Shown: in pieces, positions 1-64,000 of the stretch
Layout of the letters: every line of letters starts with the position of its first letter
How positions within the stretch are numbered: the first letter of the stretch is position 1
Assembly (NCBI GenBank): GCA_963788205.1
Contig: CAWBGG010000007.1
Location: 378,732-442,731, forward strand
Length of the DNA: 64,000 nt
Source of the DNA: an uncultured delta proteobacterium
GTDB taxonomy: Bacteria > Desulfobacterota > Binatia > Binatales > Binataceae
Reading direction: 5' to 3'
The notes under the pieces: generated by a model
What the model saw: only the letters and a program-made list of their open reading frames with translations
Told to the model about the DNA's origin: nothing
Databases searched by the model: none
Program-made: the position numbers and the translations under genes

Positions 1-816
1 GAAGGAGCCGATCGGCTTGCCGAACTGCTCTCGGACCTTGGAGTACTCGACCGCCATGTCGAGCGCGCGCTCGATTCCGCCCAGCGAGTCGGCGGCGATC
101 GCCACCGCGCCGATATCGATGATGCGCTCGGGCAGATTCACGCCGCGAAGGCGCGCATCGGGCTTGAGCGCGACGCCGTCGAACTCCACGCGGGAGATCC
201 GCCGCGTCAGGTCCAGGCACTTCATCGCCTTGACCGTCACACCGGGCGCGGCGGTCTCAACCACGAACAGCGCCACCTCGCCGTCCGAGGCGCCGGTCCG
301 CGCCGCCACGACAATGAAGTCGGCCAGATGCGCATACGGCACGAACATCTTGACGCCGGAGAGCGAGAATCCCGAGGCGGCTTCGGCCGCGATCGCGGTG
401 ACGTCGCGCGGCGCGAGGCTGTCGTTCTCATCCACGATCGCGATCGTACCGAGCGCGCTTCCGGCGGCGAGCGCGGGCAGCCATCGCAGCTTCAGTTCCT
501 CTGACCCGCCCGCCCCGAGCGCGTGCGCCGCGATCGCGGAGGAGAACAGGAACGGGCCCGGCATCGCGGCGTAGCCGCATTCCTCGAGCAGCACCGCCAT
601 ATCGAGTGTCGTCATCCCGGCGCCGCCGAATTGCTCGGGCACGATCAGCCCCGTCCAGCCGAGCTTGGCGATCTCGCCGTAGAGCTCGCGCGGAATTCCG
701 TCCGCGTCGGCCATCGCCTTGCGCACCAGCGTGGTCGGGCATTCGTTGCGCAGAAAATCGCGCGCGGTCTCCTTGAGATGGCGCTGCTCGTCGCTCAGCC
801 CGAAGTCCATCGCTGA
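1..816 (-). CDS. acyl-CoA dehydrogenase, partial (start codon at 816, 3-prime end runs off window edge)
   Basis: Reverse-complement of 1-816 is one open frame from ATG at 816. It reads MDFGLSDEQRHLKE... and ends ...EYSKVREQFGKPIGSF, the classic ACAD C-terminal motif. There is no stop inside the window, so the ORF track does not list it. Confidence 0.8.
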
Positions 817-838
817 TTCCTATCGGCGCCGCAGCGCG

Positions 839-2026
839 TCATCGCGATTTGGGCATCTTGAGCCCGCGCTCGGCGATAATGTTTTTCTGGATATGCGAGG
901 TGCCGCCGCCGATCACCAGCCCGAGCGAGAACATCCATTCGTAGGGCCAGTAAGAGTTGTCCATCGCGTACTCGTCGCCGCGCGCGAGCATCGAGTAGTT
1001 CCCCATCAGCTCCATCGCGGCGGTCGCCAGCTCGTGATTAAGCTCGGTGCCCACGAGCTTGTTGATCATCGACTCGATTCCCGGATGGCGCCCGTGGACC
1101 TGATCGGAAAGCTGGCGATACGAATGGAACCGCATTGCCGTGACGCGAATCTCGAGCTCCGCGAGCCGCTGGCGGAATACCGGGTCGTCGGCCAGGCTGC
1201 GCCGGTTGCGCTTGATCGAGCGGGCGAGCGCGAGCAGGCGGTTGAAAATCTGCCGGCTGCCGGTGGCGGAGCCGAGCATGTTGCGCTCGTGAAAGAGCGT
1301 GGCGTTGGCGACGATCCAGCCCTCGTTGAGCTTGCCGACCAGGTTTTTGCGCGGCACCCGCACGTTGTCGAAAAAGACCTCGTTGAAGCCGTGCTCGCCG
1401 GTCATCTGCACCAGCGGGCGCACCGTGACACCCGGTGAATGCATGTCGATCAAAAGGTAGGAAATGCCCCGATGCTTGGGTGCGTCGGGATCGGTGCGCA
1501 CCAGGCAGAACATCATGTCCGCCCATTGCGCGGCGGAGGTCCAGACCTTCTGCCCGTTGACGACGAATTCGTCGCCGACGATCTCGGCGCGCGTCCGCAG
1601 CGAGGCGAGATCCGATCCCGCGCCCGGCTCCGAGTAGCCCTGGCACCAGATTTCCTCGCCGGTCAGCACCTTGGGCAGGTAGCGCCGCTTCTGCTCCTCG
1701 CTGCCGAAGGCGATCAGGGTCGGCCCGAACATCCCGATCCCCTGGCCGCCGATCAGGAACGGCGCGCGCGCCTGCACCATCTCGTCGTTCACGATCGCCT
1801 GCTGCACGGGATCCATCGCCTGCCCGCCGTATTCCTTGGGCCAGGCCAGCGCGACATACCCGGCGTCGTAGAGCTTGCGCTGCCAGGCTTTGGCCCGTTC
1901 GAGCCAACTCTGGTCGGCGCGGCCCTCGTGGCGCCCGGCAAGCCCGCTGTTCGGTACGTTCTCTTCCAGAAAGGCGCGTACCCGGGCGCGGAATTGCTCC
2001 TGCTCGGGGGTGAAAGTCAGATCCAT
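839..2026 (-). CDS. acyl-CoA dehydrogenase
   Basis: 395 aa ORF. ACAD fold motifs are present (GxxxxG FAD region, WITNA-like core, C-terminal YEGT-like region). It sits in tandem with the upstream ACAD, as in two-gene ACAD pairs. Confidence 0.85.
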   Translation of the reverse strand: MDLTFTPEQEQFRARVRAFLEENVPNSGLAGRHEGRADQSWLERAKAWQRKLYDAGYVALAWPKEYGGQAMDPVQQAIVNDEMVQARAPFLIGGQGIGMFGPTLIAFGSEEQKRRYLPKVLTGEEIWCQGYSEPGAGSDLASLRTRAEIVGDEFVVNGQKVWTSAAQWADMMFCLVRTDPDAPKHRGISYLLIDMHSPGVTVRPLVQMTGEHGFNEVFFDNVRVPRKNLVGKLNEGWIVANATLFHERNMLGSATGSRQIFNRLLALARSIKRNRRSLADDPVFRQRLAELEIRVTAMRFHSYRQLSDQVHGRHPGIESMINKLVGTELNHELATAAMELMGNYSMLARGDEYAMDNSYWPYEWMFSLGLVIGGGTSHIQKNIIAERGLKMPKSR

Positions 2027-2148
2027 ACGGTGCTCCTGGCGGCGCTCCTCACGGGACCCAGCATAGTCAAAACCGCGCGACTGCGAAAACGCATCGAGCA
2101 GACCACGCGATCACGATGCGAGCCCGGTAGTGGGCGGCTTTGGAGTCG

Positions 2149-2225
2149 GATGGCCGGCAGGGACGCCGGCCACTACCCTGAATGAAGCTCCTGCATTGGG
2201 TAGGGGCCGGCCTCCGTGCCGGCCC
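2149..2225. repeat. REP/MITE-like palindromic element, family A, copy 1 (core roughly 95 bp)
   Basis: ggatggccggcagggacgccggccactaccctgaat...attgggtaggggccggcctccgtgccggcc. Each arm is itself a hairpin (ggccggc...gccggcc). A near-identical copy in inverted orientation lies at 59584-59660. Confidence 0.7.
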
Positions 2226-2330
2226 GTGCTGGTAGACCGGCCCACTACCGCGAGCCTGCAACCGTTGTCGGTCACTATCAGTGTTGATAAAGTTAAACGT
2301 GGAAGCGGATTAGTGCCGCTTCATGAGATT

Positions 2331-3167
2331 ATGGCTACCACGATTACCACCGAATGTATCAACTGCGGCGCGTGCGAGCCCGAATGCCCCAACACGGCGA
2401 TTTACGCCGGCGGCGTGCCGTGGGAACTCAACGGCGAGACCCATCCCGCGATCGCGGCGGATATCTATTACATCGTGCCGGCCAAGTGCACCGAATGCGT
2501 CGGCTTTTACGATCATGAGGCCTGCGCGGCGGTCTGCCCGGTAGATTGCTGTATCCCGGACCCTAACAACCTGGAGAGCGAGGCGGTGCTGCTGGAGCGC
2601 GCCAAGGTGCTGCACCCCGAGCAAGCTTTCGGCGCCGATTTCCCCTCCCGCTTTCGCAAAGAGGGCGTTGCGGCTGCGGACGGCGACGGCGCCACGGCCG
2701 AGGCCGCCAACGGCGCAGCCGCGCCGGCCGCGGCGGCTGCAACTGCGCCGACCGCGCCGCCGGCGCCAGCTCCCGTCGCGGCTGCGGCGACGACACAAAG
2801 TGACGAGTTCGATCCGATCGCGTGGGAAGTTCCCGTGCGATGCAAGGATTGCAACGAGAGCTACGGTGTTCCGTACCGCCATTTTCAGGTTGGGGTAGTC
2901 TTCTACTGTCCGAACTGTTCGGGATCTTTCGTCCCCAACTCGGTCATCTATCGGGCCGTCAAGGACACCTTCGAGGGTTTCTTCGGCCGGCGCCAGCGCG
3001 AGCGCGAGGCTTTTGAGCGCCGATGCGCGCGTGAGCGGGAGCAGTTCGAGCAGAAGCAGGCCGCCGAGATGGAGGCGTTCCAGGAACGGCTTCAGCGGCT
3101 CGGCAACGAGATCAAGCCCGCCGGCAAGACGGTCAGACCCAAGGGCCTCGCCTCGATGTTCACCTGA
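2331..3167 (+). CDS. ferredoxin (FdxA-like 7Fe / 2[4Fe-4S]) with long C-terminal Ala/Pro-rich, zinc-ribbon-like and coiled-coil extension
   Basis: Internal ATG at 2331 (the ORF-track N-terminus upstream is read-through of the REP element). CINCGACEPECP and CTECVGFYDHEACAAVCPVDCC cluster motifs are present. The C-terminus carries CKDC...CPNC plus a charged coiled coil. Confidence 0.8.
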   Translation: MATTITTECINCGACEPECPNTAIYAGGVPWELNGETHPAIAADIYYIVPAKCTECVGFYDHEACAAVCPVDCCIPDPNNLESEAVLLERAKVLHPEQAFGADFPSRFRKEGVAAADGDGATAEAANGAAAPAAAAATAPTAPPAPAPVAAAATTQSDEFDPIAWEVPVRCKDCNESYGVPYRHFQVGVVFYCPNCSGSFVPNSVIYRAVKDTFEGFFGRRQREREAFERRCAREREQFEQKQAAEMEAFQERLQRLGNEIKPAGKTVRPKGLASMFT

Positions 3168-3217
3168 TGCGCTGACCGCATCCCGCCCTCACCCAGCGAG
3201 CAGCTTGCGCAGCAAGC

Positions 3218-3268
3218 CGCCCGCTGACCTCTCCCGACTTGCGGCTGCGTCCAGGCCGCACCCGCGGG
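3218..3268. repeat. palindromic element family C (CCTCTCCCG...CGGGAGAGG)
   Basis: acctctcccgacttgcggctgcgtccaggccgcacccgcgggagagg. Related copies lie at about 47296-47335 and 48437-48480. Confidence 0.55.
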
Positions 3269-3291
3269 AGAGGTGTTACGAGACACGCACA

Positions 3292-3642
3292 TCAGCGAGG
3301 CTCGCGCGGGCTGAATTGCTTCTCGCGGCGGGCGCCGAGCGAATCGCCGTCGAACTCGATCTGCACGCATCGCCCGCTGCGGTAATCCAGGTCGAGCAGC
3401 AAGTACCGCACCGCGCGGCGCTTGAGCTCGCCGATCAGCGCCGCGATCGACCCGCGATCGCCGGTTTCGATCGCAGCGAGGTCGGCGGCTTCGAGCTTGC
3501 TGATACGGCAGAAGTCACGCGCCAGCGCTTCGCTTGAAAATGCCAGCGCGCCGGCCCATGCGGTGTCTTTTTCCTCGAAGACGATCAGCGCGCCGCCGCT
3601 ATCGAGCAGGAAGTGAAGTTCCGTGCAGTCGGGCGCGCTCAA
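3292..3642 (-). CDS. hypothetical protein
   Basis: 116 aa ORF. Its start overlaps the upstream ORF stop by 4 nt (ATGA), which suggests translational coupling. No recognisable domain. Confidence 0.45.
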   Translation of the reverse strand: MSAPDCTELHFLLDSGGALIVFEEKDTAWAGALAFSSEALARDFCRISKLEAADLAAIETGDRGSIAALIGELKRRAVRYLLLDLDYRSGRCVQIEFDGDSLGARREKQFSPREPR

Positions 3643-3980
3643 ACCGTCTCGACCTTGAGCTCGCCCCGCCGGATCGCCTCCGCCCGCTCTCTCACCAGCG
3701 CAGGATAGCTGTAGTAATGCTCGCCGGAGAGCCGCAGGAATGAATCGAGGTCAACCTCGTCGAGTTCCAGGCCGCCGATTTCCTTTTCGGCGCAAGCGCG
3801 ATCGGGTGCTTTGATGATCACGTCGTAGAGCGCCCGGGTCTGCTCGGATTGGAAATCCTCGCGACGCGGAATGGCGGCATCCTGGATTTTTCCGGCGTGA
3901 AGGTTGTCGAGGATGAAGCGCAGCGCCTTCAGCTCATGCCGAAGCACGTCAACTCGTTTGAGCGGCCGAGCAGTCATCAC
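3639..3980 (-). CDS. hypothetical protein
   Basis: 113 aa ORF, first of a two-gene minus-strand pair. No recognisable domain. Confidence 0.45.
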   Translation of the reverse strand: MMTARPLKRVDVLRHELKALRFILDNLHAGKIQDAAIPRREDFQSEQTRALYDVIIKAPDRACAEKEIGGLELDEVDLDSFLRLSGEHYYSYPALVRERAEAIRRGELKVETV

Positions 3981-4080
3981 GATGAGACTATCGCCGTGGG
4001 TTCGAGGGAATCAACCGAGTTAGGACCGATGGCAGCCGCCTATAGGCTATCCGGCACGATCAGGAAGGCAGCCAAATCGC

Positions 4081-4191
4081 TCCGCGTAGATCCTTCGGCT
4101 TCGCTCCGCTCGCCTCAGGATGACACAAAAGGGGGCGCGCCTGTTTGTCATTCTGAGCCGAGGCCTTCCGAAGGCGAAGAATCTACGCGGA
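4081..4191. repeat. long palindromic element (family B core GAATGACA / TGTCATTC)
   Basis: tccgcgtagatccttcggcttcgc...tcaggatgacacaaa...tttgtcattctga...gcgaagaatctacgcgga. Nested inverted repeats give a stem-loop of roughly 110 bp between the thyX 3-prime end and the next gene. Confidence 0.65.
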
Positions 4192-4239
4192 GCGATTCTC
4201 CTCCCCTGGTAACGGAGAGGTGATCGGGAAGGAGCGTCC

Positions 4240-5049
4240 TTACAACTGCTCCTTCTCTTCGACGGCGCGGAATTCCGCTTCGCTCAGCGCCTGCGCCTTG
4301 CGCGTGCCGTGGCGTTCGTACAGCTCGAACAGCTTGGACTTGTGCGGGCGCACCCTGCTGAGCGGGCACTTGTTATAATCCTCAAGCGACTCGTCGCAGT
4401 AGCCCATCCGGTTTTCGCCGCATTTCGGTTGCAAAAAGATCGCGATCTCCGGGAGCACCTTTTTGATCTCCGCGCGCATCAGGGCGACCATCCGGCGGAT
4501 CTCCCATTGCGCGCGCACGCACAATCGCAGATCGCAGATGTGGAGCATCTCGGCGAAGTTCACCATCACGTGAAAATTGGTCGGCGCGGCGTTGGGCAGC
4601 ACGAAGCGCGCGTCCTCGGCGGGAATTCCGGCTTTGAGCGCGCGCGCGTACAACTCCGAGGTTCGCGACAGCAGCTCCGAGAATTCTTCTTCCATCCCGG
4701 CGCGCCGCCACGATTCGGGCAGCACGAACGCCAGCTTGTCCTGCTTGAATTTAACGTAGCGCTGGCTCTGCTGCTCGAAGCTGATCCCGATCCGATGGCG
4801 CACGAACTGATGCGACAGCGATCGTGAAACTCCCGCGATCCCGAACCAGAACACCACCTGCTCGAGCGGCGAGGCGTGGCCGGTTTGCAACCGCTGCTGG
4901 ATGAACTCGCGGATTTTCTCGTGACTGATTTTCTCGGCCTCGATCTTCTCCCAGATTTCGATCGGCGTGTCGGAGGAATAACAGGTGCGAAACGCGGCGT
5001 AGAGCTTTTCCAGCGGCGCCTTGGCGTAGTCGATCAATTTGACTTGCAT
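4240..5049 (-). CDS. thyX: FAD-dependent thymidylate synthase ThyX
   Basis: RHRIGISFEQQSQRY matches the ThyX RHR-x7/8-S signature. Length is about 270 aa from the internal MQVKLIDY start; the upstream Arg-rich extension in the ORF track is unlikely to be real. Confidence 0.8.
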   Translation of the reverse strand: MQVKLIDYAKAPLEKLYAAFRTCYSSDTPIEIWEKIEAEKISHEKIREFIQQRLQTGHASPLEQVVFWFGIAGVSRSLSHQFVRHRIGISFEQQSQRYVKFKQDKLAFVLPESWRRAGMEEEFSELLSRTSELYARALKAGIPAEDARFVLPNAAPTNFHVMVNFAEMLHICDLRLCVRAQWEIRRMVALMRAEIKKVLPEIAIFLQPKCGENRMGYCDESLEDYNKCPLSRVRPHKSKLFELYERHGTRKAQALSEAEFRAVEEKEQL

Positions 5050-5216
5050 CTGCGCCTGACTGCTCACGGCTCTCTCTCGGCCCTCAATGACATCATAGTC
5101 CCGCACTCTAGCCCAAGCTCGTGATCGGCCGCATCTGGGGGCCTCGCGCCTGTCCACATCGCGGCGATTGCGTGGCCGCGCGCGGACTGCAAGATTCGCC
5201 CAAGGTAACATCAGTG

Positions 5217-6281
5217 ATGCCTACGATGGTCGAGGAACTTTACGCGCGGGTTCTGCGGCAGATCGTCTTTCAGCTACCCGCCGAGACCGCGCATCGCCTG
5301 ACCCTCGCGCTGCTGACGGGCGTGCCGATTGGGATGCGTCCTCATGACCCGCCCGAGCTGCGCACCACGCTCTGCGGCATTGAGCTGGCCAATCCGATTG
5401 GATTGGCCGCCGGGATGGACAAAGAGGTGAAAGCGGCCGGGGCATGGCAGGCGATGGGCTTCGGATTCGCCGAGTTCGGAACGATTACGCCGCGCCCGCA
5501 ACCCGGCAACGCGCGGCCCCGGATGTGGCGAATTCCCGAGCATCAGGCGCTCATCAACCGGCTGGGCTTTCCGAGCGCCGGGATGGAAGCAGCAGCGCGG
5601 CGCCTTGGCCGGCTGCGGCGCGCGGGGCTCAAGATGCGTGTCGGCGTAAATATCGGACCGAATCGCGATACGTCCCGCGAGCGCGTCGCCGCGGACTATG
5701 CCCTCTTGATGCGCACCCTCGGCCCGCTGGCCGATTTCGTGGTGGTAAATCTCAGCTCGCCGAACACGCCGGGGCTCAGGGAATGGCAGGCGCCCGAACG
5801 GATGCGCGAGATTTTCGCGGCCTTGAGATCGGCTGCGGCTCCGCCGGCCCGGCCGATCCTGATCAAGATCGCGCCCGATCTGGAGCCGCCGATGCTGGCG
5901 CAAATCTGCGATCAGGCGCTGGCGCTCGGGGTCAGCGGAATCGTCGCGACCAACACCACGATCGCGCGCGAGGCGGTGGGCGTAACCGCTGCGTACGAAG
6001 GCGGGCTCAGCGGGCGCCCGCTCCGGGAGCGGGCGCGGGCCGTGATTCGCGATCTCTACCGGCATACCCACGGCAAGCTGCCGATTATCGGCGTCGGCGG
6101 CGTGGCCAGTGCGCAAGACGCCTACGCGCATATCCGGGCGGGCGCGAGCGCGGTCGAGCTCTACACCGGTCTGGTCTACGGCGGGCCCGGCCTGATCGGC
6201 GCGATCAAAGCGGCGCTGGCTCGCCAACTCAAAAGCGACGGTCTACGCTCAATCGGCGAAGCAGTCGGCCGCGACGCCTGA
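5217..6281 (+). CDS. pyrD: dihydroorotate dehydrogenase (quinone), class 2
   Basis: N-terminal membrane-association helix. GLAAGMDK, NRLGFPS, GVNIGPN, VVNLSSPNTPGLR and IIGVGGV motifs are typical of PyrD class 2. Confidence 0.85.
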   Translation: MPTMVEELYARVLRQIVFQLPAETAHRLTLALLTGVPIGMRPHDPPELRTTLCGIELANPIGLAAGMDKEVKAAGAWQAMGFGFAEFGTITPRPQPGNARPRMWRIPEHQALINRLGFPSAGMEAAARRLGRLRRAGLKMRVGVNIGPNRDTSRERVAADYALLMRTLGPLADFVVVNLSSPNTPGLREWQAPERMREIFAALRSAAAPPARPILIKIAPDLEPPMLAQICDQALALGVSGIVATNTTIAREAVGVTAAYEGGLSGRPLRERARAVIRDLYRHTHGKLPIIGVGGVASAQDAYAHIRAGASAVELYTGLVYGGPGLIGAIKAALARQLKSDGLRSIGEAVGRDA

Positions 6282-6636
6282 CCCGCCGGGTCCGGACGCT
6301 CGCTCGGGACTGCATTATTAGGCCAAAAATCATGTCAGAATTGACGTCACAATACGGAAAGAGCAAGCCGATGGTTTCGGAAAACTCCAGTATTTTCGCG
6401 GGAATTGTCCAACATTAGAGATACCAAAATGGCTGTCAAAAATGGCGTCACGAATAGGCTGGCCCGTACGCTCTACGCCGGCGTCACCAACGACCCATTC
6501 GTCGCCCGCCGGCTCCTCAGGGCAGGCTCTTGAGCGCCGCGTTTTCGAGCGCAAGCAAGGTAGGCCCGGTTCCTTCACGACGCGATACCACTGTTCTCGC
6601 TCATCGCCGCCCTCTGTCACCCTCGCGCGTCTGCTT

Positions 6637-6746
6637 TGTCTGGCGCGCGAAGGGTCCCGAATCCCTGCCCGGGATTCCTCGCGCGACAGGCAACGCAGAC
6701 GCGCGGGAATGACAAGCCCCGGGATCCTTCGCGCGGCATCGCCCCC
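6637..6746. repeat. BIME-like mosaic of palindromic units (family B)
   Basis: Modules gtctggcgcgcgaagggtcccgaatcc, ccgggattcctcgcgcg and caacgcagacgcgcgggaatgacaa. The same modules recur in inverted order at 59741-59855. Confidence 0.65.
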
Positions 6747-6958
6747 CGGCGCACACCACGCGCGCGCGTGACAATCGTGAAGGAGACGTTTACAACCGGA
6801 GTCGAACTGCCCGCTACCCGGCGGAGGGAATCATGACTTCACAGCCGGCGGCGCGCAGTACCTAATCGACGTGCGATGGCTTCGGGGCATCGTTACGGGG
6901 AGACCGACGCCGGTCCAAATCCCATAGTTGCACGGTTTTATCGGATTGCCGCAGCGTC

Positions 6959-7792
6959 TTACGTTACGCCGGACCATTCGACGGCGTGAACCCGGATCGG
7001 GCGATCGAAACCTTTCAGGGAAACGTCTCCCAGGTCTTTGAAGGGCAGGCTCTTGCCGAGGCACAACTCGGCAACCACGTTCGAGACCAGAATTTGCTCC
7101 GGCTGGGCGTGGGAACACAGGCGCGCGGCCAGTTGGACCGTCGCTCCGAAGAGATCTTGCTGATGCTCGACGGGCTCCCCTGCGGCGGCGCCGATCCGAA
7201 CCTTGAGCCGATGCCCGGTGTGCTCCTCCCGATGCTTGGCCAAGGCGCTTTGAATCCGGGTTGCGCAGCGAACCGCGGCCGCGGCCGACACGAAGGACGC
7301 CATGATACCGTCGCCGGTGTGCTTGACCTCGCGGCCGTCTGCCGCGGCCAGAGCGTCCCGGACGATCGCGTCATGGACGCGTAGCAGAGCCATGACCGCC
7401 TCGTCCCCCAAGGCTTCATTCGTCGAGCCGACGATGTCCGTGAAGAGGACGGTCCGGATTGCGGGATCGCGCTCGTTGCCCGCGCCACCAACGGCGAGCA
7501 TCGCTCCCGACGGACTCTGCTCGCCTCCGCCGAGGAAGGCCTCTACAAGTTCGGGCTCGACTGGAATAATTTTCTCTGCAACCTGCCCATGTGCTTCACG
7601 ATGCACTAACTGCGCAGCCTCCGGACTGGGCGCATTGACGAGGCAGAAAGCCTTGCCCTGGCTCTCCTTGAACCAGTACTTGAGATACTCAACGCCGTAC
7701 TTCCCCTGCGTCTCGAGGTCGGCGGCGTGCGCCTGGTCAACCTGTATCGTGGTTGCTCCCTGGAGGGTATGGACGTCCATGTACAGCGGCAT
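6959..7792 (-). CDS. class III adenylate/guanylate cyclase with N-terminal DUF4242-like (nickel-binding-like) domain
   Basis: C-terminal half carries VLFTDIVGST, HTGDGIMASF, GEPVE and LFGATVQLAARL, the CYTH/class III cyclase motifs. N-terminus MPLYMDVHTL...YLKYWF resembles DUF4242. Confidence 0.75.
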   Translation of the reverse strand: MPLYMDVHTLQGATTIQVDQAHAADLETQGKYGVEYLKYWFKESQGKAFCLVNAPSPEAAQLVHREAHGQVAEKIIPVEPELVEAFLGGGEQSPSGAMLAVGGAGNERDPAIRTVLFTDIVGSTNEALGDEAVMALLRVHDAIVRDALAAADGREVKHTGDGIMASFVSAAAAVRCATRIQSALAKHREEHTGHRLKVRIGAAAGEPVEHQQDLFGATVQLAARLCSHAQPEQILVSNVVAELCLGKSLPFKDLGDVSLKGFDRPIRVHAVEWSGVT

Positions 7793-7888
7793 GTCAGCTT
7801 CCGAAAAAAGGGGTTGCCCTTACTGCCGGGGCATTTTGCGGCCTCGCACGGATGTTATATCAAACATCATGGTGATGGGGAGAACCCT

Positions 7889-9271
7889 ATGCCTGCACAA
7901 TCGATAGATCAGTTGAAGAGTTCTTTCCGTGGGCAGCTCATTCAGCCCACGGATGCTGCCTTTGAGCCCGCGCGCAAAGTCTATAACGGGATGATCGATA
8001 AACGCCCGCGTCTCATCGCGCGGTGCGTGGACGTTGCCGACGTCATCGCGGCGGTGGAGTTTGGCGCGGGAAATGGCCTGTTGACCGCGATTCGCGGCGG
8101 CGGCCATAACGGCGCCGGCCTGGGGACCTGTGACGGCGGCCTGGTGATCGACCTTTCACGAATGAAGGGCATCCGCGTGAGCCCCGCAGACAGAACCGCC
8201 CGCGTTGAGGCCGGGTGCGTTGGGGGCGAGGTGGATCATGCAACGTGTGCCTTCGGCATGGCCGTACCATCCGGCATCATCTCCACCACCGGAGTGGCCG
8301 GGCTCACCCTGGGCGGCGGTATCGGCCATCTCGCGCGCAGATTCGGCCTGACGATCGACAATCTGCTCTCTGTCGACATGGTTCTGGCCGATGGCAGTTT
8401 CGTGACGGCGGGCAGCCAAGAGAATCCCGATCTGTTCTGGGCGGTGCGCGGCGGTGGCGGAAACTTCGGCGTGGTCACTTCCTTCGAATTCCGGCTCCAT
8501 CCGGTGAAGACGGTCCACTTCGGCCCGACCTTCTGGCCGCTCGACCAGGCCGCGAAGGTCCTCGGCGCCTATCGAGACTTCATCCAGGAAGCTCCTGAGG
8601 AAGTGAGCGGCTTTTTCGCTTTTCTTGTCGTCCCACCCTGGCCGATGCTCCCTGAGCATCTCCACCATAAGAAAGTATGCGGCATCATATGGTGTTGCAC
8701 CGGGTCTGCCGAACAGGCGGAAGAATCCCTGAAGCCGATGCGATCGCTGGGTAACCCGCTTTTTGACCACGTTGCGCCTGCGCCATTTCCGGCCGCGCAG
8801 AGCTTCTTTGATCCGCTGTACGTTCCCGGCCTGCAATGGTATTGGCGGGCTGACAACTTCACCGAATTAAGCGATGAAGCCATTGCCCGGCACGTCGAAC
8901 ACGGGTCCAGGATGCCGACTACGCTCTGCACGATGCACCTCTATCCCGTCAATGGCGCGGCACAGCGCGTCGGCAAGAACGATACCGCATACAGTTTCCG
9001 CGAGGCGCTGTTCGCCGAGGTGATCGTGGGCGTGGACCCCGACCCCGCCAATCGCGAAAAAATCACGGCATGGTGCAAGGACTATTGGGACGCCCTGCAT
9101 CCGTATGCGGCCGGTGGTGCGTACGTAAACTTCATGATGGAAGAGGGCCAGGACCGCGTCCAAGCCACCTATCGGGACAACTATCAGCGTCTGGCCCGCA
9201 TCAAGAAGAAATACGACCCGAAGAACTTCTTCCGGGTAAATCAGAACATCCGACCGGCTGATTTGCCATGA
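7889..9271 (+). CDS. FAD-binding oxidoreductase (PCMH-type FAD domain, BBE-like C-terminus)
   Basis: RGGGHN, GxGxxG-like FAD-binding segment and a C-terminal YVNF...NYQRLARIKKKYDPKNFF berberine-bridge-like motif. Internal ATG at 7889 follows a GGTGATGGGGAG-like RBS. Confidence 0.8.
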   Translation: MPAQSIDQLKSSFRGQLIQPTDAAFEPARKVYNGMIDKRPRLIARCVDVADVIAAVEFGAGNGLLTAIRGGGHNGAGLGTCDGGLVIDLSRMKGIRVSPADRTARVEAGCVGGEVDHATCAFGMAVPSGIISTTGVAGLTLGGGIGHLARRFGLTIDNLLSVDMVLADGSFVTAGSQENPDLFWAVRGGGGNFGVVTSFEFRLHPVKTVHFGPTFWPLDQAAKVLGAYRDFIQEAPEEVSGFFAFLVVPPWPMLPEHLHHKKVCGIIWCCTGSAEQAEESLKPMRSLGNPLFDHVAPAPFPAAQSFFDPLYVPGLQWYWRADNFTELSDEAIARHVEHGSRMPTTLCTMHLYPVNGAAQRVGKNDTAYSFREALFAEVIVGVDPDPANREKITAWCKDYWDALHPYAAGGAYVNFMMEEGQDRVQATYRDNYQRLARIKKKYDPKNFFRVNQNIRPADLP

Positions 9272-10095
9272 CTTCACATCCGGACGACGCGCAGTACCTG
9301 GTTGACGCGCGATGGATACGGGAGCGTCGCGGCGACCCGTCGGTCGTGTTGATCGATACGCGAGCGGCGGCGGAATACTGGGGCGGGCATCTGGCCCGCG
9401 CGCGCCACTTCGATCCCTTTCCGTTCCACTACTACGACACCAGCGATAAGGGGCTTAAAGAATTCCGCGCCCAGCTCCAATGGATTTTCTCGGCGCTCGG
9501 AATCACCGGTCGGGAAACGGTGGTTTTTTACGAGCAGGATTCCGGGATGCGCGCCGCGCGGGGCGCCTGGGCGCTCGAGTATCTCGGCCATCCGGCGGTG
9601 CGGATTTTAGACGGTGGTCTCAAGGCCGCCGCAGCCGAAGAGCTGGTAACCAGCGCCGAGCCGTTCGCACCGAGCGCATTTTCGATCGCGCCGCGGCCGG
9701 AGACCATCGCGTCATACGATTACATCCTGAAACGTATCGGCCGCGGGGACGTATCAATCTTTGACGTTCGTAGTGACGCCGAGTACTACGCGGAAAACGT
9801 ACGGGCCAAATTCGGTGGCGCGATTCCCGGAGCATTTCACCTCGAATGGACCAACGCACTGGACTCCAACGGCGCCTTCAAGCCGCCCGCCGAATTGCGC
9901 GCCGCGTTCGAGCGGATGGGGCTCCGCCCCGAGAACGAGATAATTCCCTATTGCCAGGGCGGTTATCGCGCGGCGCACGCCTACTTAGCCCTCAAGCTGG
10001 CCGGATATCGCAACGTGCGCAATTACATGGGCTCGTGGGCGGAATGGGGCAATCGCGACGACGTGCCGATCGAGCGGCCGAAAAGGCCGCGCTGA
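9268..10095 (+). CDS. thiosulfate/3-mercaptopyruvate sulfurtransferase (tandem rhodanese domains)
   Basis: Two rhodanese domains. Active-site loop CQGGYRAAH in the second. Start overlaps the upstream stop (ATGA). Confidence 0.8.
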   Translation: MTSHPDDAQYLVDARWIRERRGDPSVVLIDTRAAAEYWGGHLARARHFDPFPFHYYDTSDKGLKEFRAQLQWIFSALGITGRETVVFYEQDSGMRAARGAWALEYLGHPAVRILDGGLKAAAAEELVTSAEPFAPSAFSIAPRPETIASYDYILKRIGRGDVSIFDVRSDAEYYAENVRAKFGGAIPGAFHLEWTNALDSNGAFKPPAELRAAFERMGLRPENEIIPYCQGGYRAAHAYLALKLAGYRNVRNYMGSWAEWGNRDDVPIERPKRPR

Positions 10096-10183
10096 GACTC
10101 GACGTGGCCGCGAATCTCGATTAAACAGGATTCGGTTCGGGGAGTAAGCAAACTTGCGCGGACTTTCCTGCTATCGTGCTGCA

Positions 10184-11362
10184 ATGGGTATTCGCCGGAT
10201 GGGCAACAAAGCAACGCTTGCGCTGATCGCACTATTGCTGCTCGCGGCCGTCCCTGAGGGCGGATGCGGCGGGAGCTTTTTCGATATCGCCGGAACCTCG
10301 AGCAGTTCCAGCGGCAGCGGCGGCAGCACCGGCGGTGGAGGCAGCACCGGCGGCACCGGTTTCGCCTACGTCACGAACTTCGACGGCAACGTCTCCGAGT
10401 TCAAGCTCAGCAGCAGCAACGGTTCGTTGAGCCTGATCGGCACAATTTCGGGAGGCTCGGCAGGCGGCCCGGTCGGTATCGTGGGCCATCCCTCCAACAA
10501 TTTCCTCTACGTGGCGAACTTCGCCGACAATCTGGTCCACCAGTACAGCGTCAATTCGACTTCAGGAAAGCTCACTTCGATCGGGACGATATCGGCCGGA
10601 TCAAACGCCGGGGCGAACGGAATCACGGTCACTCCCTCGGGCAGCTACGCCTACGTCACCAACCAGAGCAGCGGCACAATCGCCCAGTACTCCATCTCGT
10701 CCAACGGCACTCTGACCTCGATTGGGAGCATCGGCGGGCTCACCACGCCGGAGGGTGTCACGACCGACGGGAGTTACGTGTACGTGGCTGAAACCGGCGC
10801 GGGCACGGTCGACTCGTACAGTATCGGGACCACCGGGCTGCTGACGCTGGTCAACAAGGTGCTGATCGAAGGAACCGCTTCGGGAACTCCCAGCCAGGTA
10901 GCGCTCTATCCCGGCGGGGGTGAGCTCTACGCCACCGATAACGCGAACGGGATGGTTGCGGTATTCGAGATCGGAAGCGCCGGCGCCGGCACACTGAACT
11001 ATATCAACAGCTTCAGCACCGGCACCTCGAGCGACCAGCCGGTCGGCATCGCGGTGAGACCGGGCGGAAGCTATCTCTATACGGCCAATGCGGCCGCCGA
11101 CACGATCACCGAATACGCCGTGATCAACGGCGGACAGACGCTGCAGGGCAGCGGCAACGTGACGGGCCTGAATGAGCCGACCGGAATTGCGGTTAGTTCA
11201 TCCGCCGGCCTGGTCTATGTGACCAACCAGAGCAACGGCACCGTGAGCGCTTTCAGTGTCAACGCGTCCTCCAACTTTGCGCTGGACTACATCGGTTCCT
11301 ACGACACGGAGAGCAACGGCAACGCCAGCAGCAGTCCCCGCTTCATCGCCTTGGTGCCGTAG
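10184..11362 (+). CDS. secreted YVTN-type beta-propeller repeat protein (lactonase-like fold)
   Basis: Signal peptide, then a Gly/Ser-rich linker, then seven repeats of the YVTN/YVAN pattern (FAYVTNF, LYVANF, AYVTNQ, VYVAET, LYATDN, LYTANA, VYVTNQ). Confidence 0.75.
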   Translation: MGIRRMGNKATLALIALLLLAAVPEGGCGGSFFDIAGTSSSSSGSGGSTGGGGSTGGTGFAYVTNFDGNVSEFKLSSSNGSLSLIGTISGGSAGGPVGIVGHPSNNFLYVANFADNLVHQYSVNSTSGKLTSIGTISAGSNAGANGITVTPSGSYAYVTNQSSGTIAQYSISSNGTLTSIGSIGGLTTPEGVTTDGSYVYVAETGAGTVDSYSIGTTGLLTLVNKVLIEGTASGTPSQVALYPGGGELYATDNANGMVAVFEIGSAGAGTLNYINSFSTGTSSDQPVGIAVRPGGSYLYTANAAADTITEYAVINGGQTLQGSGNVTGLNEPTGIAVSSSAGLVYVTNQSNGTVSAFSVNASSNFALDYIGSYDTESNGNASSSPRFIALVP

Positions 11363-11412
11363 CGCTGCGGTTGCGTCGAACGACGCGCGCCGTCCGCGAG
11401 CGATCGTGGCGC

Positions 11413-12501
11413 TTAGGTCCGGTTGCGGCTGTGGGCGAGGAGTTGGCGGAGTTTGGCCGGATTGATGGGCTTTTTGAAGATCGCGCCTTCCAGGCCCTGC
11501 ATCCGGCTGCGTTTGATGATGTGGTCCTTGTCGTAGTAGTAGGCGGTCATCAGGATTACCGGCAGTTCGGGCAGCTCTTCCTTGACCTTGGTGTAGAAGT
11601 CGTAACCGTCCATCTCGGGCATCACCACGTCCGAGATCACCGCGTCGATTTTCATGTTGCGCAGCACTCCCAGCGCGGTGCTCGGGAGCGTGGCGGTATG
11701 CACGACGCACTGTTCCGCGCGCAGCAGGTCGGCCAGTGAAGTGACCACCGAGACGTCGTCGTCGAGCACCAGCACCGCCATCCCGCGCAACGGCCAATCG
11801 CCATGCGGGCGATCGTCGTCATGCTGCCCGGCTTGCGGGGCGGGCTCGCGCGGCGCCAGGTCGGTCATCTTTTTTCCCGCCAGATAGTCGCGGGTCTGAT
11901 AAACGCCCTTGCGCGACATCTCGTCCAGCCGCTGCACGATCGCCTGCACGCGCCGGATCGCGGTCCGGATCGAGTCCAGGCGCTCGCTTTCAGCTGCGAA
12001 GTCAGCCTGGCTGAAATGGGCCTCCAGCGAGCGGGTCAACAGTTCCAGGTTGTTGGTAATCGATTCGAGCGGGTTGTTGATCTCATGCGCGAGGCTCACG
12101 GCGATCTCGCCGGCGGTGGCCAGCTGCTCGCGCAGCCGCATCCGGCGCATGTCGCGCGCGAAACCGATCGAGCCGATTTCGATTCCCTGCTCGTCGCGGA
12201 TCAGCGAGCCCGAGATCGCAACCGGTATCATCTCACCGGTCTTGCTGCGAAATGTGGTCTCGAAGCTCGAGATTCGCCCGGCGTCTTTCGACTCGCGCAT
12301 CGCCTTCATCACCCGGCGCGCTTCCTCGACCGACGGATAGATGCGGGCGAGGTTCTCGCCGATCATCTCCGCGGAGCTGTAGCCGAGGTTCTGGCGCGCG
12401 CCGTCGTTGTAGTAGACCACGATACCCTGGCGATCGACCGCGATAACGATATCCGGCGAGCTTTCGATCAGCCGTTGCAGGTATTTTTCGTCGAGTGACA
12501 T
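11413..12501 (-). CDS. PAS-HisKA-receiver hybrid signalling protein lacking a recognisable HATPase domain
   Basis: N-terminal PAS. H-box SLAHEINNPL. C-terminal REC with LVLDDD, DVVMPEMDG, ILMTAY and KKP motifs. No N/G1/G2 ATP-binding boxes were seen. Confidence 0.7.
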   Translation of the reverse strand: MSLDEKYLQRLIESSPDIVIAVDRQGIVVYYNDGARQNLGYSSAEMIGENLARIYPSVEEARRVMKAMRESKDAGRISSFETTFRSKTGEMIPVAISGSLIRDEQGIEIGSIGFARDMRRMRLREQLATAGEIAVSLAHEINNPLESITNNLELLTRSLEAHFSQADFAAESERLDSIRTAIRRVQAIVQRLDEMSRKGVYQTRDYLAGKKMTDLAPREPAPQAGQHDDDRPHGDWPLRGMAVLVLDDDVSVVTSLADLLRAEQCVVHTATLPSTALGVLRNMKIDAVISDVVMPEMDGYDFYTKVKEELPELPVILMTAYYYDKDHIIKRSRMQGLEGAIFKKPINPAKLRQLLAHSRNRT

Positions 12502-12510
12502 TGGTTGGCC

Positions 12511-12927
12511 TTACGCGCTCCGGCGGGGACGAAACTTCGGCAGCGTAATCTCGTCGTTGAGCTTCTCGAATACCACTTCGACCGGCATCCCGCACCTGAG
12601 CTCGTGCGGCTTGACGCCGATCACATTGGATACCATCCGGGCGCCCTCTTCGAGCTGGACCACGACCACCGCGTAGGGAACCTCGGCCGCGAACCCCGGA
12701 TGATAGACCTGATGCATCACGTTGAAGCTGAAGACCTCGCCCCTGCCGCTGACCGGCGCCCATGAAGCGCCGCCCGAGAGGCAATGCGGACACAGCTCGC
12801 GCGGCGGAAAGCGGAACCTGCCGCAACTGTCGCATTTTTGTACAGTTAGTACGCCCCGCCGCGTAGCCTCGAAGAACGGCGCGAGCGCCGGTGTGACGAC
12901 CGGAACGGGCTTGCTGGTCTCCGGCAT
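12511..12927 (-). CDS. DUF35 zinc-ribbon/OB-fold protein (partner of SCP-x-type thiolase)
   Basis: CDSCGR...CPHC zinc ribbon followed by an OB-fold region. Lies immediately downstream of a thiolase-like gene, as in known thiolase-DUF35 pairs. Confidence 0.75.
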   Translation of the reverse strand: MPETSKPVPVVTPALAPFFEATRRGVLTVQKCDSCGRFRFPPRELCPHCLSGGASWAPVSGRGEVFSFNVMHQVYHPGFAAEVPYAVVVVQLEEGARMVSNVIGVKPHELRCGMPVEVVFEKLNDEITLPKFRPRRSA

Positions 12928-13055
12928 TATTGGATTCGCTTACTCCCGCACATGACGGCAGGCAACCTGGGCTTAACTCTGGAGAATGAAAACCCTAGGA
13001 ATCGGGGAGAAGATAGGGCTCAGAGATCTTCAACGCACTTCCAACTCAGGACACT

Positions 13056-14228
13056 CTAGTTACTTGAACCGAGAATCAGCGTGGAATGGGTCGCGAGGAT
13101 TCCGCCATTGCCCGATACCAGGCCGAGTTCGTGCCGGGGCGCCTGGCGCGCTCCGGCCTCGCCGCGCACTTGCGTGACCGCCTCGCCGATCGGCGTCATC
13201 CCCCACATGTAGAACGAGCTGAGTTGGCCGCCACCGGTATTGACCGGCAACGAACCGCCGGGCCCCAGCCGTCCGCCGGCGACGAAAGCGCCGCCTTCGC
13301 CCTTACGGCAGAACCCGTAGTCCTCGAGCGTCACCAGCACGGTAAAGGTGTAGCAATCGTACAGCTCGGCGAAGCCGATGTCTTCGAGCTCGACGCCCGC
13401 CATCTTGAACGCGGTCTGCTTGGCGATCGGCGCGCCCGACGTGAGCGTTTCGAGCGGGTCGCCGCCGGGGTGTCCCTGTCCCATGCCGAGCACGTAGACC
13501 GGTGGTTTCTTCAAGTCGCGCGCGCGTTCGGCGGAGGTGACGATCAGGCAGAGCCCGCCGTTGGATACCAGGCAGCAATCATATAGATGAAACGGCTCAA
13601 CCACCCATCGCGAGGTGTGATAGTCGTCCATCGACATCGGCTGCCCGTACATCTGGGCCTGCGGATTCAGATTGGCCCATGCGCGCTGCGCGGTCGCGAT
13701 CGCGCCCAGATGGTCGTTGCTGGTGCCATAGAGATACATGTGGCGGCGCGCGACGAAGGCGTAAGTCGCGTTCACGCCGAACAGCCCGTAGGCCGATTCG
13801 AGCGCGCGCCCGAACCCGTAGGCGGCAGCTGAGCCACCGGAGCCTTTGGCGGACTTCGGCGCGGGTGGCTTCAGCGGGGCGTCGGCGAACACGCACGCCA
13901 CCACGTCAGCCATCCCGGCCGCGATCGATTGCACCGCATGCATCACCATCGCGGCCGCGGTGGCCCCGCCGAGGTTCATGCTCGCGGTCAGGCGCAGGTT
14001 GCGCAGCCCCATCGCCTGCTGCACGTCGAACGAGGCCATCGGATTGCCCATCCAGGTAATTCCCGGATTCACCAGCATCCCGTCGAGGTCGGAACGCGTC
14101 AGCCCCGCGTCTTCAAGGGCAAGCTGCACGGCCTCGATCGCAAAGCCGAGCGCATGCGAGTGCTCGTAATTCTTGCCCATCCGGGTCGCCCCCAGACCGG
14201 CAATCGCACATTTTCCCCGAAGATCCAT
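13056..14228 (-). CDS. thiolase-like lipid-transfer protein (SCP-x-type thiolase)
   Basis: 390 aa thiolase fold. The catalytic Cys region is replaced as in SCP-x/Ltp-type enzymes. Paired with DUF35. Confidence 0.8.
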   Translation of the reverse strand: MDLRGKCAIAGLGATRMGKNYEHSHALGFAIEAVQLALEDAGLTRSDLDGMLVNPGITWMGNPMASFDVQQAMGLRNLRLTASMNLGGATAAAMVMHAVQSIAAGMADVVACVFADAPLKPPAPKSAKGSGGSAAAYGFGRALESAYGLFGVNATYAFVARRHMYLYGTSNDHLGAIATAQRAWANLNPQAQMYGQPMSMDDYHTSRWVVEPFHLYDCCLVSNGGLCLIVTSAERARDLKKPPVYVLGMGQGHPGGDPLETLTSGAPIAKQTAFKMAGVELEDIGFAELYDCYTFTVLVTLEDYGFCRKGEGGAFVAGGRLGPGGSLPVNTGGGQLSSFYMWGMTPIGEAVTQVRGEAGARQAPRHELGLVSGNGGILATHSTLILGSSN

Positions 14229-14460
14229 CGGCTGCTATCGATCATAGCCCAAGCAGCCGGAGGGTCACAGAGCGAGCACCGTCCTGCGGTTGGAAACGAT
14301 TTCACGTGGCGATGGCCTCGGTCTAATCCCAGTTAGCAAGGCCCAGCCGTCTGGCATCGAAACCGATGCCTGGTTCGAGCGTATCAACGTGCGCCCTTGC
14401 CCTGCCTCGGTTGCCAAGGCCTGAATCTTGCCCTTAAAATAGACGGATGGGAGATCGCCG

Positions 14461-15768
14461 ATGGCCGGAGCGTTGACCTTCGAGGCGCTGGTAAGCCGCG
14501 ACTACGTGCTTTCCAGCGCTGAAAACTTCGTTCTGTATGTTTTGTTTGAAGCGATCTCCGGCGGACGAAGCGGGGCGGCGGGCAGCCGACTGCCGCTCAA
14601 CCTCGGCGTGGTGCTCGATCGCTCGGGCTCGATGTACGACGAGCGGCGGCTGGAGTTCGTGGTCGAGGCGGTCAAGTTCCTGGTCGATAACCTCGCGCCC
14701 GATGACAAGATGGCGATTGTCGCGTTCGCCGACAAAGCGCAAGTGCTCGCGCCGTCCAACGCCGGTCACGACAAAGCGGCGCTCAAGCGCGCGATCGACG
14801 ACATCGATCTGCTCGATATCGGCGGCGGCACGAAGATGGCGCTCGGGATGAGCGCAGCGATCGACGAGGTCAAGAAGAACCTTGCTCCCGATCGGCTCAA
14901 CCGCGTGCTGGTCCTGACCGACGGCCAGACTTACGAAGAGATGGCCTGCGTCGAGCTGGTCAACCAGAACCGCGGGCCGCTGTCGTTCTCCGCGATGGGC
15001 GTGGGCGTGGAGTTCAACGAAAAGCTCCTGATGCGAATCGCGCAGGACTCCAACGGCAAATATCATTTCATCGGCGATGCGGCCGAGATTCCCGGCATCT
15101 TCGACGACGAGCTGCAAGGCCTGCGCGCGGTATCGGCGCGCAATGGCCGGATCGAGGTGACGCTCGCACAGGGCGTCCAGATTCGCGAGGCGTTTCGCGC
15201 CAGCCCCGATATCTATGCGCTCGGCTCGCCGCTGCTGACCGAGGATCGCAAGGTGGCCTATTCGGTCGGCGATCTCGAAGCCACCGTTCCTGCGTCGGTG
15301 CTGCTGACGCTGGTGCTGCCGCCGCGCAAGCCCGGCCTGGTCAGGATCGGTCAAAGCGCGTTCCATTACGAAGAGCCGGGCGCGGGCGAGCGATCGATCG
15401 AGACCGAGGTCACGGTTGAGTACACGCTCGATCGGGCGCTGGCGAGCAAAGTCAACGGCCGCGTGATGAACCTGGTCGATCAGGTTTCGATCGCCAAGCT
15501 CCAGGCCAAGGCCGAAGAGGAGCTCAAGCTGGGCAACATCGATCGCGCTACGCGGCTGCTCGGCAATGCGATCCAGGGCACGCAGCGGCTGGGCAACGTG
15601 AAAGCGACCCAGGCCTTGTCGGGACTCGTGGAGCAGATCAAGAAAACCCAGACCCTGCAAACCAAGGCGGCCAAAACCACCCTGTTGCAAGCGCAGGCAG
15701 TGGTGCGGAAGACCCAGATGCTCGATCCGGCGGCTCTGGAGGCGCTCAGAGATGAGAAGTCGGAATAG
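14461..15768 (+). CDS. von Willebrand factor A (vWA) domain protein with C-terminal coiled coil
   Basis: MIDAS motif DRSGSM...T...D (LVLTDGQ) and a typical vWA beta-alpha pattern. Long helical C-terminus. Confidence 0.8.
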   Translation: MAGALTFEALVSRDYVLSSAENFVLYVLFEAISGGRSGAAGSRLPLNLGVVLDRSGSMYDERRLEFVVEAVKFLVDNLAPDDKMAIVAFADKAQVLAPSNAGHDKAALKRAIDDIDLLDIGGGTKMALGMSAAIDEVKKNLAPDRLNRVLVLTDGQTYEEMACVELVNQNRGPLSFSAMGVGVEFNEKLLMRIAQDSNGKYHFIGDAAEIPGIFDDELQGLRAVSARNGRIEVTLAQGVQIREAFRASPDIYALGSPLLTEDRKVAYSVGDLEATVPASVLLTLVLPPRKPGLVRIGQSAFHYEEPGAGERSIETEVTVEYTLDRALASKVNGRVMNLVDQVSIAKLQAKAEEELKLGNIDRATRLLGNAIQGTQRLGNVKATQALSGLVEQIKKTQTLQTKAAKTTLLQAQAVVRKTQMLDPAALEALRDEKSE

Positions 15769-15831
15769 TTTCAGAATAGCAAATGTTTGCCGAAGACGCG
15801 GCCGGCTGATGGGCCGGCTGGTTGGGGGCTG

Positions 15832-16461
15832 ATGACGATGATCAAATGTGGTGAATGCGGCTACGAGAACATGGACGGCTTGGATTACTGCGACGGATGC
15901 GGCGCCAAAATAACCGCGGCGGCCCCTTCGGGCGACGGCGCGATCGCGCCGGCCGCTGAGGCACCGCCCACGGAACCGGCTGCGCCGAGCGCCTCCGATG
16001 CGCCCACCGGCGAAATAAAGCCTCCGCCCGAGCCTGCGCCTGCCGCCGAAGGCGCCGCGCCGCCTCCGGAAGCGCCGCCGCCTACACCGGCCGCTCCTCC
16101 GCCTGCCGGGGCGGTGCCGCAATTCAAGGCCAAGTTCGAGGTCACGCGCGGCGGCCGCAAGGGCCAGGAATTTCCGCTCGAAGACGGCAACAACTTCATC
16201 GGCCGATGGGACCCGGAGACCGGCTCGTTCCCTGAAGTCGACCTCGAGCAGGATGATCCCGAGGCCAAAATTTCGCGCAAGCACGCCCTGGTTAGAATCG
16301 AGAACGGCAAAATCACGGTCGAGGACATCGGCAGCCTCAACGGAACCTACGTCAACCGCCAGCCGCGCCTGCAGCCGGGATCGCCGGTCGAGATCAAAAC
16401 GGGCGACGAGATTATCATCGGTAAGACTTTCTTGAAGCTGGTGGTCGAACCCATTTCGTAG
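15832..16461 (+). CDS. zinc-ribbon - Pro/Ala-rich linker - FHA domain protein
   Basis: CGECGY...CDGCG ribbon. FHA signature FIGRWD...ISRKHALV...DIGSLNGTYVN. Confidence 0.75.
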   Translation: MTMIKCGECGYENMDGLDYCDGCGAKITAAAPSGDGAIAPAAEAPPTEPAAPSASDAPTGEIKPPPEPAPAAEGAAPPPEAPPPTPAAPPPAGAVPQFKAKFEVTRGGRKGQEFPLEDGNNFIGRWDPETGSFPEVDLEQDDPEAKISRKHALVRIENGKITVEDIGSLNGTYVNRQPRLQPGSPVEIKTGDEIIIGKTFLKLVVEPIS

Positions 16462-16540
16462 CGCGCCGGCTTCGACGGCCGGCCACGGCCGTTGGCCGCG
16501 AGGCCGCATCTTCGATGCGCCCGGCTGAAAATCTGAATTC

Positions 16541-18295
16541 GTGATGAAACCGGGTGACCCCGTACCCGCCGGCCATCTGCTCGACGGCCGATACCGCGTT
16601 AACAAGGTAATCGGCCAGGGCGGCATGGGGCGCGTCTATATGGCCAACGACACTCGTCTGGCCAACCGTCCGGTCGCCGTCAAGGAGATGATCGTCGATG
16701 CCGGCGGCGAGCAGGAAAAAAAGGCCATCGAGGACTTCCAGCGTGAGGCGAGCGTGCTCGCCGCGTTGACGCATCCCGGCATCCCCAATCTCTTCGACAA
16801 TTTCATCGAGAACGGCCGCCATTACCTGGTGATGGAGTTCGTTGCGGGCGGAGATCTTCAGGCGATGCTCGACCAGCTGGGCCCGCGCGCGCGTATCGAG
16901 GAAGCGCGGGTGCTCCGCTGGGCACGCCAGATTCTCGACGTGCTGGTCTTTCTGCACGCGCAGAAGCCGCCGATTATCTATCGCGACTTCAAGCCCGGCA
17001 ACATCATGATCGACCGGCACGGGCGCGCGATGCTGATCGACTTCGGAATCGCGCGCTTTCTGCCGCCCGGCGGGCGCGGCACTCAAATCGGATCGATCGG
17101 CTACGCGCCCCCCGAGCAATACATGGGCAAGGCGGAGCCGCGCTCGGACCTCTACTCGCTGGCGGCCACGATGCATCATCTGCTCACCGGGCGCGATCCG
17201 CAGTTGGAGCCGCCGTTCAGCTTTCCGCCCGCGCGCCAGCTTGCACCCGAGCTCTCGCCCGCTACGGAGCGGGTGATAATGAGCGCGCTGGATAAAGACG
17301 CCGCCAAGCGCCCGGCCTCCGCCAAAGAGATGCTCGATCGGCTGCCGGTCCCGCCGCCAGCCGAAGAGGAAGCCCCGACATTAGTTGGCGCGCCGATGCG
17401 AGCGGCGCCCTCGATCGCGGTGATGCCGACGATTGCGCTCTCCAGGCCCGTGGCCGCCGCCCCGGCGACGCCGGCGCCGCGTGCGCCGGCACCGGCGAGC
17501 GTGTCGTCCGCGTCCTCGATGCCGACCATCGTCCTGACGAATCCAGTTTCGGTCGCGGCGGCACCTGCGCCCGAGCCGGCCACGCCGATGTCGACCGCGC
17601 TCGAAAAGATCGCGGGACTCAAGCGCCTGGCGCGCTTCGCCACTCCGCGCATCCTCAAAACCCCGCCGGTGCGCACCGAGCCTTCTTCATCGCGAGCGCG
17701 CGTTTCATCGACCGCCAAAACCCAGGAGCTCAAGGGCAGCGGCGCCAAAGCCACGCCCTTGCACTCCCGCAGCGCGGCCAATTCCGCGTCATCGCCGCGC
17801 CATCCGAAGCGAGGCTCGGCGCCGCACACCCCCAGCTCGTCGAAGCCGGCTAGCGCACCGTCGAAGCCGGCCGCGGCGGTCAAAAAGGCCAGCGCGGCGA
17901 CGCCGCGAGCGCTCCCGCCGTTGCCGGTCGCGGCCAACGGCAAATCCGGTAAATCCGGTGCGGCGCTCGACGGACCTCGGCTGGTATGCAAGGCGGAGCA
18001 GGCCGAGTTTGGGCTCTGCGGTGAGCGAATCGTGATCGGCCGGGTGGCGGCATCGGCCGACGGCGCCGATATCGATCTCGACTTGTCCTCGCTCAAGCGC
18101 AGCGGCGAGCGAATTTCGCGCCGCCATGCCGAGATAATCCGGCTCGGCAAGGACTACTTCATCCGGGACCTGGGCAGCCTCAACGGGACTTTCATCGCGG
18201 GACGCGGCCGGCTGGGACGCGATCAACTCTACAAATTGAATGACCGCGACGAAGTCTTGCTGGGCGGCGCCAGGTTGGAGTTCCGCAAGGGATGA
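16541..18295 (+). CDS. Ser/Thr protein kinase with C-terminal FHA domain
   Basis: Kinase motifs GQGGMGRVY, VAVKEM, IYRDFKPGN (YRD instead of HRD), DFG, APE. C-terminal FHA with ISRRHAEI...DLGSLNGTF. Probable GTG start. Confidence 0.8.
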   Translation: MMKPGDPVPAGHLLDGRYRVNKVIGQGGMGRVYMANDTRLANRPVAVKEMIVDAGGEQEKKAIEDFQREASVLAALTHPGIPNLFDNFIENGRHYLVMEFVAGGDLQAMLDQLGPRARIEEARVLRWARQILDVLVFLHAQKPPIIYRDFKPGNIMIDRHGRAMLIDFGIARFLPPGGRGTQIGSIGYAPPEQYMGKAEPRSDLYSLAATMHHLLTGRDPQLEPPFSFPPARQLAPELSPATERVIMSALDKDAAKRPASAKEMLDRLPVPPPAEEEAPTLVGAPMRAAPSIAVMPTIALSRPVAAAPATPAPRAPAPASVSSASSMPTIVLTNPVSVAAAPAPEPATPMSTALEKIAGLKRLARFATPRILKTPPVRTEPSSSRARVSSTAKTQELKGSGAKATPLHSRSAANSASSPRHPKRGSAPHTPSSSKPASAPSKPAAAVKKASAATPRALPPLPVAANGKSGKSGAALDGPRLVCKAEQAEFGLCGERIVIGRVAASADGADIDLDLSSLKRSGERISRRHAEIIRLGKDYFIRDLGSLNGTFIAGRGRLGRDQLYKLNDRDEVLLGGARLEFRKG

Positions 18296-18345
18296 GCGCA
18301 AGGGCTATGATCGAAAAGGAAAGCCTACTTGGGAAGCCTATTTGA

Positions 18346-20385
18346 ATGATCACTTGTCCTGAATGCGGCTTCGCGGCCGGTGACGAAGCGAAATTCTGCG
18401 ACCGATGCGGCCAGGGACTGACTCGCGCCGCTGCGCGGCCGCCGTCGCTGCCGCCGCTCAGCCCCGGCGCCACACTCAAGGGCGGCTTCCAGATCGTCGA
18501 GTTGCTCGGCGCTAACTCCGCCGAGAATCGGTACCGTGCGACGCGCAGCGTGGACGGCGAGAACCAATCGTTCCAGCTTCGCGAGCGAATGGGGCCGGCC
18601 ACCGACCCGGAAGCGCACGAGGAGACGCCCGAGGCCGCGACCGCGAGCATTGCGGATAGAGCGGCATCGAGCACCGCGGATGATCCGAGCGGGCCGCGCG
18701 CCAAAACGCGTGATCTCAAGCCGTCCGCAGCCGCGCCGGCACCGTCGCGAGCCGAACCGGTCGCGCCCCCGTCGGTCGATTCGGAGCTGCATAGCGCCGA
18801 GGCTCCGTTGGGTTCGCCCGAGGTCGATGACGGATCGGGTGCCGAGCCGATCGTCCTGATCGAGACGGTAGCCGAAGGCGCCGCAGACGGTGCGAACCCG
18901 GCGCAAGACGCGCCCGCCGATCCGACCGGCGCGGATTCGTCTGTGGCCTCGGAGCCCCCACCGCCGGACGATCTCGGTGACGTCTTCGGCCGCGTGCTCT
19001 CGCTTTCGCAGACGATTAAGCATCCGGCGTTCCAATGCGCGCTTTCCGGATTCGCCCAGGATGGGCGCGTCTACCTGGTGTATCGCGACGAGAGTCCGCC
19101 ACCGCTCGCGGCGCGAGCCGGCGGTCTGCGGATGAGCGAGCCCGAAGCTATCGGGCTTGCGATCCAGGTGTGCCAGGCGGTCTCGGCGCTCCATCGGCGG
19201 GGCCTGCGGGTCAACGACATCTGCCCGCAATCGATCGTCATCGCGCCCGACGGCCGCGTGAAGCTCACCGGCCTGGATTACGTAAGCAACGACACCGAGC
19301 TGCAGTCCGACCCGATTTTCAACGACGGTTACACCGCGCCCGAAATCTACAAGGGCAGGCGGGCCGACAAGCGCGCCAACGTCTTTTCGGTCGGCGCGTT
19401 GCTTTACACCTGCCTGACGGGCGAGCGTATCGAGGCCGAAAGCTGGCTCGAAGAGGCGGGCGCGTTGAACTTCTACCCGCCGCATGTGGTCTCGCCCGCC
19501 CTCGAACAGGTGATTCGCCGGGCGCTGGCCTTCAATCCCGGCGAGCGATGGCCCACCGCCGACGCGCTCAAGACCGAGTTCATCAAGCTCGGCAGCACGA
19601 TCACGATTCGCGCCGCAGCCCTGACCGACGTGGGCCTAGTACGCGAACTGAACGAAGACGCGGTGATGGCGCTCCAGTACTCGCGGCAATCCCAGATCGA
19701 GCCGGCCGAAAGCTATCTCTACCTGGTAGCCGACGGGATGGGTGGGGCGGAGGCGGGCGAAGTCGCAAGTGCAATTGCCGTAAGAGCGATCCGGGAATAT
19801 GTTGAGAGCAAGCTCGCAGCCGAGGAAACCGCCGGCCCTTCCAGAGGAACCGCTGATCTTTGCGGACTGCTCAAGGACGCTCTCGAAGAAGCCAATCGCA
19901 GGATCCTCGATCATCAGGCGGCGAACCCGGAATTGCGCGGTATGGGATCGACCGCAGTCAGCGCATTGATTCTGCCGCCCGAGGCGGCCGTGGCCTGGGT
20001 CGGCGACAGCCGCGCCTACCTGAGCGACGCTGCGGGTATCCGCCAACTCACCAAGGACCATTCGCTGGTGCAGCGCCTGATCGAGATCGGACAGTTGACC
20101 CCGGAACAGGGGCGCAGCCACGAGCACAAGAACGTGATCACGCGATCGCTCGGCGCGCGGCAGAGCGGACCGGCCGGCGCCGAAGCCATCGCGATTCGGC
20201 TCAAGCGCGGCGACCGGATGGTGCTGTGCAGTGACGGCTTGACCACCCATGTCGAGGACCATCCGATCGGCGAAATCGTGCGCCGCCACAATGATCCTTA
20301 TGGGGCGGCACGTGAGCTGATAGTGGCCGCCAACGCCGGCGGCGGGACCGACAACATTTCAGTGGTAGTAATTTACGCCGAGTAG
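18346..20385 (+). CDS. zinc-ribbon - pseudokinase-like domain - PP2C Ser/Thr phosphatase fusion
   Basis: CPECGF...CDRCG ribbon. The kinase-like fold lacks the Gly loop and VAIK, and has LRVNDICPQS and LDY in place of HRDLKPxN and DFG. PP2C motifs LVADGMGG, GSTAV, VGDSRAY, SDGL, GGTDNISVVV are present. Confidence 0.75.
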   Translation: MITCPECGFAAGDEAKFCDRCGQGLTRAAARPPSLPPLSPGATLKGGFQIVELLGANSAENRYRATRSVDGENQSFQLRERMGPATDPEAHEETPEAATASIADRAASSTADDPSGPRAKTRDLKPSAAAPAPSRAEPVAPPSVDSELHSAEAPLGSPEVDDGSGAEPIVLIETVAEGAADGANPAQDAPADPTGADSSVASEPPPPDDLGDVFGRVLSLSQTIKHPAFQCALSGFAQDGRVYLVYRDESPPPLAARAGGLRMSEPEAIGLAIQVCQAVSALHRRGLRVNDICPQSIVIAPDGRVKLTGLDYVSNDTELQSDPIFNDGYTAPEIYKGRRADKRANVFSVGALLYTCLTGERIEAESWLEEAGALNFYPPHVVSPALEQVIRRALAFNPGERWPTADALKTEFIKLGSTITIRAAALTDVGLVRELNEDAVMALQYSRQSQIEPAESYLYLVADGMGGAEAGEVASAIAVRAIREYVESKLAAEETAGPSRGTADLCGLLKDALEEANRRILDHQAANPELRGMGSTAVSALILPPEAAVAWVGDSRAYLSDAAGIRQLTKDHSLVQRLIEIGQLTPEQGRSHEHKNVITRSLGARQSGPAGAEAIAIRLKRGDRMVLCSDGLTTHVEDHPIGEIVRRHNDPYGAARELIVAANAGGGTDNISVVVIYAE

Positions 20386-20412
20386 GCGTCAATAGCTGGT
20401 AGAATAATTGCG

Positions 20413-22764
20413 ATGACGAGCCAGCCGCCCAACAATCCCGATTCCGCCGCCACGGCGCCGCTGGCCGCCGGGGTCGTCCTTCAGAATCGCTACCTGATCG
20501 AGCGCCTGATCGGCGGTGGCGGAATGGGGATGGTCTATCTGGCGCGCGACCAGCGCTTGTCCAACCGGCCCTGCGCGATCAAGGAGATGGTCGATCACTT
20601 CATCGACCCGCAACAGCGCCTGGAAGCCAACGAATATTTCGCCCGCGAAGCCGACACCCTCGCCCAACTGAAGCATCCCGCGATTCCGGCGATCACCGAC
20701 CGCTTCGACGATCAGAACCGCCATTACCTGGTGATGGAGTACGTCGAGGGGCGCAACCTCGAGGAGGAGATCGCGGTCAACGGCGGTCCGTTCGCCGAGG
20801 GACTCGTGATCGACATCGGGCGCCAGTTGTGCGACGTGCTCGCCTACCTGCACAGCTTCACGCCGCCGGTCGTGTACCGCGACATGAAGCCCTCCAACGT
20901 GATGCTGACGCCCAAGGGACGGGTCGTGCTGATCGATTTCGGCATCGCGCGGCTGTTCCGCGCCGCGCGCAAGGGCACGATGATCGGCACGCTGGGCTTC
21001 GCGCCGCCCGAGCAATACCAGGGGATGGTCGATCCGCGCAGCGATATCTACTCGCTGGCGGCAACGCTGCACTACATCCTGACCGGGCGTGACCCGGAGA
21101 AGTTCCCGCCCTTCAGCTTTCCGCCGGTGCGCGAGTTGCGTCCCGAGGTCTCGGGCAACCTGGCCGGCTCGCTCGACATGGCGCTGGCCTACAAGCCCGA
21201 AGATCGCCCGCAAGCGGTTCAGGAATTCCGCGACATGATGCTCTACGGGCGCGGCGTGGCGGCCACCGGGCGCGTCAGCTCCAAGAGCGGCACCGCCGGA
21301 ATCGCGCCCCCGCCAGTCCCGGACGAAGACCTCATCCCGATCCGGCCGCGGTCCCGGAACACCTTCGCCAACGCCGCAAAGATGGCAGTGGTGCTGCTGA
21401 TGCTGGGGACGGTCGCGTTCGGCGCCACGTATATTTATTCGAGTCCGGCCCTGCAGATGCAGCTCGGGATCAAGCCGCTGATCGACAAGCTGCCGTGGCG
21501 TCACGAAGAATTGCTCGCCGCGGCCCGCGACCATCCACTCGAGTTCGCCCGCATGACCCTCCAGCTCTCGACGCGCGAGGGCGCGCCGCTGTCGCCGCCC
21601 AAGGCCTCTTTCACCGACGCGGAGCTTTCCGACGCGCGCTACCTGAAATGGGACGCGACCTTCACCAACCATCTTTCGGGGCTCGAGGGACGCTCCGACA
21701 AGGTCGAGGCGCGCTTCTTCGATCCCAGCGGACTGCAAGTCGCTTCCACCAACGTCGAGCGCTTCGTCGGCCCCGACGAGAAAACCATAGACTTCAGCGG
21801 CGTCGCGCTGGTGCCCGATCTCTCCGATCGCCCGCGCGGCGATTACAAGGTGAATCTCTCGCTGGGCGATCAGAGCCTGGCCGAGCAGCGCTTCTCGATC
21901 ACCGAAGATCTGGCGAGCAAGGCCAGGGCCGCGGCGGCCAAGGCGGCACGCGAAGCCGCGGCGCGCGAGGATCAGGAGAAACGCCTGGCGGCCGAGCACC
22001 GGCTGGCGATGATCGAGGAGCGCAAACAGAAGCCGCTGCAACTGGTCGATATCCACTTCGTCAACAGCACCAAAACCGGCACGCCGCTCTCCAGCCCGGC
22101 CGACAATTTCGACCCCGCCAAGGTGCTGTTTGTCGACTGGGAGGTCAGCTTCCAGAACCGGCTCTATAAGCTCGACAACAATCAGTACCGGGTCAACGCC
22201 GCCTACGTGGCGCCGGACGGACGCACGCTGGGCAGCGTCTACGACACCCGGATGGTTCCGGAATCGCTGCGCGAAGTCACGTTCAGCGGACGGGTCGGCA
22301 ACTCCAGCGGCGGAGCCTTCATTCCCGGCACCTACACTGTGACGTTTTATCTAAACGGCCAGTATCTGGCGGAGCGGAAGTTCCGCGTCGGTTCAGCCGA
22401 GGCGCTCAACGGCGGCGAAACCACCAGCATGGTGTCGCCCGGCGCCGCGGCGATCAGCCTCGACTCGCCGACGCTGGCCAGCGGCAATATCAGCGGGCTG
22501 GCCGGCAAGAGCAGCATCCCGATCGAGCTCCGGCTGAGACCCCAGCCCAACGGCTTTCTGCACGGCGAGCTGGTAATTCACGAAACCGGTTACGGACTCA
22601 CGCCCATCGAAGGCTATATCCGCGGCACCCATCTCTCGTTCCAGGTCCCCTATCGCGGCGAGACCCTCTACTTCGAAGGCGAGCAGAGCGGCGCCGGCCT
22701 GCAGGGAACCTTCGAGGGCGCCCCGTCAGGCGAACACGGCACCTGGACCGCCCGCCCGTCGTGA
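20413..22764 (+). CDS. membrane-anchored Ser/Thr protein kinase with large extracytoplasmic C-terminal domain
   Basis: GGGGMGMVY, CAIKEM, VYRDMKPSN, DFG, APE. One predicted TM segment (MAVVLLMLGTVAFGATYIY) followed by about 450 aa of non-cytoplasmic sequence. Confidence 0.8.
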   Translation: MTSQPPNNPDSAATAPLAAGVVLQNRYLIERLIGGGGMGMVYLARDQRLSNRPCAIKEMVDHFIDPQQRLEANEYFAREADTLAQLKHPAIPAITDRFDDQNRHYLVMEYVEGRNLEEEIAVNGGPFAEGLVIDIGRQLCDVLAYLHSFTPPVVYRDMKPSNVMLTPKGRVVLIDFGIARLFRAARKGTMIGTLGFAPPEQYQGMVDPRSDIYSLAATLHYILTGRDPEKFPPFSFPPVRELRPEVSGNLAGSLDMALAYKPEDRPQAVQEFRDMMLYGRGVAATGRVSSKSGTAGIAPPPVPDEDLIPIRPRSRNTFANAAKMAVVLLMLGTVAFGATYIYSSPALQMQLGIKPLIDKLPWRHEELLAAARDHPLEFARMTLQLSTREGAPLSPPKASFTDAELSDARYLKWDATFTNHLSGLEGRSDKVEARFFDPSGLQVASTNVERFVGPDEKTIDFSGVALVPDLSDRPRGDYKVNLSLGDQSLAEQRFSITEDLASKARAAAAKAAREAAAREDQEKRLAAEHRLAMIEERKQKPLQLVDIHFVNSTKTGTPLSSPADNFDPAKVLFVDWEVSFQNRLYKLDNNQYRVNAAYVAPDGRTLGSVYDTRMVPESLREVTFSGRVGNSSGGAFIPGTYTVTFYLNGQYLAERKFRVGSAEALNGGETTSMVSPGAAAISLDSPTLASGNISGLAGKSSIPIELRLRPQPNGFLHGELVIHETGYGLTPIEGYIRGTHLSFQVPYRGETLYFEGEQSGAGLQGTFEGAPSGEHGTWTARPS

Positions 22765-22856
22765 GGGCGACGGCGACCGTCTGACTTTGACAATCCGAAA
22801 CGCAGTAATCGCCTCGATCGCATCTTCGCGTTGATTGCCGATTATCTCTTCGCTTG

Positions 22857-22982
22857 TAGTAGCGCCGGCGTCCCGCCGGTGATTTGTCCAACTACCTGAC
22901 CCGCAGCCGACCGATGGCCCGCGATGCCCGTCGCGGTCTTCATTGGGGCCGAGTGAATCACCGGCGGGACGCCGGCGCTACT
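22857..22982. repeat. 28-bp near-perfect inverted repeat pair flanking about 66 bp
   Basis: tagtagcgccggcgtcccgccggtgattt ... aatcaccggcgggacgccggcgctacta. Lies in a 520-bp intergenic region. Confidence 0.7.
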
Positions 22983-23286
22983 ATAAGAGGCCTCGCCGCT
23001 CCTGAAGTGCTGCCGGCGTATCGCTGGCCGGCCTGGATAATCCGCCCACGGTTTGTCGAACTACGGGCGACGGGCCTGCGACGCCGCGGTGGGCGCAACC
23101 AGCGGGAGCGGGCCGATGTTGCCCGCCTTGTCGATTGCGCGCACCGCGTAGAAGCTTAGCCCGGCTATCGGCGTCACCAGAATCGATTCCTTGGCGCCGG
23201 CGGGCTTGGGCTTGGCGCTCACCGCAATCGGCGTCGCCGACGCGACGTTGCCCTGCGTGGAGACCGCTTCGATATTGCCTCGATGC

Positions 23287-24237
23287 CTAGCTTCGCCGCA
23301 CCAGCGGGATCACTTCGCGGGCGAAGCGCTCGAGCATCGCGTCGCGTTCCTCGTACGGGCCGATCATATCGATCAGGAACTCGCGCGCTCCGGATTTGCG
23401 GAAGTCGGCGATCTTGGCCGCCACGTCAGCCGGCGTGCCGAGCGCGGCGTAGCGGCGCGCCGCCTCGCGAAAGTCCATCGCGTAACGGCGGCTCAAGTGC
23501 TCGGTGGAGACCTCCAGCGCGGACTCGAAGCTCGATCCCATTGTGCAGAAGATGAACAGGGCGGTGGCGAAGCGCTCGATTTTGCGGCCGGCGCGCTGCG
23601 CCTCCGCGCCGATAAAGTCGAGCCCCTGGGCGAAGCGCTGGGGCGTGACGACATAGGGAATCCATCCGTCGCCAAGACGCGCCGCGCGCTTGAGCGCCGC
23701 GTCGGCGCGTCCGCCGATCCAGATCGGTGGGCCGCCGGGCGTGAGCGGCTTGGGCTGCATGCTGATTTCGCCGAAGCTGAAGTATTTTCCGTGATGCGCC
23801 ACGCGCGGCTCGGTCCACAGCCGCCGGATGACCTCGATCGCCTCGTTGGTGCGCCCGCCGCGCTGCTTGAGCGGAATTCCGCAGGCCTCGTATTCGGGCG
23901 GGAATTCGCCGCCGACTCCGACGCCGAAGATGAAACGGCCGGCACCGAGCAGCCGATCGAGCGTCGCAACCATCTTGGCGACGATCGTCGGATGGCGCAG
24001 CGGCAGCAGATATACGCTGGTGCCGAAGGTCAGCCGGGGCTCGATCGCGCCCCAGAATGCGATCTCTGTGAGCGGATCGATGATCGGGCCGGTGAAAGCG
24101 ACGTGATCGCCGGTGAAGACCGAATCGTAACCCATCGCGGCGACCGCCTGTACCGCGCGGCGCGCCTGCTCACCGTCGAGTGCGCCGCTGATCACGCCGA
24201 AGCGGAGATCGTTCGCGAGCGGCAACGCGTCGCTCAT
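23287..24237 (-). CDS. LLM-class (luciferase-like) flavin/F420-dependent oxidoreductase
   Basis: TIM-barrel LLM pattern: FGVISGALDG, GYDSVFTGDH, GAGRFIFGVGVG. Confidence 0.75.
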   Translation of the reverse strand: MSDALPLANDLRFGVISGALDGEQARRAVQAVAAMGYDSVFTGDHVAFTGPIIDPLTEIAFWGAIEPRLTFGTSVYLLPLRHPTIVAKMVATLDRLLGAGRFIFGVGVGGEFPPEYEACGIPLKQRGGRTNEAIEVIRRLWTEPRVAHHGKYFSFGEISMQPKPLTPGGPPIWIGGRADAALKRAARLGDGWIPYVVTPQRFAQGLDFIGAEAQRAGRKIERFATALFIFCTMGSSFESALEVSTEHLSRRYAMDFREAARRYAALGTPADVAAKIADFRKSGAREFLIDMIGPYEERDAMLERFAREVIPLVRRS

Positions 24238-24278
24238 GCGTCCTGTCCCTTCCGCCGCACGCGTGCCGCGTTGAGCGT

Positions 24279-25160
24279 CTACTTCTTTCCCGCCGCGCGG
24301 CGGCGTTCACCGCCGGAGCGCGCGGCTCGCGCATGCGCCTTGGCCGCGGACTGCTGCTCGGCCTGCTGCGTTTCGGGCGCGGCCACGCCGCGCTTGTCGA
24401 GCGAAGCCTTCAGCGCGGCCATCAGATCGATTACCTGGCCGCGGCGCGGCTCGGCCGGCGTGCCGACGGCCTGCTGGCCCGCGACCTTCTGCTGCGCTGC
24501 TTCGAGCACCCGTTCGCGATAGCTGTCGCGATATTGGGAAGGGTCGAACTTGTCGTGGGTCAGCTCGTCGATCAGCCGTTTCGCCAAGGCCAGCTCCGCT
24601 TCCTTGGCCGCCTCGTTCGCAGCGCGATCGACTTCCTCGACCGGCTTGACCTCGTCGGCATAGTAGACCGTATGGAGCATCAGGCCCTTGGCATAGGGGC
24701 GGATCAGGATCAGATGTTCCTTGCCGCGCAGCGTGTATTTCCCAAGCGCAACACGCTTGCTCGACATCATCGCGTCGCAGAGCAGGCGGTAGGCTTTGCC
24801 CGCTCCCGGCTCGGCGCCCAGATAGTACGAATCCTCGAAGTAGATCGGATCGACCGCCGACAGCGGTACGAACTCGGTTATTTCGATCGCGTGGTCGTCG
24901 CGCGCTTCGAGGTTCTTGAGTTCCTCATCGGTGAAGGTGACGTAGCGGCCCTTCTCGATCTCGTAGCCCCGGACCAGCTCGCTGCGATCGATGATCGCGT
25001 CGTCCACGGGGCAGTAGATTTTCTGCTGGATACGGCTTAGGTCCTTGGCATGCAGCAGGTTGAAGCTCACCGACTTGGCAGAGGTCGCGCCGAACAACCT
25101 GACCGGGATGGAAACCAGACCGAAGGAAATATTGCCACTGCTGACGGGCCGTGCTGCCAT
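24279..25160 (-). CDS. ku: Ku protein (NHEJ)
   Basis: ISFGLVSIPVRLF N-terminus and Ku core, with a basic C-terminal tail. Confidence 0.85.
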   Translation of the reverse strand: MAARPVSSGNISFGLVSIPVRLFGATSAKSVSFNLLHAKDLSRIQQKIYCPVDDAIIDRSELVRGYEIEKGRYVTFTDEELKNLEARDDHAIEITEFVPLSAVDPIYFEDSYYLGAEPGAGKAYRLLCDAMMSSKRVALGKYTLRGKEHLILIRPYAKGLMLHTVYYADEVKPVEEVDRAANEAAKEAELALAKRLIDELTHDKFDPSQYRDSYRERVLEAAQQKVAGQQAVGTPAEPRRGQVIDLMAALKASLDKRGVAAPETQQAEQQSAAKAHARAARSGGERRRAAGKK

Positions 25161-25284
25161 AAACGGGAGCCTCCGGATGCTGATCGTAGCCTATGAACGA
25201 CCGGCCTGCACAAGAGCCCTGCGCGGTGATTTCGCAGTAGTCTTTACCTACACCCGGTATTTTCCGGCGAAATAAAGGCGAATA

Positions 25285-27900
25285 ATGCCGCTGGAGAAGT
25301 ATCGGCAGAAGCGAATGCCGGAGCGAACGCCCGAGCCCTTCGGCAAGGTGGGCGACACCGCGCGACCGTCCGCGGGCTCGATGTTCGTGATTCAAAAGCA
25401 TGCCGCCCGCCGGCTTCACTATGACTTCCGCCTCGAGATGGAGGGCGTATTGCGCTCGTGGGCGGTGCCAAAAGGACCCTCGCTCCGCAGCGCCGACAAG
25501 CGGCTGGCCGTGATGGTCGAGGACCATCCGATTGAATACGGCAATTTCGAGGGGACGATTCCGCAGGGCAATTACGGGGCGGGCGCCGTGATCGTGTGGG
25601 ACCGCGGCGAGTATCGGCCGATCGACCTGCAAGGTGACGCCGCCGCAGCCGTGCGGGCCGGCAAGCTCGACTTCGAGCTGCACGGCTTCAAGCTGCGCGG
25701 CGCCTACACGCTGGTGCGGACGCGCGGGATGCCGAATCGGCGCCAATCGGACCGCAAGGAACAGTGGTTGCTGATCAAGAAGCGCGACGAGTACGCCTCC
25801 GACGACGATGTCCTGGTCACCCATCCGCGCTCGGTGCTCTCCGGCCTAACTATAGAAAAGCTTCGCGACGCAGACGCGGCTGGCGAACGAATCGCGGGCG
25901 GGCTCGCGCAACTCAAGGCGCGGCGGATCGAGGGCGCGTTGGCGGCCAAGGCGTTTCCCCTGATGCTCGCGAAGCTCGCCGACAATCCGTTTGACGGCGA
26001 GGGCTGGCTGTTCGAGCTCAAGTACGACGGGGTGCGGGCGCTGGCGATTCGCGACGGCGAGCACGCGCGCATCTTCGCCCGCAGCGGGATCGAGATCACC
26101 ACGCAATATCCCGAAGTCGCACTCGCGCTCGACAAGCTGCCGTTCAGCCGCCTGGTGCTCGACGGCGAAATCGTCGCCTTCGCGGACGACGGCCGGCCGA
26201 GCTTTCAGCTCCTTCAGCGCCGAATCGGCGCACACGAGCGAAACGATATCGAGCGGCTGAGCCTTTCGATTCCGGCCTGTTATCAGGTTTTCGACCTGCT
26301 CGCTTTCGCGGAGTTCGATCTGCGTCCGCTCCCACTCGAGCAGCGCAAAGCGTTCTTGGCGCAGGTCGTGAAAGGCGATGGCCCGCTGCGCTATTGCGAT
26401 CACTACAGCGCGCGTGGACGGGATTTCTTTCAGGCCGTAGCGCAGGCGGGACTGGAGGGGATGGTCGCCAAGCGCCGCGACTCGATCTACCGGGGCACGC
26501 GCGGCGATGACTGGCGCAAGATAAAGTGCCCGCGACTCGGCCGTTTTGTGATCGGGGGATGGACCGATCCGGCTGGCGCACGGTCGCATTTCGGGGCGCT
26601 GCTGCTCGGCGCGTTCGAGCCCGACGGCAGTCTGCGCTTCCTCTCGCGCGTCGGCACCGGCTTCGACCAGCGCAAACTGCGCGAGATTCATGAACTGCTG
26701 GAGCGCCGCAAGCGCGATCGCTCGCCGTTTCGCCGCCCGGCGCAGGCCGAACCACGCGTGCCGGCCGGCGCGCATTTCTGCGAAGCCGAGCTGGTATGCG
26801 AGGTGCAGTTCGGCGAATGGACCGACGAGGGCGGCCTGCGCCACCCGAGCTTCCGCAGCCTGGTCGAGGGCGCGAACCCGCGCGAGTGTGTCTACGCGGG
26901 TCCGGTGCGCGGCGATTCCAGGCCGCCCGTCCACGACGATCCGCCAGCGCCAGCGAGTGTCGATTCGGGAGGCCAGAGCGTGAAGAAGCCCCAGCGCGCA
27001 TTTACGATTACCAACGCCGGCAAGGTCTTCTGGCCGGCGGAGGGTTACACCAAGGGCGACCTGATCGTGTACTACCAGGCGATCGCGCCCTGGATGCTCC
27101 CCTATCTGAAAGACCGGCCGGTGGTGCTGACCCGCTATCCCGACGGGATCGAGGGCAAAAGTTTCTTTCAGAAAGACGCGCCGTCGTTCGCCCCCGCGTG
27201 GATCCGAACCGAATCGATATACTCGCCCGATACCGCTCGTGACATCGCCTACTTCGTGCTGGAGAGTGCCGAGGCGATCGGCTACATGGCCAACCTGGGC
27301 GCGATTCCGATTCATATCTGGTCCTCGCGCGTGCCCCATCTGGAGCGCCCCGACTGGCTGCTGTTCGATATCGATCCCAAGGGTTCGACGACCCGGCGTG
27401 CGGTGATTGTCGCCCAGGAAGTTGGCGCGGTGCTGCGCTCCGTAGGACTCCGGCCCTATCTGAAAACCTCGGGCCAGCGCGGGCTTCACGTCGTGGTCGG
27501 ACTCGAGCCCAGGTACACCTACGAGCAGGCACGGATGTTCTCCGAGATGGTGGCCGGGCTGGTCGTCAGCCGAATCCCAAGCGACGCGACGCTGGTGCGC
27601 GATACTCGCGCCCGGGGCGGCCGAGTCTATATCGACTATCTTCAGCTTGGCCAGGGCAAGACTATCGCGGCTCCGTTCGCGGCCCGTCCGGCGCCGGGCG
27701 CGCCGGTATCGGCGCCGCTCAAATGGGCCGAATTGAGCGAGGATCTCGACCCCGTGGCGTTCAATATCAAGACGATGCCCAAGCGGATGGCGCGCCTCAA
27801 ACGCGACCCGTTTATCGGCGCGCTCGAAGACCTGCAGGCCATCGAGCCGGCCCTGCCGTGCCTGGAGCGCGAAATTCGCGGTACCGCGCCGAGCAATTGA
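25285..27900 (+). CDS. ligD: ATP-dependent DNA ligase LigD (phosphoesterase-ligase-polymerase)
   Basis: N-terminal PE domain (VIQKHAARRLHYDFRLE). Ligase adenylation motif ELKYDGVRAL. C-terminal LigD polymerase/primase domain. Divergent from ku. Confidence 0.85.
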   Translation: MPLEKYRQKRMPERTPEPFGKVGDTARPSAGSMFVIQKHAARRLHYDFRLEMEGVLRSWAVPKGPSLRSADKRLAVMVEDHPIEYGNFEGTIPQGNYGAGAVIVWDRGEYRPIDLQGDAAAAVRAGKLDFELHGFKLRGAYTLVRTRGMPNRRQSDRKEQWLLIKKRDEYASDDDVLVTHPRSVLSGLTIEKLRDADAAGERIAGGLAQLKARRIEGALAAKAFPLMLAKLADNPFDGEGWLFELKYDGVRALAIRDGEHARIFARSGIEITTQYPEVALALDKLPFSRLVLDGEIVAFADDGRPSFQLLQRRIGAHERNDIERLSLSIPACYQVFDLLAFAEFDLRPLPLEQRKAFLAQVVKGDGPLRYCDHYSARGRDFFQAVAQAGLEGMVAKRRDSIYRGTRGDDWRKIKCPRLGRFVIGGWTDPAGARSHFGALLLGAFEPDGSLRFLSRVGTGFDQRKLREIHELLERRKRDRSPFRRPAQAEPRVPAGAHFCEAELVCEVQFGEWTDEGGLRHPSFRSLVEGANPRECVYAGPVRGDSRPPVHDDPPAPASVDSGGQSVKKPQRAFTITNAGKVFWPAEGYTKGDLIVYYQAIAPWMLPYLKDRPVVLTRYPDGIEGKSFFQKDAPSFAPAWIRTESIYSPDTARDIAYFVLESAEAIGYMANLGAIPIHIWSSRVPHLERPDWLLFDIDPKGSTTRRAVIVAQEVGAVLRSVGLRPYLKTSGQRGLHVVVGLEPRYTYEQARMFSEMVAGLVVSRIPSDATLVRDTRARGGRVYIDYLQLGQGKTIAAPFAARPAPGAPVSAPLKWAELSEDLDPVAFNIKTMPKRMARLKRDPFIGALEDLQAIEPALPCLEREIRGTAPSN

Positions 27901-28008
27901 AGCACTGTGAAATTTGTCCGATGGTAGAGTTTTCCGCTTGTCAAGCTCGCGGCCGGTAACTACGCTCGATCAGGCTCAGCGCAGGCGTCATGCCGCAAGG
28001 GGTCGGTT

Positions 28009-28533
28009 ATGGTAATCGACGACGAAATTGATCGCGCCCTTATCGAGGAAAATCCCGGGCCCTCGGAACTCGAAGCGGCGATGGGGCACGACACGCTATC
28101 AAACGTGCTCAGCCATCCGCCGCTGATTCTCGACACCAAAACCAGCCTCTCCGAGGCGCTGAGCCAGATGCGGGAGAATCGCCGCGGCTGCGCGCTGCTC
28201 GTCACCGACGGCAAGCTCAAGGGAATTTTTACTGAGCGCGACGTCCTGATGAAGGTGGTCGGCAAGCCGATCGATCTGGAGCACACACCGGCCAGCGCCT
28301 ATATGACGCCCGACCCCGTCGCGCTGCACGCCGATGACGTGGTGGCCTTCGCGCTCAACAAGATGGTGATCGAAGGCTTTCGCCACATTCCGCTGGTGGA
28401 TGAGGAGAAGCGTCCGGTGGGAGTGGTCTCGATGCGGGAAATAATCGAGTATCTCTCCGACTACTATCGCCGCGACATTCTCAACATTCCGCCCGACCCA
28501 AACGTCCGCTCCCGCAGCCGCGACGGAGCCTGA
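28009..28533 (+). CDS. CBS domain pair protein
   Basis: Two CBS repeats (GCALLVTDGKLKGIFTERD and HIPLVDEEKRPVGVVSMREI). Confidence 0.7.
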   Translation: MVIDDEIDRALIEENPGPSELEAAMGHDTLSNVLSHPPLILDTKTSLSEALSQMRENRRGCALLVTDGKLKGIFTERDVLMKVVGKPIDLEHTPASAYMTPDPVALHADDVVAFALNKMVIEGFRHIPLVDEEKRPVGVVSMREIIEYLSDYYRRDILNIPPDPNVRSRSRDGA

Positions 28534-28599
28534 TCGATAGAATGCGCCGCAGCGTGGGCGGCGCTGGCCGGATACCGAGACGGCGACCGCTGCGGCGCA

Positions 28600-28800
28600 C
28601 TACCGGCGCATCACGTTGGCGGCCTGCAAGCCCTTGGGCCCTTCAGTCACTTCGAATTCGACTTTCTCTCCCTGTTCGAGCGAGCGGAAACCGTCGCCAC
28701 CGATCGCCGAATAGTGGACGAACACCTCCTTTCCGTCCTGCATGGTAATGAACCCGTAACCCTTTTTGGGACTGAACCACTTGACCACGCCGTTGGACAT
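28600..28800 (-). CDS. cold-shock protein (CspA family)
   Basis: 66 aa with [15 protein letters not shown] and the RNP motifs. A long GC-poor 5-prime leader lies at 28801-28975. Confidence 0.9.
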
Positions 28801-28978
28801 TTCAGGACCCTCCCTGGAGGTACGCTTCGCACCCCGGCACGCGGTCTTGCACTCCCTTTGTCAAAGGCAAGCCCCGGCGTAACGGCGGGCATATAGCACA
28901 CCCCGGCCGCTTCGCCAAAAGGGTCAAAAACGGCTTTTCGGAGCGATTAGGAAGATTTGGAATCGTGCGAGCGGGTCT

Positions 28979-29272
28979 CTATCGCGTCCGCCAGAGGATC
29001 GGCCGGGCATGGATATGACAGTGATCCGGAATCTGCCGCATCACGCCGTCGATAACGAAGCCGTCGGCACCGTACTTCGCCTGCGCGACTACCGTTAACA
29101 CTCCGATCATGAACGAGCGTTCCGCCTCGGTGGCGGCAGCGCGATGCTCCCCCAGAACGGCCATCGGCGTATCGCACGAGTCGCAATCGAGAATCGCGAA
29201 CCGGACGGGGCTCAGAAAGTTGCAATACCTGAGCGTGTAGTCGCGCAGCTCGCAAAGTTCGCATTGCGCCAT
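28979..29272 (-). CDS. HIT-family-like small protein (tentative)
   Basis: From the internal ATG: N-terminal CELC pair and C-terminal DHCHIHARP fit the HIT H-x-H-x-H motif. The upstream Arg-rich extension in the ORF track is probably not translated. Confidence 0.45.
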   Translation of the reverse strand: MAQCELCELRDYTLRYCNFLSPVRFAILDCDSCDTPMAVLGEHRAAATEAERSFMIGVLTVVAQAKYGADGFVIDGVMRQIPDHCHIHARPILWRTR

Positions 29273-29429
29273 CGTGTCAACGCTATAGCGGCTGGGCCGC
29301 TTAGCCCGCAACCTCCAGGCACACGCAGACTCACCGGCGCAGCGAGGTCGCCGCCGACCGGAGCAATGCGTTCGCCGCGTGGAATGGCGCCCCACGCGCC
29401 GTAAGGCGCGCGGGACGCTCAATCAGATA

Positions 29430-29735
29430 TTACTTTGCCGCCGGTGAGGCGGCAGCAGCCGGAGCCGCCGGCGGGGCGGCTGGGGCCGGAGCGGCGGACG
29501 AAGCGGCGGCGGCTGCCGCCTTCGCGGCTTTTTTTGCCTTGGCCTTGCAATAGCGGACGTGACCGATCGTGGCGCCCAGGTCCTTGGCGACCTCGGCGGC
29601 CTTCTTGCCGCTGTCCAGTTCCTGCATGATCTGATCGCAGGGGACCTTGCTCGCGGCGAATGCCGGAGCGGCAAGCTGAAGACCGATAAACGCCACCAGC
29701 GCAGAACTCGCTATCGCGATTGCAAGTTTCTTCAC
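29430..29735 (-). CDS. small secreted Ala/Lys-rich protein
   Basis: GTG start preceded by a GGGAGGG RBS. Signal peptide KKLAIAIASSALVAFIGLQLAAPAFA. Low-complexity AAKAAAAA tail. Confidence 0.5.
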   Translation of the reverse strand: MKKLAIAIASSALVAFIGLQLAAPAFAASKVPCDQIMQELDSGKKAAEVAKDLGATIGHVRYCKAKAKKAAKAAAAAASSAAPAPAAPPAAPAAAASPAAK

Positions 29736-29980
29736 CTTTGGATTCCCTCCCAAGCCAAGAGTTTCGTGAGTGCCAGAACAGTATTCCAAAAATCCTGCGC
29801 GACTAAAAGTCCCGTCCATGCCGATTGCCTAGGCAATGCGTTCAGGCCGCCATGAAATGAGCCGGCTTGGAGGTGGAGAAACGGGACTTCGGCATAGCGC
29901 TATCGCAGCCTGTTTATGCCAAGATTCGTCAATACTCGGCGGAATCGATAACCACGGCCGCGGTTCGAGGACTTTTTGTG

Positions 29981-31054
29981 ATGGCTCAGGATATCAAGAC
30001 CAAAGCACTCGATTTGGCGCTCAGTCAGATCGAAAAACAATTCGGCAAGGGCTCGATAATGAAACTCGGCGAGCAGGCCATTGAGGCCGACATCGCGGTC
30101 GTCCCGACCGGCTCGCTGGGACTCGATCTGGCGCTGGGCGTGGGCGGAATTCCGCGCGGACGCGTGGTCGAAATCTACGGACCGGAGTCGTCGGGCAAGA
30201 CCACGCTTGCGCTCGAATGTATCGCCGAGGCGCAGAAGCTCGGCGGCGTATGCGCCTTCATCGATGCCGAGCACGCACTCGACGCCGCCTACGCGCGCAA
30301 GCTCGGGGTCAAGGTCGAGGAACTGCTTATTTCGCAGCCCGACAACGGCGAGCAGGCGCTGGAAATCGCCGAAACCCTGGTGCAATCGAGCGCGATCGAC
30401 GTGCTGGTAATCGACTCGGTTGCCGCGCTGGTGCCGCGCGCCGAAATCGAAGGTGAGATGGGCGAGCCGCAGATGGGCCTGCAGGCGCGCCTCATGTCGC
30501 AGGCGCTGCGCAAGCTCACCGGGATAATCTCCCGTTCGCGCACGATCGTGATCTTCATCAACCAGATTCGAATGAAAATCGGCGTGATGTTCGGGAATCC
30601 TGAGACCACGACCGGCGGCCACGCGCTCAAGTTCTATTCGTCGGTGCGAATCGATATACGGCGGATCGGAACGATCAAGAACGCGACTGAGGTGATCGGC
30701 TCGCGGACCAAGGTCAAAGTGGTCAAGAACAAGGTTGCGCCGCCATTCCGCGAGGCCGAATTCGACATCCTGTACGGCTCGGGCATCTCCAAGGAAGGCG
30801 AGCTGGTCAACATGGGCGCCGAACACAACGTGATCGAGAAACTTGGCGCCTGGTACTCGTACGAGGGCGAGCGGATCGGGCAGGGCCGCGAGGCCGCACG
30901 CGACTTTCTGAAGGCCAATGCCGACGTCGCAGCCGACGTGGAAGCCAAAATCCGCCAGAAGCTCCAGGCTCGGGCCGGAGCGCCGGTTGCGGCCGCTGCC
31001 GCCGTCGAGCCGCCCGCTGATGGAGCGCCGGCGCCGTCCAAACGCAAGGGCTGA
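29981..31054 (+). CDS. recA: recombinase RecA
   Basis: GPESSGKTT Walker A plus the full RecA core. Internal ATG at 29981; the ORF-track upstream extension is not real. Confidence 0.95.
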
Positions 31055-31094
31055 CGGCGCGCCGGACCGCGCGGGGGTGAGCCGAAGCGCAAGG

Positions 31095-31135
31095 AGCGAT
31101 TTGGCCGGCGGCCAAATCGCTCCTTGTACTTTTCT
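31095..31135 (+). terminator. rho-independent terminator after recA
   Basis: gcaaggagcgatttggccg / cggccaaatcgctccttg, an 18-bp perfect stem, followed by tacttttctg. Confidence 0.7.
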
Positions 31136-31154
31136 GACGCGGCGCGAGCGCCGG

Positions 31155-31182
31155 GTCGATGTCGGTCACGCTGTCAGCGTGA
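31155..31182 (-). terminator. hairpin, probable terminator for the convergent dsbA-like gene
   Basis: gtcggtcacgc tgtca gcgtgaccgac, an 11-bp perfect stem. Confidence 0.45.
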
Positions 31183-31211
31183 CCGACTCGACGCGAACAT
31201 TACCGTTTCGG

Positions 31212-32240
31212 CTACATCCCGCCGCCGGACGACGACTTGTTGCCACCCGACTCGGCCAGCTCCTGGTCAACCAGGCCGCGCAACATCTCGTAGGAAGCAT
31301 TGCCACTGATGAAATGTCCGTTGACAAAGAAGGTGGGCGTCCCGGTGAGGCCGAGCTTGGTGCCTTCGGCCTGGTCCTTCTGAATACCGGCCGCCTGCGC
31401 GCCCGAATCCAGGCACTTGTCAAACTTCGCGCCGTCGATGTTGATCGAGCGCGCGTAAGTCTTCATCTCGGCAATCTCCAGGCTGTCGGCCGAGAACAGC
31501 TTGTCATGAAAATCCCAGAACTTGCCCTGCTCTGAAGCGCAGCGGGCGGCTTCCGCGGCCTTTTCGGCATGCTTGTGCATCGGCAGCGGATAGTCCTTGA
31601 AGACAAAGGCAATCTTGCCGCTGTAAGCCTTGCGCAGCTTCTCGAGGGTCGGCTCAACCTTGCGGCAGTAAGGGCACTCGTAGTCCGCGAACTCCACCAC
31701 CTTGACGGCCGCATCGGGAGAGCCCTGAATCGGGGCATCACCGATCGTCACGTCCTCCTTGGGGGGCGCGAGCAACACGATCACAGTGGTCTCATCGCGC
31801 AGCGACTTCGCGTACGCCTCCATCGCCTTACGCTCGCGGCCTTCGCGGACATGCTCCTTGATCTTGTCCTTCAGCGCCTCGTAGGGCTGATCGGTTTCAA
31901 GCCCTTCCCAGTAGACTTTCAGCGCCTCATCGCTGGGATCCTTGATCTTGTTTCGAACATGACGTGTCAGAAGCTGGTCCACGGTCACATGTTCCTTCTT
32001 GGCCTGCTCCTCAAGGATGTCATTGTCGATCGCTTCGTCGATCACCTGTTTTTCGGCCGTATAATATTTGTACGCCGCATCCAGCATCTTGGCGGGCTCA
32101 CGCTTCTGAAGCTCGCCAACCGTGATGTCCCTATCACCCACGCGGGCTACCGTCCGCGACGGATCGTCAGCTCCCGCCCACGCGCGCGACGCGCACAGGG
32201 CGGCCGTCGCAATCGCCAACACTAGTATCGTTCTACGCAC
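31212..32240 (-). CDS. secreted DsbA-family thiol:disulfide oxidoreductase with N-terminal extension
   Basis: Signal peptide. CPYC active site inside a thioredoxin fold. FVNG cis-Pro region. Confidence 0.8.
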   Translation of the reverse strand: MRRTILVLAIATAALCASRAWAGADDPSRTVARVGDRDITVGELQKREPAKMLDAAYKYYTAEKQVIDEAIDNDILEEQAKKEHVTVDQLLTRHVRNKIKDPSDEALKVYWEGLETDQPYEALKDKIKEHVREGRERKAMEAYAKSLRDETTVIVLLAPPKEDVTIGDAPIQGSPDAAVKVVEFADYECPYCRKVEPTLEKLRKAYSGKIAFVFKDYPLPMHKHAEKAAEAARCASEQGKFWDFHDKLFSADSLEIAEMKTYARSINIDGAKFDKCLDSGAQAAGIQKDQAEGTKLGLTGTPTFFVNGHFISGNASYEMLRGLVDQELAESGGNKSSSGGGM

Positions 32241-32603
32241 AGCTCGTTTGATCTCCTTCCTGCGCCGACGCTTTGCCGGTCAGCGCAGATACGGTGGTGG
32301 ACAAACATTATCCTCTCAATGGCGGCGCAGGCAAGAGATCGAATCGCACGTTTGTCCGCAGGCGCGCGCAAGGCTCCTCACCCATCGCGGTTTCAATCGA
32401 TCACGCGGCCCGCGTTGATGCGATGCGCGCGAGACCGGGCCGATCGCCTGAGCTTTGCCGGCTGGAACCACGGGCGGAAAGTTTTTCCCATTGCCGTTCG
32501 TGGCACGGACTTTGGATCGTTTTAAGGGCCCGGCAGGACGAAGCAAAAAGAGCCTGAAGACGCTGTCGCGCGACGACGCGGGCTGTGTCGCGTCATAAAC
32601 ATA

Positions 32604-35354
32604 TTGTATCAGTTTAGTGACAGCCTGTTTCATTCCGCGAGCAGTCGGACCACATTACGAGCCGCGACCGCGGCTGTCGCCTGTCTTCTGATGGCCGTGC
32701 AGGCGCTGGCCCAGAACGCCCCCCAAAACATGCCACTGATTGGCAACCATCCTGCCGAGGTCGAGAGCTGGCGGCAGGCGGGATGGGCCGAGCCGGATAC
32801 GCAGCTTGTGATGCGCGTCCACTTCGCGATCCGCAACCGGGCCGCGCTGGACGAGTTTTTGTCCGAGCAACAGAACCCAAAATCCCCGGCCTATCGGCAT
32901 TGGCTGACGCCGAGCCAGTTCACGCAAAGCTTCGGGCCCAACGAGGCCGACCTTGACGCGGTCTCCGGCTGGCTCACCGCCCAGGGTTTCAGGGTCCGTG
33001 CACGCAGCCAGGCGGCGCGCTATCTCGAGTTCAGCGGACCGGAATGGCTGGTCGAGCGCGGTTTCCACATCGCGATCGGAACCTTTGCCGGCGGCCGCAC
33101 CTATGGCAACCTCACCGATCCCCTGATTCCGGCGCAATTCACCGAAGTGATCGAGTCGATAGAGGGTCTCGACAACTTTCGGCACTCGAAGCCGCTGCTC
33201 CATCGGCGGTCGGACAGCCAGTCGCCGGTTGCGGCGACGATCGCGCCGGCTCCCGACCTGAGGCTGGCGGAATGGCTCGAGCAGATCCCGCTGCACGAAG
33301 ATCCGTCGCTACCCGCCCTCGCGCCGGTCCCCGAAACGATTCTCGGCCACGTCAGGGCGTTTGCGCCCAGCGACATCCAGACCTTCTATGACGAGACTCC
33401 CCTGCTGAGCGGCGGAATCAACGGGCGTGGCGGCGACTGTATCGCGGTAGTTGGAGACTCGGACTACCTCGACGCGGCGGTGAGCGATTTCGACACGCAG
33501 TTCGGGCTGGCAGCGTCGAGCATCACGCGCGAAATCGTCGGCAGCAATCCGGGCATCAATGGCGACGAAGCTGAAGCGCTGATCGACCTGGAATGGTCGC
33601 ACGCGGTCGCTCCAGGCGCGCCCCAGAGGTTCTACCTGGGCGACATCGTCGAGGGGATTTCCACCGCCGTCAGCGACAACGCATGCAGTGCGATCAACAT
33701 CAGCTTCGGCTTCTGCGGCGCGAGCGATGGCTTCTACACTTCCATGGACTCGATCTTTGCGCAGGCCGCGGCGCAAGGACAGTCGGTGTTCGTGTCGTCG
33801 GGTGATCAAGGGGCCGCCGGACTGGTGGTCAATTCGGCGGGCACCGAATGCGTGGCCGGCACCAGCCGCAACGTGAATGAGATCGCCGCCAGCCCCAACG
33901 TCACGGGGGTGGGCGGAACTCAATTCAGTCCGAGCTACAACGCCGCCGGCAACGATTCGGGCAATGCGCCCGAAAGCGTGTGGGACGAATCGTTCGGCGC
34001 GACTGGCGGCGGCGCTAGCGCGGTGTTCAGCAAGCCCTCTTTCCAGAGCGGTTTGGGCGTGCCTGCCGACGGACACAGGGACGTGCCCGACGTCGCGATG
34101 ATCGCCAGCCCCGATCAGCCCGGCGTATTCCTGGGCGACGATTCAAATGGCAGCGCAGTGATCGATTGCTGCTGGGGAGGCACCAGTCTGGGCGCGCCGC
34201 TGTGGTCCGGAATTTCGCGGTTGCTCTCGCAGGCGAATGGCAAACGGGTCGGCAATATCGACTCGAAAGTCTACCGCATGGTTGCATCGCAAGGCGCTGC
34301 GGCGGGCCTCCGTGACGTTACGGCCGGCATCAACAGCTTTAACAGTGTGTTGGGTTTTCTGGCCGGAAACGGCTACAGCCAGGCGACGGGATTGGGAACC
34401 GTAGATTTGGCGACATTTGTCCCCGCGTTCGTGGGCTCTGCGGCTTCGACGCCAACACCGACACCGACCGGGACGCCGACTGCCACGCCGACTCGAACGC
34501 CGACGCCGACTCCGACGCGAACCGCAACGCCGGCACCAACGCCATCCGCGACACCAACCGGCGCAGCAACCCCGACTCCAAGCCCATCGCCGACTGCAAT
34601 TCCGACCGCGCGGCCAACGCCGAGCCCGTCGGCTTCTCCGACGCCAACGGCAATTCCCACAGCGCGGCCAACGCCGAGCCCGTCGCCTTCCCCGACGCCA
34701 ACGGCAATTCCTACAGCGCGGCCAACGCCAAGCCCGACGCCAACTACAATCCCTACGGCACGCCCGACGCCAACCGCAATCCCCACGGCGCGGCCAACGC
34801 TGAGCCCGTCGGCTTCCCCGACGCCAACGGCAATTCCTACAACGCGGCCGACGCCAACTGCAATCCCGACAGTGCGGCCGACGCCGACACCGACTCCGGC
34901 GAGAACCCCTACTCCCACGCCAATTCGGCCGACACCTTCGCCGACTTCGTCACCGGCGCCCTCAGCCACGCCCACACCGCCGGCCAGTTGCAATTCGCAG
35001 GTGTTCAACGCCGTGAGCACGCTGCCGGTTACCGTCAGCCCCAACTCCCCGACCTACGTCGTTGCCACAGCGGGCAATCAGTTCACGACCTCCAGGTGCA
35101 ACGCGAATTGGGTCGTCGTTACCCGTTGCCTGGTCCAGTTCACTAATGGCAGCTTCTTCAATGCTCTAGTTATGGGTACTAACTCGGGTTTGAATCCGCT
35201 GAGTATCCCGCCTTACACGAGTACGTATCTCGAATGGTCATACAGCTTCAACCTGGCAGGCGGGACGCGGATAACCAGTCCGGTTTGCCCCGTAACCTCG
35301 ACACAGCGCGGCACCGCCACCGGCAGTGCGAGCATGATTGCGTTACCGGGGTGA
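32604..35354 (+). CDS. secreted S53 (sedolisin/kumamolisin-like) peptidase with Pro/Thr/Ala-rich linker and C-terminal domain
   Basis: Signal peptide. Pro-kumamolisin activation-like prodomain. [12 protein letters not shown] serine motif. About 120 aa of [16 protein letters not shown] repeats. A Cys-containing C-terminal domain. Confidence 0.8.
34440..34900. repeat. imperfect tandem DNA repeats of about 60 bp inside the peptidase linker
   Basis: Repeating unit ccgacgccaacggcaattcc(c/t)acagcgcggccaacgccgagcccgtcg(g/c)cttc. It encodes the PT-rich linker. Confidence 0.75.
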
Positions 35355-35411
35355 TCCGCGGCAGCGAGCGCTCTCAGGGCAGCTTGCGGGTGCCCGCGCG
35401 CCGGCTTGCGC

Positions 35412-36572
35412 TCAGACCACCTGGCGAAAGCCCAGGGCCGGGGGAATACGCATCGCCTCGGCTATCGGGATTGCGCCGCTCAGCAGGCTGACCACGATCG
35501 CGGCGACCAGTCCCTGAATCGCCGCCGCCGGCATCACGAACAGCGCGCCATTGCCCCCGAGCGCCGCGCCCAGCGATACGCCGCCGGCGAATAGCCACAA
35601 TGCCACGCCCGCGCCGAGGGCGCCCCCGGCCATCCCGATCAGCGCGCATTCGCCGAACAGAAGATTGGCGATCTGGCCGGGGCTGAAGCCCAGGGCGCGC
35701 ATCACGGCGACCTCGCCGATACGATCGCGGACCATCATCGCGGCCGAGTTGGCCGCGATCAGCCACACCGTCAGGATCACCACCGCGGACAGGCTGAAGA
35801 CGATCGCACGGATGTTTCCGACCGCGGAAAGGCCGTTGGAGAGCGCGTCCTTCTCGGTCATGGTGCGGGTTTCATATGGCGAGTTGTGGAAGTGATCGTC
35901 GATTTGCTTCGAGAGCATCGCCAGGCGCTCGGGCGTGTCGGCGCGCACGATCAATTGCCAGGCGATGTCGTCGGCTGGATAGCCGTGGGCCTTCATCGCC
36001 TCGTTGAAATAGTCGCGACTGAAGATGAAAGAGTTGGGGTAATGTTTGGAGGGGATGTCGGCGACCAGAATAAAGGTCAGGTCCATCCGCGCAAACGCAT
36101 CGGCGCCGTGTAACGTGATCTGCTGGCCGAGCTTCCATCCGTACTTGGCCATCAGCGCGCGCCCCACTGTCGCGGCCCGGCGATCGTTGCGCATCGAGGT
36201 CATCACGTTCTGACTGAGCCCGTAGTCTGGGAAGACCTGGCTGATCTCCGGGCCGACCGCGGCGGCGAAAAACGAATCGCGCGGATCTCTGTAGGTCGCA
36301 GGCCATCCCCTGATCGCCACGCACGCGGCGCATCCGGGCATCTGGCGAATCTCATCGCAGTAGCGCGAGGGCAGGTCGTACCAGGGCGCGGTGCGATTGT
36401 TGACCACCAACCGCAGCGTGGTGGAAGCGTCGCGGATGATGCGATCCATCGAGGCCGGCACCGAGATCAGCACTGTGAACACGAAGGTCGCGGTGGTGAT
36501 CACCAGCGTGGTCAGCATGGTACGGCGGAAGTTGCGGCGCATATTGCGCTCGATCAATTTGAACAGGTTCAT
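35412..36572 (-). CDS. ABC transporter permease, FtsX/MacB-like
   Basis: N-terminal TM, a periplasmic domain of about 200 aa, and three C-terminal TMs typical of FtsX-like permeases. Confidence 0.8.
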   Translation of the reverse strand: MNLFKLIERNMRRNFRRTMLTTLVITTATFVFTVLISVPASMDRIIRDASTTLRLVVNNRTAPWYDLPSRYCDEIRQMPGCAACVAIRGWPATYRDPRDSFFAAAVGPEISQVFPDYGLSQNVMTSMRNDRRAATVGRALMAKYGWKLGQQITLHGADAFARMDLTFILVADIPSKHYPNSFIFSRDYFNEAMKAHGYPADDIAWQLIVRADTPERLAMLSKQIDDHFHNSPYETRTMTEKDALSNGLSAVGNIRAIVFSLSAVVILTVWLIAANSAAMMVRDRIGEVAVMRALGFSPGQIANLLFGECALIGMAGGALGAGVALWLFAGGVSLGAALGGNGALFVMPAAAIQGLVAAIVVSLLSGAIPIAEAMRIPPALGFRQVV

Positions 36573-36606
36573 CGCGATCCTCCCCTCGTGTTTGGCCGGC
36601 GCGGGC

Positions 36607-37763
36607 TCAGGCCGTGCGCAATGAATCCATCACGCCGATTCGCGCCGCGCGCGCGGCCGGCAGCAATCCTCCGATCGCGCCGATAATCGCCGCCGCGATC
36701 AGTCCCGATACCAGGGCGCGGCCGGTGAGCTGATACGAGAAGATGAACTCGCCAACACTCATCAAGCGGCTGTTGAGTCCGGTCGCGGTGGCCACGGCGA
36801 TCGCGAGCAGCTCGCCGATCAGTCCGCCAGCCACGCCGATCACGATACTCTCGATCACGAAGCTCAGCAGCACGTTGCCGCGCGTGAAGCCGAGCGCGCG
36901 CAGCACGCCGACCTCTTTGCCGCGCCGCGCCACCGCCGCGTACATCGTGTTCATGCCGCCGAAGGTCGCGCCGACGCCCAGGATGATCGCGATTATCAAT
37001 CCGAGTCCGCGCAGTTGGTCGGCGAACTCCGATTCCTGCGCGTAAAATTCGGTCTCGGTCTCAGCGTCGGACCGCAGCCGCGCGTCATTGTCGAGCGCGT
37101 GCTTGAAGGCGTCCTCCATACCGGGCTTGAGCACTACGTGGATCGAGGCGAACCCGCCGTTGGGATAGCCCATGTCCTGGCGCAGCACGTCGAGGTCGGT
37201 CCAGATTTCCGACTCGCGCGCGCTGTCGTGATCCGAGAACGCTCCCACCACCGTCCACGTTCGCCGGCCGAAGCGAACCGCTTTACCCGGCGCCAGCTCG
37301 GGGGTCCGCGCCAGCAGCTTGCGCCCGACCACCATTTCGCTGCTGCCGCGCGCGGGCCATCGCCCACTGACGATCCGCATGTCGTGATGCACGCGGTAGG
37401 CTTCGGGATAGACTCCGCGCAGAAAGGTGAAGTTCTGATTCGGCTGGTCGGGGTTGGCGAAGAATCCGGTCACCGCCTCGGGCGAGGCCAGCGTCAGGTT
37501 GCCCTCGTTCGCGATCTCCGGCGGCTCCGGATCAACTCGTACTGCTCGTAGCTGATAAAGCTGGCCGGCTCCGAGGTGATACCGCGCGCCAGCACGATCC
37601 AGTTGCCCCGATCAGCTGCGCCCATCACGGTGCCGCGCAATCCAGCGATCAACCCCGACAGGATCACGAGGATCATCACCACCAGGGCGACGCCCATAGC
37701 GGTCATCAGCGAGGTGGTCCGCCGCACCATCAGGCTGCGCAGGTTGTAGCGTATAGGAATCAT
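36607..37763 (-). pseudogene. second FtsX/MacB-like permease, split by a frameshift (N-terminal 89 aa in one frame, remainder in another)
   Basis: Frame at 37494-37763 encodes the TM1 start and ends ...ISYEQYELIRSRRRSRTRAT*. The adjacent frame continues ...EPPEIANEGNLTLASPEAVTGFFANPDQ... into ORF 36607-37473. A single-nt indel lies somewhere between 37473 and 37560. Confidence 0.6.
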
Positions 37764-37968
37764 TGTCGTGCCGGTTTAGGACGAAAGAAAAACTAGAAGT
37801 TATCAGAGAGTCATTCCCGAATCGACAGCAGCGGAACCCGGGCAGCATGCGGTTCGCCTACTGCGCCAATGCGGATTCAGGAACAAATGCATTCCTTGCT
37901 CCGCGAGGCCTGCGCTAGTCTGAACGGACGATGCATCCGGCGACGCCGGGTTGCGACGATTCTGGGAT

Positions 37969-38799
37969 ATGGCTGATCGCACTCCGATTCCGGTTGGCAA
38001 ATACGCCAAGACCGCCAAGGGCTACGAGATCCACTACCACGAGGCCGGCGGCGGTGGCGATCCGGTGGTGTTCATCCACGGCGCCGGTCCCGGCGCCAGC
38101 GGTTACAGTAACTTCAAGCGGAACTATCCGTTTTTCGCCGAGCAGGGCTTGCGCGCGATCGTGCCCGACCTGCCGGGCTACGGGCTGTCCTCCAAGCCCG
38201 CGGACGTGGCCTACACGCTCGACTTCTTCGTCGAGACCCTGCGCGGATTTCTCGACGCGATCGGCGTGCGGCGATGCGTTCCGTTGGGCAATTCGCTCGG
38301 CGGCGCGATCGCGATCAAGTACACGCTCGACTATCCCGACTCGGTGAGCAAGCTCATCCTGATGGCGCCGGGCGGCCTCGAGGAGCTGCCGACCTACCTG
38401 CAGATGGAGGGCATCCAGAACATGCTCAGGGTCCATTCCGCGGGCCCAATCAACGCAGAAGGCATCCGCAACATCATGTCCAAGCAGCTCTACGACCCCG
38501 CTCTGCTCACCGAAGAGCTGCTCGCAGAGCGCGCGGGGATTTCCGTGACCCAGCCGAGCACCGTGCTCTCCACGATGCGGGTGCCGAACATGGCCGCGCA
38601 ACTTGGTTCCATCCGATGCCCGGTGCTGGGCTTCTGGGGAATCAACGACAAGTTCAATCCGGTCAGTGGCGCGACCAAAATTGTCGAAGGATGTCCAAAC
38701 GCGCGCGTTACGCTGCTCAACCGCTGCGGTCACTGGGTGATGGTCGAGCATCGCGACTTCTTCAACCGCGCGTGCATTGACTTCCTGCGCAACGGCTGA
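37969..38799 (+). CDS. alpha/beta hydrolase, meta-cleavage product (C-C bond) hydrolase family (MhpC/BphD-like)
   Basis: GNSLGG nucleophile elbow and the alpha/beta-hydrolase pattern. Lies upstream of the hydratase gene. Confidence 0.75.
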   Translation: MADRTPIPVGKYAKTAKGYEIHYHEAGGGGDPVVFIHGAGPGASGYSNFKRNYPFFAEQGLRAIVPDLPGYGLSSKPADVAYTLDFFVETLRGFLDAIGVRRCVPLGNSLGGAIAIKYTLDYPDSVSKLILMAPGGLEELPTYLQMEGIQNMLRVHSAGPINAEGIRNIMSKQLYDPALLTEELLAERAGISVTQPSTVLSTMRVPNMAAQLGSIRCPVLGFWGINDKFNPVSGATKIVEGCPNARVTLLNRCGHWVMVEHRDFFNRACIDFLRNG

Positions 38800-38811
38800 T
38801 TCGCTCGGGCG

Positions 38812-39603
38812 ATGGATGACAGCGCCGTCAGCGCTCTGGCCGACGAGCTGTACTCGGCCTTGCGCGCGCGCTCGACCGTGGCTCCGCTCAGCGAACGCCA
38901 TCCCGACATCACGATCGCCGATGCCTATCGCATCTCGCTCCGGATGCTTGAGCGGCGCACCGCCGACGGCGAGCGCGTGATCGGCAAGAAAATCGGCGTG
39001 ACCAGCCGCGCGGTGCAGGAGATGCTCGACGTACATCAGCCCGACTTCGGCTTCCTGACCGACGCGATGCGCTATCCCGACGGCGCGACGATAAGCATCC
39101 GCCGGGCCGGGTTGATCCAGCCGCGCGCGGAAGGCGAGATCGCTTTCATCCTGAGCCATGACCTCGCCGGATCGAACGTCACCGCCGCCGACGTGCTCGA
39201 CGCCGCCGAAGCGGTGATGCCTTGCTTCGAGATCGTCGACTCGCGGATCGCGAACTGGAAGATCAAGATCGAAGACACCGTGGCCGACAACGCTTCGTGC
39301 GGCGTCTTCGTGCTCGGCCAGGCGCGCGTCGATCCCAAGGGACTCGACCTGGCCTCGGTGCGGCTCGAAATGTTTCGCAACGGAGAGCCGGTCGCTTCGG
39401 GACTCGGCTCGGCGGTGCAGGGGCATCCGGCGGCGGCGGTCGCATGGCTCGCCAACACGCTGGGCAAGTTCGGTATCCCGTTCCGAAAGGGCGAGATCAT
39501 TCTTTCCGGTTCCCTGGTGCCGCTGATCCCGGCGTCGGCCGGCGATAGCTTCGAACTGTCTATCGGCGGCATCGGCGGAGCCTCTGTCCGATTCGCCGAT
39601 TGA
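38812..39603 (+). CDS. mhpD: 2-keto-4-pentenoate (2-oxopent-4-enoate) hydratase
   Basis: MhpD/BphH/HpcG-family pattern over the full 263 aa. Confidence 0.8.
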   Translation: MDDSAVSALADELYSALRARSTVAPLSERHPDITIADAYRISLRMLERRTADGERVIGKKIGVTSRAVQEMLDVHQPDFGFLTDAMRYPDGATISIRRAGLIQPRAEGEIAFILSHDLAGSNVTAADVLDAAEAVMPCFEIVDSRIANWKIKIEDTVADNASCGVFVLGQARVDPKGLDLASVRLEMFRNGEPVASGLGSAVQGHPAAAVAWLANTLGKFGIPFRKGEIILSGSLVPLIPASAGDSFELSIGGIGGASVRFAD

Positions 39604-39850
39604 CTAGTACGCTATTAGTTCAAAATGGAAATTCCGGCTTAATGGCGCAATTGCCGTCCAGCGATGCGACACTGACGCAAGGGGGTGGATTTTGCGCTAT
39701 GGCTGCTGTACTTCCCCAGCAACGCCATTCCAAAGGCACCCGCGAGTGCGAAAAGAAGATAACTCCGTCTCAACGCTGCCTCCCCATATTGTATCCGGGA
39801 TTTCCGTTTTGACACCTCGGATTAAGATGATAATTAGTACAGGTTCCCCT

Positions 39851-40801
39851 ATGAAAGTTACCATGGACCGAAAATGTTGGGGTTTCACGCCTCCCGGCGT
39901 CAAAGCATGCTGCAGGCAGTGGTTTTGCCTATTAGTTGTCGCAGGGTTTCTAACTGGCTGTGCGTCAACCGGCACGTCAGCGTATCGCAACCCTAACTTT
40001 GACCAGAGCAAATCTTACCGGGTAGCAGTTTTCCCATTCCGCGATGCGCCTCAAGCTCCCGGAAGTGGCGATGCGCTGTCAACCATATTTGAAGGTACGC
40101 TTTTGGCAAGTGGTGGAAGGTTCGAACTGGTTGACCGTGGAGAAATAGAGCGGATTTTGCGCGAGCACCATGCGGGTGTCAATGGGATGGGGGCCGGTGT
40201 CGGCGGGGATCGTCCGGATTATGTACAAGAATTTGAGGATCCGGTTGGAGTCGGTAAACTACTCCGGGTTGACCTTGTTGTTGTGGGTACGGTAACAAAA
40301 TGGCAGGACTTGCCAGGCAGACCCTCGGTCGCAGCTTTAGTCAAAGCGGTTAGCGTAGAAAAAGGGGTTGTTGTTTGGTCTCTGGATCAGTTTACGGATG
40401 ATGCGCCTCATAACCCCGTGGATTTTGTGGCTTCCAAGCTTTGCCGCCAAATGATCGCCACGTTGGTGGGAAAGAATCCGATCGCCTTGTGGCATACGAA
40501 ATCCGAAGGCGCGGAGCTGGAGCTTGGTTCAACAAACACGCTGGTGTATCGTAACCCCAACTTTGACCAAAGCAAATCGTACCGGGTAGCAGTTTTCCCA
40601 TTTCACGACGCGCCTCAAGCCCCCGGAAGTGGAGATAGGCTGTCAAGCATATTTGAAAGTACACTTTTGGCCAGCAGTGGAAACTTCGAAGTCGTTGAGC
40701 GTGAAGAAACAGAGCGGAGTTTGCGCGAGCGCCATCCGGATGTCAATGGGATGGGGGGCCGGTGCCGGAGGGGATCATCCGGATTATCGACAAGAAGTTG
40801 A
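39851..40801 (+). CDS. CsgG/LpoB-like lipoprotein, copy 1, fused in frame to a signal-less partial copy 2 that then frameshifts
   Basis: Lipobox FLTGCAS. Core YRNPNFDQSKSYRVAVFPF(R/H)DAPQAPGSG...IFE.TLLAS.G.FE.V.R.E.ER.LRE. After copy 1 the frame runs through ...IALWHTKSEGAELELGSTNTLVYRNPNFDQ... into a second core with no stop, then goes out of frame at a run of 6 g (5 g in copies 1 and 3). Confidence 0.6.
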   Translation: MKVTMDRKCWGFTPPGVKACCRQWFCLLVVAGFLTGCASTGTSAYRNPNFDQSKSYRVAVFPFRDAPQAPGSGDALSTIFEGTLLASGGRFELVDRGEIERILREHHAGVNGMGAGVGGDRPDYVQEFEDPVGVGKLLRVDLVVVGTVTKWQDLPGRPSVAALVKAVSVEKGVVVWSLDQFTDDAPHNPVDFVASKLCRQMIATLVGKNPIALWHTKSEGAELELGSTNTLVYRNPNFDQSKSYRVAVFPFHDAPQAPGSGDRLSSIFESTLLASSGNFEVVEREETERSLRERHPDVNGMGGRCRRGSSGLSTRS

Positions 40802-41048
40802 GGATCCAGTTGCTGTCGGTAAACTTCTCCGGGTTGACCTTGTTATCGTGGGCACGGTAACAAACTGGACTCAACGTCAGGCATTCGGATCCTCGGTCGG
40901 AGCTTCTGTCAAAGCGGTTAGTGTAGAAAAAGGGGTCGTTGTGTGGTCTTTGGTTAAGTCTACGGAACACCATTACGCGATCAACGTCGTGGCTCGCAAG
41001 CTTTGCAGCCAAATGATCGCGGCATTGGTGGGTAAGAATCCGAATTAG
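40629..41048 (+). pseudogene. out-of-frame C-terminal remainder of lipoprotein copy 2
   Basis: This frame encodes GAGGDHPDYRQEVEDPVAVGKLLRVDLVIVGTVTNW...ARKLCSQMIAALVGKNPN, homologous to the C-terminal halves of copies 1 and 3. Confidence 0.6.
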
Positions 41049-41060
41049 AACTGTTCCCCT

Positions 41061-41705
41061 ATGGAGGCTACCATGCACCGAAAGTGTTGGGGCTTCGGGC
41101 CTGCCAGCGTCAGAGCATTCTGCAAGCAGTGTCTTTGCCTATTGGTAATCACAGGGTTTCTAACTGGCTGTGCGTCAACCGGCACGTTGGTGTATCGCAA
41201 CCCTAACTTTGACCAAAGCAAATCTTACCGGGTAGCAGTTTTCCCATTCCACGATGCGCCTCAATCCCCCGGAAGTGGAAATGCGCTATCAACCATATTT
41301 GAAAGTACACTTTTGGCGAGCGGTGGAAAGTTCGAAGTGGTTGAGCGTGGAGAAATAGAACGGATTTTGCGTGAGCGCCATCCGGATGTCAATGGGATGG
41401 GGGCCAGTGTCGGCAGGGATTCTGGACAAGAATTCGAGGATCCGGTTGCGGTCGGTAAGCTTCTCCGGGTTGACCTTGTTATTGTGGGCACGGTAACAAA
41501 CTGGACTCAAGGTGTGCAAGCAGGCTGGGCTACTTTTTCCACTACCGCGGTCGGAGCTTCTGTCAAAGCGGTTAGTGTGGAAAAAGGGGTTATTGTTTGG
41601 TCTTTGGATCAGTCTGCACAGCCTGCTTGGGTCCTTACCGGGCCGGTGGATGCTGTGGCTCGCAAGCTTTGCCGCCAAATGGTCGCGACATTTGTGGGAG
41701 AGTAA
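41061..41705 (+). CDS. CsgG/LpoB-like lipoprotein, copy 3 (intact)
   Basis: 214 aa. Same leader (ttcccctatg...ccatg), lipobox and core as copy 1. Upstream sequence is also duplicated. Confidence 0.7.
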   Translation: MEATMHRKCWGFGPASVRAFCKQCLCLLVITGFLTGCASTGTLVYRNPNFDQSKSYRVAVFPFHDAPQSPGSGNALSTIFESTLLASGGKFEVVERGEIERILRERHPDVNGMGASVGRDSGQEFEDPVAVGKLLRVDLVIVGTVTNWTQGVQAGWATFSTTAVGASVKAVSVEKGVIVWSLDQSAQPAWVLTGPVDAVARKLCRQMVATFVGE

Positions 41706-41889
41706 TTGTCCAATGTTGTGAATCGGCCGGTGGACCGAGGCGAACTCCGTCGACGAACTTCACGCCCGCACGGACCAGAGACAAGAGGGTGGCGCCGTCG
41801 AGGCGCCGCCAGCGCTGCTGGGCCATGTCGAGCAGCTTGAACGCCATCAGCAGTGCCTTGGTTCTTGAATCGGCGCGCCAGGCGGCTCG

Positions 41890-41957
41890 GTGAATTTTTA
41901 CGTGAGCGACGACGACAGCACGCCGACGTGGGGCAGCGCCGATTACCGGCACCAGTA
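41890..41957 (+). pseudogene. relic 3-prime fragment of a kinase paralog
   Basis: tttttacgtgagcgacgacgacagcacgccgacgtggggcagcgccgattaccggcaccagtag encodes FYVSDDDSTPTWGSADYRHQ*. It is nearly identical to the last 20 codons of the next gene (FYVSDDGSTLTWGSNSYRRQ*), and has the same stop-to-start junction. Confidence 0.65.
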
Positions 41958-41973
41958 GCGGGAGAGGAACGTC

Positions 41974-44163
41974 GTGCTTTCAGCAGGCTTCGTACTGGCC
42001 GGCCGCTACCGCGTGATTCGCTTGCTCGGCGGCGGCGGAATGAAGCGCGTCTATCTCGCCGAAGACGCGGGGCAAGCCGCACTGCGGCGCGTGGTAGTCG
42101 AGCCCGCGAACGATCCTGGCGAGCCGCAAGCGCGAGAACAGGCATCCGCAGGGCTCCAACTGAAAGCACAAGCGCTGGAGCCCCTTCGCAACGGGCACCT
42201 CGCCCAGTTGCTCGAGTTCCTTACTGAAGACGGCCGCCTCTACCTAATCCGCGAGTACGTAGAAGGCGAATCGCTAGAAGAGCGAATCAGGAGGATGCCG
42301 AAGACCGGTTTGGCGCCTGAGTTCGTAATCGGCCTCGCGCTCCAGATTCTGGACGGCCTGGTTGTTCTGCATGGACTCGATCCGCCGTTCATCTATCGCA
42401 ACCTCAAGCCCTCCAACGTGATCATCGGACCGGAGGGAGTTGCGAAGCTGGTCGATTTCGGCCTTGCGCTCGACCTCGCGCCGCCATCTCTGGCCACAAA
42501 AATCGGCGCGCGGCCATACTCCGCGCCCGAACAGTACGAGCGTCGCGACGGGCCACAGAGCGATCTCTACGCGCTCGGCGCGATCATGCACCACGCGCTG
42601 TCGGGCCGCGATCCCGTCAAATCGGCGCCGTTTCGGTTTCAGCCGCTCGAGCGGCTCCGTCCGGACCTGAATCCCGATCTCTGTAAGCTTGTTGATCGCT
42701 CGCTGGCCTTCAACGTAAACGAGCGCGTCCCGTCCGCCCAGTTCTTCAAGGATTCTCTCCTCGCCATCAAGGCAGGCCAGCCGCTGCCGGCTTTCGCCCC
42801 GGCGCAGGCGCCTGCGTCGCCGGTCGCGGCGCAGCCTGGCGCAGCGGCGCCCGCGCGACCGCGCTCGCGTCGCGCGCCCTGCCCGCACTGCCAACGACGA
42901 ATCCCGCGCGACGCGCGCACCTGCCCTTACTGCGCGCGCAACGTCGCTACGGGCGAGATAGGCGTAGGCGCGTCCTCATCAGGGCGAAAGATCCCCGCGG
43001 CTGCGATAGGCATTGCCGCCGTCGCGGCTGCCGTGGTCGCAGGCGTGTTCATCCTCAGGCCTGATCATGCGTCCAGTCCAGCGGTGCGGCAAATTGCCGC
43101 TCCCGCTTCGGTCCCTTCGCATTCGGCGGCTGAGGCCGAAGCGGAAGCGCATCGGCTCGCGCTCGCGCGGCAGTTCGACGCCGACATGGCGGCGTTTCGC
43201 GGCGCCGAGCCGTCCAGCCACTCACGAGAGAGACTCCGCCGGACGATCATAGCCGAGGGTGTTAACATGAATCCGCCGCCGGGTCTGCCCCAGGACGCAC
43301 TGCAACATCTCGATCGTGGCGATGCCGATCTCAAGGCGCGCAACTATGCCGAGGCGGCCGGCGAGTTTCGCGAGGCGCTGGACGAGGCGCCATGGCTGGC
43401 GCAGGCCTATCGGGGTCTCGCCCGGGCACGCGAATCAGCCGGCGATCTGGACGGCGAGATCGAAGCCTCCAACGACTATTTGCTCGCCTCACCGCAGGCG
43501 TCCGATGCGCTGGAGGTGAAGGCGCATGCCGCAGCGTTGGGCCAGCGAATCTTCGCAAGTCAGAGCGACGCCGCCTTGCGCAACGAGATCCAGGCCCTAC
43601 AAGTCAAGCAGCAGGAGGAGGAGGCGGAGCAGGCGCGAATTCGGGCGCAGGAGCAGGCCGAGGAAGAGGCCCGTCAAGAGCAGCAGCGGCAGAACCAGCG
43701 CCAGCAGGCCGAGCAGCAGCGCCAGCAGGTCGAGCGGGAGCAACGGTGCCGGGAAAACTTCGTCGGAAGGTGGGGAGAGTACGACGTCGAGTGCTGCGGC
43801 GAAAGACGTTCGGGCGCGACCTCTTTTTTACCGCCCGGCTCCGGCGGCAGACCGATTCAGGGGCTGGGAGGAGTATATCAGATCGACCTCGCCGGCAAGC
43901 AGCTACAAGTTTATCGGGTGCTTGGGGTAAAGTGCAGCCGTGCCTGCGAATCGACCGGTCTGTATCAAACCAGCGAACTCGTGTTCGACGGTACCCTCAC
44001 CAATCAACGCACGAATTGGAGCGGCAACTGCAGCTTCACAGCTACCGGCGAGATTCATCACTTCGACCCTTTTGAGGCAGTGCCCATCGACTCGGTGGAC
44101 TTTTACGTCAGCGACGACGGTAGCACGCTGACGTGGGGCAGCAACAGTTACCGGCGCCAGTAG
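41974..44163 (+). CDS. transmembrane Ser/Thr kinase-like protein, predicted pseudokinase, with zinc ribbon, TPR-like and coiled-coil periplasmic region
   Basis: GGGGMKRVY is present. The beta-3 Lys is lost (RRVVVEP). The catalytic loop reads IYRNLKPSN (Asp to Asn). DFG and APE are present. CPHC...CPYC ribbon, then a TM segment, then a TPR-like segment, a Q/E/R-rich coiled coil and a Cys-containing C-terminal domain. GTG start. Confidence 0.75.
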   Translation: MLSAGFVLAGRYRVIRLLGGGGMKRVYLAEDAGQAALRRVVVEPANDPGEPQAREQASAGLQLKAQALEPLRNGHLAQLLEFLTEDGRLYLIREYVEGESLEERIRRMPKTGLAPEFVIGLALQILDGLVVLHGLDPPFIYRNLKPSNVIIGPEGVAKLVDFGLALDLAPPSLATKIGARPYSAPEQYERRDGPQSDLYALGAIMHHALSGRDPVKSAPFRFQPLERLRPDLNPDLCKLVDRSLAFNVNERVPSAQFFKDSLLAIKAGQPLPAFAPAQAPASPVAAQPGAAAPARPRSRRAPCPHCQRRIPRDARTCPYCARNVATGEIGVGASSSGRKIPAAAIGIAAVAAAVVAGVFILRPDHASSPAVRQIAAPASVPSHSAAEAEAEAHRLALARQFDADMAAFRGAEPSSHSRERLRRTIIAEGVNMNPPPGLPQDALQHLDRGDADLKARNYAEAAGEFREALDEAPWLAQAYRGLARARESAGDLDGEIEASNDYLLASPQASDALEVKAHAAALGQRIFASQSDAALRNEIQALQVKQQEEEAEQARIRAQEQAEEEARQEQQRQNQRQQAEQQRQQVEREQRCRENFVGRWGEYDVECCGERRSGATSFLPPGSGGRPIQGLGGVYQIDLAGKQLQVYRVLGVKCSRACESTGLYQTSELVFDGTLTNQRTNWSGNCSFTATGEIHHFDPFEAVPIDSVDFYVSDDGSTLTWGSNSYRRQ

Positions 44164-44174
44164 GGAAGAATCGC

Positions 44175-46106
44175 ATGCTTGCAGCAGGCGTCGTATTGGC
44201 CGGTCGATACCGTGTCGTGCGTCCGCTCGGCGGCGGCGGGATGAAGCAGGTCTATCTCGTAGAAGACACGCGGCTCGCCAATCGCCCCTGCGCGCTGGCC
44301 GAGATGATCGACAGCTTCTCCGACCCCAAGGAAGCCCAGGCCACCGCCGCGGCTTTCCAGCGCGAAGCCGAAATGCTCGCAAGCCTGCGTCATGATCAAA
44401 TCGTCGTCGTTCACGACCGCTTCAGCGAGCAGAACCGCCACTACCTGGTGATGGAGTACGTCGAGGGCGACACGCTGGAGCAGAAGCTTGCGGCTGCTCC
44501 GGGCAATCGGCTGGACGAGAAGCTTATCACCGATGTCGCGCTGCAAATAACCGACGCGTTAGAATATCTGCACCGCCATAATCCGCCGGTCGTTTACCGC
44601 GATCTCAAGCCGGCCAACGTGATGCTCACCCCGGATGGGCGGGTGAAGCTGATCGATTTCGGCATCGCGCGGCTGTTCGTGCCCAAGAAGACCGCAACGA
44701 TGGTTGGGACCCAAGGCTACGCGCCGCCGGAGCAGTACGAGGGCAAGGCCGAGCCGCGGAGCGACCTCTATGCGCTCGGCGCGACGATGCACCATCTGCT
44801 CACGGGCCGCGATCCTGGCACCCAAGTGCCGTTCAGCTTTCCGCCGGTCGGTGGCCTCCGGCCGGACTGTGATTCGCGCATCGCCGACCTGATCGACGAG
44901 TCGCTCAGATACAACCTGGCCGATCGGATCACGAGCGCCTCAGAGTTCCGCAGGCGGCTAGAGAACATCAAATCACCGTCGGGCGGGTTCAGGCCGGCTG
45001 CGGCAGCATCCACGCCGACGCCGTCGGTTTCCGCTCCGCCGTTCGGCGGAGCGGTCACGGTGACGACGCTGATTCAGGCCAGACAGTGCCCGCGCTGCAC
45101 GCGCGGCGTTCCGGTCAACGCGGTCGTATGCCCCTATTGCAGCGCGCGACTGGGGCACACTGCGGTCTCGGCCGGGAAGCGCCGCCGATGGCCGCTCGCT
45201 GTTGCCTCGCTGGCCGTTGCCTTCGGAGCGGTGTTCGCCGGAGCCTATTACTACGAGAATATCTACCTGCCGCAACCGCGGCCGGCCGCCGGGCAGCAAG
45301 CGCACGCGGCACCCGAAGCGCAACCGACGGCTGCCCGGCGTGAAGCGGCGCCGGAACAGCCGCGTCCCGAGAACGCCGCCATCGCGGAGCGGAATGCAAA
45401 TCTCAGTGCGCAACTCGCCCAGGACGTAACTGCGCTCCAGCGCGCCAAGGCAGGCTCTGCGAAGGAGAAGTGGTTGCGCGAGGATGTGATCTCAGCGGCG
45501 CTGCAGATGAGTCCGCCGCCGGCAGTGCCCGACGACGCCCGGAAGCTTATCGATCAAGGAGAGGCGGCCCTGAAGGTCGCAAGCACGGCGGGCGAATATC
45601 GCAAGGCGGCGGTGGAGTTGAATCGGGCGTTGAAGCTCGCCCCGTGGTATGCGCCCGGCTACACAGCGCTGGCGGACGCGGAGGAGGGGGCGAACGATCT
45701 CGATGCGGCGGCTTCGAGTCTAAGGGCATATCTGATTGCCGCGCCGACCGCCGCGGACAGCGCGAGCGTCAGCGCGCGCATCTCGGAGCTTGAGCAACAG
45801 GCGGTCCAGCAGCGGCAGCAGGCGGCGGAACAGCGCAAGCTTGCCGAACTCAAGAAGCAGCAAGAGCAGAAGCAAGCGGAGATCGACAAGGAGCGGCAAG
45901 AAGAAAAGCAGCCTCGGAACGAAGAGCAGACACAAGACAAATACAAGGCTGCCGCGGAGGCTGATTGCCGAAGGGAGCACGCTGCGGTGAACGCATATTT
46001 GTCCTGCCTACAACGATGGCCTCATGACCTCGATCGCTGTACTGACGCACCTCCCCTTTTTCACGACTGCGAGTATCTCTATGAGAAATATGGTGAGCGG
46101 CTTTAA
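44175..46106 (+). CDS. transmembrane Ser/Thr kinase paralog (beta-3 Lys replaced) with zinc ribbon, TPR-like and coiled-coil periplasmic region
   Basis: GGGGMKQVY, CALAEM (Lys to Ala), VYRDLKPAN, DFG, APE. CPRC...CPYC ribbon and a TM segment. Overlaps the upstream gene by about 30 nt. Close paralog of the kinase at 20413. Confidence 0.75.
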   Translation: MLAAGVVLAGRYRVVRPLGGGGMKQVYLVEDTRLANRPCALAEMIDSFSDPKEAQATAAAFQREAEMLASLRHDQIVVVHDRFSEQNRHYLVMEYVEGDTLEQKLAAAPGNRLDEKLITDVALQITDALEYLHRHNPPVVYRDLKPANVMLTPDGRVKLIDFGIARLFVPKKTATMVGTQGYAPPEQYEGKAEPRSDLYALGATMHHLLTGRDPGTQVPFSFPPVGGLRPDCDSRIADLIDESLRYNLADRITSASEFRRRLENIKSPSGGFRPAAAASTPTPSVSAPPFGGAVTVTTLIQARQCPRCTRGVPVNAVVCPYCSARLGHTAVSAGKRRRWPLAVASLAVAFGAVFAGAYYYENIYLPQPRPAAGQQAHAAPEAQPTAARREAAPEQPRPENAAIAERNANLSAQLAQDVTALQRAKAGSAKEKWLREDVISAALQMSPPPAVPDDARKLIDQGEAALKVASTAGEYRKAAVELNRALKLAPWYAPGYTALADAEEGANDLDAAASSLRAYLIAAPTAADSASVSARISELEQQAVQQRQQAAEQRKLAELKKQQEQKQAEIDKERQEEKQPRNEEQTQDKYKAAAEADCRREHAAVNAYLSCLQRWPHDLDRCTDAPPLFHDCEYLYEKYGERL

Positions 46107-46358
46107 CGGCAACACGAGGAACAAGGATTCTCAACCGGCGAAATTCGCGTTCAAGCAGCGAACCCTTGCCGTCCCATTCCCGTCCCAATCAGCGGTACAC
46201 GGTTATTTCCGGTTAAAATCAGGTGCGCGCTGAACTCTGAGCAGATGCGATCGGCTACCGGCGTTGCCGGCGGGCCGGCTCTTTACGGCTTGGAACAATT
46301 CTGGGAAAAAACCATTAGTCAATCATTCGCAGATCTGCCGTCCGGCGGAGATCGGGAC

Positions 46359-47282
46359 ATGAAGCAGGACACTAAGAAGGTCAAATGCGCTCTAATCGGT
46401 TCGGGCAACATCGGCACCGACCTGCTCTACAAGCTCAAGCGCAGCGAGCTGCTCGATCCGGTATGGATGGTCGGGATCGAGCCGGCCTCCGAAGGGTTGG
46501 CGCGCGCCCGCGCGATGGGACTCAAAACCACCGACAAGGGCGTTGACGCGATGCTGCCCCACGTGAAGGAAGACGGCGTCCAGATCGCGTTCGATGCAAC
46601 TTCCGCGTACGTGCATCCGGAGAACTCGCGCAAGCTCAACGCGCTGGGCGTGATGATGCTCGACCTCACTCCCGCTGCGATCGGTCCCTATTGCGTGCCG
46701 CCGGTGAACCTGAAGGGGCACGTCGGCAAGCGCGAGATGAACGTCAACCTGGTCACCTGCGGCGGACAGGCGACGATCCCGATGGTCTACGCGGTCTCGC
46801 GCGTACAGAAGGTCACCTATGCCGAGATAATCGCGACCGTGGCGTCGCGGTCGGTCGGGCCCGGCACCCGCAAGAATATCGACGAGTTCACCCGCACCAC
46901 CGCCGGTGCGGTTGAAAAGGTCGGCGCGGCGAACAAGGGCAAGGCAATCGTAATAATCAATCCCGCCGAGCCTCCGATCATCATGCGCGACACCGTCTAC
47001 TGCACGACCGAGGACCAGCCCAACCGCGAGGCGCTGATGGACTCCGCGCTCGAGATGATCCGCGAAGTGCAGAAGTATGTCCCCGGCTACCGGCTCAAGA
47101 ACGGACCCGTGATCGACGGCAATCGGATCTCGATGTTCATGGAAGTCGAGGGCCTGGGCGACTATCTGCCGAAGTACGCCGGCAACCTCGACATCATGAC
47201 CGCCGCGGCCGCCCGCGCCGCCGAGATGTTCGCTGAAGAGATCCTGAGCGGCAGCTTGGTGCTCGAACCCGTCGCGGCTTAA
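46359..47282 (+). CDS. mhpF: acetaldehyde dehydrogenase (acetylating)
   Basis: [17 protein letters not shown]-terminus and full-length DmpF/MhpF/BphJ pattern. Confidence 0.85.
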
Positions 47283-47295
47283 CGAGTTGACTGAT

Positions 47296-47335
47296 TCTGG
47301 AACGCCTCTCCCTGACCAGAGAGAGGCCGGCGGGC
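47296..47335. repeat. two short GC hairpins in the mhpF-mhpE spacer (family C-like)
   Basis: gcctctc cctgacca gagaggc and cggcgggcg gcgct cgcccgccg. Confidence 0.5.
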
Positions 47336-47378
47336 GGCGCTGCGCCCGCCGGGTGAGGGTAGCCTGAAGGAGGCTCAC

Positions 47379-48407
47379 ATGTACTTGCGCGGGAAGAAAA
47401 TCATCCTGCACGACATGACGTTGCGCGACGGGATGCATCCGAAGCGCCATCAGATAACGCTCGATCAGATGAGATCGATCGCTGTCGGGCTCGACGAGGC
47501 GGGCGTGCCGCTGATCGAAGTCACTCACGGCGACGGCCTGGGTGGCGCCTCGATCAACTACGGCTTCCCGCGCCATTCGGATCAGGAGTATTTCGCCGCG
47601 GTGATTCCGCTCCTCAAGCACGCCAAAGTCTCCGCGCTTTTGGTGCCGGGAATCGGCACGGTCGATCACCTGAGAATGGCGCGCGAAGCGGGCGTGTCCA
47701 CAATCCGGGTCGCCACTCACTGCACCGAGGCCGATGTCTCCGAACAGCATATCGGCCTGGCGCGCGAGCTGAAGATGGATACGGTGGGCTTCCTGATGAT
47801 GGCGCACATGGCGGAGCCTGACAAAATCCTCGAGCAGGCAATGCTGATGGAATCCTACGGCGCCAACTGCATCTATGTCACCGACTCGGCGGGCTACATG
47901 CTGCCCGACCATGTGCGCGCCCGGTTCGGCCCGTTGCGCGAGAAGCTCAAGCCGGAGACCGAGCTTGGCTTCCACGGCCATCACAACCTCGCGATGGGAG
48001 TCGCCAATTCGCTTGCGGCGATCGAATGCGGAGCAACCCGTATCGACGCAGCCGCCGCCGGCCTCGGCGCCGGCGCCGGCAACACGCCGATGGAGGTGTT
48101 CGTTGCGGTCTGCGAGCGGATGGGGATCGAAACCGGCGTCAACGTATTCAAGATCGCCGACGTGGCCGAAGACCTGGTCGTGCCGATCATGGACACGCCC
48201 GTGCGCATCGATCGCGACGCGCTGACGCTCGGCTACGCCGGCGTCTACTCGACGTTCCTGCTGTTCGCCAAGCGGGCCGAGGCCAAGTATCGCGTTCCGG
48301 CGCGGGAGATTCTGATGGAGCTGGGACGGCGGCGCATGATCGGCGGCCAGGAAGACATGATAGAAGACACCGCGCTCACGATGGCGCGTGAGCGCGGCCT
48401 GCTGTAA
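47379..48407 (+). CDS. mhpE: 4-hydroxy-2-oxovalerate aldolase
   Basis: [23 protein letters not shown] and DSAGYMLP motifs of DmpG/MhpE/BphI. Confidence 0.85.
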
Positions 48408-48436
48408 GCGTGGTCCAAGAGCGGACGATCCGAAGA

Positions 48437-48480
48437 TGCCTCTCCCGCGCCTGCGGCTTGGCCGCAGACGCAAACCGGGA
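48437..48480. repeat. palindromic element family C copy; may act as a terminator after the aldolase gene
   Basis: cctctcccgcgcctgcggcttggccgcagacgcaaaccgggagagg. Confidence 0.5.
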
Positions 48481-48530
48481 GAGGTCGCCGAGCGATTTGC
48501 GCAGCATGTCGCTCTGCGGATGAGGGTGCC

Positions 48531-49814
48531 TTACGGCGCCGCTTTCACCATCGCGTCCACCGTGCAGAACTGCTTGTCGACCGCGCCCATGTTGATGTAC
48601 CAGCACTCCCGCTCGGGCGTATGCGCTCCCGGCAGATAGCACATCGAGGAATATCCGGTCTGCGTGTCGATCGCCGCGGCGCCGACAATGAACTCGCGCT
48701 TGAACGGGTAGATCGCGACTCGCGCGTCGGGCACCGGACGGTCGCGGTAGGTCAGCCAATAGATATGAGTTCGCCAGAGCTGGCCGCTGCGATCGTAGGT
48801 ATCCACGTAGGGCTCGAACCAAACCTCGGAGTCGAGGTACAGAACGGTTTTCTGCTCGAGCGCACCTGACGCCTGCCCCGTCTCGCGCCTCGGTGTCGCT
48901 TCCAGGACGTACATGTGGCGCATCTCCCAGTTCTCGGGGCAGGCTGACGCCCCGCCGTCATATGGGCAGGTGACTTCGGGCGAATGGGCCGCGTGCACGC
49001 TGGCCAGCATCTCCTTTTCGCCCAGGAAGCGATAGTTGTACTGTTCGGTCTTGGGATTGAAACCGGAATAGTGGTCCGCGTCGGCGCTGAGGGCGGAAAT
49101 CGAGGAGCTCAGCAACGCTTCACTGAGCCGGCGGACACGGCGGGAGCCCGGCGTCCAGAGCCAATCGTCGTCGCCGCGATTGGGGTCGCCGTAGCGATAG
49201 CGAATCGTTCCCGCACCCCGTTCTTCCTGCGGCGCGATTATCGGGTAAGCCCCGAACATCCAGAGACGGTTGCTGATCTTGTAGTCGGGATCGGTCGGAA
49301 TCGGCTCGACTTCGGTCCGCCCAACCAGGTTGTAACCCGCGTAATGCCCGACCTCAAGGTCGAGAATCACTCTCTGCGGCCTCCCGGTTGTGATGTATTC
49401 GCTCTGGCAGTCAAAGAACCTCAGGTCATAGTCGTCGCTGGTGATCGGCCGAAAAACGTTGTTCCAGATGAGCTTGGAGCCGACGTAAGGATCGTTCACG
49501 TCGATCAGCGGAAAAGGTTGACCCGCTACGTAGCCGACCAGACTGCGATGGTCGGAGGAAAGACGCACCTGGGAGGAATATTTCTCGGTCGCCTCCTTGT
49601 ACGGCGGAGGCCAATCCACCCGCTCGGTCGCCGTGATATTCATCCGCATGTCGTGCTTGACCATGTAGTACGTGCCGGGCGACACGAGGTCTTTCACCAG
49701 TTCCGCGTTCTGCGCAGTGATGACGTCGCCGGGCTTTACCCCCGCCTGGGCGACGGCCGCGAACACCAATGCGCTTAAGAAAAAGAGCGCTCCCCTGAAA
49801 ATCCTGCTGGCCAT
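48531..49814 (-). CDS. secreted protein, DUF1329-like (tentative)
   Basis: Signal peptide MASRIFRGALFFLSALVFAAVAQA. About 430 aa of secreted protein resembling the DUF1329 family, which is often found next to aromatic or lipid catabolic genes. Assignment is from memory of the family pattern. Confidence 0.5.
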   Translation of the reverse strand: MASRIFRGALFFLSALVFAAVAQAGVKPGDVITAQNAELVKDLVSPGTYYMVKHDMRMNITATERVDWPPPYKEATEKYSSQVRLSSDHRSLVGYVAGQPFPLIDVNDPYVGSKLIWNNVFRPITSDDYDLRFFDCQSEYITTGRPQRVILDLEVGHYAGYNLVGRTEVEPIPTDPDYKISNRLWMFGAYPIIAPQEERGAGTIRYRYGDPNRGDDDWLWTPGSRRVRRLSEALLSSSISALSADADHYSGFNPKTEQYNYRFLGEKEMLASVHAAHSPEVTCPYDGGASACPENWEMRHMYVLEATPRRETGQASGALEQKTVLYLDSEVWFEPYVDTYDRSGQLWRTHIYWLTYRDRPVPDARVAIYPFKREFIVGAAAIDTQTGYSSMCYLPGAHTPERECWYINMGAVDKQFCTVDAMVKAAP

Positions 49815-49958
49815 ACGCAGTCCCTCCCGCCGGTTGTTAACAACCCCCCGGGTTGACGAAACCCCAACTTGAGTGCGGACTATACTCAATGAGAACCAGA
49901 CGCGCCAACGCAGCGCGACCGGTTCCCGCAAGAGCCTCATTGTCAATCGCCCCATCGG

Positions 49959-52310
49959 TCATCGTATCGCCCCGCTGCTCCTGAGCGCGGCAATCCGGGC
50001 GGAATCGTAGCCCAGGTATTCGGCAAGAATCTGGTCGGTATGCTCGCTGAGCGCAGGAGCGGCGCGCGGGGCGGGAGGAACGGTCGCGGAGAACTTCGCC
50101 AGGATTCCAGTCTGCGTGACGGGACCCCATTGCGAGTGAATCACCTCGGCGAGCAGCTCGTTGGCCGCGATTTGCGGGTCGGCGAACAGGTCCTTGATTC
50201 GATTGACCGGCGTGGCCGGAATCACGGCTCGCTCTAGCATCCGCAAGGCCTCCGCGCGCTCCATATCACCGAATAAATCGCCTAGCGCGCCTGCGAGTTC
50301 CCCGCTGGCGGGTCCGCGTGCAGCATCGGCAAACACAGTGCCGGCGGCCGCGGGGCACAGCGCGCGCATCGCGTCCCACTGAGCCTCCTCGGCAATCGCA
50401 ATGAAAAGCGATTTGCCGTCGCGGCATCGATAGCATCGCGCCAGGGCGGACGGTCCCCGATACTCGGCATCGCCGTTCTCCAAGTCGGGACGGCCCTTGT
50501 AAAAGATGAATTCCCCCGCCTGAAAGGCCATCGCGGACTGGAGCAACGAGGTCTCGCACATCTGGCCGCGCCCCGTCAATCGGCGCGCGCGCAGCGCCAG
50601 CAGACATCCCAGCGCCGAGAGCATCGCCGCGCCGTAATCGCATAGCGCGCAAGCCAGGTACACCGGATGGCCGTGATGGCCGCCCTGCGCCGCCTGCAAT
50701 CCCGATCGCGCCTGAAGCAGCGGATCGAAGCTCGGCTGATCGTGCTGAGGCCCGCCATTGCCAAAGCCGGTGACCGACATATAGACCAGGCCGGGATTCA
50801 GCGCAGCGAGGGTCTCGTAGCCGAAGCCCATCTTGCGCATTCGGCCGGGCCGTAGATTCTCGACCAGGATGTCGGCCTTCTTCGTAAGCCCGTAAACGAT
50901 CTCGCGTCCGGCGGCGGATTCCAGGTTCACCGCCATCCCGCGCTTGCCCTGGTTCCAGCCCAGAAAGGCGAGCGCGAGATGACGCACCGAGTCGCCGCGC
51001 ATGCTCTCGACCTTGATTACGTCGGCGCCCATCTGCGCGAGCAGCATCGGGCCGTACGATCCCGCGATGTAACTGGCAAAATCGAGCACCAACACGCCGG
51101 CCAGCGGACCCGCACGATGCGAGCGGGCTTGTGAGCCTTCGCGATCCGGCCGGTCCGAAGGCACATTGCTGCTGATCGATGCGATGATCCCGGCGGCGCT
51201 TTGGGCGCGTGCATCAAAGGCCGGCGCGGGCCCGGCGATCTCACCGGGAGTATCGTGCAGAGTGATCGACACTCCCATCTGGACGGTCGGGCCGAGCGTA
51301 GGGTCGGCGATCTCACGCCGCATGTTGAGGAATCGCACTTGCGAGTCCTCGACAAATTCCTGGCGCGTAAGCACCGGCGCCGCGGGAACATCGCCCTCGC
51401 GGAAAATCCGCAGCCAGTCATCGCGCGTCCGGGTACGCATCGTAGCGTCGAGAATTTCCTTGAGCCGCGGCCAGTTTTCCTGGCATCCCCAGGGCGCGCC
51501 TTCAAAACGCGGATCGCCAACGAGATCCACCCGGTCGATCGCGATCGCGAGCTTGTTCCAGAAGACCGTGCTGGCGCAGGCGACGAACAGGTAGAGGCCG
51601 TCTGCAGTCTGAAAAAGCCGAAACGACGGGATCGGACCGAGCGGGTCGTTGGCGCCCTCGGCATAGAGCGCGACCAGCTTGGGATGGCGGATGATCGTGC
51701 CGGTCTGAAGGGCGAGCGCCGCCGCCAGCAGCGGCACTTCTATTAGTTGTCCTTCGCGAGATTGTCCTGCGTCACCGGCGTCGCGCGCGATCAGCGCGGC
51801 GACTGCGGCTGCCGCCGCCATCACGCCCGCCGCATAGCCGACCGCCGGCAAGGTGAGCGGCGCGGGATCTCCGCTGCGGGTGAACTGATTTCCGGCCAGC
51901 CCGCCGCGAGCCTGCACCGCCTCTTCGCACGCGTCGAAGCCGGCTTCCGCGCCTCGGCTGCCGAAGGGCGGCATGCTGACCAGCAGCGCGCCCGGATTTA
52001 TCGCCCGAATCGAATCGTAGCCGAGGCCGAGTGCCCGCGCGCGTGCCGGCGTATGGCCCGTAATCACGATGTCGGCCCAGCGGATGAGATCGCGCACCTG
52101 GTCGCCCGAATCCCGCGACTCGAAATCCAGGAATAGCGAGCGCTTATTGCGATTGGCGACGTGAAAATGCGGTCCGCCGCGGCTGGCGGCGCCGTTCGAC
52201 GGCTCAACCTTGATTACGCTCGCACCATGCTCGCCCAGCAGCATCGCGGCGTACGCGGCGGCGAGATGCGAGCTGAACTCGACCAGCTTGACGCCTTCGA
52301 GCGACTTCAT
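49959..52310 (-). CDS. CoA-transferase family III protein with two fused CaiB/BaiF-like domains
   Basis: 783 aa. The GVKLVEFSS...IKVE N-terminal pattern repeats at residues about 400 onward (GVLVLDFASY...IKVES). Confidence 0.75.
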   Translation of the reverse strand: MKSLEGVKLVEFSSHLAAAYAAMLLGEHGASVIKVEPSNGAASRGGPHFHVANRNKRSLFLDFESRDSGDQVRDLIRWADIVITGHTPARARALGLGYDSIRAINPGALLVSMPPFGSRGAEAGFDACEEAVQARGGLAGNQFTRSGDPAPLTLPAVGYAAGVMAAAAAVAALIARDAGDAGQSREGQLIEVPLLAAALALQTGTIIRHPKLVALYAEGANDPLGPIPSFRLFQTADGLYLFVACASTVFWNKLAIAIDRVDLVGDPRFEGAPWGCQENWPRLKEILDATMRTRTRDDWLRIFREGDVPAAPVLTRQEFVEDSQVRFLNMRREIADPTLGPTVQMGVSITLHDTPGEIAGPAPAFDARAQSAAGIIASISSNVPSDRPDREGSQARSHRAGPLAGVLVLDFASYIAGSYGPMLLAQMGADVIKVESMRGDSVRHLALAFLGWNQGKRGMAVNLESAAGREIVYGLTKKADILVENLRPGRMRKMGFGYETLAALNPGLVYMSVTGFGNGGPQHDQPSFDPLLQARSGLQAAQGGHHGHPVYLACALCDYGAAMLSALGCLLALRARRLTGRGQMCETSLLQSAMAFQAGEFIFYKGRPDLENGDAEYRGPSALARCYRCRDGKSLFIAIAEEAQWDAMRALCPAAAGTVFADAARGPASGELAGALGDLFGDMERAEALRMLERAVIPATPVNRIKDLFADPQIAANELLAEVIHSQWGPVTQTGILAKFSATVPPAPRAAPALSEHTDQILAEYLGYDSARIAALRSSGAIR

Positions 52311-52357
52311 GATTTAGCTTCGGCGCTGCTTCATCGATCGCAAAATCGAGCCGGTCC

Positions 52358-53572
52358 TCATATCACGCCGGTCTCGCGCAAGCGGGCGACCTGTTCGCGG
52401 CTGTAGCCGAGCTCATCGAGCACCGCGTCGGTATGCTCGCCGAGTTTCGGCGCCGGCCCGCGCGGATTGGCGGGAGTCGCGCTGAATCTAATCGGCATCC
52501 CGACCAGCTTCAGTTGGCCGTACTCGGGATGCTCGTAGTCAACGATATAGTCATTGGCCACAATCTGCGGATCATCGGGAAGATCAGTGATCGAATTGAC
52601 CACGCTATATACCAGGTCGCCGGCGACTTTCAGGATCGCGATCCACTCGGCGCGGGTTCGGGTCGCAATCGTACGATCCATAATCTCGATCAGCGCGGCG
52701 GCATTCTGGGCCCGCACCGGCAGGACCGAGAAGCGCGGATCCTCGATCAACTCAATGTGTCCGAGCGCGGTGCAGAAATCCTTCCAGTAGCGATCCGGCT
52801 CGGCCATCGCGAAGCAAATCCACTTGCCGTCGGCGCATCGGTAGTGATTCCAGAGCGGGTTCACGGCCCGCGTGCGTGGCATCCGCCCGAACTCGCGCCC
52901 GGTCATGATCCGCGAGGCCACGTTGAGGCGCTGCAGCAGAGTCATCGAGCCGAGCAGTGAAGTATCCACTTCCTGGCCGACGCCGTATTTGTCGCGAGCC
53001 AGTATGGCTGTGACTATTCCCAGCGCGAGCACGATCGCCCCGGCCTCGTCGGCGACGCCGGCGCATACCGGACGCGGCGGATCGTCGGGCGCGCCGCCAA
53101 TGGTCATCATGAGGCCCGAGCGCGCTTGCGCCATCAAGTCGAACGACGGTTCGGCAGCGTCCGGCCCCTCGGGTCCGTAGCCCGAAGCGGTGGCATAAAT
53201 CAGGCGCGGGTTGTGGGCCTTGAGCGTTGGGTAGTCGAGTCCCAGCCGCTTGGCCACGCCGAGCCTGAAGTTCTGCACGAACACGTCGCTCTTCTCGACC
53301 AATTTGTACACGATTTCGAGCGCTTCGGGGCGCTTGAGGTCGAGCCCGACGCTTTTCTTGTGCCGGTTGTTGCACTCGAAGAGAAAATTGGGGGAGCCCT
53401 TGGCGCCGATCGGCGGCGACGCGGGCATCATGCCGCGACCGGGATCGCCCCATTTGCGATCTTCGATCTTGATTATCTCGGCGCCCATGTCGGCCAGCGT
53501 GGTGGTCGCGGCTGGCCCCTGCTGCCAGATCGACCATTCGGTTATGCGGATTCCCTTGAGCGGTGCATCCAT
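52358..53572 (-). CDS. CoA-transferase family III (CaiB/BaiF)
   Basis: GIRITEWS...IIKIE and the full family III pattern. Start chosen at the MDAPLKG methionine. Confidence 0.75.
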   Translation of the reverse strand: MDAPLKGIRITEWSIWQQGPAATTTLADMGAEIIKIEDRKWGDPGRGMMPASPPIGAKGSPNFLFECNNRHKKSVGLDLKRPEALEIVYKLVEKSDVFVQNFRLGVAKRLGLDYPTLKAHNPRLIYATASGYGPEGPDAAEPSFDLMAQARSGLMMTIGGAPDDPPRPVCAGVADEAGAIVLALGIVTAILARDKYGVGQEVDTSLLGSMTLLQRLNVASRIMTGREFGRMPRTRAVNPLWNHYRCADGKWICFAMAEPDRYWKDFCTALGHIELIEDPRFSVLPVRAQNAAALIEIMDRTIATRTRAEWIAILKVAGDLVYSVVNSITDLPDDPQIVANDYIVDYEHPEYGQLKLVGMPIRFSATPANPRGPAPKLGEHTDAVLDELGYSREQVARLRETGVI

Positions 53573-53721
53573 GACCCGTGTCATTAGCACAAGTGCGGCC
53601 GGGTCCAATGGGTCTGAAGGATGGTCCAAATGGGGTAAGTTTCCGACGAACACGATCTCCGGCAGCAATGGCTTGAGCTTGGCCGCCATTGCGGCGAGAA
53701 GTCGCCGATTCGATTGAAGAC

Positions 53722-54234
53722 TCAAGGCCTGAGCCGGGCGGAAAGCTCGCGTCTCGCCAGCTCTCGTTCCCTCGCACTTCCGTCGCGTAGCGCGTCAACC
53801 AGCGCGAGCAGCTGGTAAAGTTCCCGGTCCTTCAGAGCGGCTTGCGGGGCTCCTTTGTAAAGCGGCAGGAATGAGTAGCCCCGTTTGGACCCTTCCTCAA
53901 ATGGCCAAACCGGCACTGGGTCCTCCTGGGTGATCTGGCGATTGAGCGGCTCCGCCGCAGAAGCGGTCGGAATGCCGCGAGTCATGCCTCCCTTCTGGGC
54001 TGGAAAAGCGTACTTGATCCCATGGATCAGGAACTCCTCCAGCGCTTTGGCGTTCACGCGGTCGCCGAGCTCGGGCCCGTGAATCAGCCGCGCTGCGCGC
54101 GCGCGGCGAATTGAAGCATGAACCTCGGATGGGCTCATGTGGAGATCGACGGCCAGTCGGGCGTAGGTCGGCCGCTTGTCCTGCGCTTTGAGAATAAGCT
54201 TGAGCAGAACAGCGATGTCCTGAGGCTTCAACAT
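53722..54234 (-). CDS. putative HTH-type transcriptional regulator
   Basis: 170 aa. N-terminal helix-turn-helix-like segment (KRPTYARLAVDLHMSPSEVHASIRRA). Divergent from the thiolase/DUF35 genes. Confidence 0.45.
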   Translation of the reverse strand: MLKPQDIAVLLKLILKAQDKRPTYARLAVDLHMSPSEVHASIRRARAARLIHGPELGDRVNAKALEEFLIHGIKYAFPAQKGGMTRGIPTASAAEPLNRQITQEDPVPVWPFEEGSKRGYSFLPLYKGAPQAALKDRELYQLLALVDALRDGSARERELARRELSARLRP

Positions 54235-54424
54235 CAGAGTGTATTATCCTGGCCCATTCAGTATTCGCGATTCTAGAATATAGAATGCAGCCTTTCAAGA
54301 ACGTGACCACTTGCGCCGCTTGGCTTCAATACGTCGTCCAAATGGGTTAGTCGGCGCGGGGCGCGCGGACGATCGGTTTGACATCGAACGCGATAGTTGC
54401 GATGAGGCAAAGCGGGCGCGGGCG

Positions 54425-55618
54425 ATGAGCCAATACACCGTCAAGGACAAGGTCGCGATCGTCGGCATCGGCGAGACCGCTTATTACAAACGCGGCGGCG
54501 CGCCGGTGCCGGAATTCGTACTGGCCTGCGAAGCGATTCTCAAGGCGGCCGACGACGCCGGCATCAAGGTCGAGGACATCGACGGTTTCGCCTCGTTCGC
54601 GACCGAACGCAACGCGGCGGCGCGAGTCGCGGCCGCGCTGGGCGTGAAGCACTTCAGCCTGGCCAATATGGTATGGAATGGCGGCGGCGGCGGCGGCTCG
54701 GCGGCGATTGGCAATGCGGCGGCGGCGATCGCCGCAGGCTACTCGAAATACGTGGTCGTATACCGGGCGCTGGCGCAGGGACAGTTCGGACGCTTCGGCG
54801 CCAGCGCTCCGATGACCACGGTCTCGGGCGCGATGGGCGCGTACTCGAACTTCTCCTCGTACGTCGCGCCCTACGGACTGCTCGCGCCGGCTCATTGGGT
54901 CGCGTTGCGGGTGCGCCGCTTCATGCACGAGCATCACATCAATCAGGATCCGCTGGCCGCGATTGCGCTCGCCTCGTACCATCACGCGCAGTTCAATCCG
55001 CGCGCCGTGATGCATGGCAAGCCGCTCACGCGCGAGCAGTACGACAAGTCGCGATGGGTGGTCGAGCCGTTCCATCTCTATGATTGCTGCATGGAGAACG
55101 ACGGCGCGGCGGCCGCGATCCTGACCACTGCCGAGCGGGCACGCGACCTGAAGCAGAAACCCGCCTGGGTGATGGGGGCGGCGCAAGGCTCAGGCTTTCG
55201 CACCGAGGTCGCGGCCGAAAACACTTGGGATTATCCGACGGCCAACTTCAAGACCGTCGCGCCGCGGCTGTTCGAGATGGCCGGGATCACCGCCAAAGAC
55301 GTCGACGTGGCCCAGATGTACGAGCACTTTACCGGCGGCGTCGTGATGGCGATGGTCGAGCATGGCTTCTGCCGTCCCGACGAATTGATGGAGTTCTGCC
55401 GCTTCGAAAACCTGATCGCACCCGACGGCAAGCTGCCGCTTAACACCAGCGGCGGCAACCTCGCCGAGTGCTACGTGCACGGGATGGAGCTGATCAACGA
55501 GGCCGTGCGGCAGGTCCGCGGTACATCCACCTCGCAGGTGAAAGACGCCGAAATCTCGCTGGTGGTATCGGGACCGATGGTCGCGCAGGGCGTGAGCGAC
55601 CTCATCCTGCACGGATGA
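54425..55618 (+). CDS. thiolase-like lipid-transfer protein (SCP-x type)
   Basis: Paralog of 13056-14228. VAIVGIGET N-terminus. Confidence 0.8.
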   Translation: MSQYTVKDKVAIVGIGETAYYKRGGAPVPEFVLACEAILKAADDAGIKVEDIDGFASFATERNAAARVAAALGVKHFSLANMVWNGGGGGGSAAIGNAAAAIAAGYSKYVVVYRALAQGQFGRFGASAPMTTVSGAMGAYSNFSSYVAPYGLLAPAHWVALRVRRFMHEHHINQDPLAAIALASYHHAQFNPRAVMHGKPLTREQYDKSRWVVEPFHLYDCCMENDGAAAAILTTAERARDLKQKPAWVMGAAQGSGFRTEVAAENTWDYPTANFKTVAPRLFEMAGITAKDVDVAQMYEHFTGGVVMAMVEHGFCRPDELMEFCRFENLIAPDGKLPLNTSGGNLAECYVHGMELINEAVRQVRGTSTSQVKDAEISLVVSGPMVAQGVSDLILHG

Positions 55619-55630
55619 CTTCTGGTACGG

Positions 55631-56103
55631 ATGAAGATTCTGATGGCGAACCCAGCATCAAAACCGTATCTGCCGCCCGGGCTGCCGATTCCCCGGCCGA
55701 CTCCCGACGCGCTCGACAAGCCCTTCTGGGACGCGGCGGCGCGGCATGAACTGGTGGTCCAGAAATGCGCGAAGTGCGGGACGCTGCAATTCGCGCCCGA
55801 ATGGGTCTGCTACAAGTGCCACACGTTCGAGCTCACCTGGCAAAAGCTCTCCGGCAGGGGCGGATCTATAGCTGGGAGCGGGTTTGGAATCCGGCCCATC
55901 CGGCCCTCAAAGATGCGCTTCCGTACCTCGTGGTGCTGGTCGAGCTGTCCGACGGCGACGGCATCCGGATGGTCGGCAATCTGCTCGGCGACCCGAAGCA
56001 AGAGGTCCGTATCGGGGCTGAAGTCGAGGCAGTATTCGAGGACCATCCCGAGCATCAGTTCACCCTGATCCAATGGGCCATGGTCCCGGGACGATCCCGT
56101 TAG
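55631..56103 (+). pseudogene. DUF35 zinc-ribbon/OB-fold gene with a single-nt frameshift
   Basis: Frame 1 gives CAKCG...CYKCHTFELTWQKLSGRG and then nonsense. Frame 2 continues RIYSWERVWNPAHPALKDALPYLVVLVEL..., homologous to the intact DUF35 at 12511. The switch is at the G-run caggggcgg near 55860. Confidence 0.65.
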
Positions 56104-56226
56104 TCCAATTGGACGCTTGTCCCAGGCGGCGCGATGGTAAGATAATCACTGGTCGGAACCCGTAAGACGCCAAGACAAGCGGGCGTGGATACAATCGCGG
56201 TCCGAACCAGTTAAGGAGACATAATC

Positions 56227-57474
56227 ATGGCGGGCGGAACCATTGACATCAATATTGAGGTCGACGAGGCAAACCGTTGGCGTCTGGAGACGCCGGGCAC
56301 CCAGGGCTGGAAGCGCACCGCGAGACCCGACGATCCCAACAAGTACCTGATGATCTCCGCGGACTGCCACGCGGGCGAGCCGGCCAACCTGTGGGTCGAC
56401 CGGATCGAGCCGGAGTATCGCAGTCGGCTGCCACGCACCGAGATCGATGAGAAGGGCGTGAAGTGGTCGATCTCCGAGGGCTGGCAGAAATCCCGCCTGC
56501 TCGACATGAAGCTGGACGGCGAAGACGGCGTCCGCGCCAAGGCTGGCGCGAGTCCCGCGGAAAGAATCAGGGACGACAACCGTGACGGTGTCGACGCCGA
56601 GATTATCTTCCCGAATCGGGGCCTGATGATGTGGGCGACGCCTGACCCGGCGTTCGCCGAGGCGCAATGCCGCGTCTATAACACCTGGGCATGGGAAGCC
56701 TACGGTCCGTACAACCATCGGCTCTCCCCGATGGCTTGCATCGCGCCCGGCGTAGTCGAGGGAGCCATCAAGGAAATCGAGCGCTGTGCCAAGCTGGGTT
56801 TTCGCGGCCTCAGCCTGCCGTGCAAGCCGATCTTCGGTCCGCACGACTCGCGCCATCCCAACTACAACTTGGCGATTTACAATCCGATGTGGAAGCTAAT
56901 CGAGGCGACCGGGATGCCGGTCACGTTCCACGTCTCGACCGGACGCGATCCGCGCGTGGCGCGTAAGGACGGCGGCGCCGTCATCAACTACGTGTCGCAT
57001 GCGATCACGCAGACGGTCGAGCCGCTGGCCTGCGTGTGCGCCTCGGGAGTCATAGAGCACTATCCGGGAATCCAGTTCTCGGGTATCGAGTGCGGTATCG
57101 GCTGGGTCGCATGGTCGGTCGACGCGATGGATGAGATCTACCGCAAGCATCACATGTGGGCCTTCCCGAAACTCAAGAAGATGCCGAGCGAGTACTTCCA
57201 CTCCAACTGCTCGGCGTCATTCCAGGAAGATCGGGTTGGCCTGGACACGTGCGTCAAGTACGGCCTGGTCGACAACATCATGTGGGCCAACGACTATCCG
57301 CATCACGAGGGTTCGTGGCCTCATTCGGCGGCAGCTATCGAGCGCCAGATGGGCCATCTGACCGAGGAGCAGCGCGCGAAGATCCTCGGCCTCAACGCGG
57401 CGCGGATTTTCAAGTTCGACGGCGACGCTCTGTTGAAGGCCCATCGCGATCGACTGAGCGCGGCAGCGAACTGA
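56227..57474 (+). CDS. amidohydrolase-2 family metal-dependent hydrolase/decarboxylase
   Basis: ISADCHAG, HVSTG and WANDYPHHEG metal-binding motifs. Good AGGAGA RBS. Confidence 0.75.
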   Translation: MAGGTIDINIEVDEANRWRLETPGTQGWKRTARPDDPNKYLMISADCHAGEPANLWVDRIEPEYRSRLPRTEIDEKGVKWSISEGWQKSRLLDMKLDGEDGVRAKAGASPAERIRDDNRDGVDAEIIFPNRGLMMWATPDPAFAEAQCRVYNTWAWEAYGPYNHRLSPMACIAPGVVEGAIKEIERCAKLGFRGLSLPCKPIFGPHDSRHPNYNLAIYNPMWKLIEATGMPVTFHVSTGRDPRVARKDGGAVINYVSHAITQTVEPLACVCASGVIEHYPGIQFSGIECGIGWVAWSVDAMDEIYRKHHMWAFPKLKKMPSEYFHSNCSASFQEDRVGLDTCVKYGLVDNIMWANDYPHHEGSWPHSAAAIERQMGHLTEEQRAKILGLNAARIFKFDGDALLKAHRDRLSAAAN

Positions 57475-57560
57475 GCAGACCGCGCGCGCACGCCGGATCT
57501 TGCGGAGGGGCGGGTCTACGATCCGTCCCTTCTTTCTTTTTCGAGGAGAATCTTTTCTTT

Positions 57561-58175
57561 CTAGGAGAACAGTCCCGGTTCGCGTGAGCTCAGTAGCGTC
57601 AGCCCGCGGTACATGTACTGCAGCCCGGAGATTCCGCAGGCCGCGACCGTCGCGTACATCAGGATCAGGAAGTACATCGGCGCGATCAGGTTGAACTGGG
57701 CGAGTGCCGCCAGCACGCAGAGAAGCTGAAGGAACGTGCTGGTTTTACCCAGAAATGTCGGCCGCACCGGGATTCGGTCGTTGGTAAACCACGACAGCAT
57801 GAAGTAGCCGAACACCGTGATCACGTCGCGAATGACGATCACGCCCAGCAGCCATCCCGGCAGCAACTGATAGACCGTCAGCGCGACGATAGCGCTGACC
57901 AGCAGCAGCTTGTCGGCAAACGGATCGAGGAACGCACCCAGCTCGCTTTTGGCGTCGAACCATCGTGCGACCGTGCCGTCAAGCCCGTCGGTCAGCGCGG
58001 CGGCGCCGAACAGGTAGAGCGCGTAGTTGAAGCGGCGCTCGCTCAGCAACACGATCAAGAAAGGAATCGAGATCAGGCGGCAAAGCGTGAGCAAGTTGGG
58101 CAATTTCAGCAGTTGGCCCAGCCGCAGTTGAGGTTGCGGCTCGATTCTGCGCGGCTTGAGCGAAGGTCCGGCCAT
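57561..58175 (-). CDS. CDP-alcohol phosphatidyltransferase
   Basis: DGxxAR...G...D...D motif (ALTDGLDGTVARW...GAFLDPFADK) in a multi-TM protein. Confidence 0.8.
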   Translation of the reverse strand: MAGPSLKPRRIEPQPQLRLGQLLKLPNLLTLCRLISIPFLIVLLSERRFNYALYLFGAAALTDGLDGTVARWFDAKSELGAFLDPFADKLLLVSAIVALTVYQLLPGWLLGVIVIRDVITVFGYFMLSWFTNDRIPVRPTFLGKTSTFLQLLCVLAALAQFNLIAPMYFLILMYATVAACGISGLQYMYRGLTLLSSREPGLFS

Positions 58176-58188
58176 CGCGCTACGCTCG

Positions 58189-59487
58189 TCAGGTTAACGC
58201 AGCCGCGGCCTTGCGCAGCCGTCCGGCGACTGCGGGAGTTACCAGCGCCCGCATCGAGACCATGCCGTCATTGTATTCTTCGCTGAGCACCTGCCCCTCG
58301 CGCCGCGCCATCGCGATCAGGTCGCCGCGCGCGGCCGAAAGCTCGACCTGCACTTCTTCGCGCAGCCCGGCGAAGAATCGCGCGAGCGCCTCCAGCAGCC
58401 GATCGAGCCCGTCGCGTCGCAGCGCCGAAATCGTCACGCTCTCGAATCCCTCTGGCGCGCGCGGCGGATTCTCTGCCAGGTCGGCCTTGTTCAAGACCAT
58501 GATTCGCGGCGTCGCACCGGCGCCGATTTCCGCGAGCACTCGATCGACCACCGCGATCTGCTCCGCCGCCAGCGCCGAGCTTGAATCCACCACATGCAAA
58601 ATGAGGTTCGCGGTGCGGACTTCCTCGAGCGTGGCCTTGAAGGCCTCCACCAGCATGTGGGGCAGGCGATGGATAAAGCCGACCGTGTCCGCGAGCATCA
58701 CGTTTGCGCCGCCCGGCAGCCGCAGCCGCCGGATGGTCGGATCGAGCGTCGAGAAGGGGCGATCCGCGACCACCACGCCGGCATCGGTGAGCGCGTTCAT
58801 CAGGGTCGATTTGCCGGAATTGGTATAGCCGGCCAGCGCGACCGTCGGATACGGAAATTCGAGCCGTCGGCGGCGCTGGATCGCACGGGTCCGTTCCACA
58901 TCGCGCAGGCGGGTGCGCAGGCGCGTAAGACGCTCGCGCACGCGGCGGCGGTCCACTTCGAGCTGGGTTTCGCCGGGACCGCGCGTGCCGATTCGGCCGC
59001 CGCCGGCCGAGCCGCCCGTCATGCGCGACAGATGCATCCATTGGCGCGTGAGCCGCGGTTGCAGGTAGGCGAGCTGCGCAACCTCGACCTGCAGCTTGCC
59101 CTCCAGAGTTCGCGCGCGCTGGGCGAAAATGTCGAGAATGAGCTGGCTGCGATCGATGACGCGGAACTCGAGTTCCTTCTCGAGATTGCGGGCCTGTGCC
59201 GGGCTGAGACTATCGTCGAAGATCGCCAGCGAGGCGCCGTTCTGGCGCGCAGCCTCGCGCACTTCTGCGACTTTGCCCCGCCCGATGAAGGTCCGGGGAT
59301 CGATCTCCTTGAGACGCTGGCGAACCGTGGCGGCAACCTGCGCGCCAGCCCCCTCAGTCAGCGCCGCAAGCTCGGCCAGCGATTCCTCGCTGCTGATTTC
59401 GTGGCCGTTGCCAAGGTCTACTCCGACCAGCACGGCGCGCTCGATGTTCTGGGTCTGGCGAGATGAATCCGTGGTTGATACTCCCAT
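58189..59487 (-). CDS. hflX: GTPase HflX
   Basis: HflX N-terminal domain plus a GTPase domain (GYTNSGKST, DTVGF, NKAD). Confidence 0.9.
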   Translation of the reverse strand: MGVSTTDSSRQTQNIERAVLVGVDLGNGHEISSEESLAELAALTEGAGAQVAATVRQRLKEIDPRTFIGRGKVAEVREAARQNGASLAIFDDSLSPAQARNLEKELEFRVIDRSQLILDIFAQRARTLEGKLQVEVAQLAYLQPRLTRQWMHLSRMTGGSAGGGRIGTRGPGETQLEVDRRRVRERLTRLRTRLRDVERTRAIQRRRRLEFPYPTVALAGYTNSGKSTLMNALTDAGVVVADRPFSTLDPTIRRLRLPGGANVMLADTVGFIHRLPHMLVEAFKATLEEVRTANLILHVVDSSSALAAEQIAVVDRVLAEIGAGATPRIMVLNKADLAENPPRAPEGFESVTISALRRDGLDRLLEALARFFAGLREEVQVELSAARGDLIAMARREGQVLSEEYNDGMVSMRALVTPAVAGRLRKAAAALT

Positions 59488-59583
59488 TTGCAGCCTATCA
59501 AAGAAACGCGCCGGCGGCTAAGCCGGCAAGACAGAAGAGCGCCATCACCCAATTTTCGGTAGTGCGCGGTTTTGACAGCACGG

Positions 59584-59660
59584 GCCGGCACGGAGGCCGG
59601 CCCCTACCCAATCAAGGAGCCTTGATTCAGGGTAGTGGCCGGCGTCCCTGCCGGCCATCC
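59584..59660. repeat. REP/MITE-like palindromic element, family A, copy 2 (inverted relative to copy 1)
   Basis: Reverse complement matches 2149-2225 except for the central 12 nt. Flanked by 30-bp imperfect direct repeats (cacccaattttcggtagtgcgcggttttgaca / cacccaactttctggtagtgtctcggtttggca). Confidence 0.7.
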
Positions 59661-59740
59661 GACCCCAAAATCGTACATCACCCAACTTTCTGGTAGTGTC
59701 TCGGTTTGGCATCGAAGGCAGTGTCGGCAGGTGGAAAAAA

Positions 59741-59855
59741 AGGATTCGGGATTCTTCGCGCGCCAGACAACGCAGACGCGCGAGAATGACAACGTTGACA
59801 AGCTTTTTCTGTCATTCCCGCGCGTGGCTGGCGCGCGAGGAATCCCGGATCTTCT
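59741..59855. repeat. BIME-like mosaic of palindromic units (family B)
   Basis: Contains the hairpin cgcgcgagaatgacaacg...tgtcattcccgcgcg and shares modules with 6637-6746. Confidence 0.65.
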
Positions 59856-59968
59856 TCCGCTCGCCCCACTCGCGAGCATTCTCAAACTGTGACACTAGCG
59901 ATTTTCTCCGCACCATGACAAATCGCTGGCATTTCTGTACCCTAGAGGTACGGTTGAGGACTGGTAAT

Positions 59969-60313
59969 ATGCAGGAAATGCGCACTCCGAGGACCGGCGT
60001 CTTGGAGGCGCTCCTACGCCTGGAGCGCTCACCGGAAGCTCCCTCACGCGAAGCGCTGGAACGGGCCAGGCAGATCGCTCGCTTCATAGAACAACACAAA
60101 TCACCAGTGCCGTTCGTATTTCCAACCGAAATCGGCGGCATTCAATTCGAATGGCGTGGCAAACCGCGCGAAGTTGACCTTGAAGTGCTCCCTCAGGGAA
60201 CAGCGCTCGCGTTTTCAACGCTGGTTGACGGAAAGTGTTCCCGCGAAGGCGAGATCAAAGAAGATGTCGAGCGCGAAGTGCGTAATCTATTGAGCTGGAT
60301 GGTGGGACTCTAA
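59969..60313 (+). CDS. hypothetical protein
   Basis: 114 aa from the internal ATG. The upstream part of the ORF-track entry is read-through of the repeat elements. No recognisable domain. Lower GC than surrounding DNA. Confidence 0.4.
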   Translation: MQEMRTPRTGVLEALLRLERSPEAPSREALERARQIARFIEQHKSPVPFVFPTEIGGIQFEWRGKPREVDLEVLPQGTALAFSTLVDGKCSREGEIKEDVEREVRNLLSWMVGL

Positions 60314-60346
60314 CCGCCTTCCACGCCCGCATCCCGTCTCCCGCCT

Positions 60347-60757
60347 CTACGCCTTTTTCGGCAGTCGTATTAGCCTCGCTGTCCTCGCCATAGTTGCTGC
60401 GGACCCGCCTGATATGCGTTTGCCGGGTGAATTCGCCCGATAGGCGCAAAGATGGCCCGATGGAGGCTCATCGGTAACGACGATACAGCCGGCGTCGCGG
60501 ATCTCCTGAACGGTGATTGTGGCAAGCCCGTCGTTTGGATAGCCCCTCAACACCTCGTCTTCAGTGGCCCGGTCGCGTCGATAAACCGAAAGTTCTTCAG
60601 TTCGGAACGCCCCACTCGACACGACAGGAACGCCATTGGTATCAAAGTCCACGTATCGAGCCTGGATGCGTCGGTAGACCTCGACCGCACCGGGTATAGA
60701 CGGGCCGGACAATCGGCGATCCGAGAGGGAGGCAACATCTGAGAATCTTTGCTTCAA
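60347..60757 (-). CDS. hypothetical protein
   Basis: 136 aa, lower GC. No recognisable domain. Confidence 0.4.
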   Translation of the reverse strand: MKQRFSDVASLSDRRLSGPSIPGAVEVYRRIQARYVDFDTNGVPVVSSGAFRTEELSVYRRDRATEDEVLRGYPNDGLATITVQEIRDAGCIVVTDEPPSGHLCAYRANSPGKRISGGSAATMARTARLIRLPKKA

Positions 60758-61107
60758 CAGTGCAAGGAGGCAGTCTCAGGCAGTCTCAGCCGGTCGCAAC
60801 GTGGCGAAGCAGCACGCTCGTGCTCTTGCAACCACGCCTCGACTTCACGCTCAAGTCCAAGATTCTCGCCTTTGCCGCTTGGTGGTCGGGAAGGCCAGCG
60901 CAAGGGCCGCCGCAGAGAGCCCGCGCAGCCGTGGCCGCCGTTGCTCCGCGCTCTTACGGGCGCACGTCGGGGACGTGGCGGTGCTGGTAGAGGCCGTCTG
61001 GAGCCTCAAGGCCGGCTTCCCGAAAGAGGCCGCAGCATGAGCGGCCAAGACCGCATCCGCGAGATAGCCGACTCCGGGCGGGCCGGCGCGGTTGGGAAAT
61101 GGCGCCA

Positions 61108-61932
61108 TCAATATCTAGCGAGCCAATATCCTAAGCACACACCGACAACCAGCGCGATCAGAGGCCACGTCAGAAACGCGGCCGTCCAGCGCCATCCGAT
61201 GAAAACCACTTCGCCGGCTACAACACGAACGCCGGGCGGCAGCTTCGGCCTCTCCCCGTGGCTCTTCAAACTTTCGTAGGCAGGTCTCACGGCAACGTGC
61301 CTTTCCCAGCTCTCCGCCTCGCCTTCCATCCACATATTGGAATGCGCGGTCCCGTCTCTGATCTGACTGAATTTGGTTGCCTGCCAGAGAATTTGAACTG
61401 CACGACCGATCTCAAGGACCGCCTCTTCTGGGTCAGGGTCGTGCAATGCCTTTTGGGCTCCAGCTAGGTTCCTCAGGAAGTCGCAAGCATCTTCCGCAGC
61501 GATAGCGGTTTGGCTGGCAAGCCCAAGGGCTGTGTTGATGCGGAACCCGACCGGCAACCTGTTTTGCTTCAAGGAGGCGTTATATCTGCGCTCTTGCTCG
61601 CGCTCCGAAATGTCGGGGTCCAGCCAATCAATTACGCTGCCCGCTAACCATTCGGCCGCTTCTGCTAACGGCTCAGCCAAGTCGGTTTCGCCGTCTCGTT
61701 GTTCTTCCTTTCCCTTGCGAATCCACGAGATACCGCGTGCCAGAACCGTTGCCGCGTGCCCGACATAGCGCTTTTGCCTGTCGGTCCCAAGGCTCAGCAG
61801 GTCACTATTATACGACAAGTCTTTGCACGCCCCCTTACTGTATCTTAGGACCCTATCCAACAGTTCATCCCTTCGCTGTAGCCATCTGAGTAACTCGTCT
61901 AAGTCAGCCGCCAACTGGTCATAGTAATCCAT
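61108..61932 (-). CDS. hypothetical protein with C-terminal transmembrane anchor
   Basis: 274 aa, mostly helical and acidic, with a C-terminal TM (FLTWPLIALVVGVCLGYWLARY). Last gene of a minus-strand four-gene run. Confidence 0.5.
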   Translation of the reverse strand: MDYYDQLAADLDELLRWLQRRDELLDRVLRYSKGACKDLSYNSDLLSLGTDRQKRYVGHAATVLARGISWIRKGKEEQRDGETDLAEPLAEAAEWLAGSVIDWLDPDISEREQERRYNASLKQNRLPVGFRINTALGLASQTAIAAEDACDFLRNLAGAQKALHDPDPEEAVLEIGRAVQILWQATKFSQIRDGTAHSNMWMEGEAESWERHVAVRPAYESLKSHGERPKLPPGVRVVAGEVVFIGWRWTAAFLTWPLIALVVGVCLGYWLARY

Positions 61933-61950
61933 AGGAAGGTGGCTGAACCC

Positions 61951-62244
61951 CTATTTTTCCTTGAGGCGCGGATCGTCGGTCGCAATGCACGTTGCCATTT
62001 CGTGGGCCAAGTTGTCGTAGGCATCTAATTTGGCGAATTTGCCCTGCTCCGCAGGCCAGCGAATTGGTTTCCGAGCTTCTGCCCTCGCGGCTTCGCATTG
62101 TGCCGCAGTATCGTAGCTCGACTCGACCTGCCACTGACTTAGGGGCGCTTCTGCGTCCACTCGGGGGTCTTCCGTGTTCTGCGCGGGCGGGATTACCAGG
62201 TACCAGCCTGTGAGCGCGAGCGCGGCGGCGTGGACGAGTCGCAT
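61951..62244 (-). CDS. small secreted protein, paralog A
   Basis: 97 aa, signal-like AAALALTGWYLVIPP. Conserved LSQW...YDTAAQCEAARA...IATDDPRLKEK. Its start lies 1 nt after the stop of paralog B. Confidence 0.55.
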   Translation of the reverse strand: MRLVHAAALALTGWYLVIPPAQNTEDPRVDAEAPLSQWQVESSYDTAAQCEAARAEARKPIRWPAEQGKFAKLDAYDNLAHEMATCIATDDPRLKEK

Positions 62245-62245
62245 C

Positions 62246-62548
62246 CTACTTTTCCTTCAGGCGCGGATCGTCGCTGGCGATGCACTGTTCGCTCGCAGTC
62301 GCGTTATACTGCTGCTGTCGCACGGTGGCGATATACGGACCCTGATTCGGCAGGTCTAATATCTTCTGGGCGTCGGTAATTGCCGACGCTCTAGCTGCCT
62401 CGCAGGCTGCCGCTGTATCGTAGGCGCCTTCATGCGCCCATTGCGAGAGCGGTTCATATAGTAAGACATCCCCGCCGAGCTTGCCCATCGGCGGCATCAG
62501 AAGGTACCAGCCTGCAAGCGCGAGCGCGGCGGCGTGAGCCAACTTCAC
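62246..62548 (-). CDS. small secreted protein, paralog B
   Basis: GTG start with GGAG RBS. AAALALAGWYLLMPP, LSQW...YDTAAACEAARA...IASDDPRLKEK. Both genes begin with the same ctacttttccttcaggcgcggatcgtcg segment at the DNA level. Confidence 0.55.
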   Translation of the reverse strand: MKLAHAAALALAGWYLLMPPMGKLGGDVLLYEPLSQWAHEGAYDTAAACEAARASAITDAQKILDLPNQGPYIATVRQQQYNATASEQCIASDDPRLKEK

Positions 62549-62576
62549 GTGATTCTTTACTCCGCCGGAGCCAACG

Positions 62577-62930
62577 TCACGATTGATTCGGACGCCGCTG
62601 TGCCGCCAATGCTTCAAGGCCTTCGTTAATCTCATTCATGAGTTCTGTGACACGTTCCATCCTCGCGAGCACACGCCTCAAGACATGTACGTTTTCGGTG
62701 ATTACTTCGTCGGGCATGAGATCGATGCCGGCAGTAATCAAGTCAGAAGACACTTTTGTTGAGGCAATTGCTCTTGCTTTTATTTGGCCCAAGGTACTGC
62801 ATTCTTCTGATGTAAGATTTTGAGCGTCAAGCTCCGCAGCCAGCCGATTGTATTTCTCGATGGCAGAGGAAAGGCGCCGAGTCTGCGCTAGGAGAGCGTC
62901 TCGTAGATCTTCTAGGTCGTTGTTCGGCAC
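62577..62930 (-). CDS. hypothetical coiled-coil protein
   Basis: 117 aa helical protein. First gene of the minus-strand run. Confidence 0.4.
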   Translation of the reverse strand: MPNNDLEDLRDALLAQTRRLSSAIEKYNRLAAELDAQNLTSEECSTLGQIKARAIASTKVSSDLITAGIDLMPDEVITENVHVLRRVLARMERVTELMNEINEGLEALAAQRRPNQS

Positions 62931-63150
62931 GTGCGCTTCGCGGCCCAGACTTGCCGACTTCTTGGCGAATCGCTAACATCGCTTTTTGGCGATCCTGGCT
63001 TGTTCGCGGCAAGCCTGAGTTTGCATCGAGCCAGGGTCTTGCGAGATGAATCCGTGATTGTGGACCTCACCGCAGGGACGGTTACAACTCGACTCTATCA
63101 AAGCCGGGTACTAAGACAACTGCGCGAACCGAGGAGCGCGGTGCGCTCGT

Positions 63151-64000
63151 TCAGCGCAGCTCGACCGCTTCTGCGTCCAGGACGCGGCTGGCTTCGGCGA
63201 CGAACGCCTCGGTCGGGCAGACTCGGAGCTGGTCGGCGAGCAGGAACACCGCCTCGCGATTCTCGCCGAGACCCAGATGCAGATAGACCAGCCCGCGCCC
63301 CGAATGGCGGGCGAGCAGGTCCTTGAACCGCACTACCGCGGCGTCATCGAGCCGCGCCTTGGGCGCGCGGATATGCACTTCGCGAATCGAATCCGCCAGC
63401 GCTATCGGCAGCGGCCGCAGATCTTCGAGGATGATCTGGGCGCGATCCTCGTCGACATCGAGCTTGCCGCGCGCCACCACCGGCTCGTCGCTCATGATCG
63501 CCGCCTCGCACCGCGAATAAGTCTCAGGCCACGCGATTACCTCGACCACGCCCTCGCGATCCTCCAGATGAAACGTCGCGTAGCGCTTGCCGCTCTTGGC
63601 GCTGTTCTTGAGCTTGACGGCCTGGACCACGCCGGTCAGCACGACCTGGCTTCCGTCCGGCGCGGCGGAAAGATCGGCGGTGGTGAGCGGGCTCATGTGC
63701 CGCACCTCGCGATCGAACGGATCGAGCGGATGGGCGGTGATATAGAAGCCGAGCGCCTCCTTCTCGGCCTTGAGCTTTTCCTTGGGAGCCCATTCGGCGA
63801 CCGCGGCGCGCGGCGCCAGCGACGGCACCCTCGCCTCGCCGAACAGGCCGATCTGGTTGCGGGCCGCGGCCTCGTTGCGTTGGGCAAACTTGATGACCTC
63901 TTCGACCTGGGCCATCAACTCGGCGCGCGGCGCGCCCGTAGAATCGAACGCGCCGCATTTGATCAGCGCTTCGAGCACGCGCCGGTTGACGAGCTGGGTG
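63151..64000 (-). CDS. DNA polymerase III alpha subunit family (DnaE or DnaE2), C-terminal portion only
   Basis: ...HQLVNRRVLEALIKCGAFD..., LGFYITAHPL and the OB-fold tail. The reading frame continues past the window end. Confidence 0.75.
   Translation of the reverse strand, partial: TQLVNRRVLEALIKCGAFDSTGAPRAELMAQVEEVIKFAQRNEAAARNQIGLFGEARVPSLAPRAAVAEWAPKEKLKAEKEALGFYITAHPLDPFDREVRHMSPLTTADLSAAPDGSQVVLTGVVQAVKLKNSAKSGKRYATFHLEDREGVVEVIAWPETYSRCEAAIMSDEPVVARGKLDVDEDRAQIILEDLRPLPIALADSIREVHIRAPKARLDDAAVVRFKDLLARHSGRGLVYLHLGLGENREAVFLLADQLRVCPTEAFVAEASRVLDAEAVELR

Follow-up and report, generated by a model that had tools for sequence, protein, structure and literature searches.

In the 64-kb stretch of Binataceae DNA that was analysed (the window), an array of related lipoprotein genes lies within a ~6.75-kb segment (39610-46358) flanked by the two parts of a catabolic operon. 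The left flank is a 2-keto-4-pentenoate hydratase-like gene of the FAA_hydrolase family (38812-39603, + strand), assigned with Pfam and 89-90% identical to the corresponding genes of the closest related loci, L008 and L009. The right flank is an acetaldehyde dehydrogenase gene (46359-47282, + strand), assigned with Pfam and by comparison with the same two loci, whose likely true start is the ATG at 46359. Between these flanks, the array is followed by the remnant of an IS256-family transposase (41706-41868, - strand), which directly abuts the stop codon of the last lipoprotein gene, and by two Ser/Thr kinase genes on the + strand, both identified by Pfam and both of host-like GC content. The first kinase (41974-44163) carries a kinase domain and a weak TPR match, while the second (44133-46106) carries a Zn-ribbon-like CxxC...CxxC motif. 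The two share 37% identity over 640 aligned amino acids, and the domain of the second is 51-56% identical to other kinases of the window.

The array itself consists of three direct repeats on the + strand, in register and spaced by ~564 and ~646 nt, with a mean column identity of 79% in a three-way DNA alignment, in agreement with the original prediction of a tandem array of paralogs. Copy 1 (39851-40480) comprises a leader, the lipobox LTGC (Cys codon 39959-39961) and a PelC/CsgG-like domain, and lacks a stop codon. In place of a stop, spacer and signal peptide, it is followed by a 20-aa linker, IALWHTKSEGAELELGSTNT (40481-40540), through which the core of copy 2, beginning LVYRNPNFDQSKSYRVAVFPFHDAPQAPGSG at 40541, is joined to it in frame, as had been proposed. 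Likeness to the other copies restarts at the end of the linker, just past the position of the lipobox Cys. Copy 2 (40541-41048, stop TAG 41046-41048) is spread over two reading frames; the earlier description of it as a partial copy was right in that it lacks a leader, but its core is complete. Copy 3 (41061-41705) is an intact gene for a single-domain lipoprotein of 214 aa (lipobox Cys codon 41169-41171), with an alternative start at 41073 that is preceded by GGAGG. As read from the sequence, gene A is predicted to encode a leader and domain 1 (copy 1), the linker and a leaderless domain 2 (copy 2), and gene B (copy 3) a canonical single-domain lipoprotein; copy 2, having no leader, would be exportable only as part of the fusion. 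No noteworthy sigma-70 promoters or intrinsic terminators were seen on the + strand of the array.

The long leaders of copies 1 and 3 both finish in the lipobox L-T-G-C, which is preceded by a hydrophobic stretch and whose Cys is invariant across the family alignment. These leaders had been described as identical, which proved incorrect, as only 29 of 42 residues match (69%) and identity is confined to GFLTGCASTGT. Duplicated sequence upstream of the two copies was indeed present, but extends over about 20-25 bp (AATTAG..GTTCCCCTATG) and not the 30-40 bp claimed. The possibility that the linker is a decayed signal peptide was rejected, since its local alignment against both leaders scored no better than shuffled sequences; at the DNA level, significant similarity between linker and leader was confined to the last ~15 nt before the core. 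A degenerate fourth copy ('copy 0') in 39610-39850 was likewise discounted, this region having no significant similarity to any of the three, and a 30-nt repeat (D5) was at chance level and so provided no backing for it.

Pairwise dS values of 0.25-0.35 and a near star-like divergence, approaching a trichotomy, showed both triplication and fusion to be old events. Purifying selection has acted on each of the three domains, and in copy 2 also on the stretch that follows the frameshift described below. Pairwise omega was 0.37-0.56 for all pairs, and Fisher tests of synonymous versus nonsynonymous changes gave p = 2e-4 for copies 2 and 3 and p = 9e-4 for copies 1 and 2. The branch omega of copy 2 (0.31) was the lowest of the three, and remained at 0.33 downstream of the frameshift. 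The array had been taken as the record of an ongoing process of duplication and decay; with old copies, these omega values and a single lesion that is either recent or artefactual, this could not be sustained. Unique substitutions numbered 39 in copy 1, 47 in copy 2 and 31 in copy 3. Copy 3 is the most conservative paralog. At the 52 columns conserved in the family, copies 1 and 2 each show 9 deviations, compared with 3 in copy 3, and on this account the constraint on gene A may have been relaxed over a longer time than the omega values imply.

The reading frame of copy 2 is lost, as was predicted, at a run of six G residues (40753-40758, + strand), a +1 insertion relative to the runs of five in copy 1 (40189-40193) and copy 3 (41399-41403). 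The zero frame ends early at TGA 40799-40801, while the remainder of the core continues in the frame of the ORF at 40629-41048, again as the original prediction had it. In silico removal of one G yielded an uninterrupted 399-aa two-domain ORF. With copies that are old and have been under purifying selection, the loss of frame by one base is thus attributed either to a very recent event or to a homopolymer error of the assembly. An assembly or base-calling error, in which case the organism has G5 and encodes an intact 399-aa two-domain lipoprotein in addition to copy 3, falls a little short of an even chance. It would account for a lesion of one base, situated in a homopolymer and followed by 98 codons free of any further lesion, in the very copy with the lowest branch omega. 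A 1.09-Mb contig from an uncultured organism suggests a long-read metagenome-assembled genome (MAG), a type of assembly whose main residual errors would be homopolymer indels. The nearby FtsX-like permease gene (36607-37770) also carries one isolated frameshift, but this lies outside any long homopolymer, and it was the sole convincing additional case among the ~55 genes of the window, several of them over 650 aa, in a GC3-based frame-switch screen that is itself noisy. With no further convincing case, the assembly does not have a high error rate, and G5 to G6 is just as well the likeliest mutation by natural slippage.

The second explanation, which was given a nearly even prospect, is that the frameshift is real and recent, and that gene A began to pseudogenise after its transfer into a host lacking the partner machinery. 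The product would then be a lipoprotein of 316 aa, in which domain 1 and the linker are followed by half of domain 2 and, at the end, by 15 out-of-frame residues. The public gene call on the same contig is similarly shortened (P0002, a 324-aa product), the foreign cassette is without partner genes, and its rearranged surroundings include a second broken gene besides the IS remnant. The threefold excess of conserved-column deviations in copies 1 and 2 over copy 3 points the same way, whereas the presence of only one lesion, and omega values with no relaxation specific to copy 2, argue against pseudogenisation. A third explanation would make the G tract a functional switch, through programmed +1 ribosomal frameshifting or phase variation, between a truncated one-domain and a two-domain product. 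In the +1 frame the conserved sequence is recovered exactly, and a Gly-tRNA on the GGG of GGG-GGC could conceivably re-pair there. However, the A site holds neither a slow nor a stop codon, there is no stimulatory element upstream, the paralogs are in frame with G5, and none of the family members is frameshifted in a similar way there. Slippage at useful rates, moreover, requires tracts far longer than 5-6 G, and a switch was considered extremely improbable.

The extent of the inserted segment was established by blastn against L008 and L009, whose proteins are 89-96% identical to those of the window. Homology was lost at 39608/39609 and regained at 46371-46374. In both relatives the hydratase and acetaldehyde dehydrogenase genes are separated by just 36-150 bp in an uninterrupted operon, and the hydratase gene is also directly followed by that for acetaldehyde dehydrogenase in most other related loci that reach past it. 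The insertion has thus split a meta-cleavage operon of the Binataceae genome into a hydrolase-hydratase part and an acetaldehyde dehydrogenase-aldolase part. That the array appears as foreign DNA inside such an insertion is an observation beyond the scope of the original prediction. The IS256 element is incomplete, and is therefore described as a remnant: only its ~50 C-terminal residues are recognisable and no terminal inverted repeats were found. The assignment came from a tblastn search against plasmids, which returned 255 records at 47-54% identity, with 'IS256 family transposase' annotated under the match in two of the eight records listed; Pfam gave no match in this region. Neither terminal inverted repeats nor a target-site duplication above chance were detected where the 6.75-kb insertion, or the low-GC block within it, begins and ends. 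The insertion may represent one event or several, and the kinases, with their host-like GC, may have arrived separately from the array.

A link between the lipoproteins and the kinases, for which a search for orthologs next to kinases had been suggested, was not borne out. No kinase was present in the homolog loci inspected (L001, L002, L004, L005 and L088-L094), which led to rejection of a conserved lipoprotein-kinase pairing; the adjacency of array and kinases is instead a by-product of the insertion. A role in defence was also rejected, as the lipoprotein had no PADLOC match. The kinases did match the PD-T4-6 and mad6 models of PADLOC, but these were read as largely generic kinase-domain matches.

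Composition profiles and GC3 values per ORF delimited the lipoprotein cassette as a low-GC island (39610-41705, + strand), the only one within the window (GC 52.5% versus 63.8%; GC3 0.50 versus about 0.8), and the donor-like GC3 of 0.50 is kept in all three copies. RecA is 84-94% identical to Binataceae proteins, which points to a host of that family. The close lipoprotein family, on the other hand, has only ~20 members among 5.8 billion proteins, and the best homologs of the array proteins are 56-59% identical to them. Most members are from metagenome contigs, the three genome loci are from Verrucomicrobia MAGs, and Verrucomicrobia make up most of the named genomes in which the family occurs. 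Searches for a carrier revealed no relatives among phages in IMG/VR or plasmids in PLSDB.

It was also considered whether the low-GC block might be a chimeric mis-assembly, with a verrucomicrobial fragment placed inside a Binataceae contig. The abrupt GC steps at 39610 and 41705 would be expected of a chimera, as would a family otherwise known from Verrucomicrobia. Such an error would nevertheless require the contig of 1.09 Mb to have been wrongly joined at two points separated by 2.1 kb, with an IS256 remnant at the right-hand join and a larger insertion that continues with host-like kinases beyond it, and a near-identical verrucomicrobial source is absent from the 5.8 billion proteins, the best being 59% identical. 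A chimera was accordingly judged highly improbable. The 2.1-kb cassette is instead likely to have been horizontally acquired, and to encode three paralogous domains of a rare PelC/CsgG/TolB-N-like lipoprotein subfamily. The array was probably duplicated and fused in a donor of lower GC, and would then have entered as a single block beside an IS256 element; the extra G would have been added by very recent slippage in the new host, if it is not an error of the assembly. The case would then be one of fairly ordinary gene transfer, duplication and fusion, with a break that may be no more than an error of assembly.

Assignment of the family was based on both sequence profiles and structure models. 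Copy 3 scored 24.9 bits and the ORF spanning copies 1 and 2 scored 28.9 bits against Pfam CsgG (PF03783), above its gathering score of 20.8, with a partial match covering profile positions 33-118 of 210; copies 1 and 3 also possess the N-terminal signal peptide and lipobox Cys of lipoproteins of this family. Among PDB sequences, the family profile matched PelC (1.2e-5) and CsgG (6.7e-5). An AlphaFold2 model of copy 3 (pLDDT 83, pTM 0.73) was placed closest to PelC by Foldseek (~1e-8), followed by GNA1162, FlgT, TolB and LpoB, while the repaired two-domain protein, modelled without an alignment, reached a pLDDT of only 34, too low to inform on how its domains pack. Pfam LpoB (PF13036) matched no protein of the window at E <= 1, and the TolB_N score of the window proteins was below threshold.

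The array lipoproteins would be exported by Sec and lipidated at the lipobox Cys (+2 Ala, +3 Ser), which would anchor them in the outer membrane on its periplasmic side. The alpha/beta domain may serve there as a scaffold that is probably oligomeric and assembles into rings in the manner of PelC, CsgG, PqiC or FlgT, a function proposed on fold analogy alone, and each chain of the two-domain form would contribute two protomers. PelC is known as a periplasmic ring of twelve lipoproteins (PMC12141448), and PqiC and XCC0632 as octamers (PMC10897342). No Pel, curli or MCE-system partner genes accompany the cassette, and Pfam assigned no family to the co-operonic lipoproteins of the P0016/P0017 clade or to the neighbours in L002 and L004. 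A more far-reaching proposal, regarded as very unlikely, is that the cassette forms a self-contained, Pel-independent, hetero-oligomeric PelC-like ring of three protomer types, two of them covalently linked, with the G tract modulating the number of protomers per chain, and that cross-phylum transfer from a Verrucomicrobiota-like donor to Binatota thereby gave rise to a new envelope structure.

The wider importance of the locus is modest. It would be a clean and well-delimited example of the cross-phylum gain of an envelope lipoprotein cassette in the poorly studied Binatota, and it illustrates how tandem paralogs can become a multi-domain protein through loss of a stop, spacer and signal peptide. 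It also draws attention to a rare PelC-like lipoprotein subfamily without a known partner system. For annotation, it cautions that an apparent pseudogene may be a homopolymer artefact, and that a CsgG label does not equate to a curli channel.

Of the known systems, PelC, the lipoprotein of the PelBC complex for Pel exopolysaccharide export (PDB 5T0Z, 5T10 and 9H80), shares its fold with the copy 3 model, both being lipoproteins of small size in which an alpha/beta domain is combined with a short central beta-hairpin. Sequence identity to PelC is, however, just 17-19%, and neither the surroundings of the array in the window nor the homolog loci contain pel genes or a PelB-like partner. The array family further differs from PelC in that helix 2 is followed by a variable insertion that reaches ~50 residues, and its closest relatives in having a long Cys-containing leader. 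CsgG, the curli secretion channel, is likewise a lipoprotein. Its protomers (~260-280 aa) each contribute two long transmembrane beta-hairpins to a 36-stranded barrel, whereas copy 3 is shorter and its model has a hairpin loop of 12 residues (150-161) at the corresponding site; csgE, csgF, csgA and csgB were also absent from Pfam scans of the window neighbours and from the gene tables of the homolog loci. LpoB, the TolB N-terminal domain, GNA1162, FlgT, PqiC/XCC0632 and LptE belong to the same fold class as scaffold domains of the periplasm, and several of these proteins assemble into rings beneath the outer membrane (PMC10897342, PMC12141448). Unlike these systems, the array has no shared partners encoded nearby, and the LpoB combination of a PF13036 match with a long disordered tether reaching PBP1B was not found, although Pfam LpoB and CsgG occur together in distant sequence relatives of the family. 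There are no multi-domain proteins among the ~20 members of the close subfamily. Tandem CsgG-like domains behind one N-terminal signal, as in the repaired gene A, are found in P0042 (two domains) and P0076 (four), which are only distant kin (E values of 1e-13 to 1e-17 to the family profile), and P0042 joins its domains by a long Pro/Ala-rich spacer where gene A has its 20-aa linker.

Three copies of one gene core were found head-to-tail at 39851-41705, with start-to-start spacings of about 564 and 646 nt that stay in register in a repeat search and a mean column identity of 79% across the three units in a MAFFT alignment. Copy 1 (39851-40480) and copy 3 (41061-41705) each begin with a long Cys-rich leader that closes with a hydrophobic stretch and the lipobox L-T-G-C. 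Copy 1 has no stop codon, and its frame stays open past ...LVGKNP through 20 residues, IALWHTKSEGAELELGSTNT (40481-40540), into a second, complete core that begins LVYRNPNFDQSKSYRVAVFPF at 40541. A run of six G (40753-40758) is present in this copy 2 (40541-41048), as against five G in copy 1 (40189-40193) and copy 3 (41399-41403); after it the shared frame terminates at TGA 40799-40801, and the other 98 codons of the copy 2 core read on without a stop in the ORF 40629-41048 frame. Deletion of one G from the run gives a continuous two-domain ORF of 399 aa. The repeats, the alignment and the ORF reading bear out in every essential respect the original prediction of tandem paralogs with an in-frame second core and a G6-versus-G5 frameshift. 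The leaders, however, described there as identical, match at only 29 of 42 residues and are merely similar, and the DNA common to the upstream sides of copies 1 and 3 measures about 20-25 bp rather than 30-40 bp.

Nei-Gojobori estimates over the 155 codons common to the three copies gave pairwise dS values of 0.25-0.35 and omega values of 0.43 (copy 1 vs 2), 0.56 (1 vs 3) and 0.37 (2 vs 3), with a significant excess of synonymous over nonsynonymous changes in each case (p = 9e-4, 0.03 and 2e-4, respectively). Three-point estimates put branch omega at 0.59, 0.31 and 0.51 in copies 1, 2 and 3, respectively, and at 0.33 in the portion of copy 2 past the frameshift. Unique substitutions numbered 39, 47 and 31 in copies 1, 2 and 3, which amounts to a near-trichotomy, and deviations from 52 family-conserved columns numbered 9, 9 and 3, respectively; of the two genes, the fused one has evolved faster, and copy 3 is the more conservative. 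As natural multi-domain proteins occur elsewhere in the superfamily (two domains in P0042, four in P0076), a two-domain lipoprotein is, by analogy, plausible as a functional product. The array had been taken to record duplication and decay. This narrative is weaker than proposed, with one lesion and purifying selection on copy 2.

Neither further damage nor relaxed selection was observed in copy 2, and the frameshift, if real, is very recent. That the extra G is a sequencing or assembly error was considered about as probable as a real, very recent lesion. An error would suit the homopolymer in which the lesion lies and the 1.09-Mb contig from an uncultured organism, which suggests a long-read assembly, and one isolated frameshift is likewise present 3 kb upstream, in a gene for an FtsX/MacB-like permease. 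That second lesion, however, lies outside any long run, a frame-switch screen of the window's ~55 genes yielded no other convincing frameshift, and decay would come naturally to a foreign cassette that has no partner genes. The G run is unlikely to act as a switch, whether programmed or phase-variable, as it is short and without stimulatory context, and the paralogs have an in-frame G5. The permease gene (36607-37770, minus strand; a paralog of its neighbour at 35412-36572), less than 3 kb from the array, is split by an apparent 1-nt deletion near 37521-37530, where it reads CGCCGGAG; CGCCCGGAG would hold ...YELIRSR and PEIANEGN... in frame.

The array is the sole low-GC island in the window (GC 52.5% vs 63.8%), with a GC3 of 0.50 in all copies compared with about 0.8 in neighbouring genes. 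Upstream lie genes for an alpha/beta-hydrolase (37951-38799) and a hydratase (38812-39603). On the other side, a remnant of an IS256-family transposase comprising its C-terminal ~50 residues (41706-41868, minus strand) adjoins the copy 3 stop codon at the low-to-high GC step, and is followed by two Ser/Thr kinase genes (41974-44163 and 44133-46106) and then by the genes for acetaldehyde dehydrogenase and 4-hydroxy-2-oxovalerate aldolase. With the hydratase as query, a metagenome scan returned 80 loci, the two closest of which (L008 and L009) share all four enzyme genes at 89-96% amino acid identity and the same downstream DUF1329 gene. In both, and in most other loci reaching beyond the hydratase gene, the hydratase is followed directly by the dehydrogenase. 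By blastn, the left edge of the insertion falls at 39609/39610, six bases past the hydratase stop, and homology returns at about 46371, just within the dehydrogenase gene, which probably starts at 46359. Together with the uninterrupted gene pairs of the relatives, these edges show that some 6.75 kb was inserted into a meta-cleavage operon. The hydrolase-hydratase-acetaldehyde dehydrogenase-aldolase operon now lies in two parts, 37951-39603 and 46359-48407, and the dehydrogenase and aldolase genes are cut off from the upstream genes and presumably also from their promoter. The short hydratase/dehydrogenase spacer (ACTAGT...) that received the 6.75-kb insertion in the window is occupied in L008 by a ~130-bp element (L008:5413-5543) with 18-nt terminal inverted repeats that are 94% complementary; the spacer has been hit independently in L008 and in the window.

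The window's RecA shares 84-94% identity with proteins labelled Candidatus Binataceae. The three genome loci with the lipoprotein family are all from Verrucomicrobia MAGs, one further fragment is from a Nitrospinae MAG, and no relatives were found in the viral contigs and plasmids searched. Horizontal acquisition of the cassette from a lower-GC lineage is the best reading; the top identity to any relative, only 59%, is too low to point to a donor. Since a GC3 of about 0.50 is kept in all copies, and such divergence in a host with a GC3 of about 0.8 would be expected to push it up, we take the triplication, and probably the fusion too, to be older than the transfer. The cross-phylum origin, the splitting of the operon and the purifying selection that acts on the second, fused domain are the more informative findings. 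Confidence in the anatomy and history given here is high.

The cassette brings no genes for a partner system, and gene settings differ among the homologs. The homolog loci L001 and L002 have no conserved neighbours. In the clade of P0012, a giant gene comes directly after the lipoprotein gene, with an overlap of the two in three of four loci (L088:3733-7893, L089:3848-7417, L090:674-6738 and L091:3154-5763). The giant products range from >870 to >2500 aa, that of L090, the longest contig of this branch, containing He_PIG, PKD and NHL repeats, and could be surface proteins served by the lipoprotein. In the P0016/P0017 clade, the PelC/CsgG-like gene is the third and last of a co-oriented operon of three lipoprotein genes (L092:4385-6279, L093:862-2762 and L094:301-1557). 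Both upstream products carry lipobox-like leaders in L092, are kept between loci at 56-74% identity and matched no Pfam family. At L005:1137-1823, gene calling gave a truncated product, P0022 (107 aa), yet tblastn recovers the homolog at full length from a single frame (1197-1802), which suggests an in-frame stop or faulty gene calling on that metagenome contig.

None of the homolog loci inspected (L001, L002 and both clades) has a kinase neighbour, and the adjacency of array and kinases in the window is an accident of insertion. The two kinases (41974-46106) are paralogous, overlap by 31 nt and have long C-terminal regions (TPR-like, Zn-ribbon-like and coiled-coil-like). Kinase 2 aligns with almost the whole of one PADLOC PD-T4-6 model (positions 8-471 of 510, E 6e-62), a match that may reflect only shared kinase architecture. 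The window encodes five or more Hanks-type kinases, and a signalling cluster at 14443-22764 comprises a VWA protein, an FHA-domain kinase, a kinase-PP2C fusion and another Ser/Thr kinase. In a PAS-HisKA-receiver protein (11413-12510, minus strand), HisKA leads to the receiver domain with no detectable HATPase_c domain in between; a stop codon separates its gene from the next upstream ORF (12511-12939), which shares its frame.

Pfam CsgG (PF03783) matched copy 3 at 24.9 bits and the copy 1+2 ORF at 28.9 bits (gathering score 20.8), TolB_N fell under its threshold, and NCBIfam had no model for the array proteins. A word-indexed search of 5.8 billion proteins gave 16 non-self relatives, all single-domain lipoproteins of 185-303 aa and 43-59% identity; a profile built from them retrieved few further members, and then distant proteins with Pfam LpoB plus CsgG. 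Searched exhaustively with a profile, 1.84 billion cluster representatives gave 9 matches below 1e-30, 132 below 1e-10 and 1663 below 1e-3; the array proteins thus form part of a narrow subfamily within a large superfamily of small lipoproteins. The AlphaFold2 model of copy 3 (26-sequence alignment; pLDDT 83, pTM 0.73) retrieved PelC as the top Foldseek match in the PDB (E ~1e-8), followed by GNA1162, FlgT, TolB and LpoB, and the family profile matched the PDB sequences of PelC at 1.2e-5 and CsgG at 6.7e-5. These lines of evidence bear out the predicted CsgG/LpoB-like fold class, and PelC is the nearest solved analogue. From its lipobox and fold, the array lipoprotein would be exported, lipidated and anchored at the periplasmic face of the outer membrane, where it would serve as a scaffold that is oligomeric and probably forms a ring, as PelC does; confidence in this function, drawn by analogy, is low to moderate. 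The array proteins belong to the already known PelC/CsgG/TolB-N-like lipoproteins, among which PelC builds a twelve-lipoprotein ring in the periplasm beneath the outer membrane (PMC12141448) and its relatives PqiC and XCC0632 assemble into octamers (PMC10897342). Labelling the array proteins 'CsgG' must not be taken to mean a curli channel; unlike CsgG, the array lipoprotein has a short central hairpin, which argues against a CsgG-type membrane barrel.

Follow-up and report, generated by a model that had tools for sequence, protein, structure and literature searches.

A relic gene end upstream of a conserved pair of predicted pseudokinase and kinase genes, and its possible origin in a lineage-specific duplication

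In a 64,000-nucleotide stretch of DNA from an uncultured member of the Binataceae (the window), two kinase-family genes on the plus strand follow each other head to tail: gene A (41974–44163, GTG start, 729 aa) and gene B (44175–46106, ATG start, 643 aa). Directly in front of gene A stands a short sequence that resembles the end of gene A itself. What is this upstream copy, and how did it come to lie there? A sequence-only reading of the locus had described it as a 68-bp relic starting at 41890, left over from an array of at least three kinase copies whose leftmost member was probably lost when a block of lipoprotein genes arrived.

The near-duplication noted in that reading is genuine. Positions 41886–41958 (plus strand; hereafter the stub) correspond to the last 24 codons and the TAG of an A-type gene. 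In an ungapped, in-frame alignment with the gene A tail (44091–44163), 62 of 73 bases are identical and TAG is the terminal codon of both sequences; blastn reports 84% identity over 76 nt (41883–41958 versus 44088–44163, E = 7e-19). The best ungapped score, 40, exceeds every value obtained from 300 dinucleotide-preserving shuffles (11.0 ± 1.2, maximum 18). The stub was also found when protein A was compared with the window by tblastn (E = 7e-5), and a repeat search yielded it independently as family D7. The match is therefore not confined to the few codons first paired by eye, and the translations given for the two tails were correct. Leftward of 41886 the similarity ends abruptly, with 10 of the preceding 24 nt identical, while rightward it runs on through a Shine-Dalgarno (SD) spacer into the next start codon and gene head, where repeat family D6 pairs 41964–42078 with 44165–44279 (77%). 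The upstream sequence is thus what remains of a kinase-family gene's 3′ end, complete with stop codon, SD spacer and start context. A relic it is, although its extent is 73 nt (41886–41958) plus a 15-nt spacer rather than 68 bp.

The stub is now non-coding. An in-frame TGA lies just upstream (41863–41865), so that no long ORF passes through it, and the only in-frame start within it is GTG 41890, preceded by a weak AGGCGG motif. It is specifically A-type and nearest to the A gene of its own genome: the tail is 85% identical to that of gene A and 74–77% identical to orthologous tails, with 3 third-position differences between stub and A and 7–12 in the other tail comparisons. The duplication is therefore lineage-specific. 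Differences between stub and A are spread over the three codon positions (3/5/3); between orthologous tails nearly all of them fall at third positions (1/1/12 in alignment A3, 1/1/11 without gaps). The stub has also changed at residues that do not vary among five functional tails (DDG to DDD, TLTW to TPTW and RRQ to RHQ). Collinear similarity, an abrupt end, loss of an intact ORF and relaxed substitution are all as in a pseudogene fragment. Third-position divergence between stub and A (3/24) is somewhat below the neutral expectation, given 8 changes at first and second positions, which counts against the deletion history favored below.

Genes A and B themselves do not form a young array, as had been supposed. 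They share 37% amino-acid identity, their C-termini differ, and the same A–B pair with its tight junction is found in four other uncultured lineages (L017, L019/L020, L023 and L024); the A orthologues are 56% and 63% identical to gene A. The pair is old, differentiated, operon-like and conserved, and A and B are probably co-transcribed. Neither junction has the overlapping or abutting genes, or the shared stop and start, that had been proposed. The A/B spacer (44164–44174, plus strand; GGAAGAATCGC, with an SD-like GGAAG) places 11 nt between the A stop and ATG 44175. The stub/A spacer (41959–41973, plus strand), which carries the SD-like motif GGGAGAGG, places 15 nt between the stub stop and the GTG of gene A. 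It is homologous to A/B spacers (alignments A3 and A5) and identical at 10 of 15 positions to the 15-nt spacer of L017. Elsewhere the A/B spacer measures 13 nt in L019, 8 nt in L023 and about 11 nt in L024, the last read off the sequence of an assembly with frameshifts. SD-bearing spacers of 8–15 nt are conserved in five lineages, and translational coupling across them is plausible.

The right end of the copied segment falls inside gene A. The first 27 nt of the gene (41974–42000, plus strand) match three B-type heads at 23, 22 and 21 positions, compared with 15 and 11 for two A-type orthologue heads. Third positions of gene A agree with those of B at 9/9 sites in codons 1–9 and at 1/6 in codons 10–15, so the switch from B-type to A-type sequence occurs at codons 9–10. 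These comparisons show that the nine opening codons are of B-type origin and, therefore, that about 115 nt of an A/B junction was copied, comprising the 73-nt tail, the spacer and the first ~9 codons. The A-type orthologue of L017 also opens MLS.G, and the resemblance could be partly ancestral.

On its left the stub adjoins an internal piece, about 160 nt long, of an IS256-family transposase gene (41707–41868, minus strand; residues ~370–424 of ~427). In tblastn searches this region matched transposases of the IS256 family in 281 plasmid records. Comparison with a 427-aa annotated transposase placed it within the C-terminal ~55 residues; identity is 49% over 55 aa (E = 3e-8). The minus-strand peptide shares its transposase homology with IS256 elements, but only ~13% of the gene is left here. 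The stop codon, the N-terminal ~370 codons and the catalytic region are missing, and the fragment, which lacks both ends, shows no DDE domain, terminal inverted repeats or 8–9-bp target duplication. No other piece or second copy of the transposase is present in the window. A search for further kinase-like sequence had been suggested at 41706–41890; tblastn with A and B found nothing there, including any degraded kinase coding signal before the stub (41706–41885), and the region is the IS256 fragment. It is this fragment that the breakpoint abuts, while the low-GC lipoprotein genes lie one junction further left.

The whole assemblage sits within an insertion. In the close relatives L021 and L022 the hydratase and aldehyde-dehydrogenase genes are direct neighbors; here a 6.7-kb block (39624–46311) lies between them. 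The ancestral intergenic sequence of these relatives, CCTGTCAG(T/G)CAA, is present on both sides of the insert. The left copy of this apparent target duplication (39611–39623, ~11–13 bp, GCTATTAGTTCAA) directly follows the hydratase stop, and the block runs from ~39624; at the right copy (46312–46322, CCATTAGTCAA) the ancestral intergenic sequence resumes, followed by the aldehyde-dehydrogenase gene (ATG 46359). The two copies differ by one mismatch and one indel in ~12 nt (~10%, an estimate by eye), and the left junction is reproduced at 100% in an independent Logan contig (L025). These data show that the block is an insertion into a catabolic operon, flanked by a short direct repeat; its ends carry no significant inverted repeat (score 17, versus 16.4 ± 2.1 in shuffles). 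From left to right it contains three tandem CsgG-like lipoprotein genes (39843–41705, plus strand; ORFs, Pfam CsgG), the IS fragment, the stub, A and B. The lipoprotein copies have a low GC content (51–54%), the middle one is frameshifted and lacks a signal peptide, and their repeats (families D1–D3 and D5) are 74–88% identical at spacings of ~565 and ~650 nt. The block is a mosaic in which 52%-GC and 62–72%-GC parts are joined through the IS fragment. Since the kinase genes lie within the same insertion as the lipoprotein genes, a history in which a lipoprotein block entered a kinase array is not the simplest one.

We somewhat favor the view that a lineage-specific duplication within the conserved two-gene module left the stub behind as a scar with no function. 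Recombination between the 5′ ends of A and B, their sole well-matching stretches, would have generated an extra A-type copy. Unequal crossover of a B head with an A head would give the order A1, spacer, B head (codons 1–9) joined to the A body, spacer, B, in which the present gene A would be the chimeric middle gene. The upstream A1 would later have been deleted except for its last 73 nt, with the other deletion end inside the IS256 transposase gene. The 3′ tip would remain because selection would have eliminated any deletion that reached into the SD spacer or start of the next gene. Stub, IS fragment and kinase pair all lie in the 6.7-kb mosaic block inserted at the hydratase/aldehyde-dehydrogenase intergenic region. 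The crossover itself is read from 27 nt and a 15-nt spacer.

The A-type stub bears out the earlier proposal of a past duplication that is no longer present in full; that a complete third gene once stood here, and that events ran in this order, we infer. Protein, genome and metagenome-contig searches found no three-gene array, and no intact extra A-type protein occurs among the 5.8 billion proteins searched. Truncated kinase genes do recur: the A-type gene of L023 is cut to codons ~418–729, and L019 holds two kinase-head relics. In its chimeric middle gene, whose A-type body begins with nine B-type codons, the locus resembles Lepore/anti-Lepore-type remnants, and in its duplicated junction and abrupt scar beside an IS fragment it resembles remnants of unequal crossover and IS-associated deletion. 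It differs from known tandem-array remnants in that the full three-gene intermediate was not found in those searches. It also differs from typical IS-associated deletions: the fragment is truncated on both sides and, therefore, the deletion would not be a canonical IS-end-mediated adjacent deletion starting from an IS terminus. The stub is an ordinary scar of genome rearrangement and not a new kind of element.

A third gene may never have been present, although we consider this unlikely. A break at or near the 5′ end of A, caused for example by IS256 activity (a double-strand break), would be repaired one-sidedly: the broken end would invade the B head, copy leftwards across the spacer and the final 73 nt of A, and be joined non-homologously inside the IS. 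This single step would leave an identical junction copy of ~115 nt. That only these ~115 nt are demonstrably duplicated fits such a patch, as do the abrupt non-homologous junction in the transposase gene and the failure to find a three-gene array; the earlier count of at least three copies goes beyond what the sequence demonstrates, a one-step copy explaining the duplicated stretch equally well. A Ku gene in this genome (PF02735, E = 7e-47, window positions 24279–25160) makes end joining plausible. Such a one-ended event is nonetheless mechanistically complex, and, given the whole-kinase-gene truncations in L019 and L023, a full copy that was later deleted would be nothing unusual. The two models give the same present sequence structure.

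Still less probable is truncation at the time of mobilization, in which the kinase genes would have moved here out of a larger array. The left breakpoint of the moved segment would have fallen 73 nt short of the 3′ end of a preceding A-type gene, and only the donor site would have carried the third copy. The block is indeed inserted relative to two close relatives and flanked by a single short duplicated target, it is a mosaic in GC content, and the divergence of the target copies and of the lipoprotein copies is of the same order as the 15% between stub and A. However, the stub is not at the edge of the insert but 2.3 kb inside it, with the lipoprotein genes and the IS fragment in between, so this account needs at least one more junction; a donor array is also absent from the databases searched.

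Retention of the 3′ tip as a cis-acting leader for gene A is very improbable. The tip would serve as an RNA element, a promoter or a 22-codon uORF that begins at GTG 41890 and, terminating 15 nt ahead of the A start, hands ribosomes on to gene A. In favor of a leader, A-type 3′ ends have been kept ahead of another kinase gene in two truncations that arose independently (the window and L023), five lineages conserve the tight junctions with their SD, and the in-frame GTG has its weak upstream motif. On the other side, survivorship accounts for retention without function, no conserved RNA structure (RNAalifold −12.3 kcal/mol, covariation term unfavorable) or sigma-70-like promoter was found, otherwise invariant residues are altered in the stub, and functional tails differ at 9–12 of 24 third positions, which therefore vary freely and reveal no extra nucleotide-level constraint.

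The predicted product of gene A is a membrane pseudokinase whose extracytoplasmic part ends in a rare Cys-rich domain. A Pfam Pkinase match (PF00069, E = 9e-25, 88 bits, cutoff 31.7) marks the predicted pseudokinase domain and is followed by a zinc ribbon, one transmembrane (TM) helix (~340–362), a TPR-like region, a Q/E-rich coiled coil and the Cys-rich domain. YRN replaces HRD and KAQAL occupies αC, so that the catalytic Asp and αC Glu are lost; RRVVVE at the β3 (VAIK) column lacks the Lys, and DFG is kept. By sequence, a pseudokinase lacks at least one of the β3 Lys, HRD Asp and DFG Asp. Loss of the catalytic Asp is conserved across orthologues, being replaced by Asn in all three full-length A-type copies (YRN in A, YGN in A′, YHN in A″), and A-type proteins are probably catalytically inactive pseudokinases.

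Gene B, whose start is fixed by an MLxxG head homologous in five lineages, is a predicted membrane Ser/Thr kinase of the Hanks type with its ATP-binding lysine moved to the glycine loop. It matches Pkinase strongly (PF00069, E = 1e-40, 140 bits, cutoff 31.7) and keeps YRD, DFG, APPE and the αC Glu (REAEML), so it is probably active. In the glycine loop Lys takes the place of the third Gly, and Ala stands at the β3 Lys position (CALAEM); canonical paralogues elsewhere in the window read CAIKEM and VAVKEM there. Of the 64 proteins that score best in the homologue search, 62, including A, have a glycine-loop Lys with a non-Lys β3 residue. After the kinase domain come a zinc ribbon, a TM helix, a TPR-like region, a coiled coil and a short Cys-rich tail that does not resemble the one in A.

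Operons with neighboring kinase genes are familiar from pknA-pknB of Mycobacterium. Like the receptor Ser/Thr kinases of the PknB/StkP type, A and B share the Pfam Pkinase domain and have an N-terminal kinase domain in the cytoplasm, connected through one TM helix to a sensor part outside it, and the nearest solved relatives of B are StkP, PknA and PknB (E ~1e-34 to 1e-29). Unlike them, A and B lack the β3 lysine and have a Lys in the glycine loop, place a zinc ribbon between kinase domain and TM helix, and carry an ectodomain of TPR-like, coiled-coil and rare Cys-rich parts rather than PASTA. The lysine arrangement recalls the eukaryotic WNK ("with no lysine") kinases, in which the catalytic Lys lies in strand β2 or the glycine loop and β3 has a non-Lys residue; their catalytic-lysine mechanism is summarized in PMC12599244, citing Min et al. 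2004. In a pairwise alignment with human WNK1 (sequence checked against the PDB), GGGGMK of B aligns with GRGSFK, Lys23 falls on the Lys233 column, and the Ala of ALAEM falls on the Cys250 column (AWCEL). Membership of B in the WNK family by descent was rejected: identity to WNK1 is only 29%, B is bacterial and membrane-anchored without WNK accessory domains, and its best 60 PDB matches, headed by the bacterial StkP, PknA and PknB, include no WNK. The arrangement is therefore convergent.

A and B may be likened to pseudokinase–kinase partners such as STRAD–LKB1 and HER3–HER2. A-type proteins lack the catalytic Asp, αC Glu and β3 Lys, and their full-length ORFs, in three lineages, always lie directly upstream of a catalytically intact paralogue. 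The pair matches none of the families named in the review of bacterial pseudokinases in PMC12599244. The A-type protein of L024 has lost the whole pseudokinase domain and keeps the TM helix and ectodomain alone, which suggests that the ectodomain, and not the pseudokinase, is the essential part of A-type proteins.

The stub at 41886-41958 duplicates the end of gene A, the pseudokinase-type gene on the plus strand at 41974-44163 (GTG start, 729 aa), which is followed on the same strand by the kinase-type gene B at 44175-46106 (ATG start, 643 aa). Aligned in frame and without gaps to the last 24 codons and TAG of A (44091-44163), the stub is identical at 62 of 73 nt. By blastn the match spans 76 nt at 84% identity (E=7e-19), and its best ungapped score of 40 compares with 11.0 ± 1.2, and a maximum of 18, in 300 dinucleotide-preserving shuffles; a repeat search recovered the same pair independently (family D7). 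Chance similarity is ruled out by the significance of this match. An assembly artefact is ruled out as well, since the two copies differ by 15% and the left junction of the 6.7-kb insertion that carries them is matched exactly in an independent Logan contig. The sequence-only reading had noticed the similarity of the two tails, which proves significant on nucleotide alignment, and its translations were right. Its dimensions need revision: the relic, taken to be 68 bp, is 73 nt long, and the genes, described as overlapping or abutting the preceding stop codon, do neither, as spacers of 15 nt and 11 nt separate the stub from A and A from B, respectively. Similarity to A is lost leftward of 41886 (10 of 24 nt identical), and the upstream frame is closed by an in-frame TGA at 41863-41865. 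To the right, similarity runs on through the spacer into the gene head (repeat family D6, 77% over 115 nt).

A and B share a layout consisting of a kinase domain, a zinc ribbon, one transmembrane (TM) helix, a TPR-like region and a Q/E-rich coiled coil, with 37% amino-acid identity. Their C-termini are unlike, as A ends in a Cys-rich domain of about 140 aa (43729-44160) that is absent from B. This domain is very rare: it had no Pfam match, and HMMER, run exhaustively on 1.84 billion representative proteins, returned three matches. AlphaFold2, run on it without an alignment, gave an unusable model (mean pLDDT 35). The same pair is conserved in other lineages. Locus L017 carries the orthologue A′ (10001-12172, 56% identical to A) with a B-type gene 15 nt on, and L019 (= L020) carries A″ (7507-9678 in L019, 63% identical) with a B-type gene 13 nt on. 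In L023 (3061-3984) an in-frame stop precedes what remains of the A-type gene, codons ~418-729, and a B-type head follows 8 nt on; the 5′ end was lost here in a second event, independent of the first, that also spared the junction. In L024 (5420-6597) the A-type gene encodes a short N-terminus, TM helix and ectodomain, without kinase domain or zinc ribbon, and the B-type protein is 82% identical to B. The junction of tail, Shine-Dalgarno (SD) spacer and head can be aligned across all four loci, and an intact B-type kinase always comes directly after the A-type protein. A and B are thus an old, differentiated pair and not the recent tandem copies that the sequence-only reading had supposed, a caution that tandem paralogues need not be recent copies. 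A scan of GTDB genome contigs with protein A found remote kinases only (23-33% identity) and no related locus, and exact-sequence look-ups of A, B, the homologue-search protein P0001 and the third lipoprotein gene returned no record. L019 also contains two kinase 5′-end relics upstream of its pair (5492-5584 and 6629-6727), one with an in-frame stop. A patatin-like gene (5634-6609) lies next to one of them and a likely VapBC-type toxin-antitoxin pair (6842-7416) next to the other, both neighbours being named by eye.

The stub is A-type and closest to this genome's own A. Its nucleotide identity is 85% to A versus 74-77% to A′ and A″, and it differs from A at 3 third positions, versus 7-12 in the other comparisons; the duplication is therefore younger than the divergence of these lineages. 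Functional tails vary nearly exclusively at third positions (1/1/12 sites by codon position between A and A′ in alignment A3; 1/1/11 ungapped), with 22 of 24 residues in common. Between stub and A the figures are 3/5/3, and residues invariant in all five known tails are altered in the stub (DDG to DDD, TLTW to TPTW, RRQ to RHQ). Such a substitution pattern is what drift of a fragment free from selection produces.

The copied sequence does not end with the stub. The 15-nt spacer between stub and A resembles A/B spacers (10 of 15 nt shared with that of L017), and the first 27 nt of A match three B-type heads at 23, 22 and 21 positions, but the heads of A′ and A″ at only 15 and 11. Over this stretch A carries the B-type codons TCA-GCA where A′ has AGC-CCT, and its third positions are identical to those of B in 9 of 9 cases in codons 1-9 but in 1 of 6 in codons 10-15; from about nt 25 onward A matches A″ (GCCGGCCGCTAC). 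With a B-like spacer and a B-like first 27 nt, A would be chimeric at its extreme 5′ end, and the ~115 nt from 41886 to about 42000 are best read as a copy of an A-tail/spacer/B-head junction. We also considered whether the whole head of A was recently copied from B. In the first 30 codons, identity at synonymous sites (18/24) does not clearly exceed that in other conserved blocks, and only codons 1-9 stand out as B-like, so the copied tract is short.

The kinase genes are themselves newcomers at this site. In the window, a 2-oxopent-4-enoate hydratase gene (38812-39603) lies to the left, and genes for acetaldehyde dehydrogenase (ATG at 46359) and 4-hydroxy-2-oxovalerate aldolase (47379-48407) lie to the right. 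In two close relatives the hydratase gene, 90% (L021) and 89% (L022) identical to that of the window, is followed by the dehydrogenase and aldolase genes after 17 and 53 nt, respectively, and the flanks show 85-91% nucleotide identity. Because these genes are nearly contiguous in the relatives, the segment from about 39624 to 46311 represents a 6.7-kb insertion, and because the whole block was inserted, A and B came in with it. The insert contains three tandem CsgG-like lipoprotein gene copies (39843-41705), a scrap of an insertion sequence (IS), the stub, A, B and a further 205 nt (46107-46311, between the B stop and the duplicated target) in which we found no ORF, no RNA-family match and no assignable repeat. 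The lipoprotein copies are 74-88% identical, with a GC content of 51-54% versus 61-72% around them; the middle one is frameshifted, has no signal peptide and is read through from copy 1. No intact mobility gene lies inside the insert. An ancestral intergenic motif, CCTGTCAG(T/G)CAA, is represented on both sides, as GCTATTAGTTCAA at 39611-39623 and CCATTAGTCAA at 46312-46322, and a derived ATTAGT is common to the two copies, an apparent target duplication of about 11 bp. A longer duplication was rejected, as its score of 35 is not significant against 31 ± 5 in shuffles and the ~11-bp repeat alone holds; no terminal inverted repeats were found at the insert ends.

The stub does not adjoin the lipoprotein block directly. 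The sequence-only reading had placed its breakpoint there and had suggested a search for degraded kinase signal in 41706-41890; tblastn with A or with B found none, and a transposase fragment occupies the interval instead. The minus strand of 41707-41868 encodes a peptide, ...SRTKALLMAFKLLDMAQQRWRRLDGATLLSLVRAGVKFVDGV..., that matches IS256-family transposases in 281 plasmid records by tblastn and, over residues 370-424, is 49% identical to an annotated IS256 transposase of 427 aa (E=3e-8). Its identity required tblastn, as Pfam returned nothing at E<0.01 for the 105-aa minus-strand ORF that includes it. The fragment has no stop codon, lacks about 370 N-terminal codons and a terminal repeat, and no further pieces of the transposase occur elsewhere in the window. 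Missing both ends, it has been cut on both sides, and it is bordered on the right by the stub and on the left by the last lipoprotein gene, whose stop codon is at 41705. The low-GC lipoprotein block and the IS scrap before the stub fit a mosaic built by several joins. Since the kinases lie in the same insert, a lipoprotein block entering a resident kinase array, as previously proposed, is not the simplest history. The stub is ordinary in kind, a piece of a duplicated gene end that drifts next to an IS scrap within an inserted mosaic.

How the duplicate arose can be stated with less assurance. We lean slightly towards a full third A-type copy that was deleted in place except for its tip. The simplest route would be unequal crossover between the head of B and the head of A, whose nucleotide sequences match better than any other stretches of the two genes. 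The product would be an additional A-type gene (A1), a spacer, a B head fused to the A body, a second spacer and B; the present state would follow from a later deletion that ran from inside the IS256 copy and stopped 73 nt short of the end of A1. Any deletion that also affected the spacer or start codon would silence the downstream gene, and survivorship of that gene would be enough to explain why a 3′ tip was left. No intact three-gene array was found in the protein, genome or metagenome collections searched. The proposal of a third copy holds as far as a duplication of which only the tip is left, while a complete third gene is unproven.

A history in which no third gene ever existed is rather improbable. 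A break near the start of A could have been followed by one-ended repair on the B head, leftward copying into the A tail and non-homologous joining, which would reach the same end state in one step. A Ku homologue is encoded in the window (24279-25160, minus strand; PF02735, E=7e-47). Non-homologous end joining, a pathway relevant to illegitimate junctions such as that at 41885/41886, is therefore probably available to the organism. Against such patch copying, truncated kinase genes recur, in the L023 truncation and the two L019 relics. We regard it as still less probable that a full copy was truncated when the segment moved. That the stub is a functional leader acting in cis, for example through a 22-codon upstream ORF from GTG 41890, seems very unlikely, as the third positions of functional tails vary freely and show no covariation. 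The stub is a datable scar of little weight itself. It shows duplication, chimera formation and truncation at work among the kinase genes of these uncultured bacteria, and movement of the pair with inserted DNA.

All genes of the insert are oriented as in the interrupted operon. No sigma-70-like promoter was found upstream of A, and terminator-like sites are fewer than in shuffles, the sole plus-strand hairpin of this kind (44084-44098) being weak and inside A. Rfam (E≤0.1, 38-48 kb) and tRNA scans returned nothing, and no conserved RNA structure was found over the junction. Spacers of 8-15 nt with GGAG-type motifs are conserved in five lineages, a pattern that would fit co-transcription and possibly coupling by termination and reinitiation.

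The two members of the pair differ in their catalytic motifs. In 3 of 3 full-length A-type proteins the catalytic Asp is replaced by Asn (YRN, YGN, YHN), and the αC Glu and β3 Lys are also gone; by sequence definition these are conserved pseudokinases. B-type proteins retain YRD, DFG and A(P)PE, with Ala where the β3 lysine would stand (CALAEM) and Lys at the position of the third Gly in the glycine loop (GGGGMK). This state is found in 62 of the 64 best-scoring proteins of the homologue search, A itself included, and the remaining 61 homologue clusters make relocated-lysine kinases widespread in Binataceae-like bacteria; weaker matches revert to GGGGMG...ALK. In the window the family is represented at 44175-45020 (B) and 41974-42800 (A). 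Two paralogues elsewhere in the window have the canonical form (GGGGMG...CAIKEM and GQGGMG...VAVKEM). The same relocation, from β3 to the glycine loop, characterizes WNK kinases. In a pairwise alignment with human WNK1, whose sequence was checked against PDB entries beforehand, B is 29% identical (E=8e-27), its Lys aligning with Lys233 and its Ala with Cys250. The nearest solved relatives of B are bacterial StkP, PknA and PknB, not WNK, so descent is separate and the resemblance convergent. A review of bacterial pseudokinase families mentions WNK as a eukaryotic comparison only and lists no family with the lysine moved to β2 (PMC12599244). We found no description of a bacterial WNK-like lysine shift there or in the full-text literature searched, although an earlier one is possible, as the bacterial kinase atlas cited in that review lay outside the search.

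We tentatively propose, as one possibility, a conserved two-gene signalling module in which a membrane pseudokinase, or in some lineages its TM-anchored ectodomain by itself, would serve as sensor or regulatory partner of a WNK-style B kinase active through its relocated lysine, with the tight junction, of which the stub is a copy, as a coupling point for stoichiometric expression. Of more use than the stub, the relocated-lysine family is a clean natural example of a lysine shifted just as in WNK kinases, with canonical sister genes in the same window and a conserved, predicted catalytically dead partner next door. If biochemistry bears this out, the working of a "with no lysine" active site and the role of a pseudokinase partner could be tested independently in bacteria. 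A second Ser/Thr signalling cluster occupies 14461-22764, all on the plus strand. It encodes a VWA protein, an FHA protein, a kinase-FHA fusion, a fusion of a degenerate kinase with a PP2C phosphatase, and a canonical kinase that shares 56% identity with B across the kinase domain; the N-termini of the FHA protein and the phosphatase fusion are zinc-ribbon-like by eye.

Follow-up and report, generated by a model that had tools for sequence, protein, structure and literature searches.

A strain-specific islet, probably carrying a toxin/immunity pair, between dnaE and hflX in a Binataceae genome

Why are dnaE and hflX separated by six small genes in an uncultured soil bacterium of the Binataceae (Binatota)? 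In the 64-kb stretch of DNA that we analysed (the window, to which positions refer), the gap between the two genes is 3663 nt long and holds a block of about 3.6 kb. Both flanking genes lie on the minus strand: hflX at 58189-59487, whose 5' end and leader form the insertion point, and the 3' end of dnaE, encoding the C-terminal end of the protein, at 63151-64000, for which the Pfam architecture was taken from the full-length orthologue in locus L072. An earlier note on this DNA described six small genes in what might be an acquired island, and our ORF listing has all of them, P1 to P6. The same block occurs at 99-100% identity in three independent assemblies (L001, L002 and L094), the last of which joins it to hflX.

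The earlier note proposed a comparison of the hflX-dnaE interval among related genomes. In 11 Binataceae relatives the gap measures about 60-380 nt and in one further relative about 700 nt, against 3663 nt here, and the short-gap genomes with a single intact leader include the closest relatives, whose HflX is 87-90% identical. The short gap in 12 relatives therefore identifies the block as an insertion. Composition points the same way. The lower G+C of the block was confirmed: it is 58.2% over 59478-63033, against a mean of 63.5 +/- 1.8% for segments of equal length elsewhere, only 3% of which have so low a value. At third codon positions, block genes have a GC3 of 0.50-0.69, compared with 0.79-0.84 in hflX, pgsA, dnaE, ligD and ku, a deficit of 0.1-0.3, and their codon composition is foreign. 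The empty site and the foreign codon composition together support the idea of an acquired island. Inside the block, the 350-nt spacer at 60758-61107 is rich in G+C (67-68%), and no gene in it is supported. Gene callers did report a doubtful 85-aa ORF there on the Logan contigs (60851-61108, minus strand, overlapping the stop codon of P3 by 1 nt); we discarded it as a real gene, since the spacer has no nucleotide or translated similarity beyond the island's own copies and the ORF looks like an artefact of composition.

Where exactly does the block begin and end? The limits first proposed, 59880-63150, overlooked that the hflX leader is present twice, as diverged direct copies of about 70-90 nt that bracket the block. 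Because of this direct repeat (D4, with a core of 25/27 nt and a spacing of 3583 nt), we place the limits at 59451/59478 and 63033/63102. Leader copy 1 (63034-63102, minus strand), recognised from D4 and from a leader alignment, lies beside dnaE and now faces P6. It contains a -10-like TTTGATAGAGT, the Shine-Dalgarno sequence GAGGTCC and the core CACGGATTCATCTCGCAAGACCC. Its alignment with the leaders of hflX in L003, L005, L017 and L072 extends as far as ...AAGACCC, with divergence beyond. Leader copy 2 (59451-59529, minus strand), identified by the same repeat and alignment, is presumably the copy now in use and runs into native hflX; it contains TTTGATAGGCT, the core CACGGATTCATCTCGCCAGACCC and an ATG at 59487, but neither a hairpin nor a canonical Shine-Dalgarno sequence like those of copy 1. 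The bracketing repeats share a near-identical 23-nt core, and both copies have ACG where five of five aligned relatives have CTG.

On the hflX side the block also carries two different REP/BIME-like elements, as the earlier note had remarked, and both are real multi-copy host repeats. REP-like element A (59576-59669) is 95% identical to positions 2139-2231 of the window and 94% identical to L004 11989-12097. Element B (59742-59852), a REP/MITE-like hairpin corresponding to inverted repeat I1 with 32-nt arms, has further copies at 6622-6715 of the window, L004 715-815 and L006 16027-16138. A search of the block and of the whole 64-kb window against Rfam returned a single sub-threshold match of miRNA type, on element B (mir-160, 26 bits, below the 48-bit gathering score), which most likely reflects the hairpin shape only.

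Three features of a genomic island were thus found, namely an empty site in relatives, flanking direct repeats and deviant composition; an integrase or recombinase gene, or a tRNA or tmRNA target, was not. Scans against Pfam, PHROG and NCBIfam and tblastn searches for integrases detected no recombinase or transposase in the block, in agreement with the earlier description, and a tRNA scan found none in or beside it. A promoter and terminator scan returned no more sites than shuffled sequence did.

We read the block as a strain-specific, non-self-mobile islet of about 3.6 kb, inserted in the leader and first codons of hflX and carrying two cargo modules, a P1/P2 toxin/immunity pair and a minus-strand operon, P6-P5-P4-P3; we put the probability of this reading at roughly 0.6. 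The donor DNA would have come from another member of the Binataceae in which P1 already lay beside hflX, and would have entered when one crossover took place in the 5' region of hflX, through either a recombinase acting in trans or homology-facilitated recombination. The hflX gene would now be read from the islet-borne leader, which would supply the new ATG, and the displaced native hflX promoter, facing P6-P5-P4-P3, probably drives that operon.

Locus L072, whose HflX is 88% identical to that of the window, is instructive here. In L072-74, the dnaE-hflX gap contains P1 and P2 together with different cargo. In L072, P1 neighbours hflX as it does in the window, and the region upstream of hflX is 79% identical to leader copy 2, but a second leader copy is absent; duplication is therefore not general to insertions at the dnaE-hflX site. 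An IS1595-type element splits P2 of L072 and leaves P1 intact, which fits a losable toxin and a retained immunity gene. The same islet also holds a methyltransferase/restriction-type gene on the IS1595 element.

Could the block instead be what is left, after decay, of a larger, site-specific integrative element, a prophage, ICE or IME with the 5' end of hflX as its target, whose integrase has since been deleted? Such a CIME-like origin would account for the near-identical repeat core with its shared ACG, for a start codon of hflX restored by an element-borne leader, and for the presence of P4/P5-family genes on viral contigs and next to an integrase of phage type. However, homology-facilitated recombination with L072-like donor DNA explains the same structure, L072 has P1 and P2 at the same place with no duplicated core, and a search with the integrase of locus L085 found no integrase fragment in the block or at 29 Binataceae hflX loci. 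Our literature search found neither an integrase that targets hflX nor an hflX attachment site, and to our knowledge there is no cognate integrase-bearing element for this block. The block shares with CIME-type elements and genomic islets its direct repeats, empty site, foreign composition, lack of a mobility gene and reuse of a core-gene junction. It departs from them in occupying the 5' leader of hflX rather than a tRNA gene or the 3' end of a gene, and its repeat is a diverged leader copy rather than a clean att core. We consider the decayed-element origin rather unlikely.

What does the islet encode? None of the six proteins, nor any of their family alignments, has a significant Pfam, NCBIfam or PHROG family; the earlier note had recognised no domain in them. 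P1 (59969-60313, plus strand; 114 aa, motif PxPFVFPTEIGGIQFEW) is a predicted immunity or antitoxin protein. P2 (60347-60757, minus strand) is a 136-aa ORF that probably starts at TTG 60712, giving 121 aa, and is a predicted toxin. The two genes are convergent, with stop codons 33 nt apart. The fold predicted for P2 is that of an ADP-ribosyltransferase (split-sheet), and the fold predicted for P1 is immunity-like. Residues R29, D39, F51 and S57 are invariant in the P2 family; for an R-S-E triad, no position could be assigned to the third catalytic residue, E97 not being conserved in distant members. Profile searches of PDB sequences linked no solved structure to P1 or P2. A weak similarity between P2 and LigD (positions 25690-25923; 26% identity, E 4e-5 by tblastn restricted to the 64-kb window) was judged to be due to chance.

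The association of the two genes is well conserved. A P2 homologue adjoins the P1 homologue in about 19 of the 22 close P1 homologues that have enough flanking sequence, and neighbourhoods that are otherwise unrelated hold the two side by side. At 14 loci (13 distinct places) they are convergent, as in the window and its closest relatives; at 12 loci they are arranged as a P1-then-P2 operon, as in more distant relatives. P2 stands alone as a protein, as do its homologues, with lengths in the range of 121-138 aa. Convergent gene order is unusual among toxin-antitoxin pairs and speaks against P1/P2 as such a pair. Compared with type II toxin-antitoxin systems, P1/P2 likewise consists of two small adjacent genes whose linkage is kept across contexts, but here the genes are not co-directional with the antitoxin first, and P1 has no match to a DNA-binding domain (neither HTH nor RHH). 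The toxin-antitoxin systems built on the ADP-ribosyltransferase fold (ParT/ParS, RES-Xre, MbcT/MbcA and DarT/DarG) differ as well: P2 is smaller (about 121 aa) and has no Pfam RES or DarT match, and the HTH, Xre or macro domain of these systems is absent from P1.

A closer analogue may be TreTu/TriTu, in which TreTu is the ADP-ribosyltransferase toxin at the C terminus of Salmonella Rhs1 and TriTu is the matching immunity protein (PDB 7zhl and 7zhm; PMC9825190). In TreTu, R6, E12, S25, H31, F41 and W68 bind NAD+, and the target is D21 of EF-Tu (PMC9825190). Among the invariant positions of P2 are Arg, Ser and one aromatic residue, in a spacing unlike that of TreTu (PMC9825190). The two pairs have no detectable sequence similarity, their likeness in fold being a predicted one, and a Foldseek search with P1 gave no confirmation of a TriTu match: TriTu was not among the matches, all of which had E-values above 0.03. 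The settings also differ, as TreTu is the tip of an Rhs protein delivered by a T6SS, whereas P2 is free-standing with no Rhs, PAAR or T6SS genes nearby, and the convergent order of P1/P2 is unlike that of TreTu/TriTu. In the islet reading that we prefer, P2 would be a small cytoplasmic toxin of ADP-ribosyltransferase fold, whose enzyme activity and target we infer, and P1 would bind and block it as TriTu blocks TreTu. The pair may act as an addiction or abortive-infection module that helps to hold the islet in place.

A search with PADLOC, suggested earlier, drew attention to PDC-M32, a two-gene candidate phage defence system (PADLOC-DB v2) whose A and B proteins resemble P1 and the P2 family, respectively. 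P1 matches PDC-M32A at E 2e-10 over profile positions 276-348 of about 375 (some 73 positions). For P2 the match to PDC-M32B is marginal (E 0.042; best in the P2 family, E 0.0039), and an hhalign comparison of the P2 profile with a single Rhodococcus PDC-M32B sequence is weak (E 0.029), only the order of motifs being alike. The domain order, immunity-like then toxin-like, is the same in co-directional relatives of P1/P2 and in the genuine PDC-M32 pairs of Rhodococcus plasmids and one viral contig. On the other hand, P1 and P2 lack the full-length profile matches of the Rhodococcus plasmid members (1e-168 and 2e-41), and PDC-M32 forms an overlapping A-B operon where P1/P2 is convergent and P1 lacks the N-terminal 260 aa.

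Is P1/P2 then primarily an anti-phage abortive-infection system, a minimal PDC-M32, and the islet a small defence island? That adjacent P1 and P2 match both components of one candidate system argues for this, as do the PDC-M32-type relatives carried by mobilizable plasmids of Rhodococcus and by a viral contig; the restriction-type gene of the L072 islet, and the P3 homologue of locus L080, whose neighbours are DUF433 and a protein bearing the HEPN-like motif RNSVAH, would suit a defence island. Against it, the part of PDC-M32A that is missing from P1, about 260 aa, would be the obvious place for a sensor, P1 is unmatched in the phage genome collection, and P3-P6 have no PADLOC match. PDC-M32 itself is a candidate only: in the literature that we searched, the one paper to mention it gives a list of PADLOC matches, and no function is demonstrated for it. 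We regard this alternative as tentative and, on balance, improbable. Of the earlier suggestion that the block carries toxin/immunity or defence cargo, the part concerning P1/P2 is sustained by the predicted folds and by the PDC-M32 matches of both proteins; it does not extend to P3-P6.

The second module opens with P6 (62577-62930, minus strand; GC3 0.50), a near-orphan of 117 aa that is helical or coiled-coil-like; its matches to coiled-coil families are all sub-threshold and viral contigs hold no relative, and the gene calls of Logan contig L001 include it. P5 (62246-62548, minus strand) more likely starts at GTG 62548, giving 100 aa, than at the beginning of its 129-aa ORF (62246-62635). 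P4 (61951-62244, minus strand; 97 aa) is the second tandem member and starts 1 nt past the P5 stop. P3 (61108-61932, minus strand; 274 aa) has a helical N-terminal part and one C-terminal hydrophobic anchor, AAFLTWPLIALVVGVCLGYWLA. The tight gene packing ascribed to the block holds for these four genes.

P4 and P5 were correctly described as paralogues (49% identity, BLASTP E 7e-10). Members of their family are small (about 100 aa), secreted or membrane-anchored, share the motif 'GWYLMxPP ... CIA[ST]DDPRLKEK', and are probably exported and disulfide-bonded. The family profile retrieves 3448 cluster representatives at E<1e-3, and the family has neither a Pfam entry nor a name. Five of its genes form a tandem array in L084, an array in L085 adjoins a phage-type integrase, and four IMG/VR viral contigs have one copy each. 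Neither plasmids nor the phage genome collection yielded a match to P5, and a PDB sequence search with the P4/P5 profile returned nothing. P3 is also a near-orphan, with three homologues (54-62% identity) in 5.8e9 proteins and none in Pfam, the PDB, plasmids or viral contigs. The earlier note suggested checking whether P3 and the paralogue pair occur together elsewhere. They do not: P3 homologues stand alone, in other contexts, and arrays of P4/P5 genes are found that lack both P3 and P6, so that we rejected P3, P4/P5 and P6 as a conserved system. In our reading, P4 and P5 are a tandem pair from a very large family that phages and integrative elements carry; P3 would be a membrane protein with a tail anchor, and P6 would be of coiled-coil type. 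Our best guess, a very tentative one, is that all four are moron-like envelope proteins for cell-surface exclusion or immunity.

The content of the dnaE-hflX gap varies from one lineage to another. The dnaE-side cargo is wholly different between the window and L072, and L008 has a single P4/P5-family gene in the gap; the junction is a recurrent insertion hot spot in the Binataceae. That P1 and P2 lie beside hflX in two lineages with HflX 88% identical, and a P4/P5-family gene in the same gap of a third, could also reflect an ancestral block lost from the relatives, but we hold this to be very improbable given the short gap and single intact leader of 12 relatives including the closest, the low GC3 of the block genes, a duplicated leader that marks an insertion rather than a retained ancestral state, and the complete difference in dnaE-side cargo.

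The islet is ordinary strain-specific accessory genome, not a new kind of system, and does not overturn current understanding. At a more speculative level, which we think has a small chance of being right, PDC-M32 and P1/P2 could form one superfamily, an ADP-ribosyltransferase toxin with a TriTu-like immunity domain, conserved in fold only and for that reason overlooked so far, in which the N-terminal module of about 260 aa in the full systems would release the toxin on phage infection and P1/P2 would be the bare core; at the same time, the 'GWYLMxPP...CIASDDPRLKEK' proteins (over 3400 clusters, absent from Pfam) would represent a new and widely distributed group of envelope exclusion proteins carried by phages and islands. 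This would give a PADLOC candidate a testable function, with PDC-M32B acting as an ADP-ribosyltransferase that the C-terminal domain of PDC-M32A inhibits. The TreTu/TriTu structural class, so far known only from Rhs effectors, would gain in P1/P2 a relative that is free-standing, and P4/P5 bring to notice a very large, nameless family of small secreted proteins on mobile elements. For the Binataceae, a widespread uncultured soil lineage, our analysis flags the dnaE-hflX junction as an insertion hot spot, at which this insertion has probably swapped the leader and start codon of hflX, a conserved GTPase gene.

Between the 3' end of dnaE (63151 onward, minus strand) and hflX (58189-59487, minus strand) lie 3663 nt, and the six ORFs described there in the earlier note are all present: P1 (59969-60313, plus strand, 114 aa) and, on the minus strand, P2 (60347-60757, an ORF of 136 aa), P3 (61108-61932, 274 aa), P4 (61951-62244, 97 aa), P5 (ORF 62246-62635) and P6 (62577-62930, 117 aa). 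P2 more likely starts at the TTG at 60712 (121 aa), because its homologues measure 122-128 aa, and comparison with P4 and their family points to a GTG start for P5 at 62548 (100 aa). The paralogous pair that had been remarked on is P4/P5 (49% identity, E 7e-10), the tight packing holds for P6-P5-P4-P3, four close-packed genes on one strand, and P3 does have a single hydrophobic segment, at its extreme C-terminus. A G+C-rich stretch of 350 nt (60758-61107) separates P3 from P2; we found no homologue of its 85-aa ORF, whose product is Ala/Pro/Arg-rich, and we therefore treat it as doubtful.

The low G+C content of the block is borne out (58.2%, against a mean of 63.5 +/- 1.8% for other windows of the same size, 3% of which are equally low), and the contrast with the host is clearer at third codon positions, with a G+C of 0.50-0.69 in block genes and 0.79-0.84 in hflX, pgsA, dnaE, ligD and ku. 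The other low-G+C stretch of the window, at 39692-41705 (0.545 at 40-42 kb, GC skew +0.145), holds two paralogous lipoprotein-like genes of 369 and 214 aa, the larger with the same domain duplicated internally (YRNPNFDQSKSYRVAVFPF...); rRNA was rejected there, as Rfam gave no match in the whole window. The two REP/BIME-like elements reported on the hflX side are real host repeats present in several copies: element A (59576-59669) shares 95% identity with 2139-2231 and 94% with a site in the relative L004, and hairpin element B (59742-59852) has further copies at 6622-6715, in L004 and in L006.

The closest HflX matches in a scan of 185,579 species genomes came from soil Binataceae (Binatota) MAGs, with 71-90% identity. 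Comparison of the interval in 12 Binataceae relatives placed the dnaE end about 60-700 nt upstream of hflX (about 60-380 nt in 11 of them), with pgsA after hflX as in the window. The block is therefore an insertion, or at least is absent from every close relative sampled. An assembly artefact can be rejected, since the block is also carried by two Logan contigs (L001, L002) and one ENA contig (L094), the last being 99.2% identical across 59348-63087 and extending into hflX.

How did the block enter? A repeat search found a direct repeat (25/27 nt) at 59451-59477 and 63034-63060, with a spacing of 3583 nt, and in alignments with the empty sites of relatives both are copies of the hflX leader. 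Copy 1 (63102-63034, minus strand) adjoins dnaE and has the same form as in relatives, with a conserved -10-like TTTGATAGAGT, a hairpin segment, a GAGGTCC Shine-Dalgarno and then ...CACGGATTCATCTCGCAAGACCC, after which it diverges into P6-side sequence. Copy 2 (59529-59451, minus strand; TTTGATAGGCT), now in front of hflX and containing the ATG at 59487, has neither the hairpin nor a canonical Shine-Dalgarno; its core is identical to copy 1 except for one mismatch and is followed by native hflX, and it shows 79% identity to the region upstream of hflX in the Binataceae contig L072. Neither the block nor any Binataceae hflX locus searched yielded an integrase-like sequence, and we found no tRNA, recombinase or transposase in the block, in agreement with the earlier note, which had recognised no mobility gene. 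Independent assemblies end in or at copy 1 (position 1 of L001 is 63036 in the window, and L094 ends at 63087); these breaks could come from the repeat itself or from a population mixed with and without the islet.

This structure could have arisen in two ways. In one, a circular element bearing its own hflX leader integrated in Campbell fashion, with a recombinase acting in trans or since lost; in the other, L072-like donor DNA entered by homology-facilitated recombination anchored in the hflX 5' region. The present structure does not tell them apart. By either route, the imported leader would now drive hflX, giving it a new ATG and five additional codons, and the displaced native hflX promoter would face P6-P5-P4-P3, about 165 nt upstream of P6. 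Both window copies (within 59451-59487 and 63034-63070) carry ACG where five of five aligned relatives have a conserved CTG. This CTG is the sole in-frame candidate hflX start 7-8 nt past the conserved GAGGTCC in six relatives (L003 at 9990-10010, L004, L005, L006, L017 and L072 at 12550-12560). The hflX ATG of the window lies five codons upstream of the ACG position with no obvious Shine-Dalgarno, so its mRNA may be leaderless.

Three JGI contigs (L072-L074; HflX 88% identity) carry another insert, of 6.3 kb, in the same gap. There P1 (83% identity) and P2 adjoin hflX; P1 is intact, and P2 is interrupted (residues 20-81 / 79-135) by a 3.3-kb IS1595-family element (L072 8515-11856, also in L073 and L074) which carries two small ORFs (138 and 83 aa) besides a 549-aa gene of N6/N4 methyltransferase/restriction type. 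The dnaE-proximal part of the insert is unrelated to P3-P6, and the L072 insert contains no second leader copy. Immediately past dnaE, 1.3 kb of L072 (6272-7637) has no called gene and carries two copies of a segment (GTTGATAGATT at 6664 and 7020, about 356 nt from each other) whose translations contain similar strings; an unannotated 193-aa gene follows. The gap of the relative L008 (about 930 nt) holds one P4/P5-family gene in opposite orientation, and within the 1.34 Mb of fetched sequence, mostly Binataceae, this family is confined to the dnaE-hflX junction.

Among 5.8e9 clustered proteins, P2 has only 6 homologues and P1 18, and a metagenome scan with a P1 profile added 80 loci. A P2 homologue is directly adjacent in about 19 of the 22 close P1 homologues with enough flanking sequence. 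The genes are convergent in the nearest relatives (L077, L079, L096-L104 except L101, L106, L108) and form an overlapping P1-then-P2 operon in more distant ones (L105, L110-L113, L116, L122, L129, L133, L164, L172, L173). P1/P2 is thus a mobile unit of two genes, since its surroundings vary between loci, with CoA-transferases at one and coaD/rsmD/nuo at another. In PADLOC, P1 hit the C-terminal portion of PDC-M32A (E 2e-10, positions 276-348 of 375), and P2 gave a weak hit to PDC-M32B (E 0.042), which three of seven family members matched, the best of them at 0.0039; A and B are the two components of a candidate phage-defence system. The P1 domain led us to full PDC-M32 pairs, an A protein of 377-384 aa followed by the B gene, on Rhodococcus plasmids (E 1e-168, 2e-41), where B has 143-151 aa and overlaps A, and on one IMG/VR contig. 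The plasmid pairs (R. opacus pROB01 481171-482767; R. qingshengii pN9T4-2 41278-42835) are full-length and annotated as hypothetical proteins; both plasmids are mobilizable, and pROB01 has an IS30 transposase and a site-specific integrase close to the pair.

The neighbours P1 and P2 independently match the two chains of one toxin-immunity complex, which we find unlikely to be chance. Foldseek with P1, however, did not recover TriTu, the immunity protein of the Salmonella Rhs1 ADP-ribosyltransferase (ART) toxin TreTu, and we found no sequence-level link of P1/P2 to any solved structure. The TreTu active-site residues (R6, E12, S25, H31, F41 and W68; PMC9825190) could not be paired individually with residues of P2. 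Among 19 diverse sequences of the P2 family, four residues never vary (R29, D39, F51 and S57) and I21 and R87 hardly do, and two members faintly match Pfam ADPrib_exo_Tox (E 0.077). We read P2 as a predicted small cytoplasmic ART-fold toxin and P1 as its predicted protein inhibitor; together the two would make up an addiction or abortive-infection module, a reading that fits L072, in which the toxin gene is disrupted and the immunity gene intact. A weak tblastn match of P2 inside LigD (25690-25923) was judged to be chance; LigD (871 aa) and Ku (293 aa) form a divergent non-homologous end joining pair at 24279-27900.

The predicted pair works like an ART toxin-immunity or toxin-antitoxin pair. 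However, as a free-standing pair it falls outside the Rhs/T6SS TreTu system; lacking the N-terminal two-thirds of the A protein, it is short of a full PDC-M32 system; and with its genes convergent in the window, it is no canonical type II operon. It is best placed among ART toxin-immunity pairs, as a new member at the level of fold.

A P4+P5 profile matched 3448 proteins at E<1e-3 (1096 at E<1e-10) among 1.84e9 cluster representatives, mostly of 85-115 aa. The family has an almost invariant N-terminus (M-[KR]-L-R-H-A-A-A-L-A-L-V-G-W-Y-L-M-x-P-P), an APLSxW motif, two conserved cysteines, a variable middle and an invariant C-terminus (C-I-A-[ST]-D-D-P-R-L-K-E-K); no Pfam or NCBIfam family covers it. 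We found none in plasmid or phage genome collections, and single copies on four IMG/VR viral contigs, and on one of them (L088) it closely precedes an ORF whose sequence reads like that of a terminase small subunit. A fused or tandem array stands beside a phage-type integrase in L085 and L086; in L085 (2582-5424) a 377-aa ORF of several fused or partial units adjoins a 412-aa integrase and a 75-aa gene. In L084 (304-2107) five genes stand in tandem, 1 nt apart, and four clearly belong to the family (GWYLMxPP/CIASDDPRLKEK); the second retains the N-terminal segment alone with a different body, which suggests cassette-like exchange behind a conserved leader. The family members look like exported, disulfide-bonded accessory proteins on mobile elements.

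P3 does not accompany the paralogue pair elsewhere, a possibility raised in the earlier note: its only three homologues (54-62% identity) each stand alone in a different context, one beside DUF433 and an RNSVAH-motif protein and two beside an amidohydrolase. The first (286 aa, L080 1320-4336) is preceded by DUF433, a multi-pass membrane protein (238 aa) and an RNSVAH (HEPN-like) protein of 182 aa, in what may be a defence or toxin-antitoxin neighbourhood. No P6 relatives were detected in the viral contigs searched, and we found no evidence for a conserved four-gene system; that these genes serve envelope-level exclusion or immunity is a guess.

As a small accessory insertion between core genes the islet is typical; it resembles integrase-less, att-flanked islets and, unlike a site-specific island, has neither integrase nor tRNA. 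The proposal of a small acquired island is supported by its absence from the 12 relatives, its low third-position G+C and the flanking leader duplication, and that of defence or toxin/immunity cargo by the predicted ART pair and its PDC-M32A/B matches. Useful results are a mechanism for PDC-M32 that can be tested, the recognition of the hflX leader as a recurrent insertion hot spot in Binataceae and, in P4/P5, a very large unnamed family of small secreted proteins.
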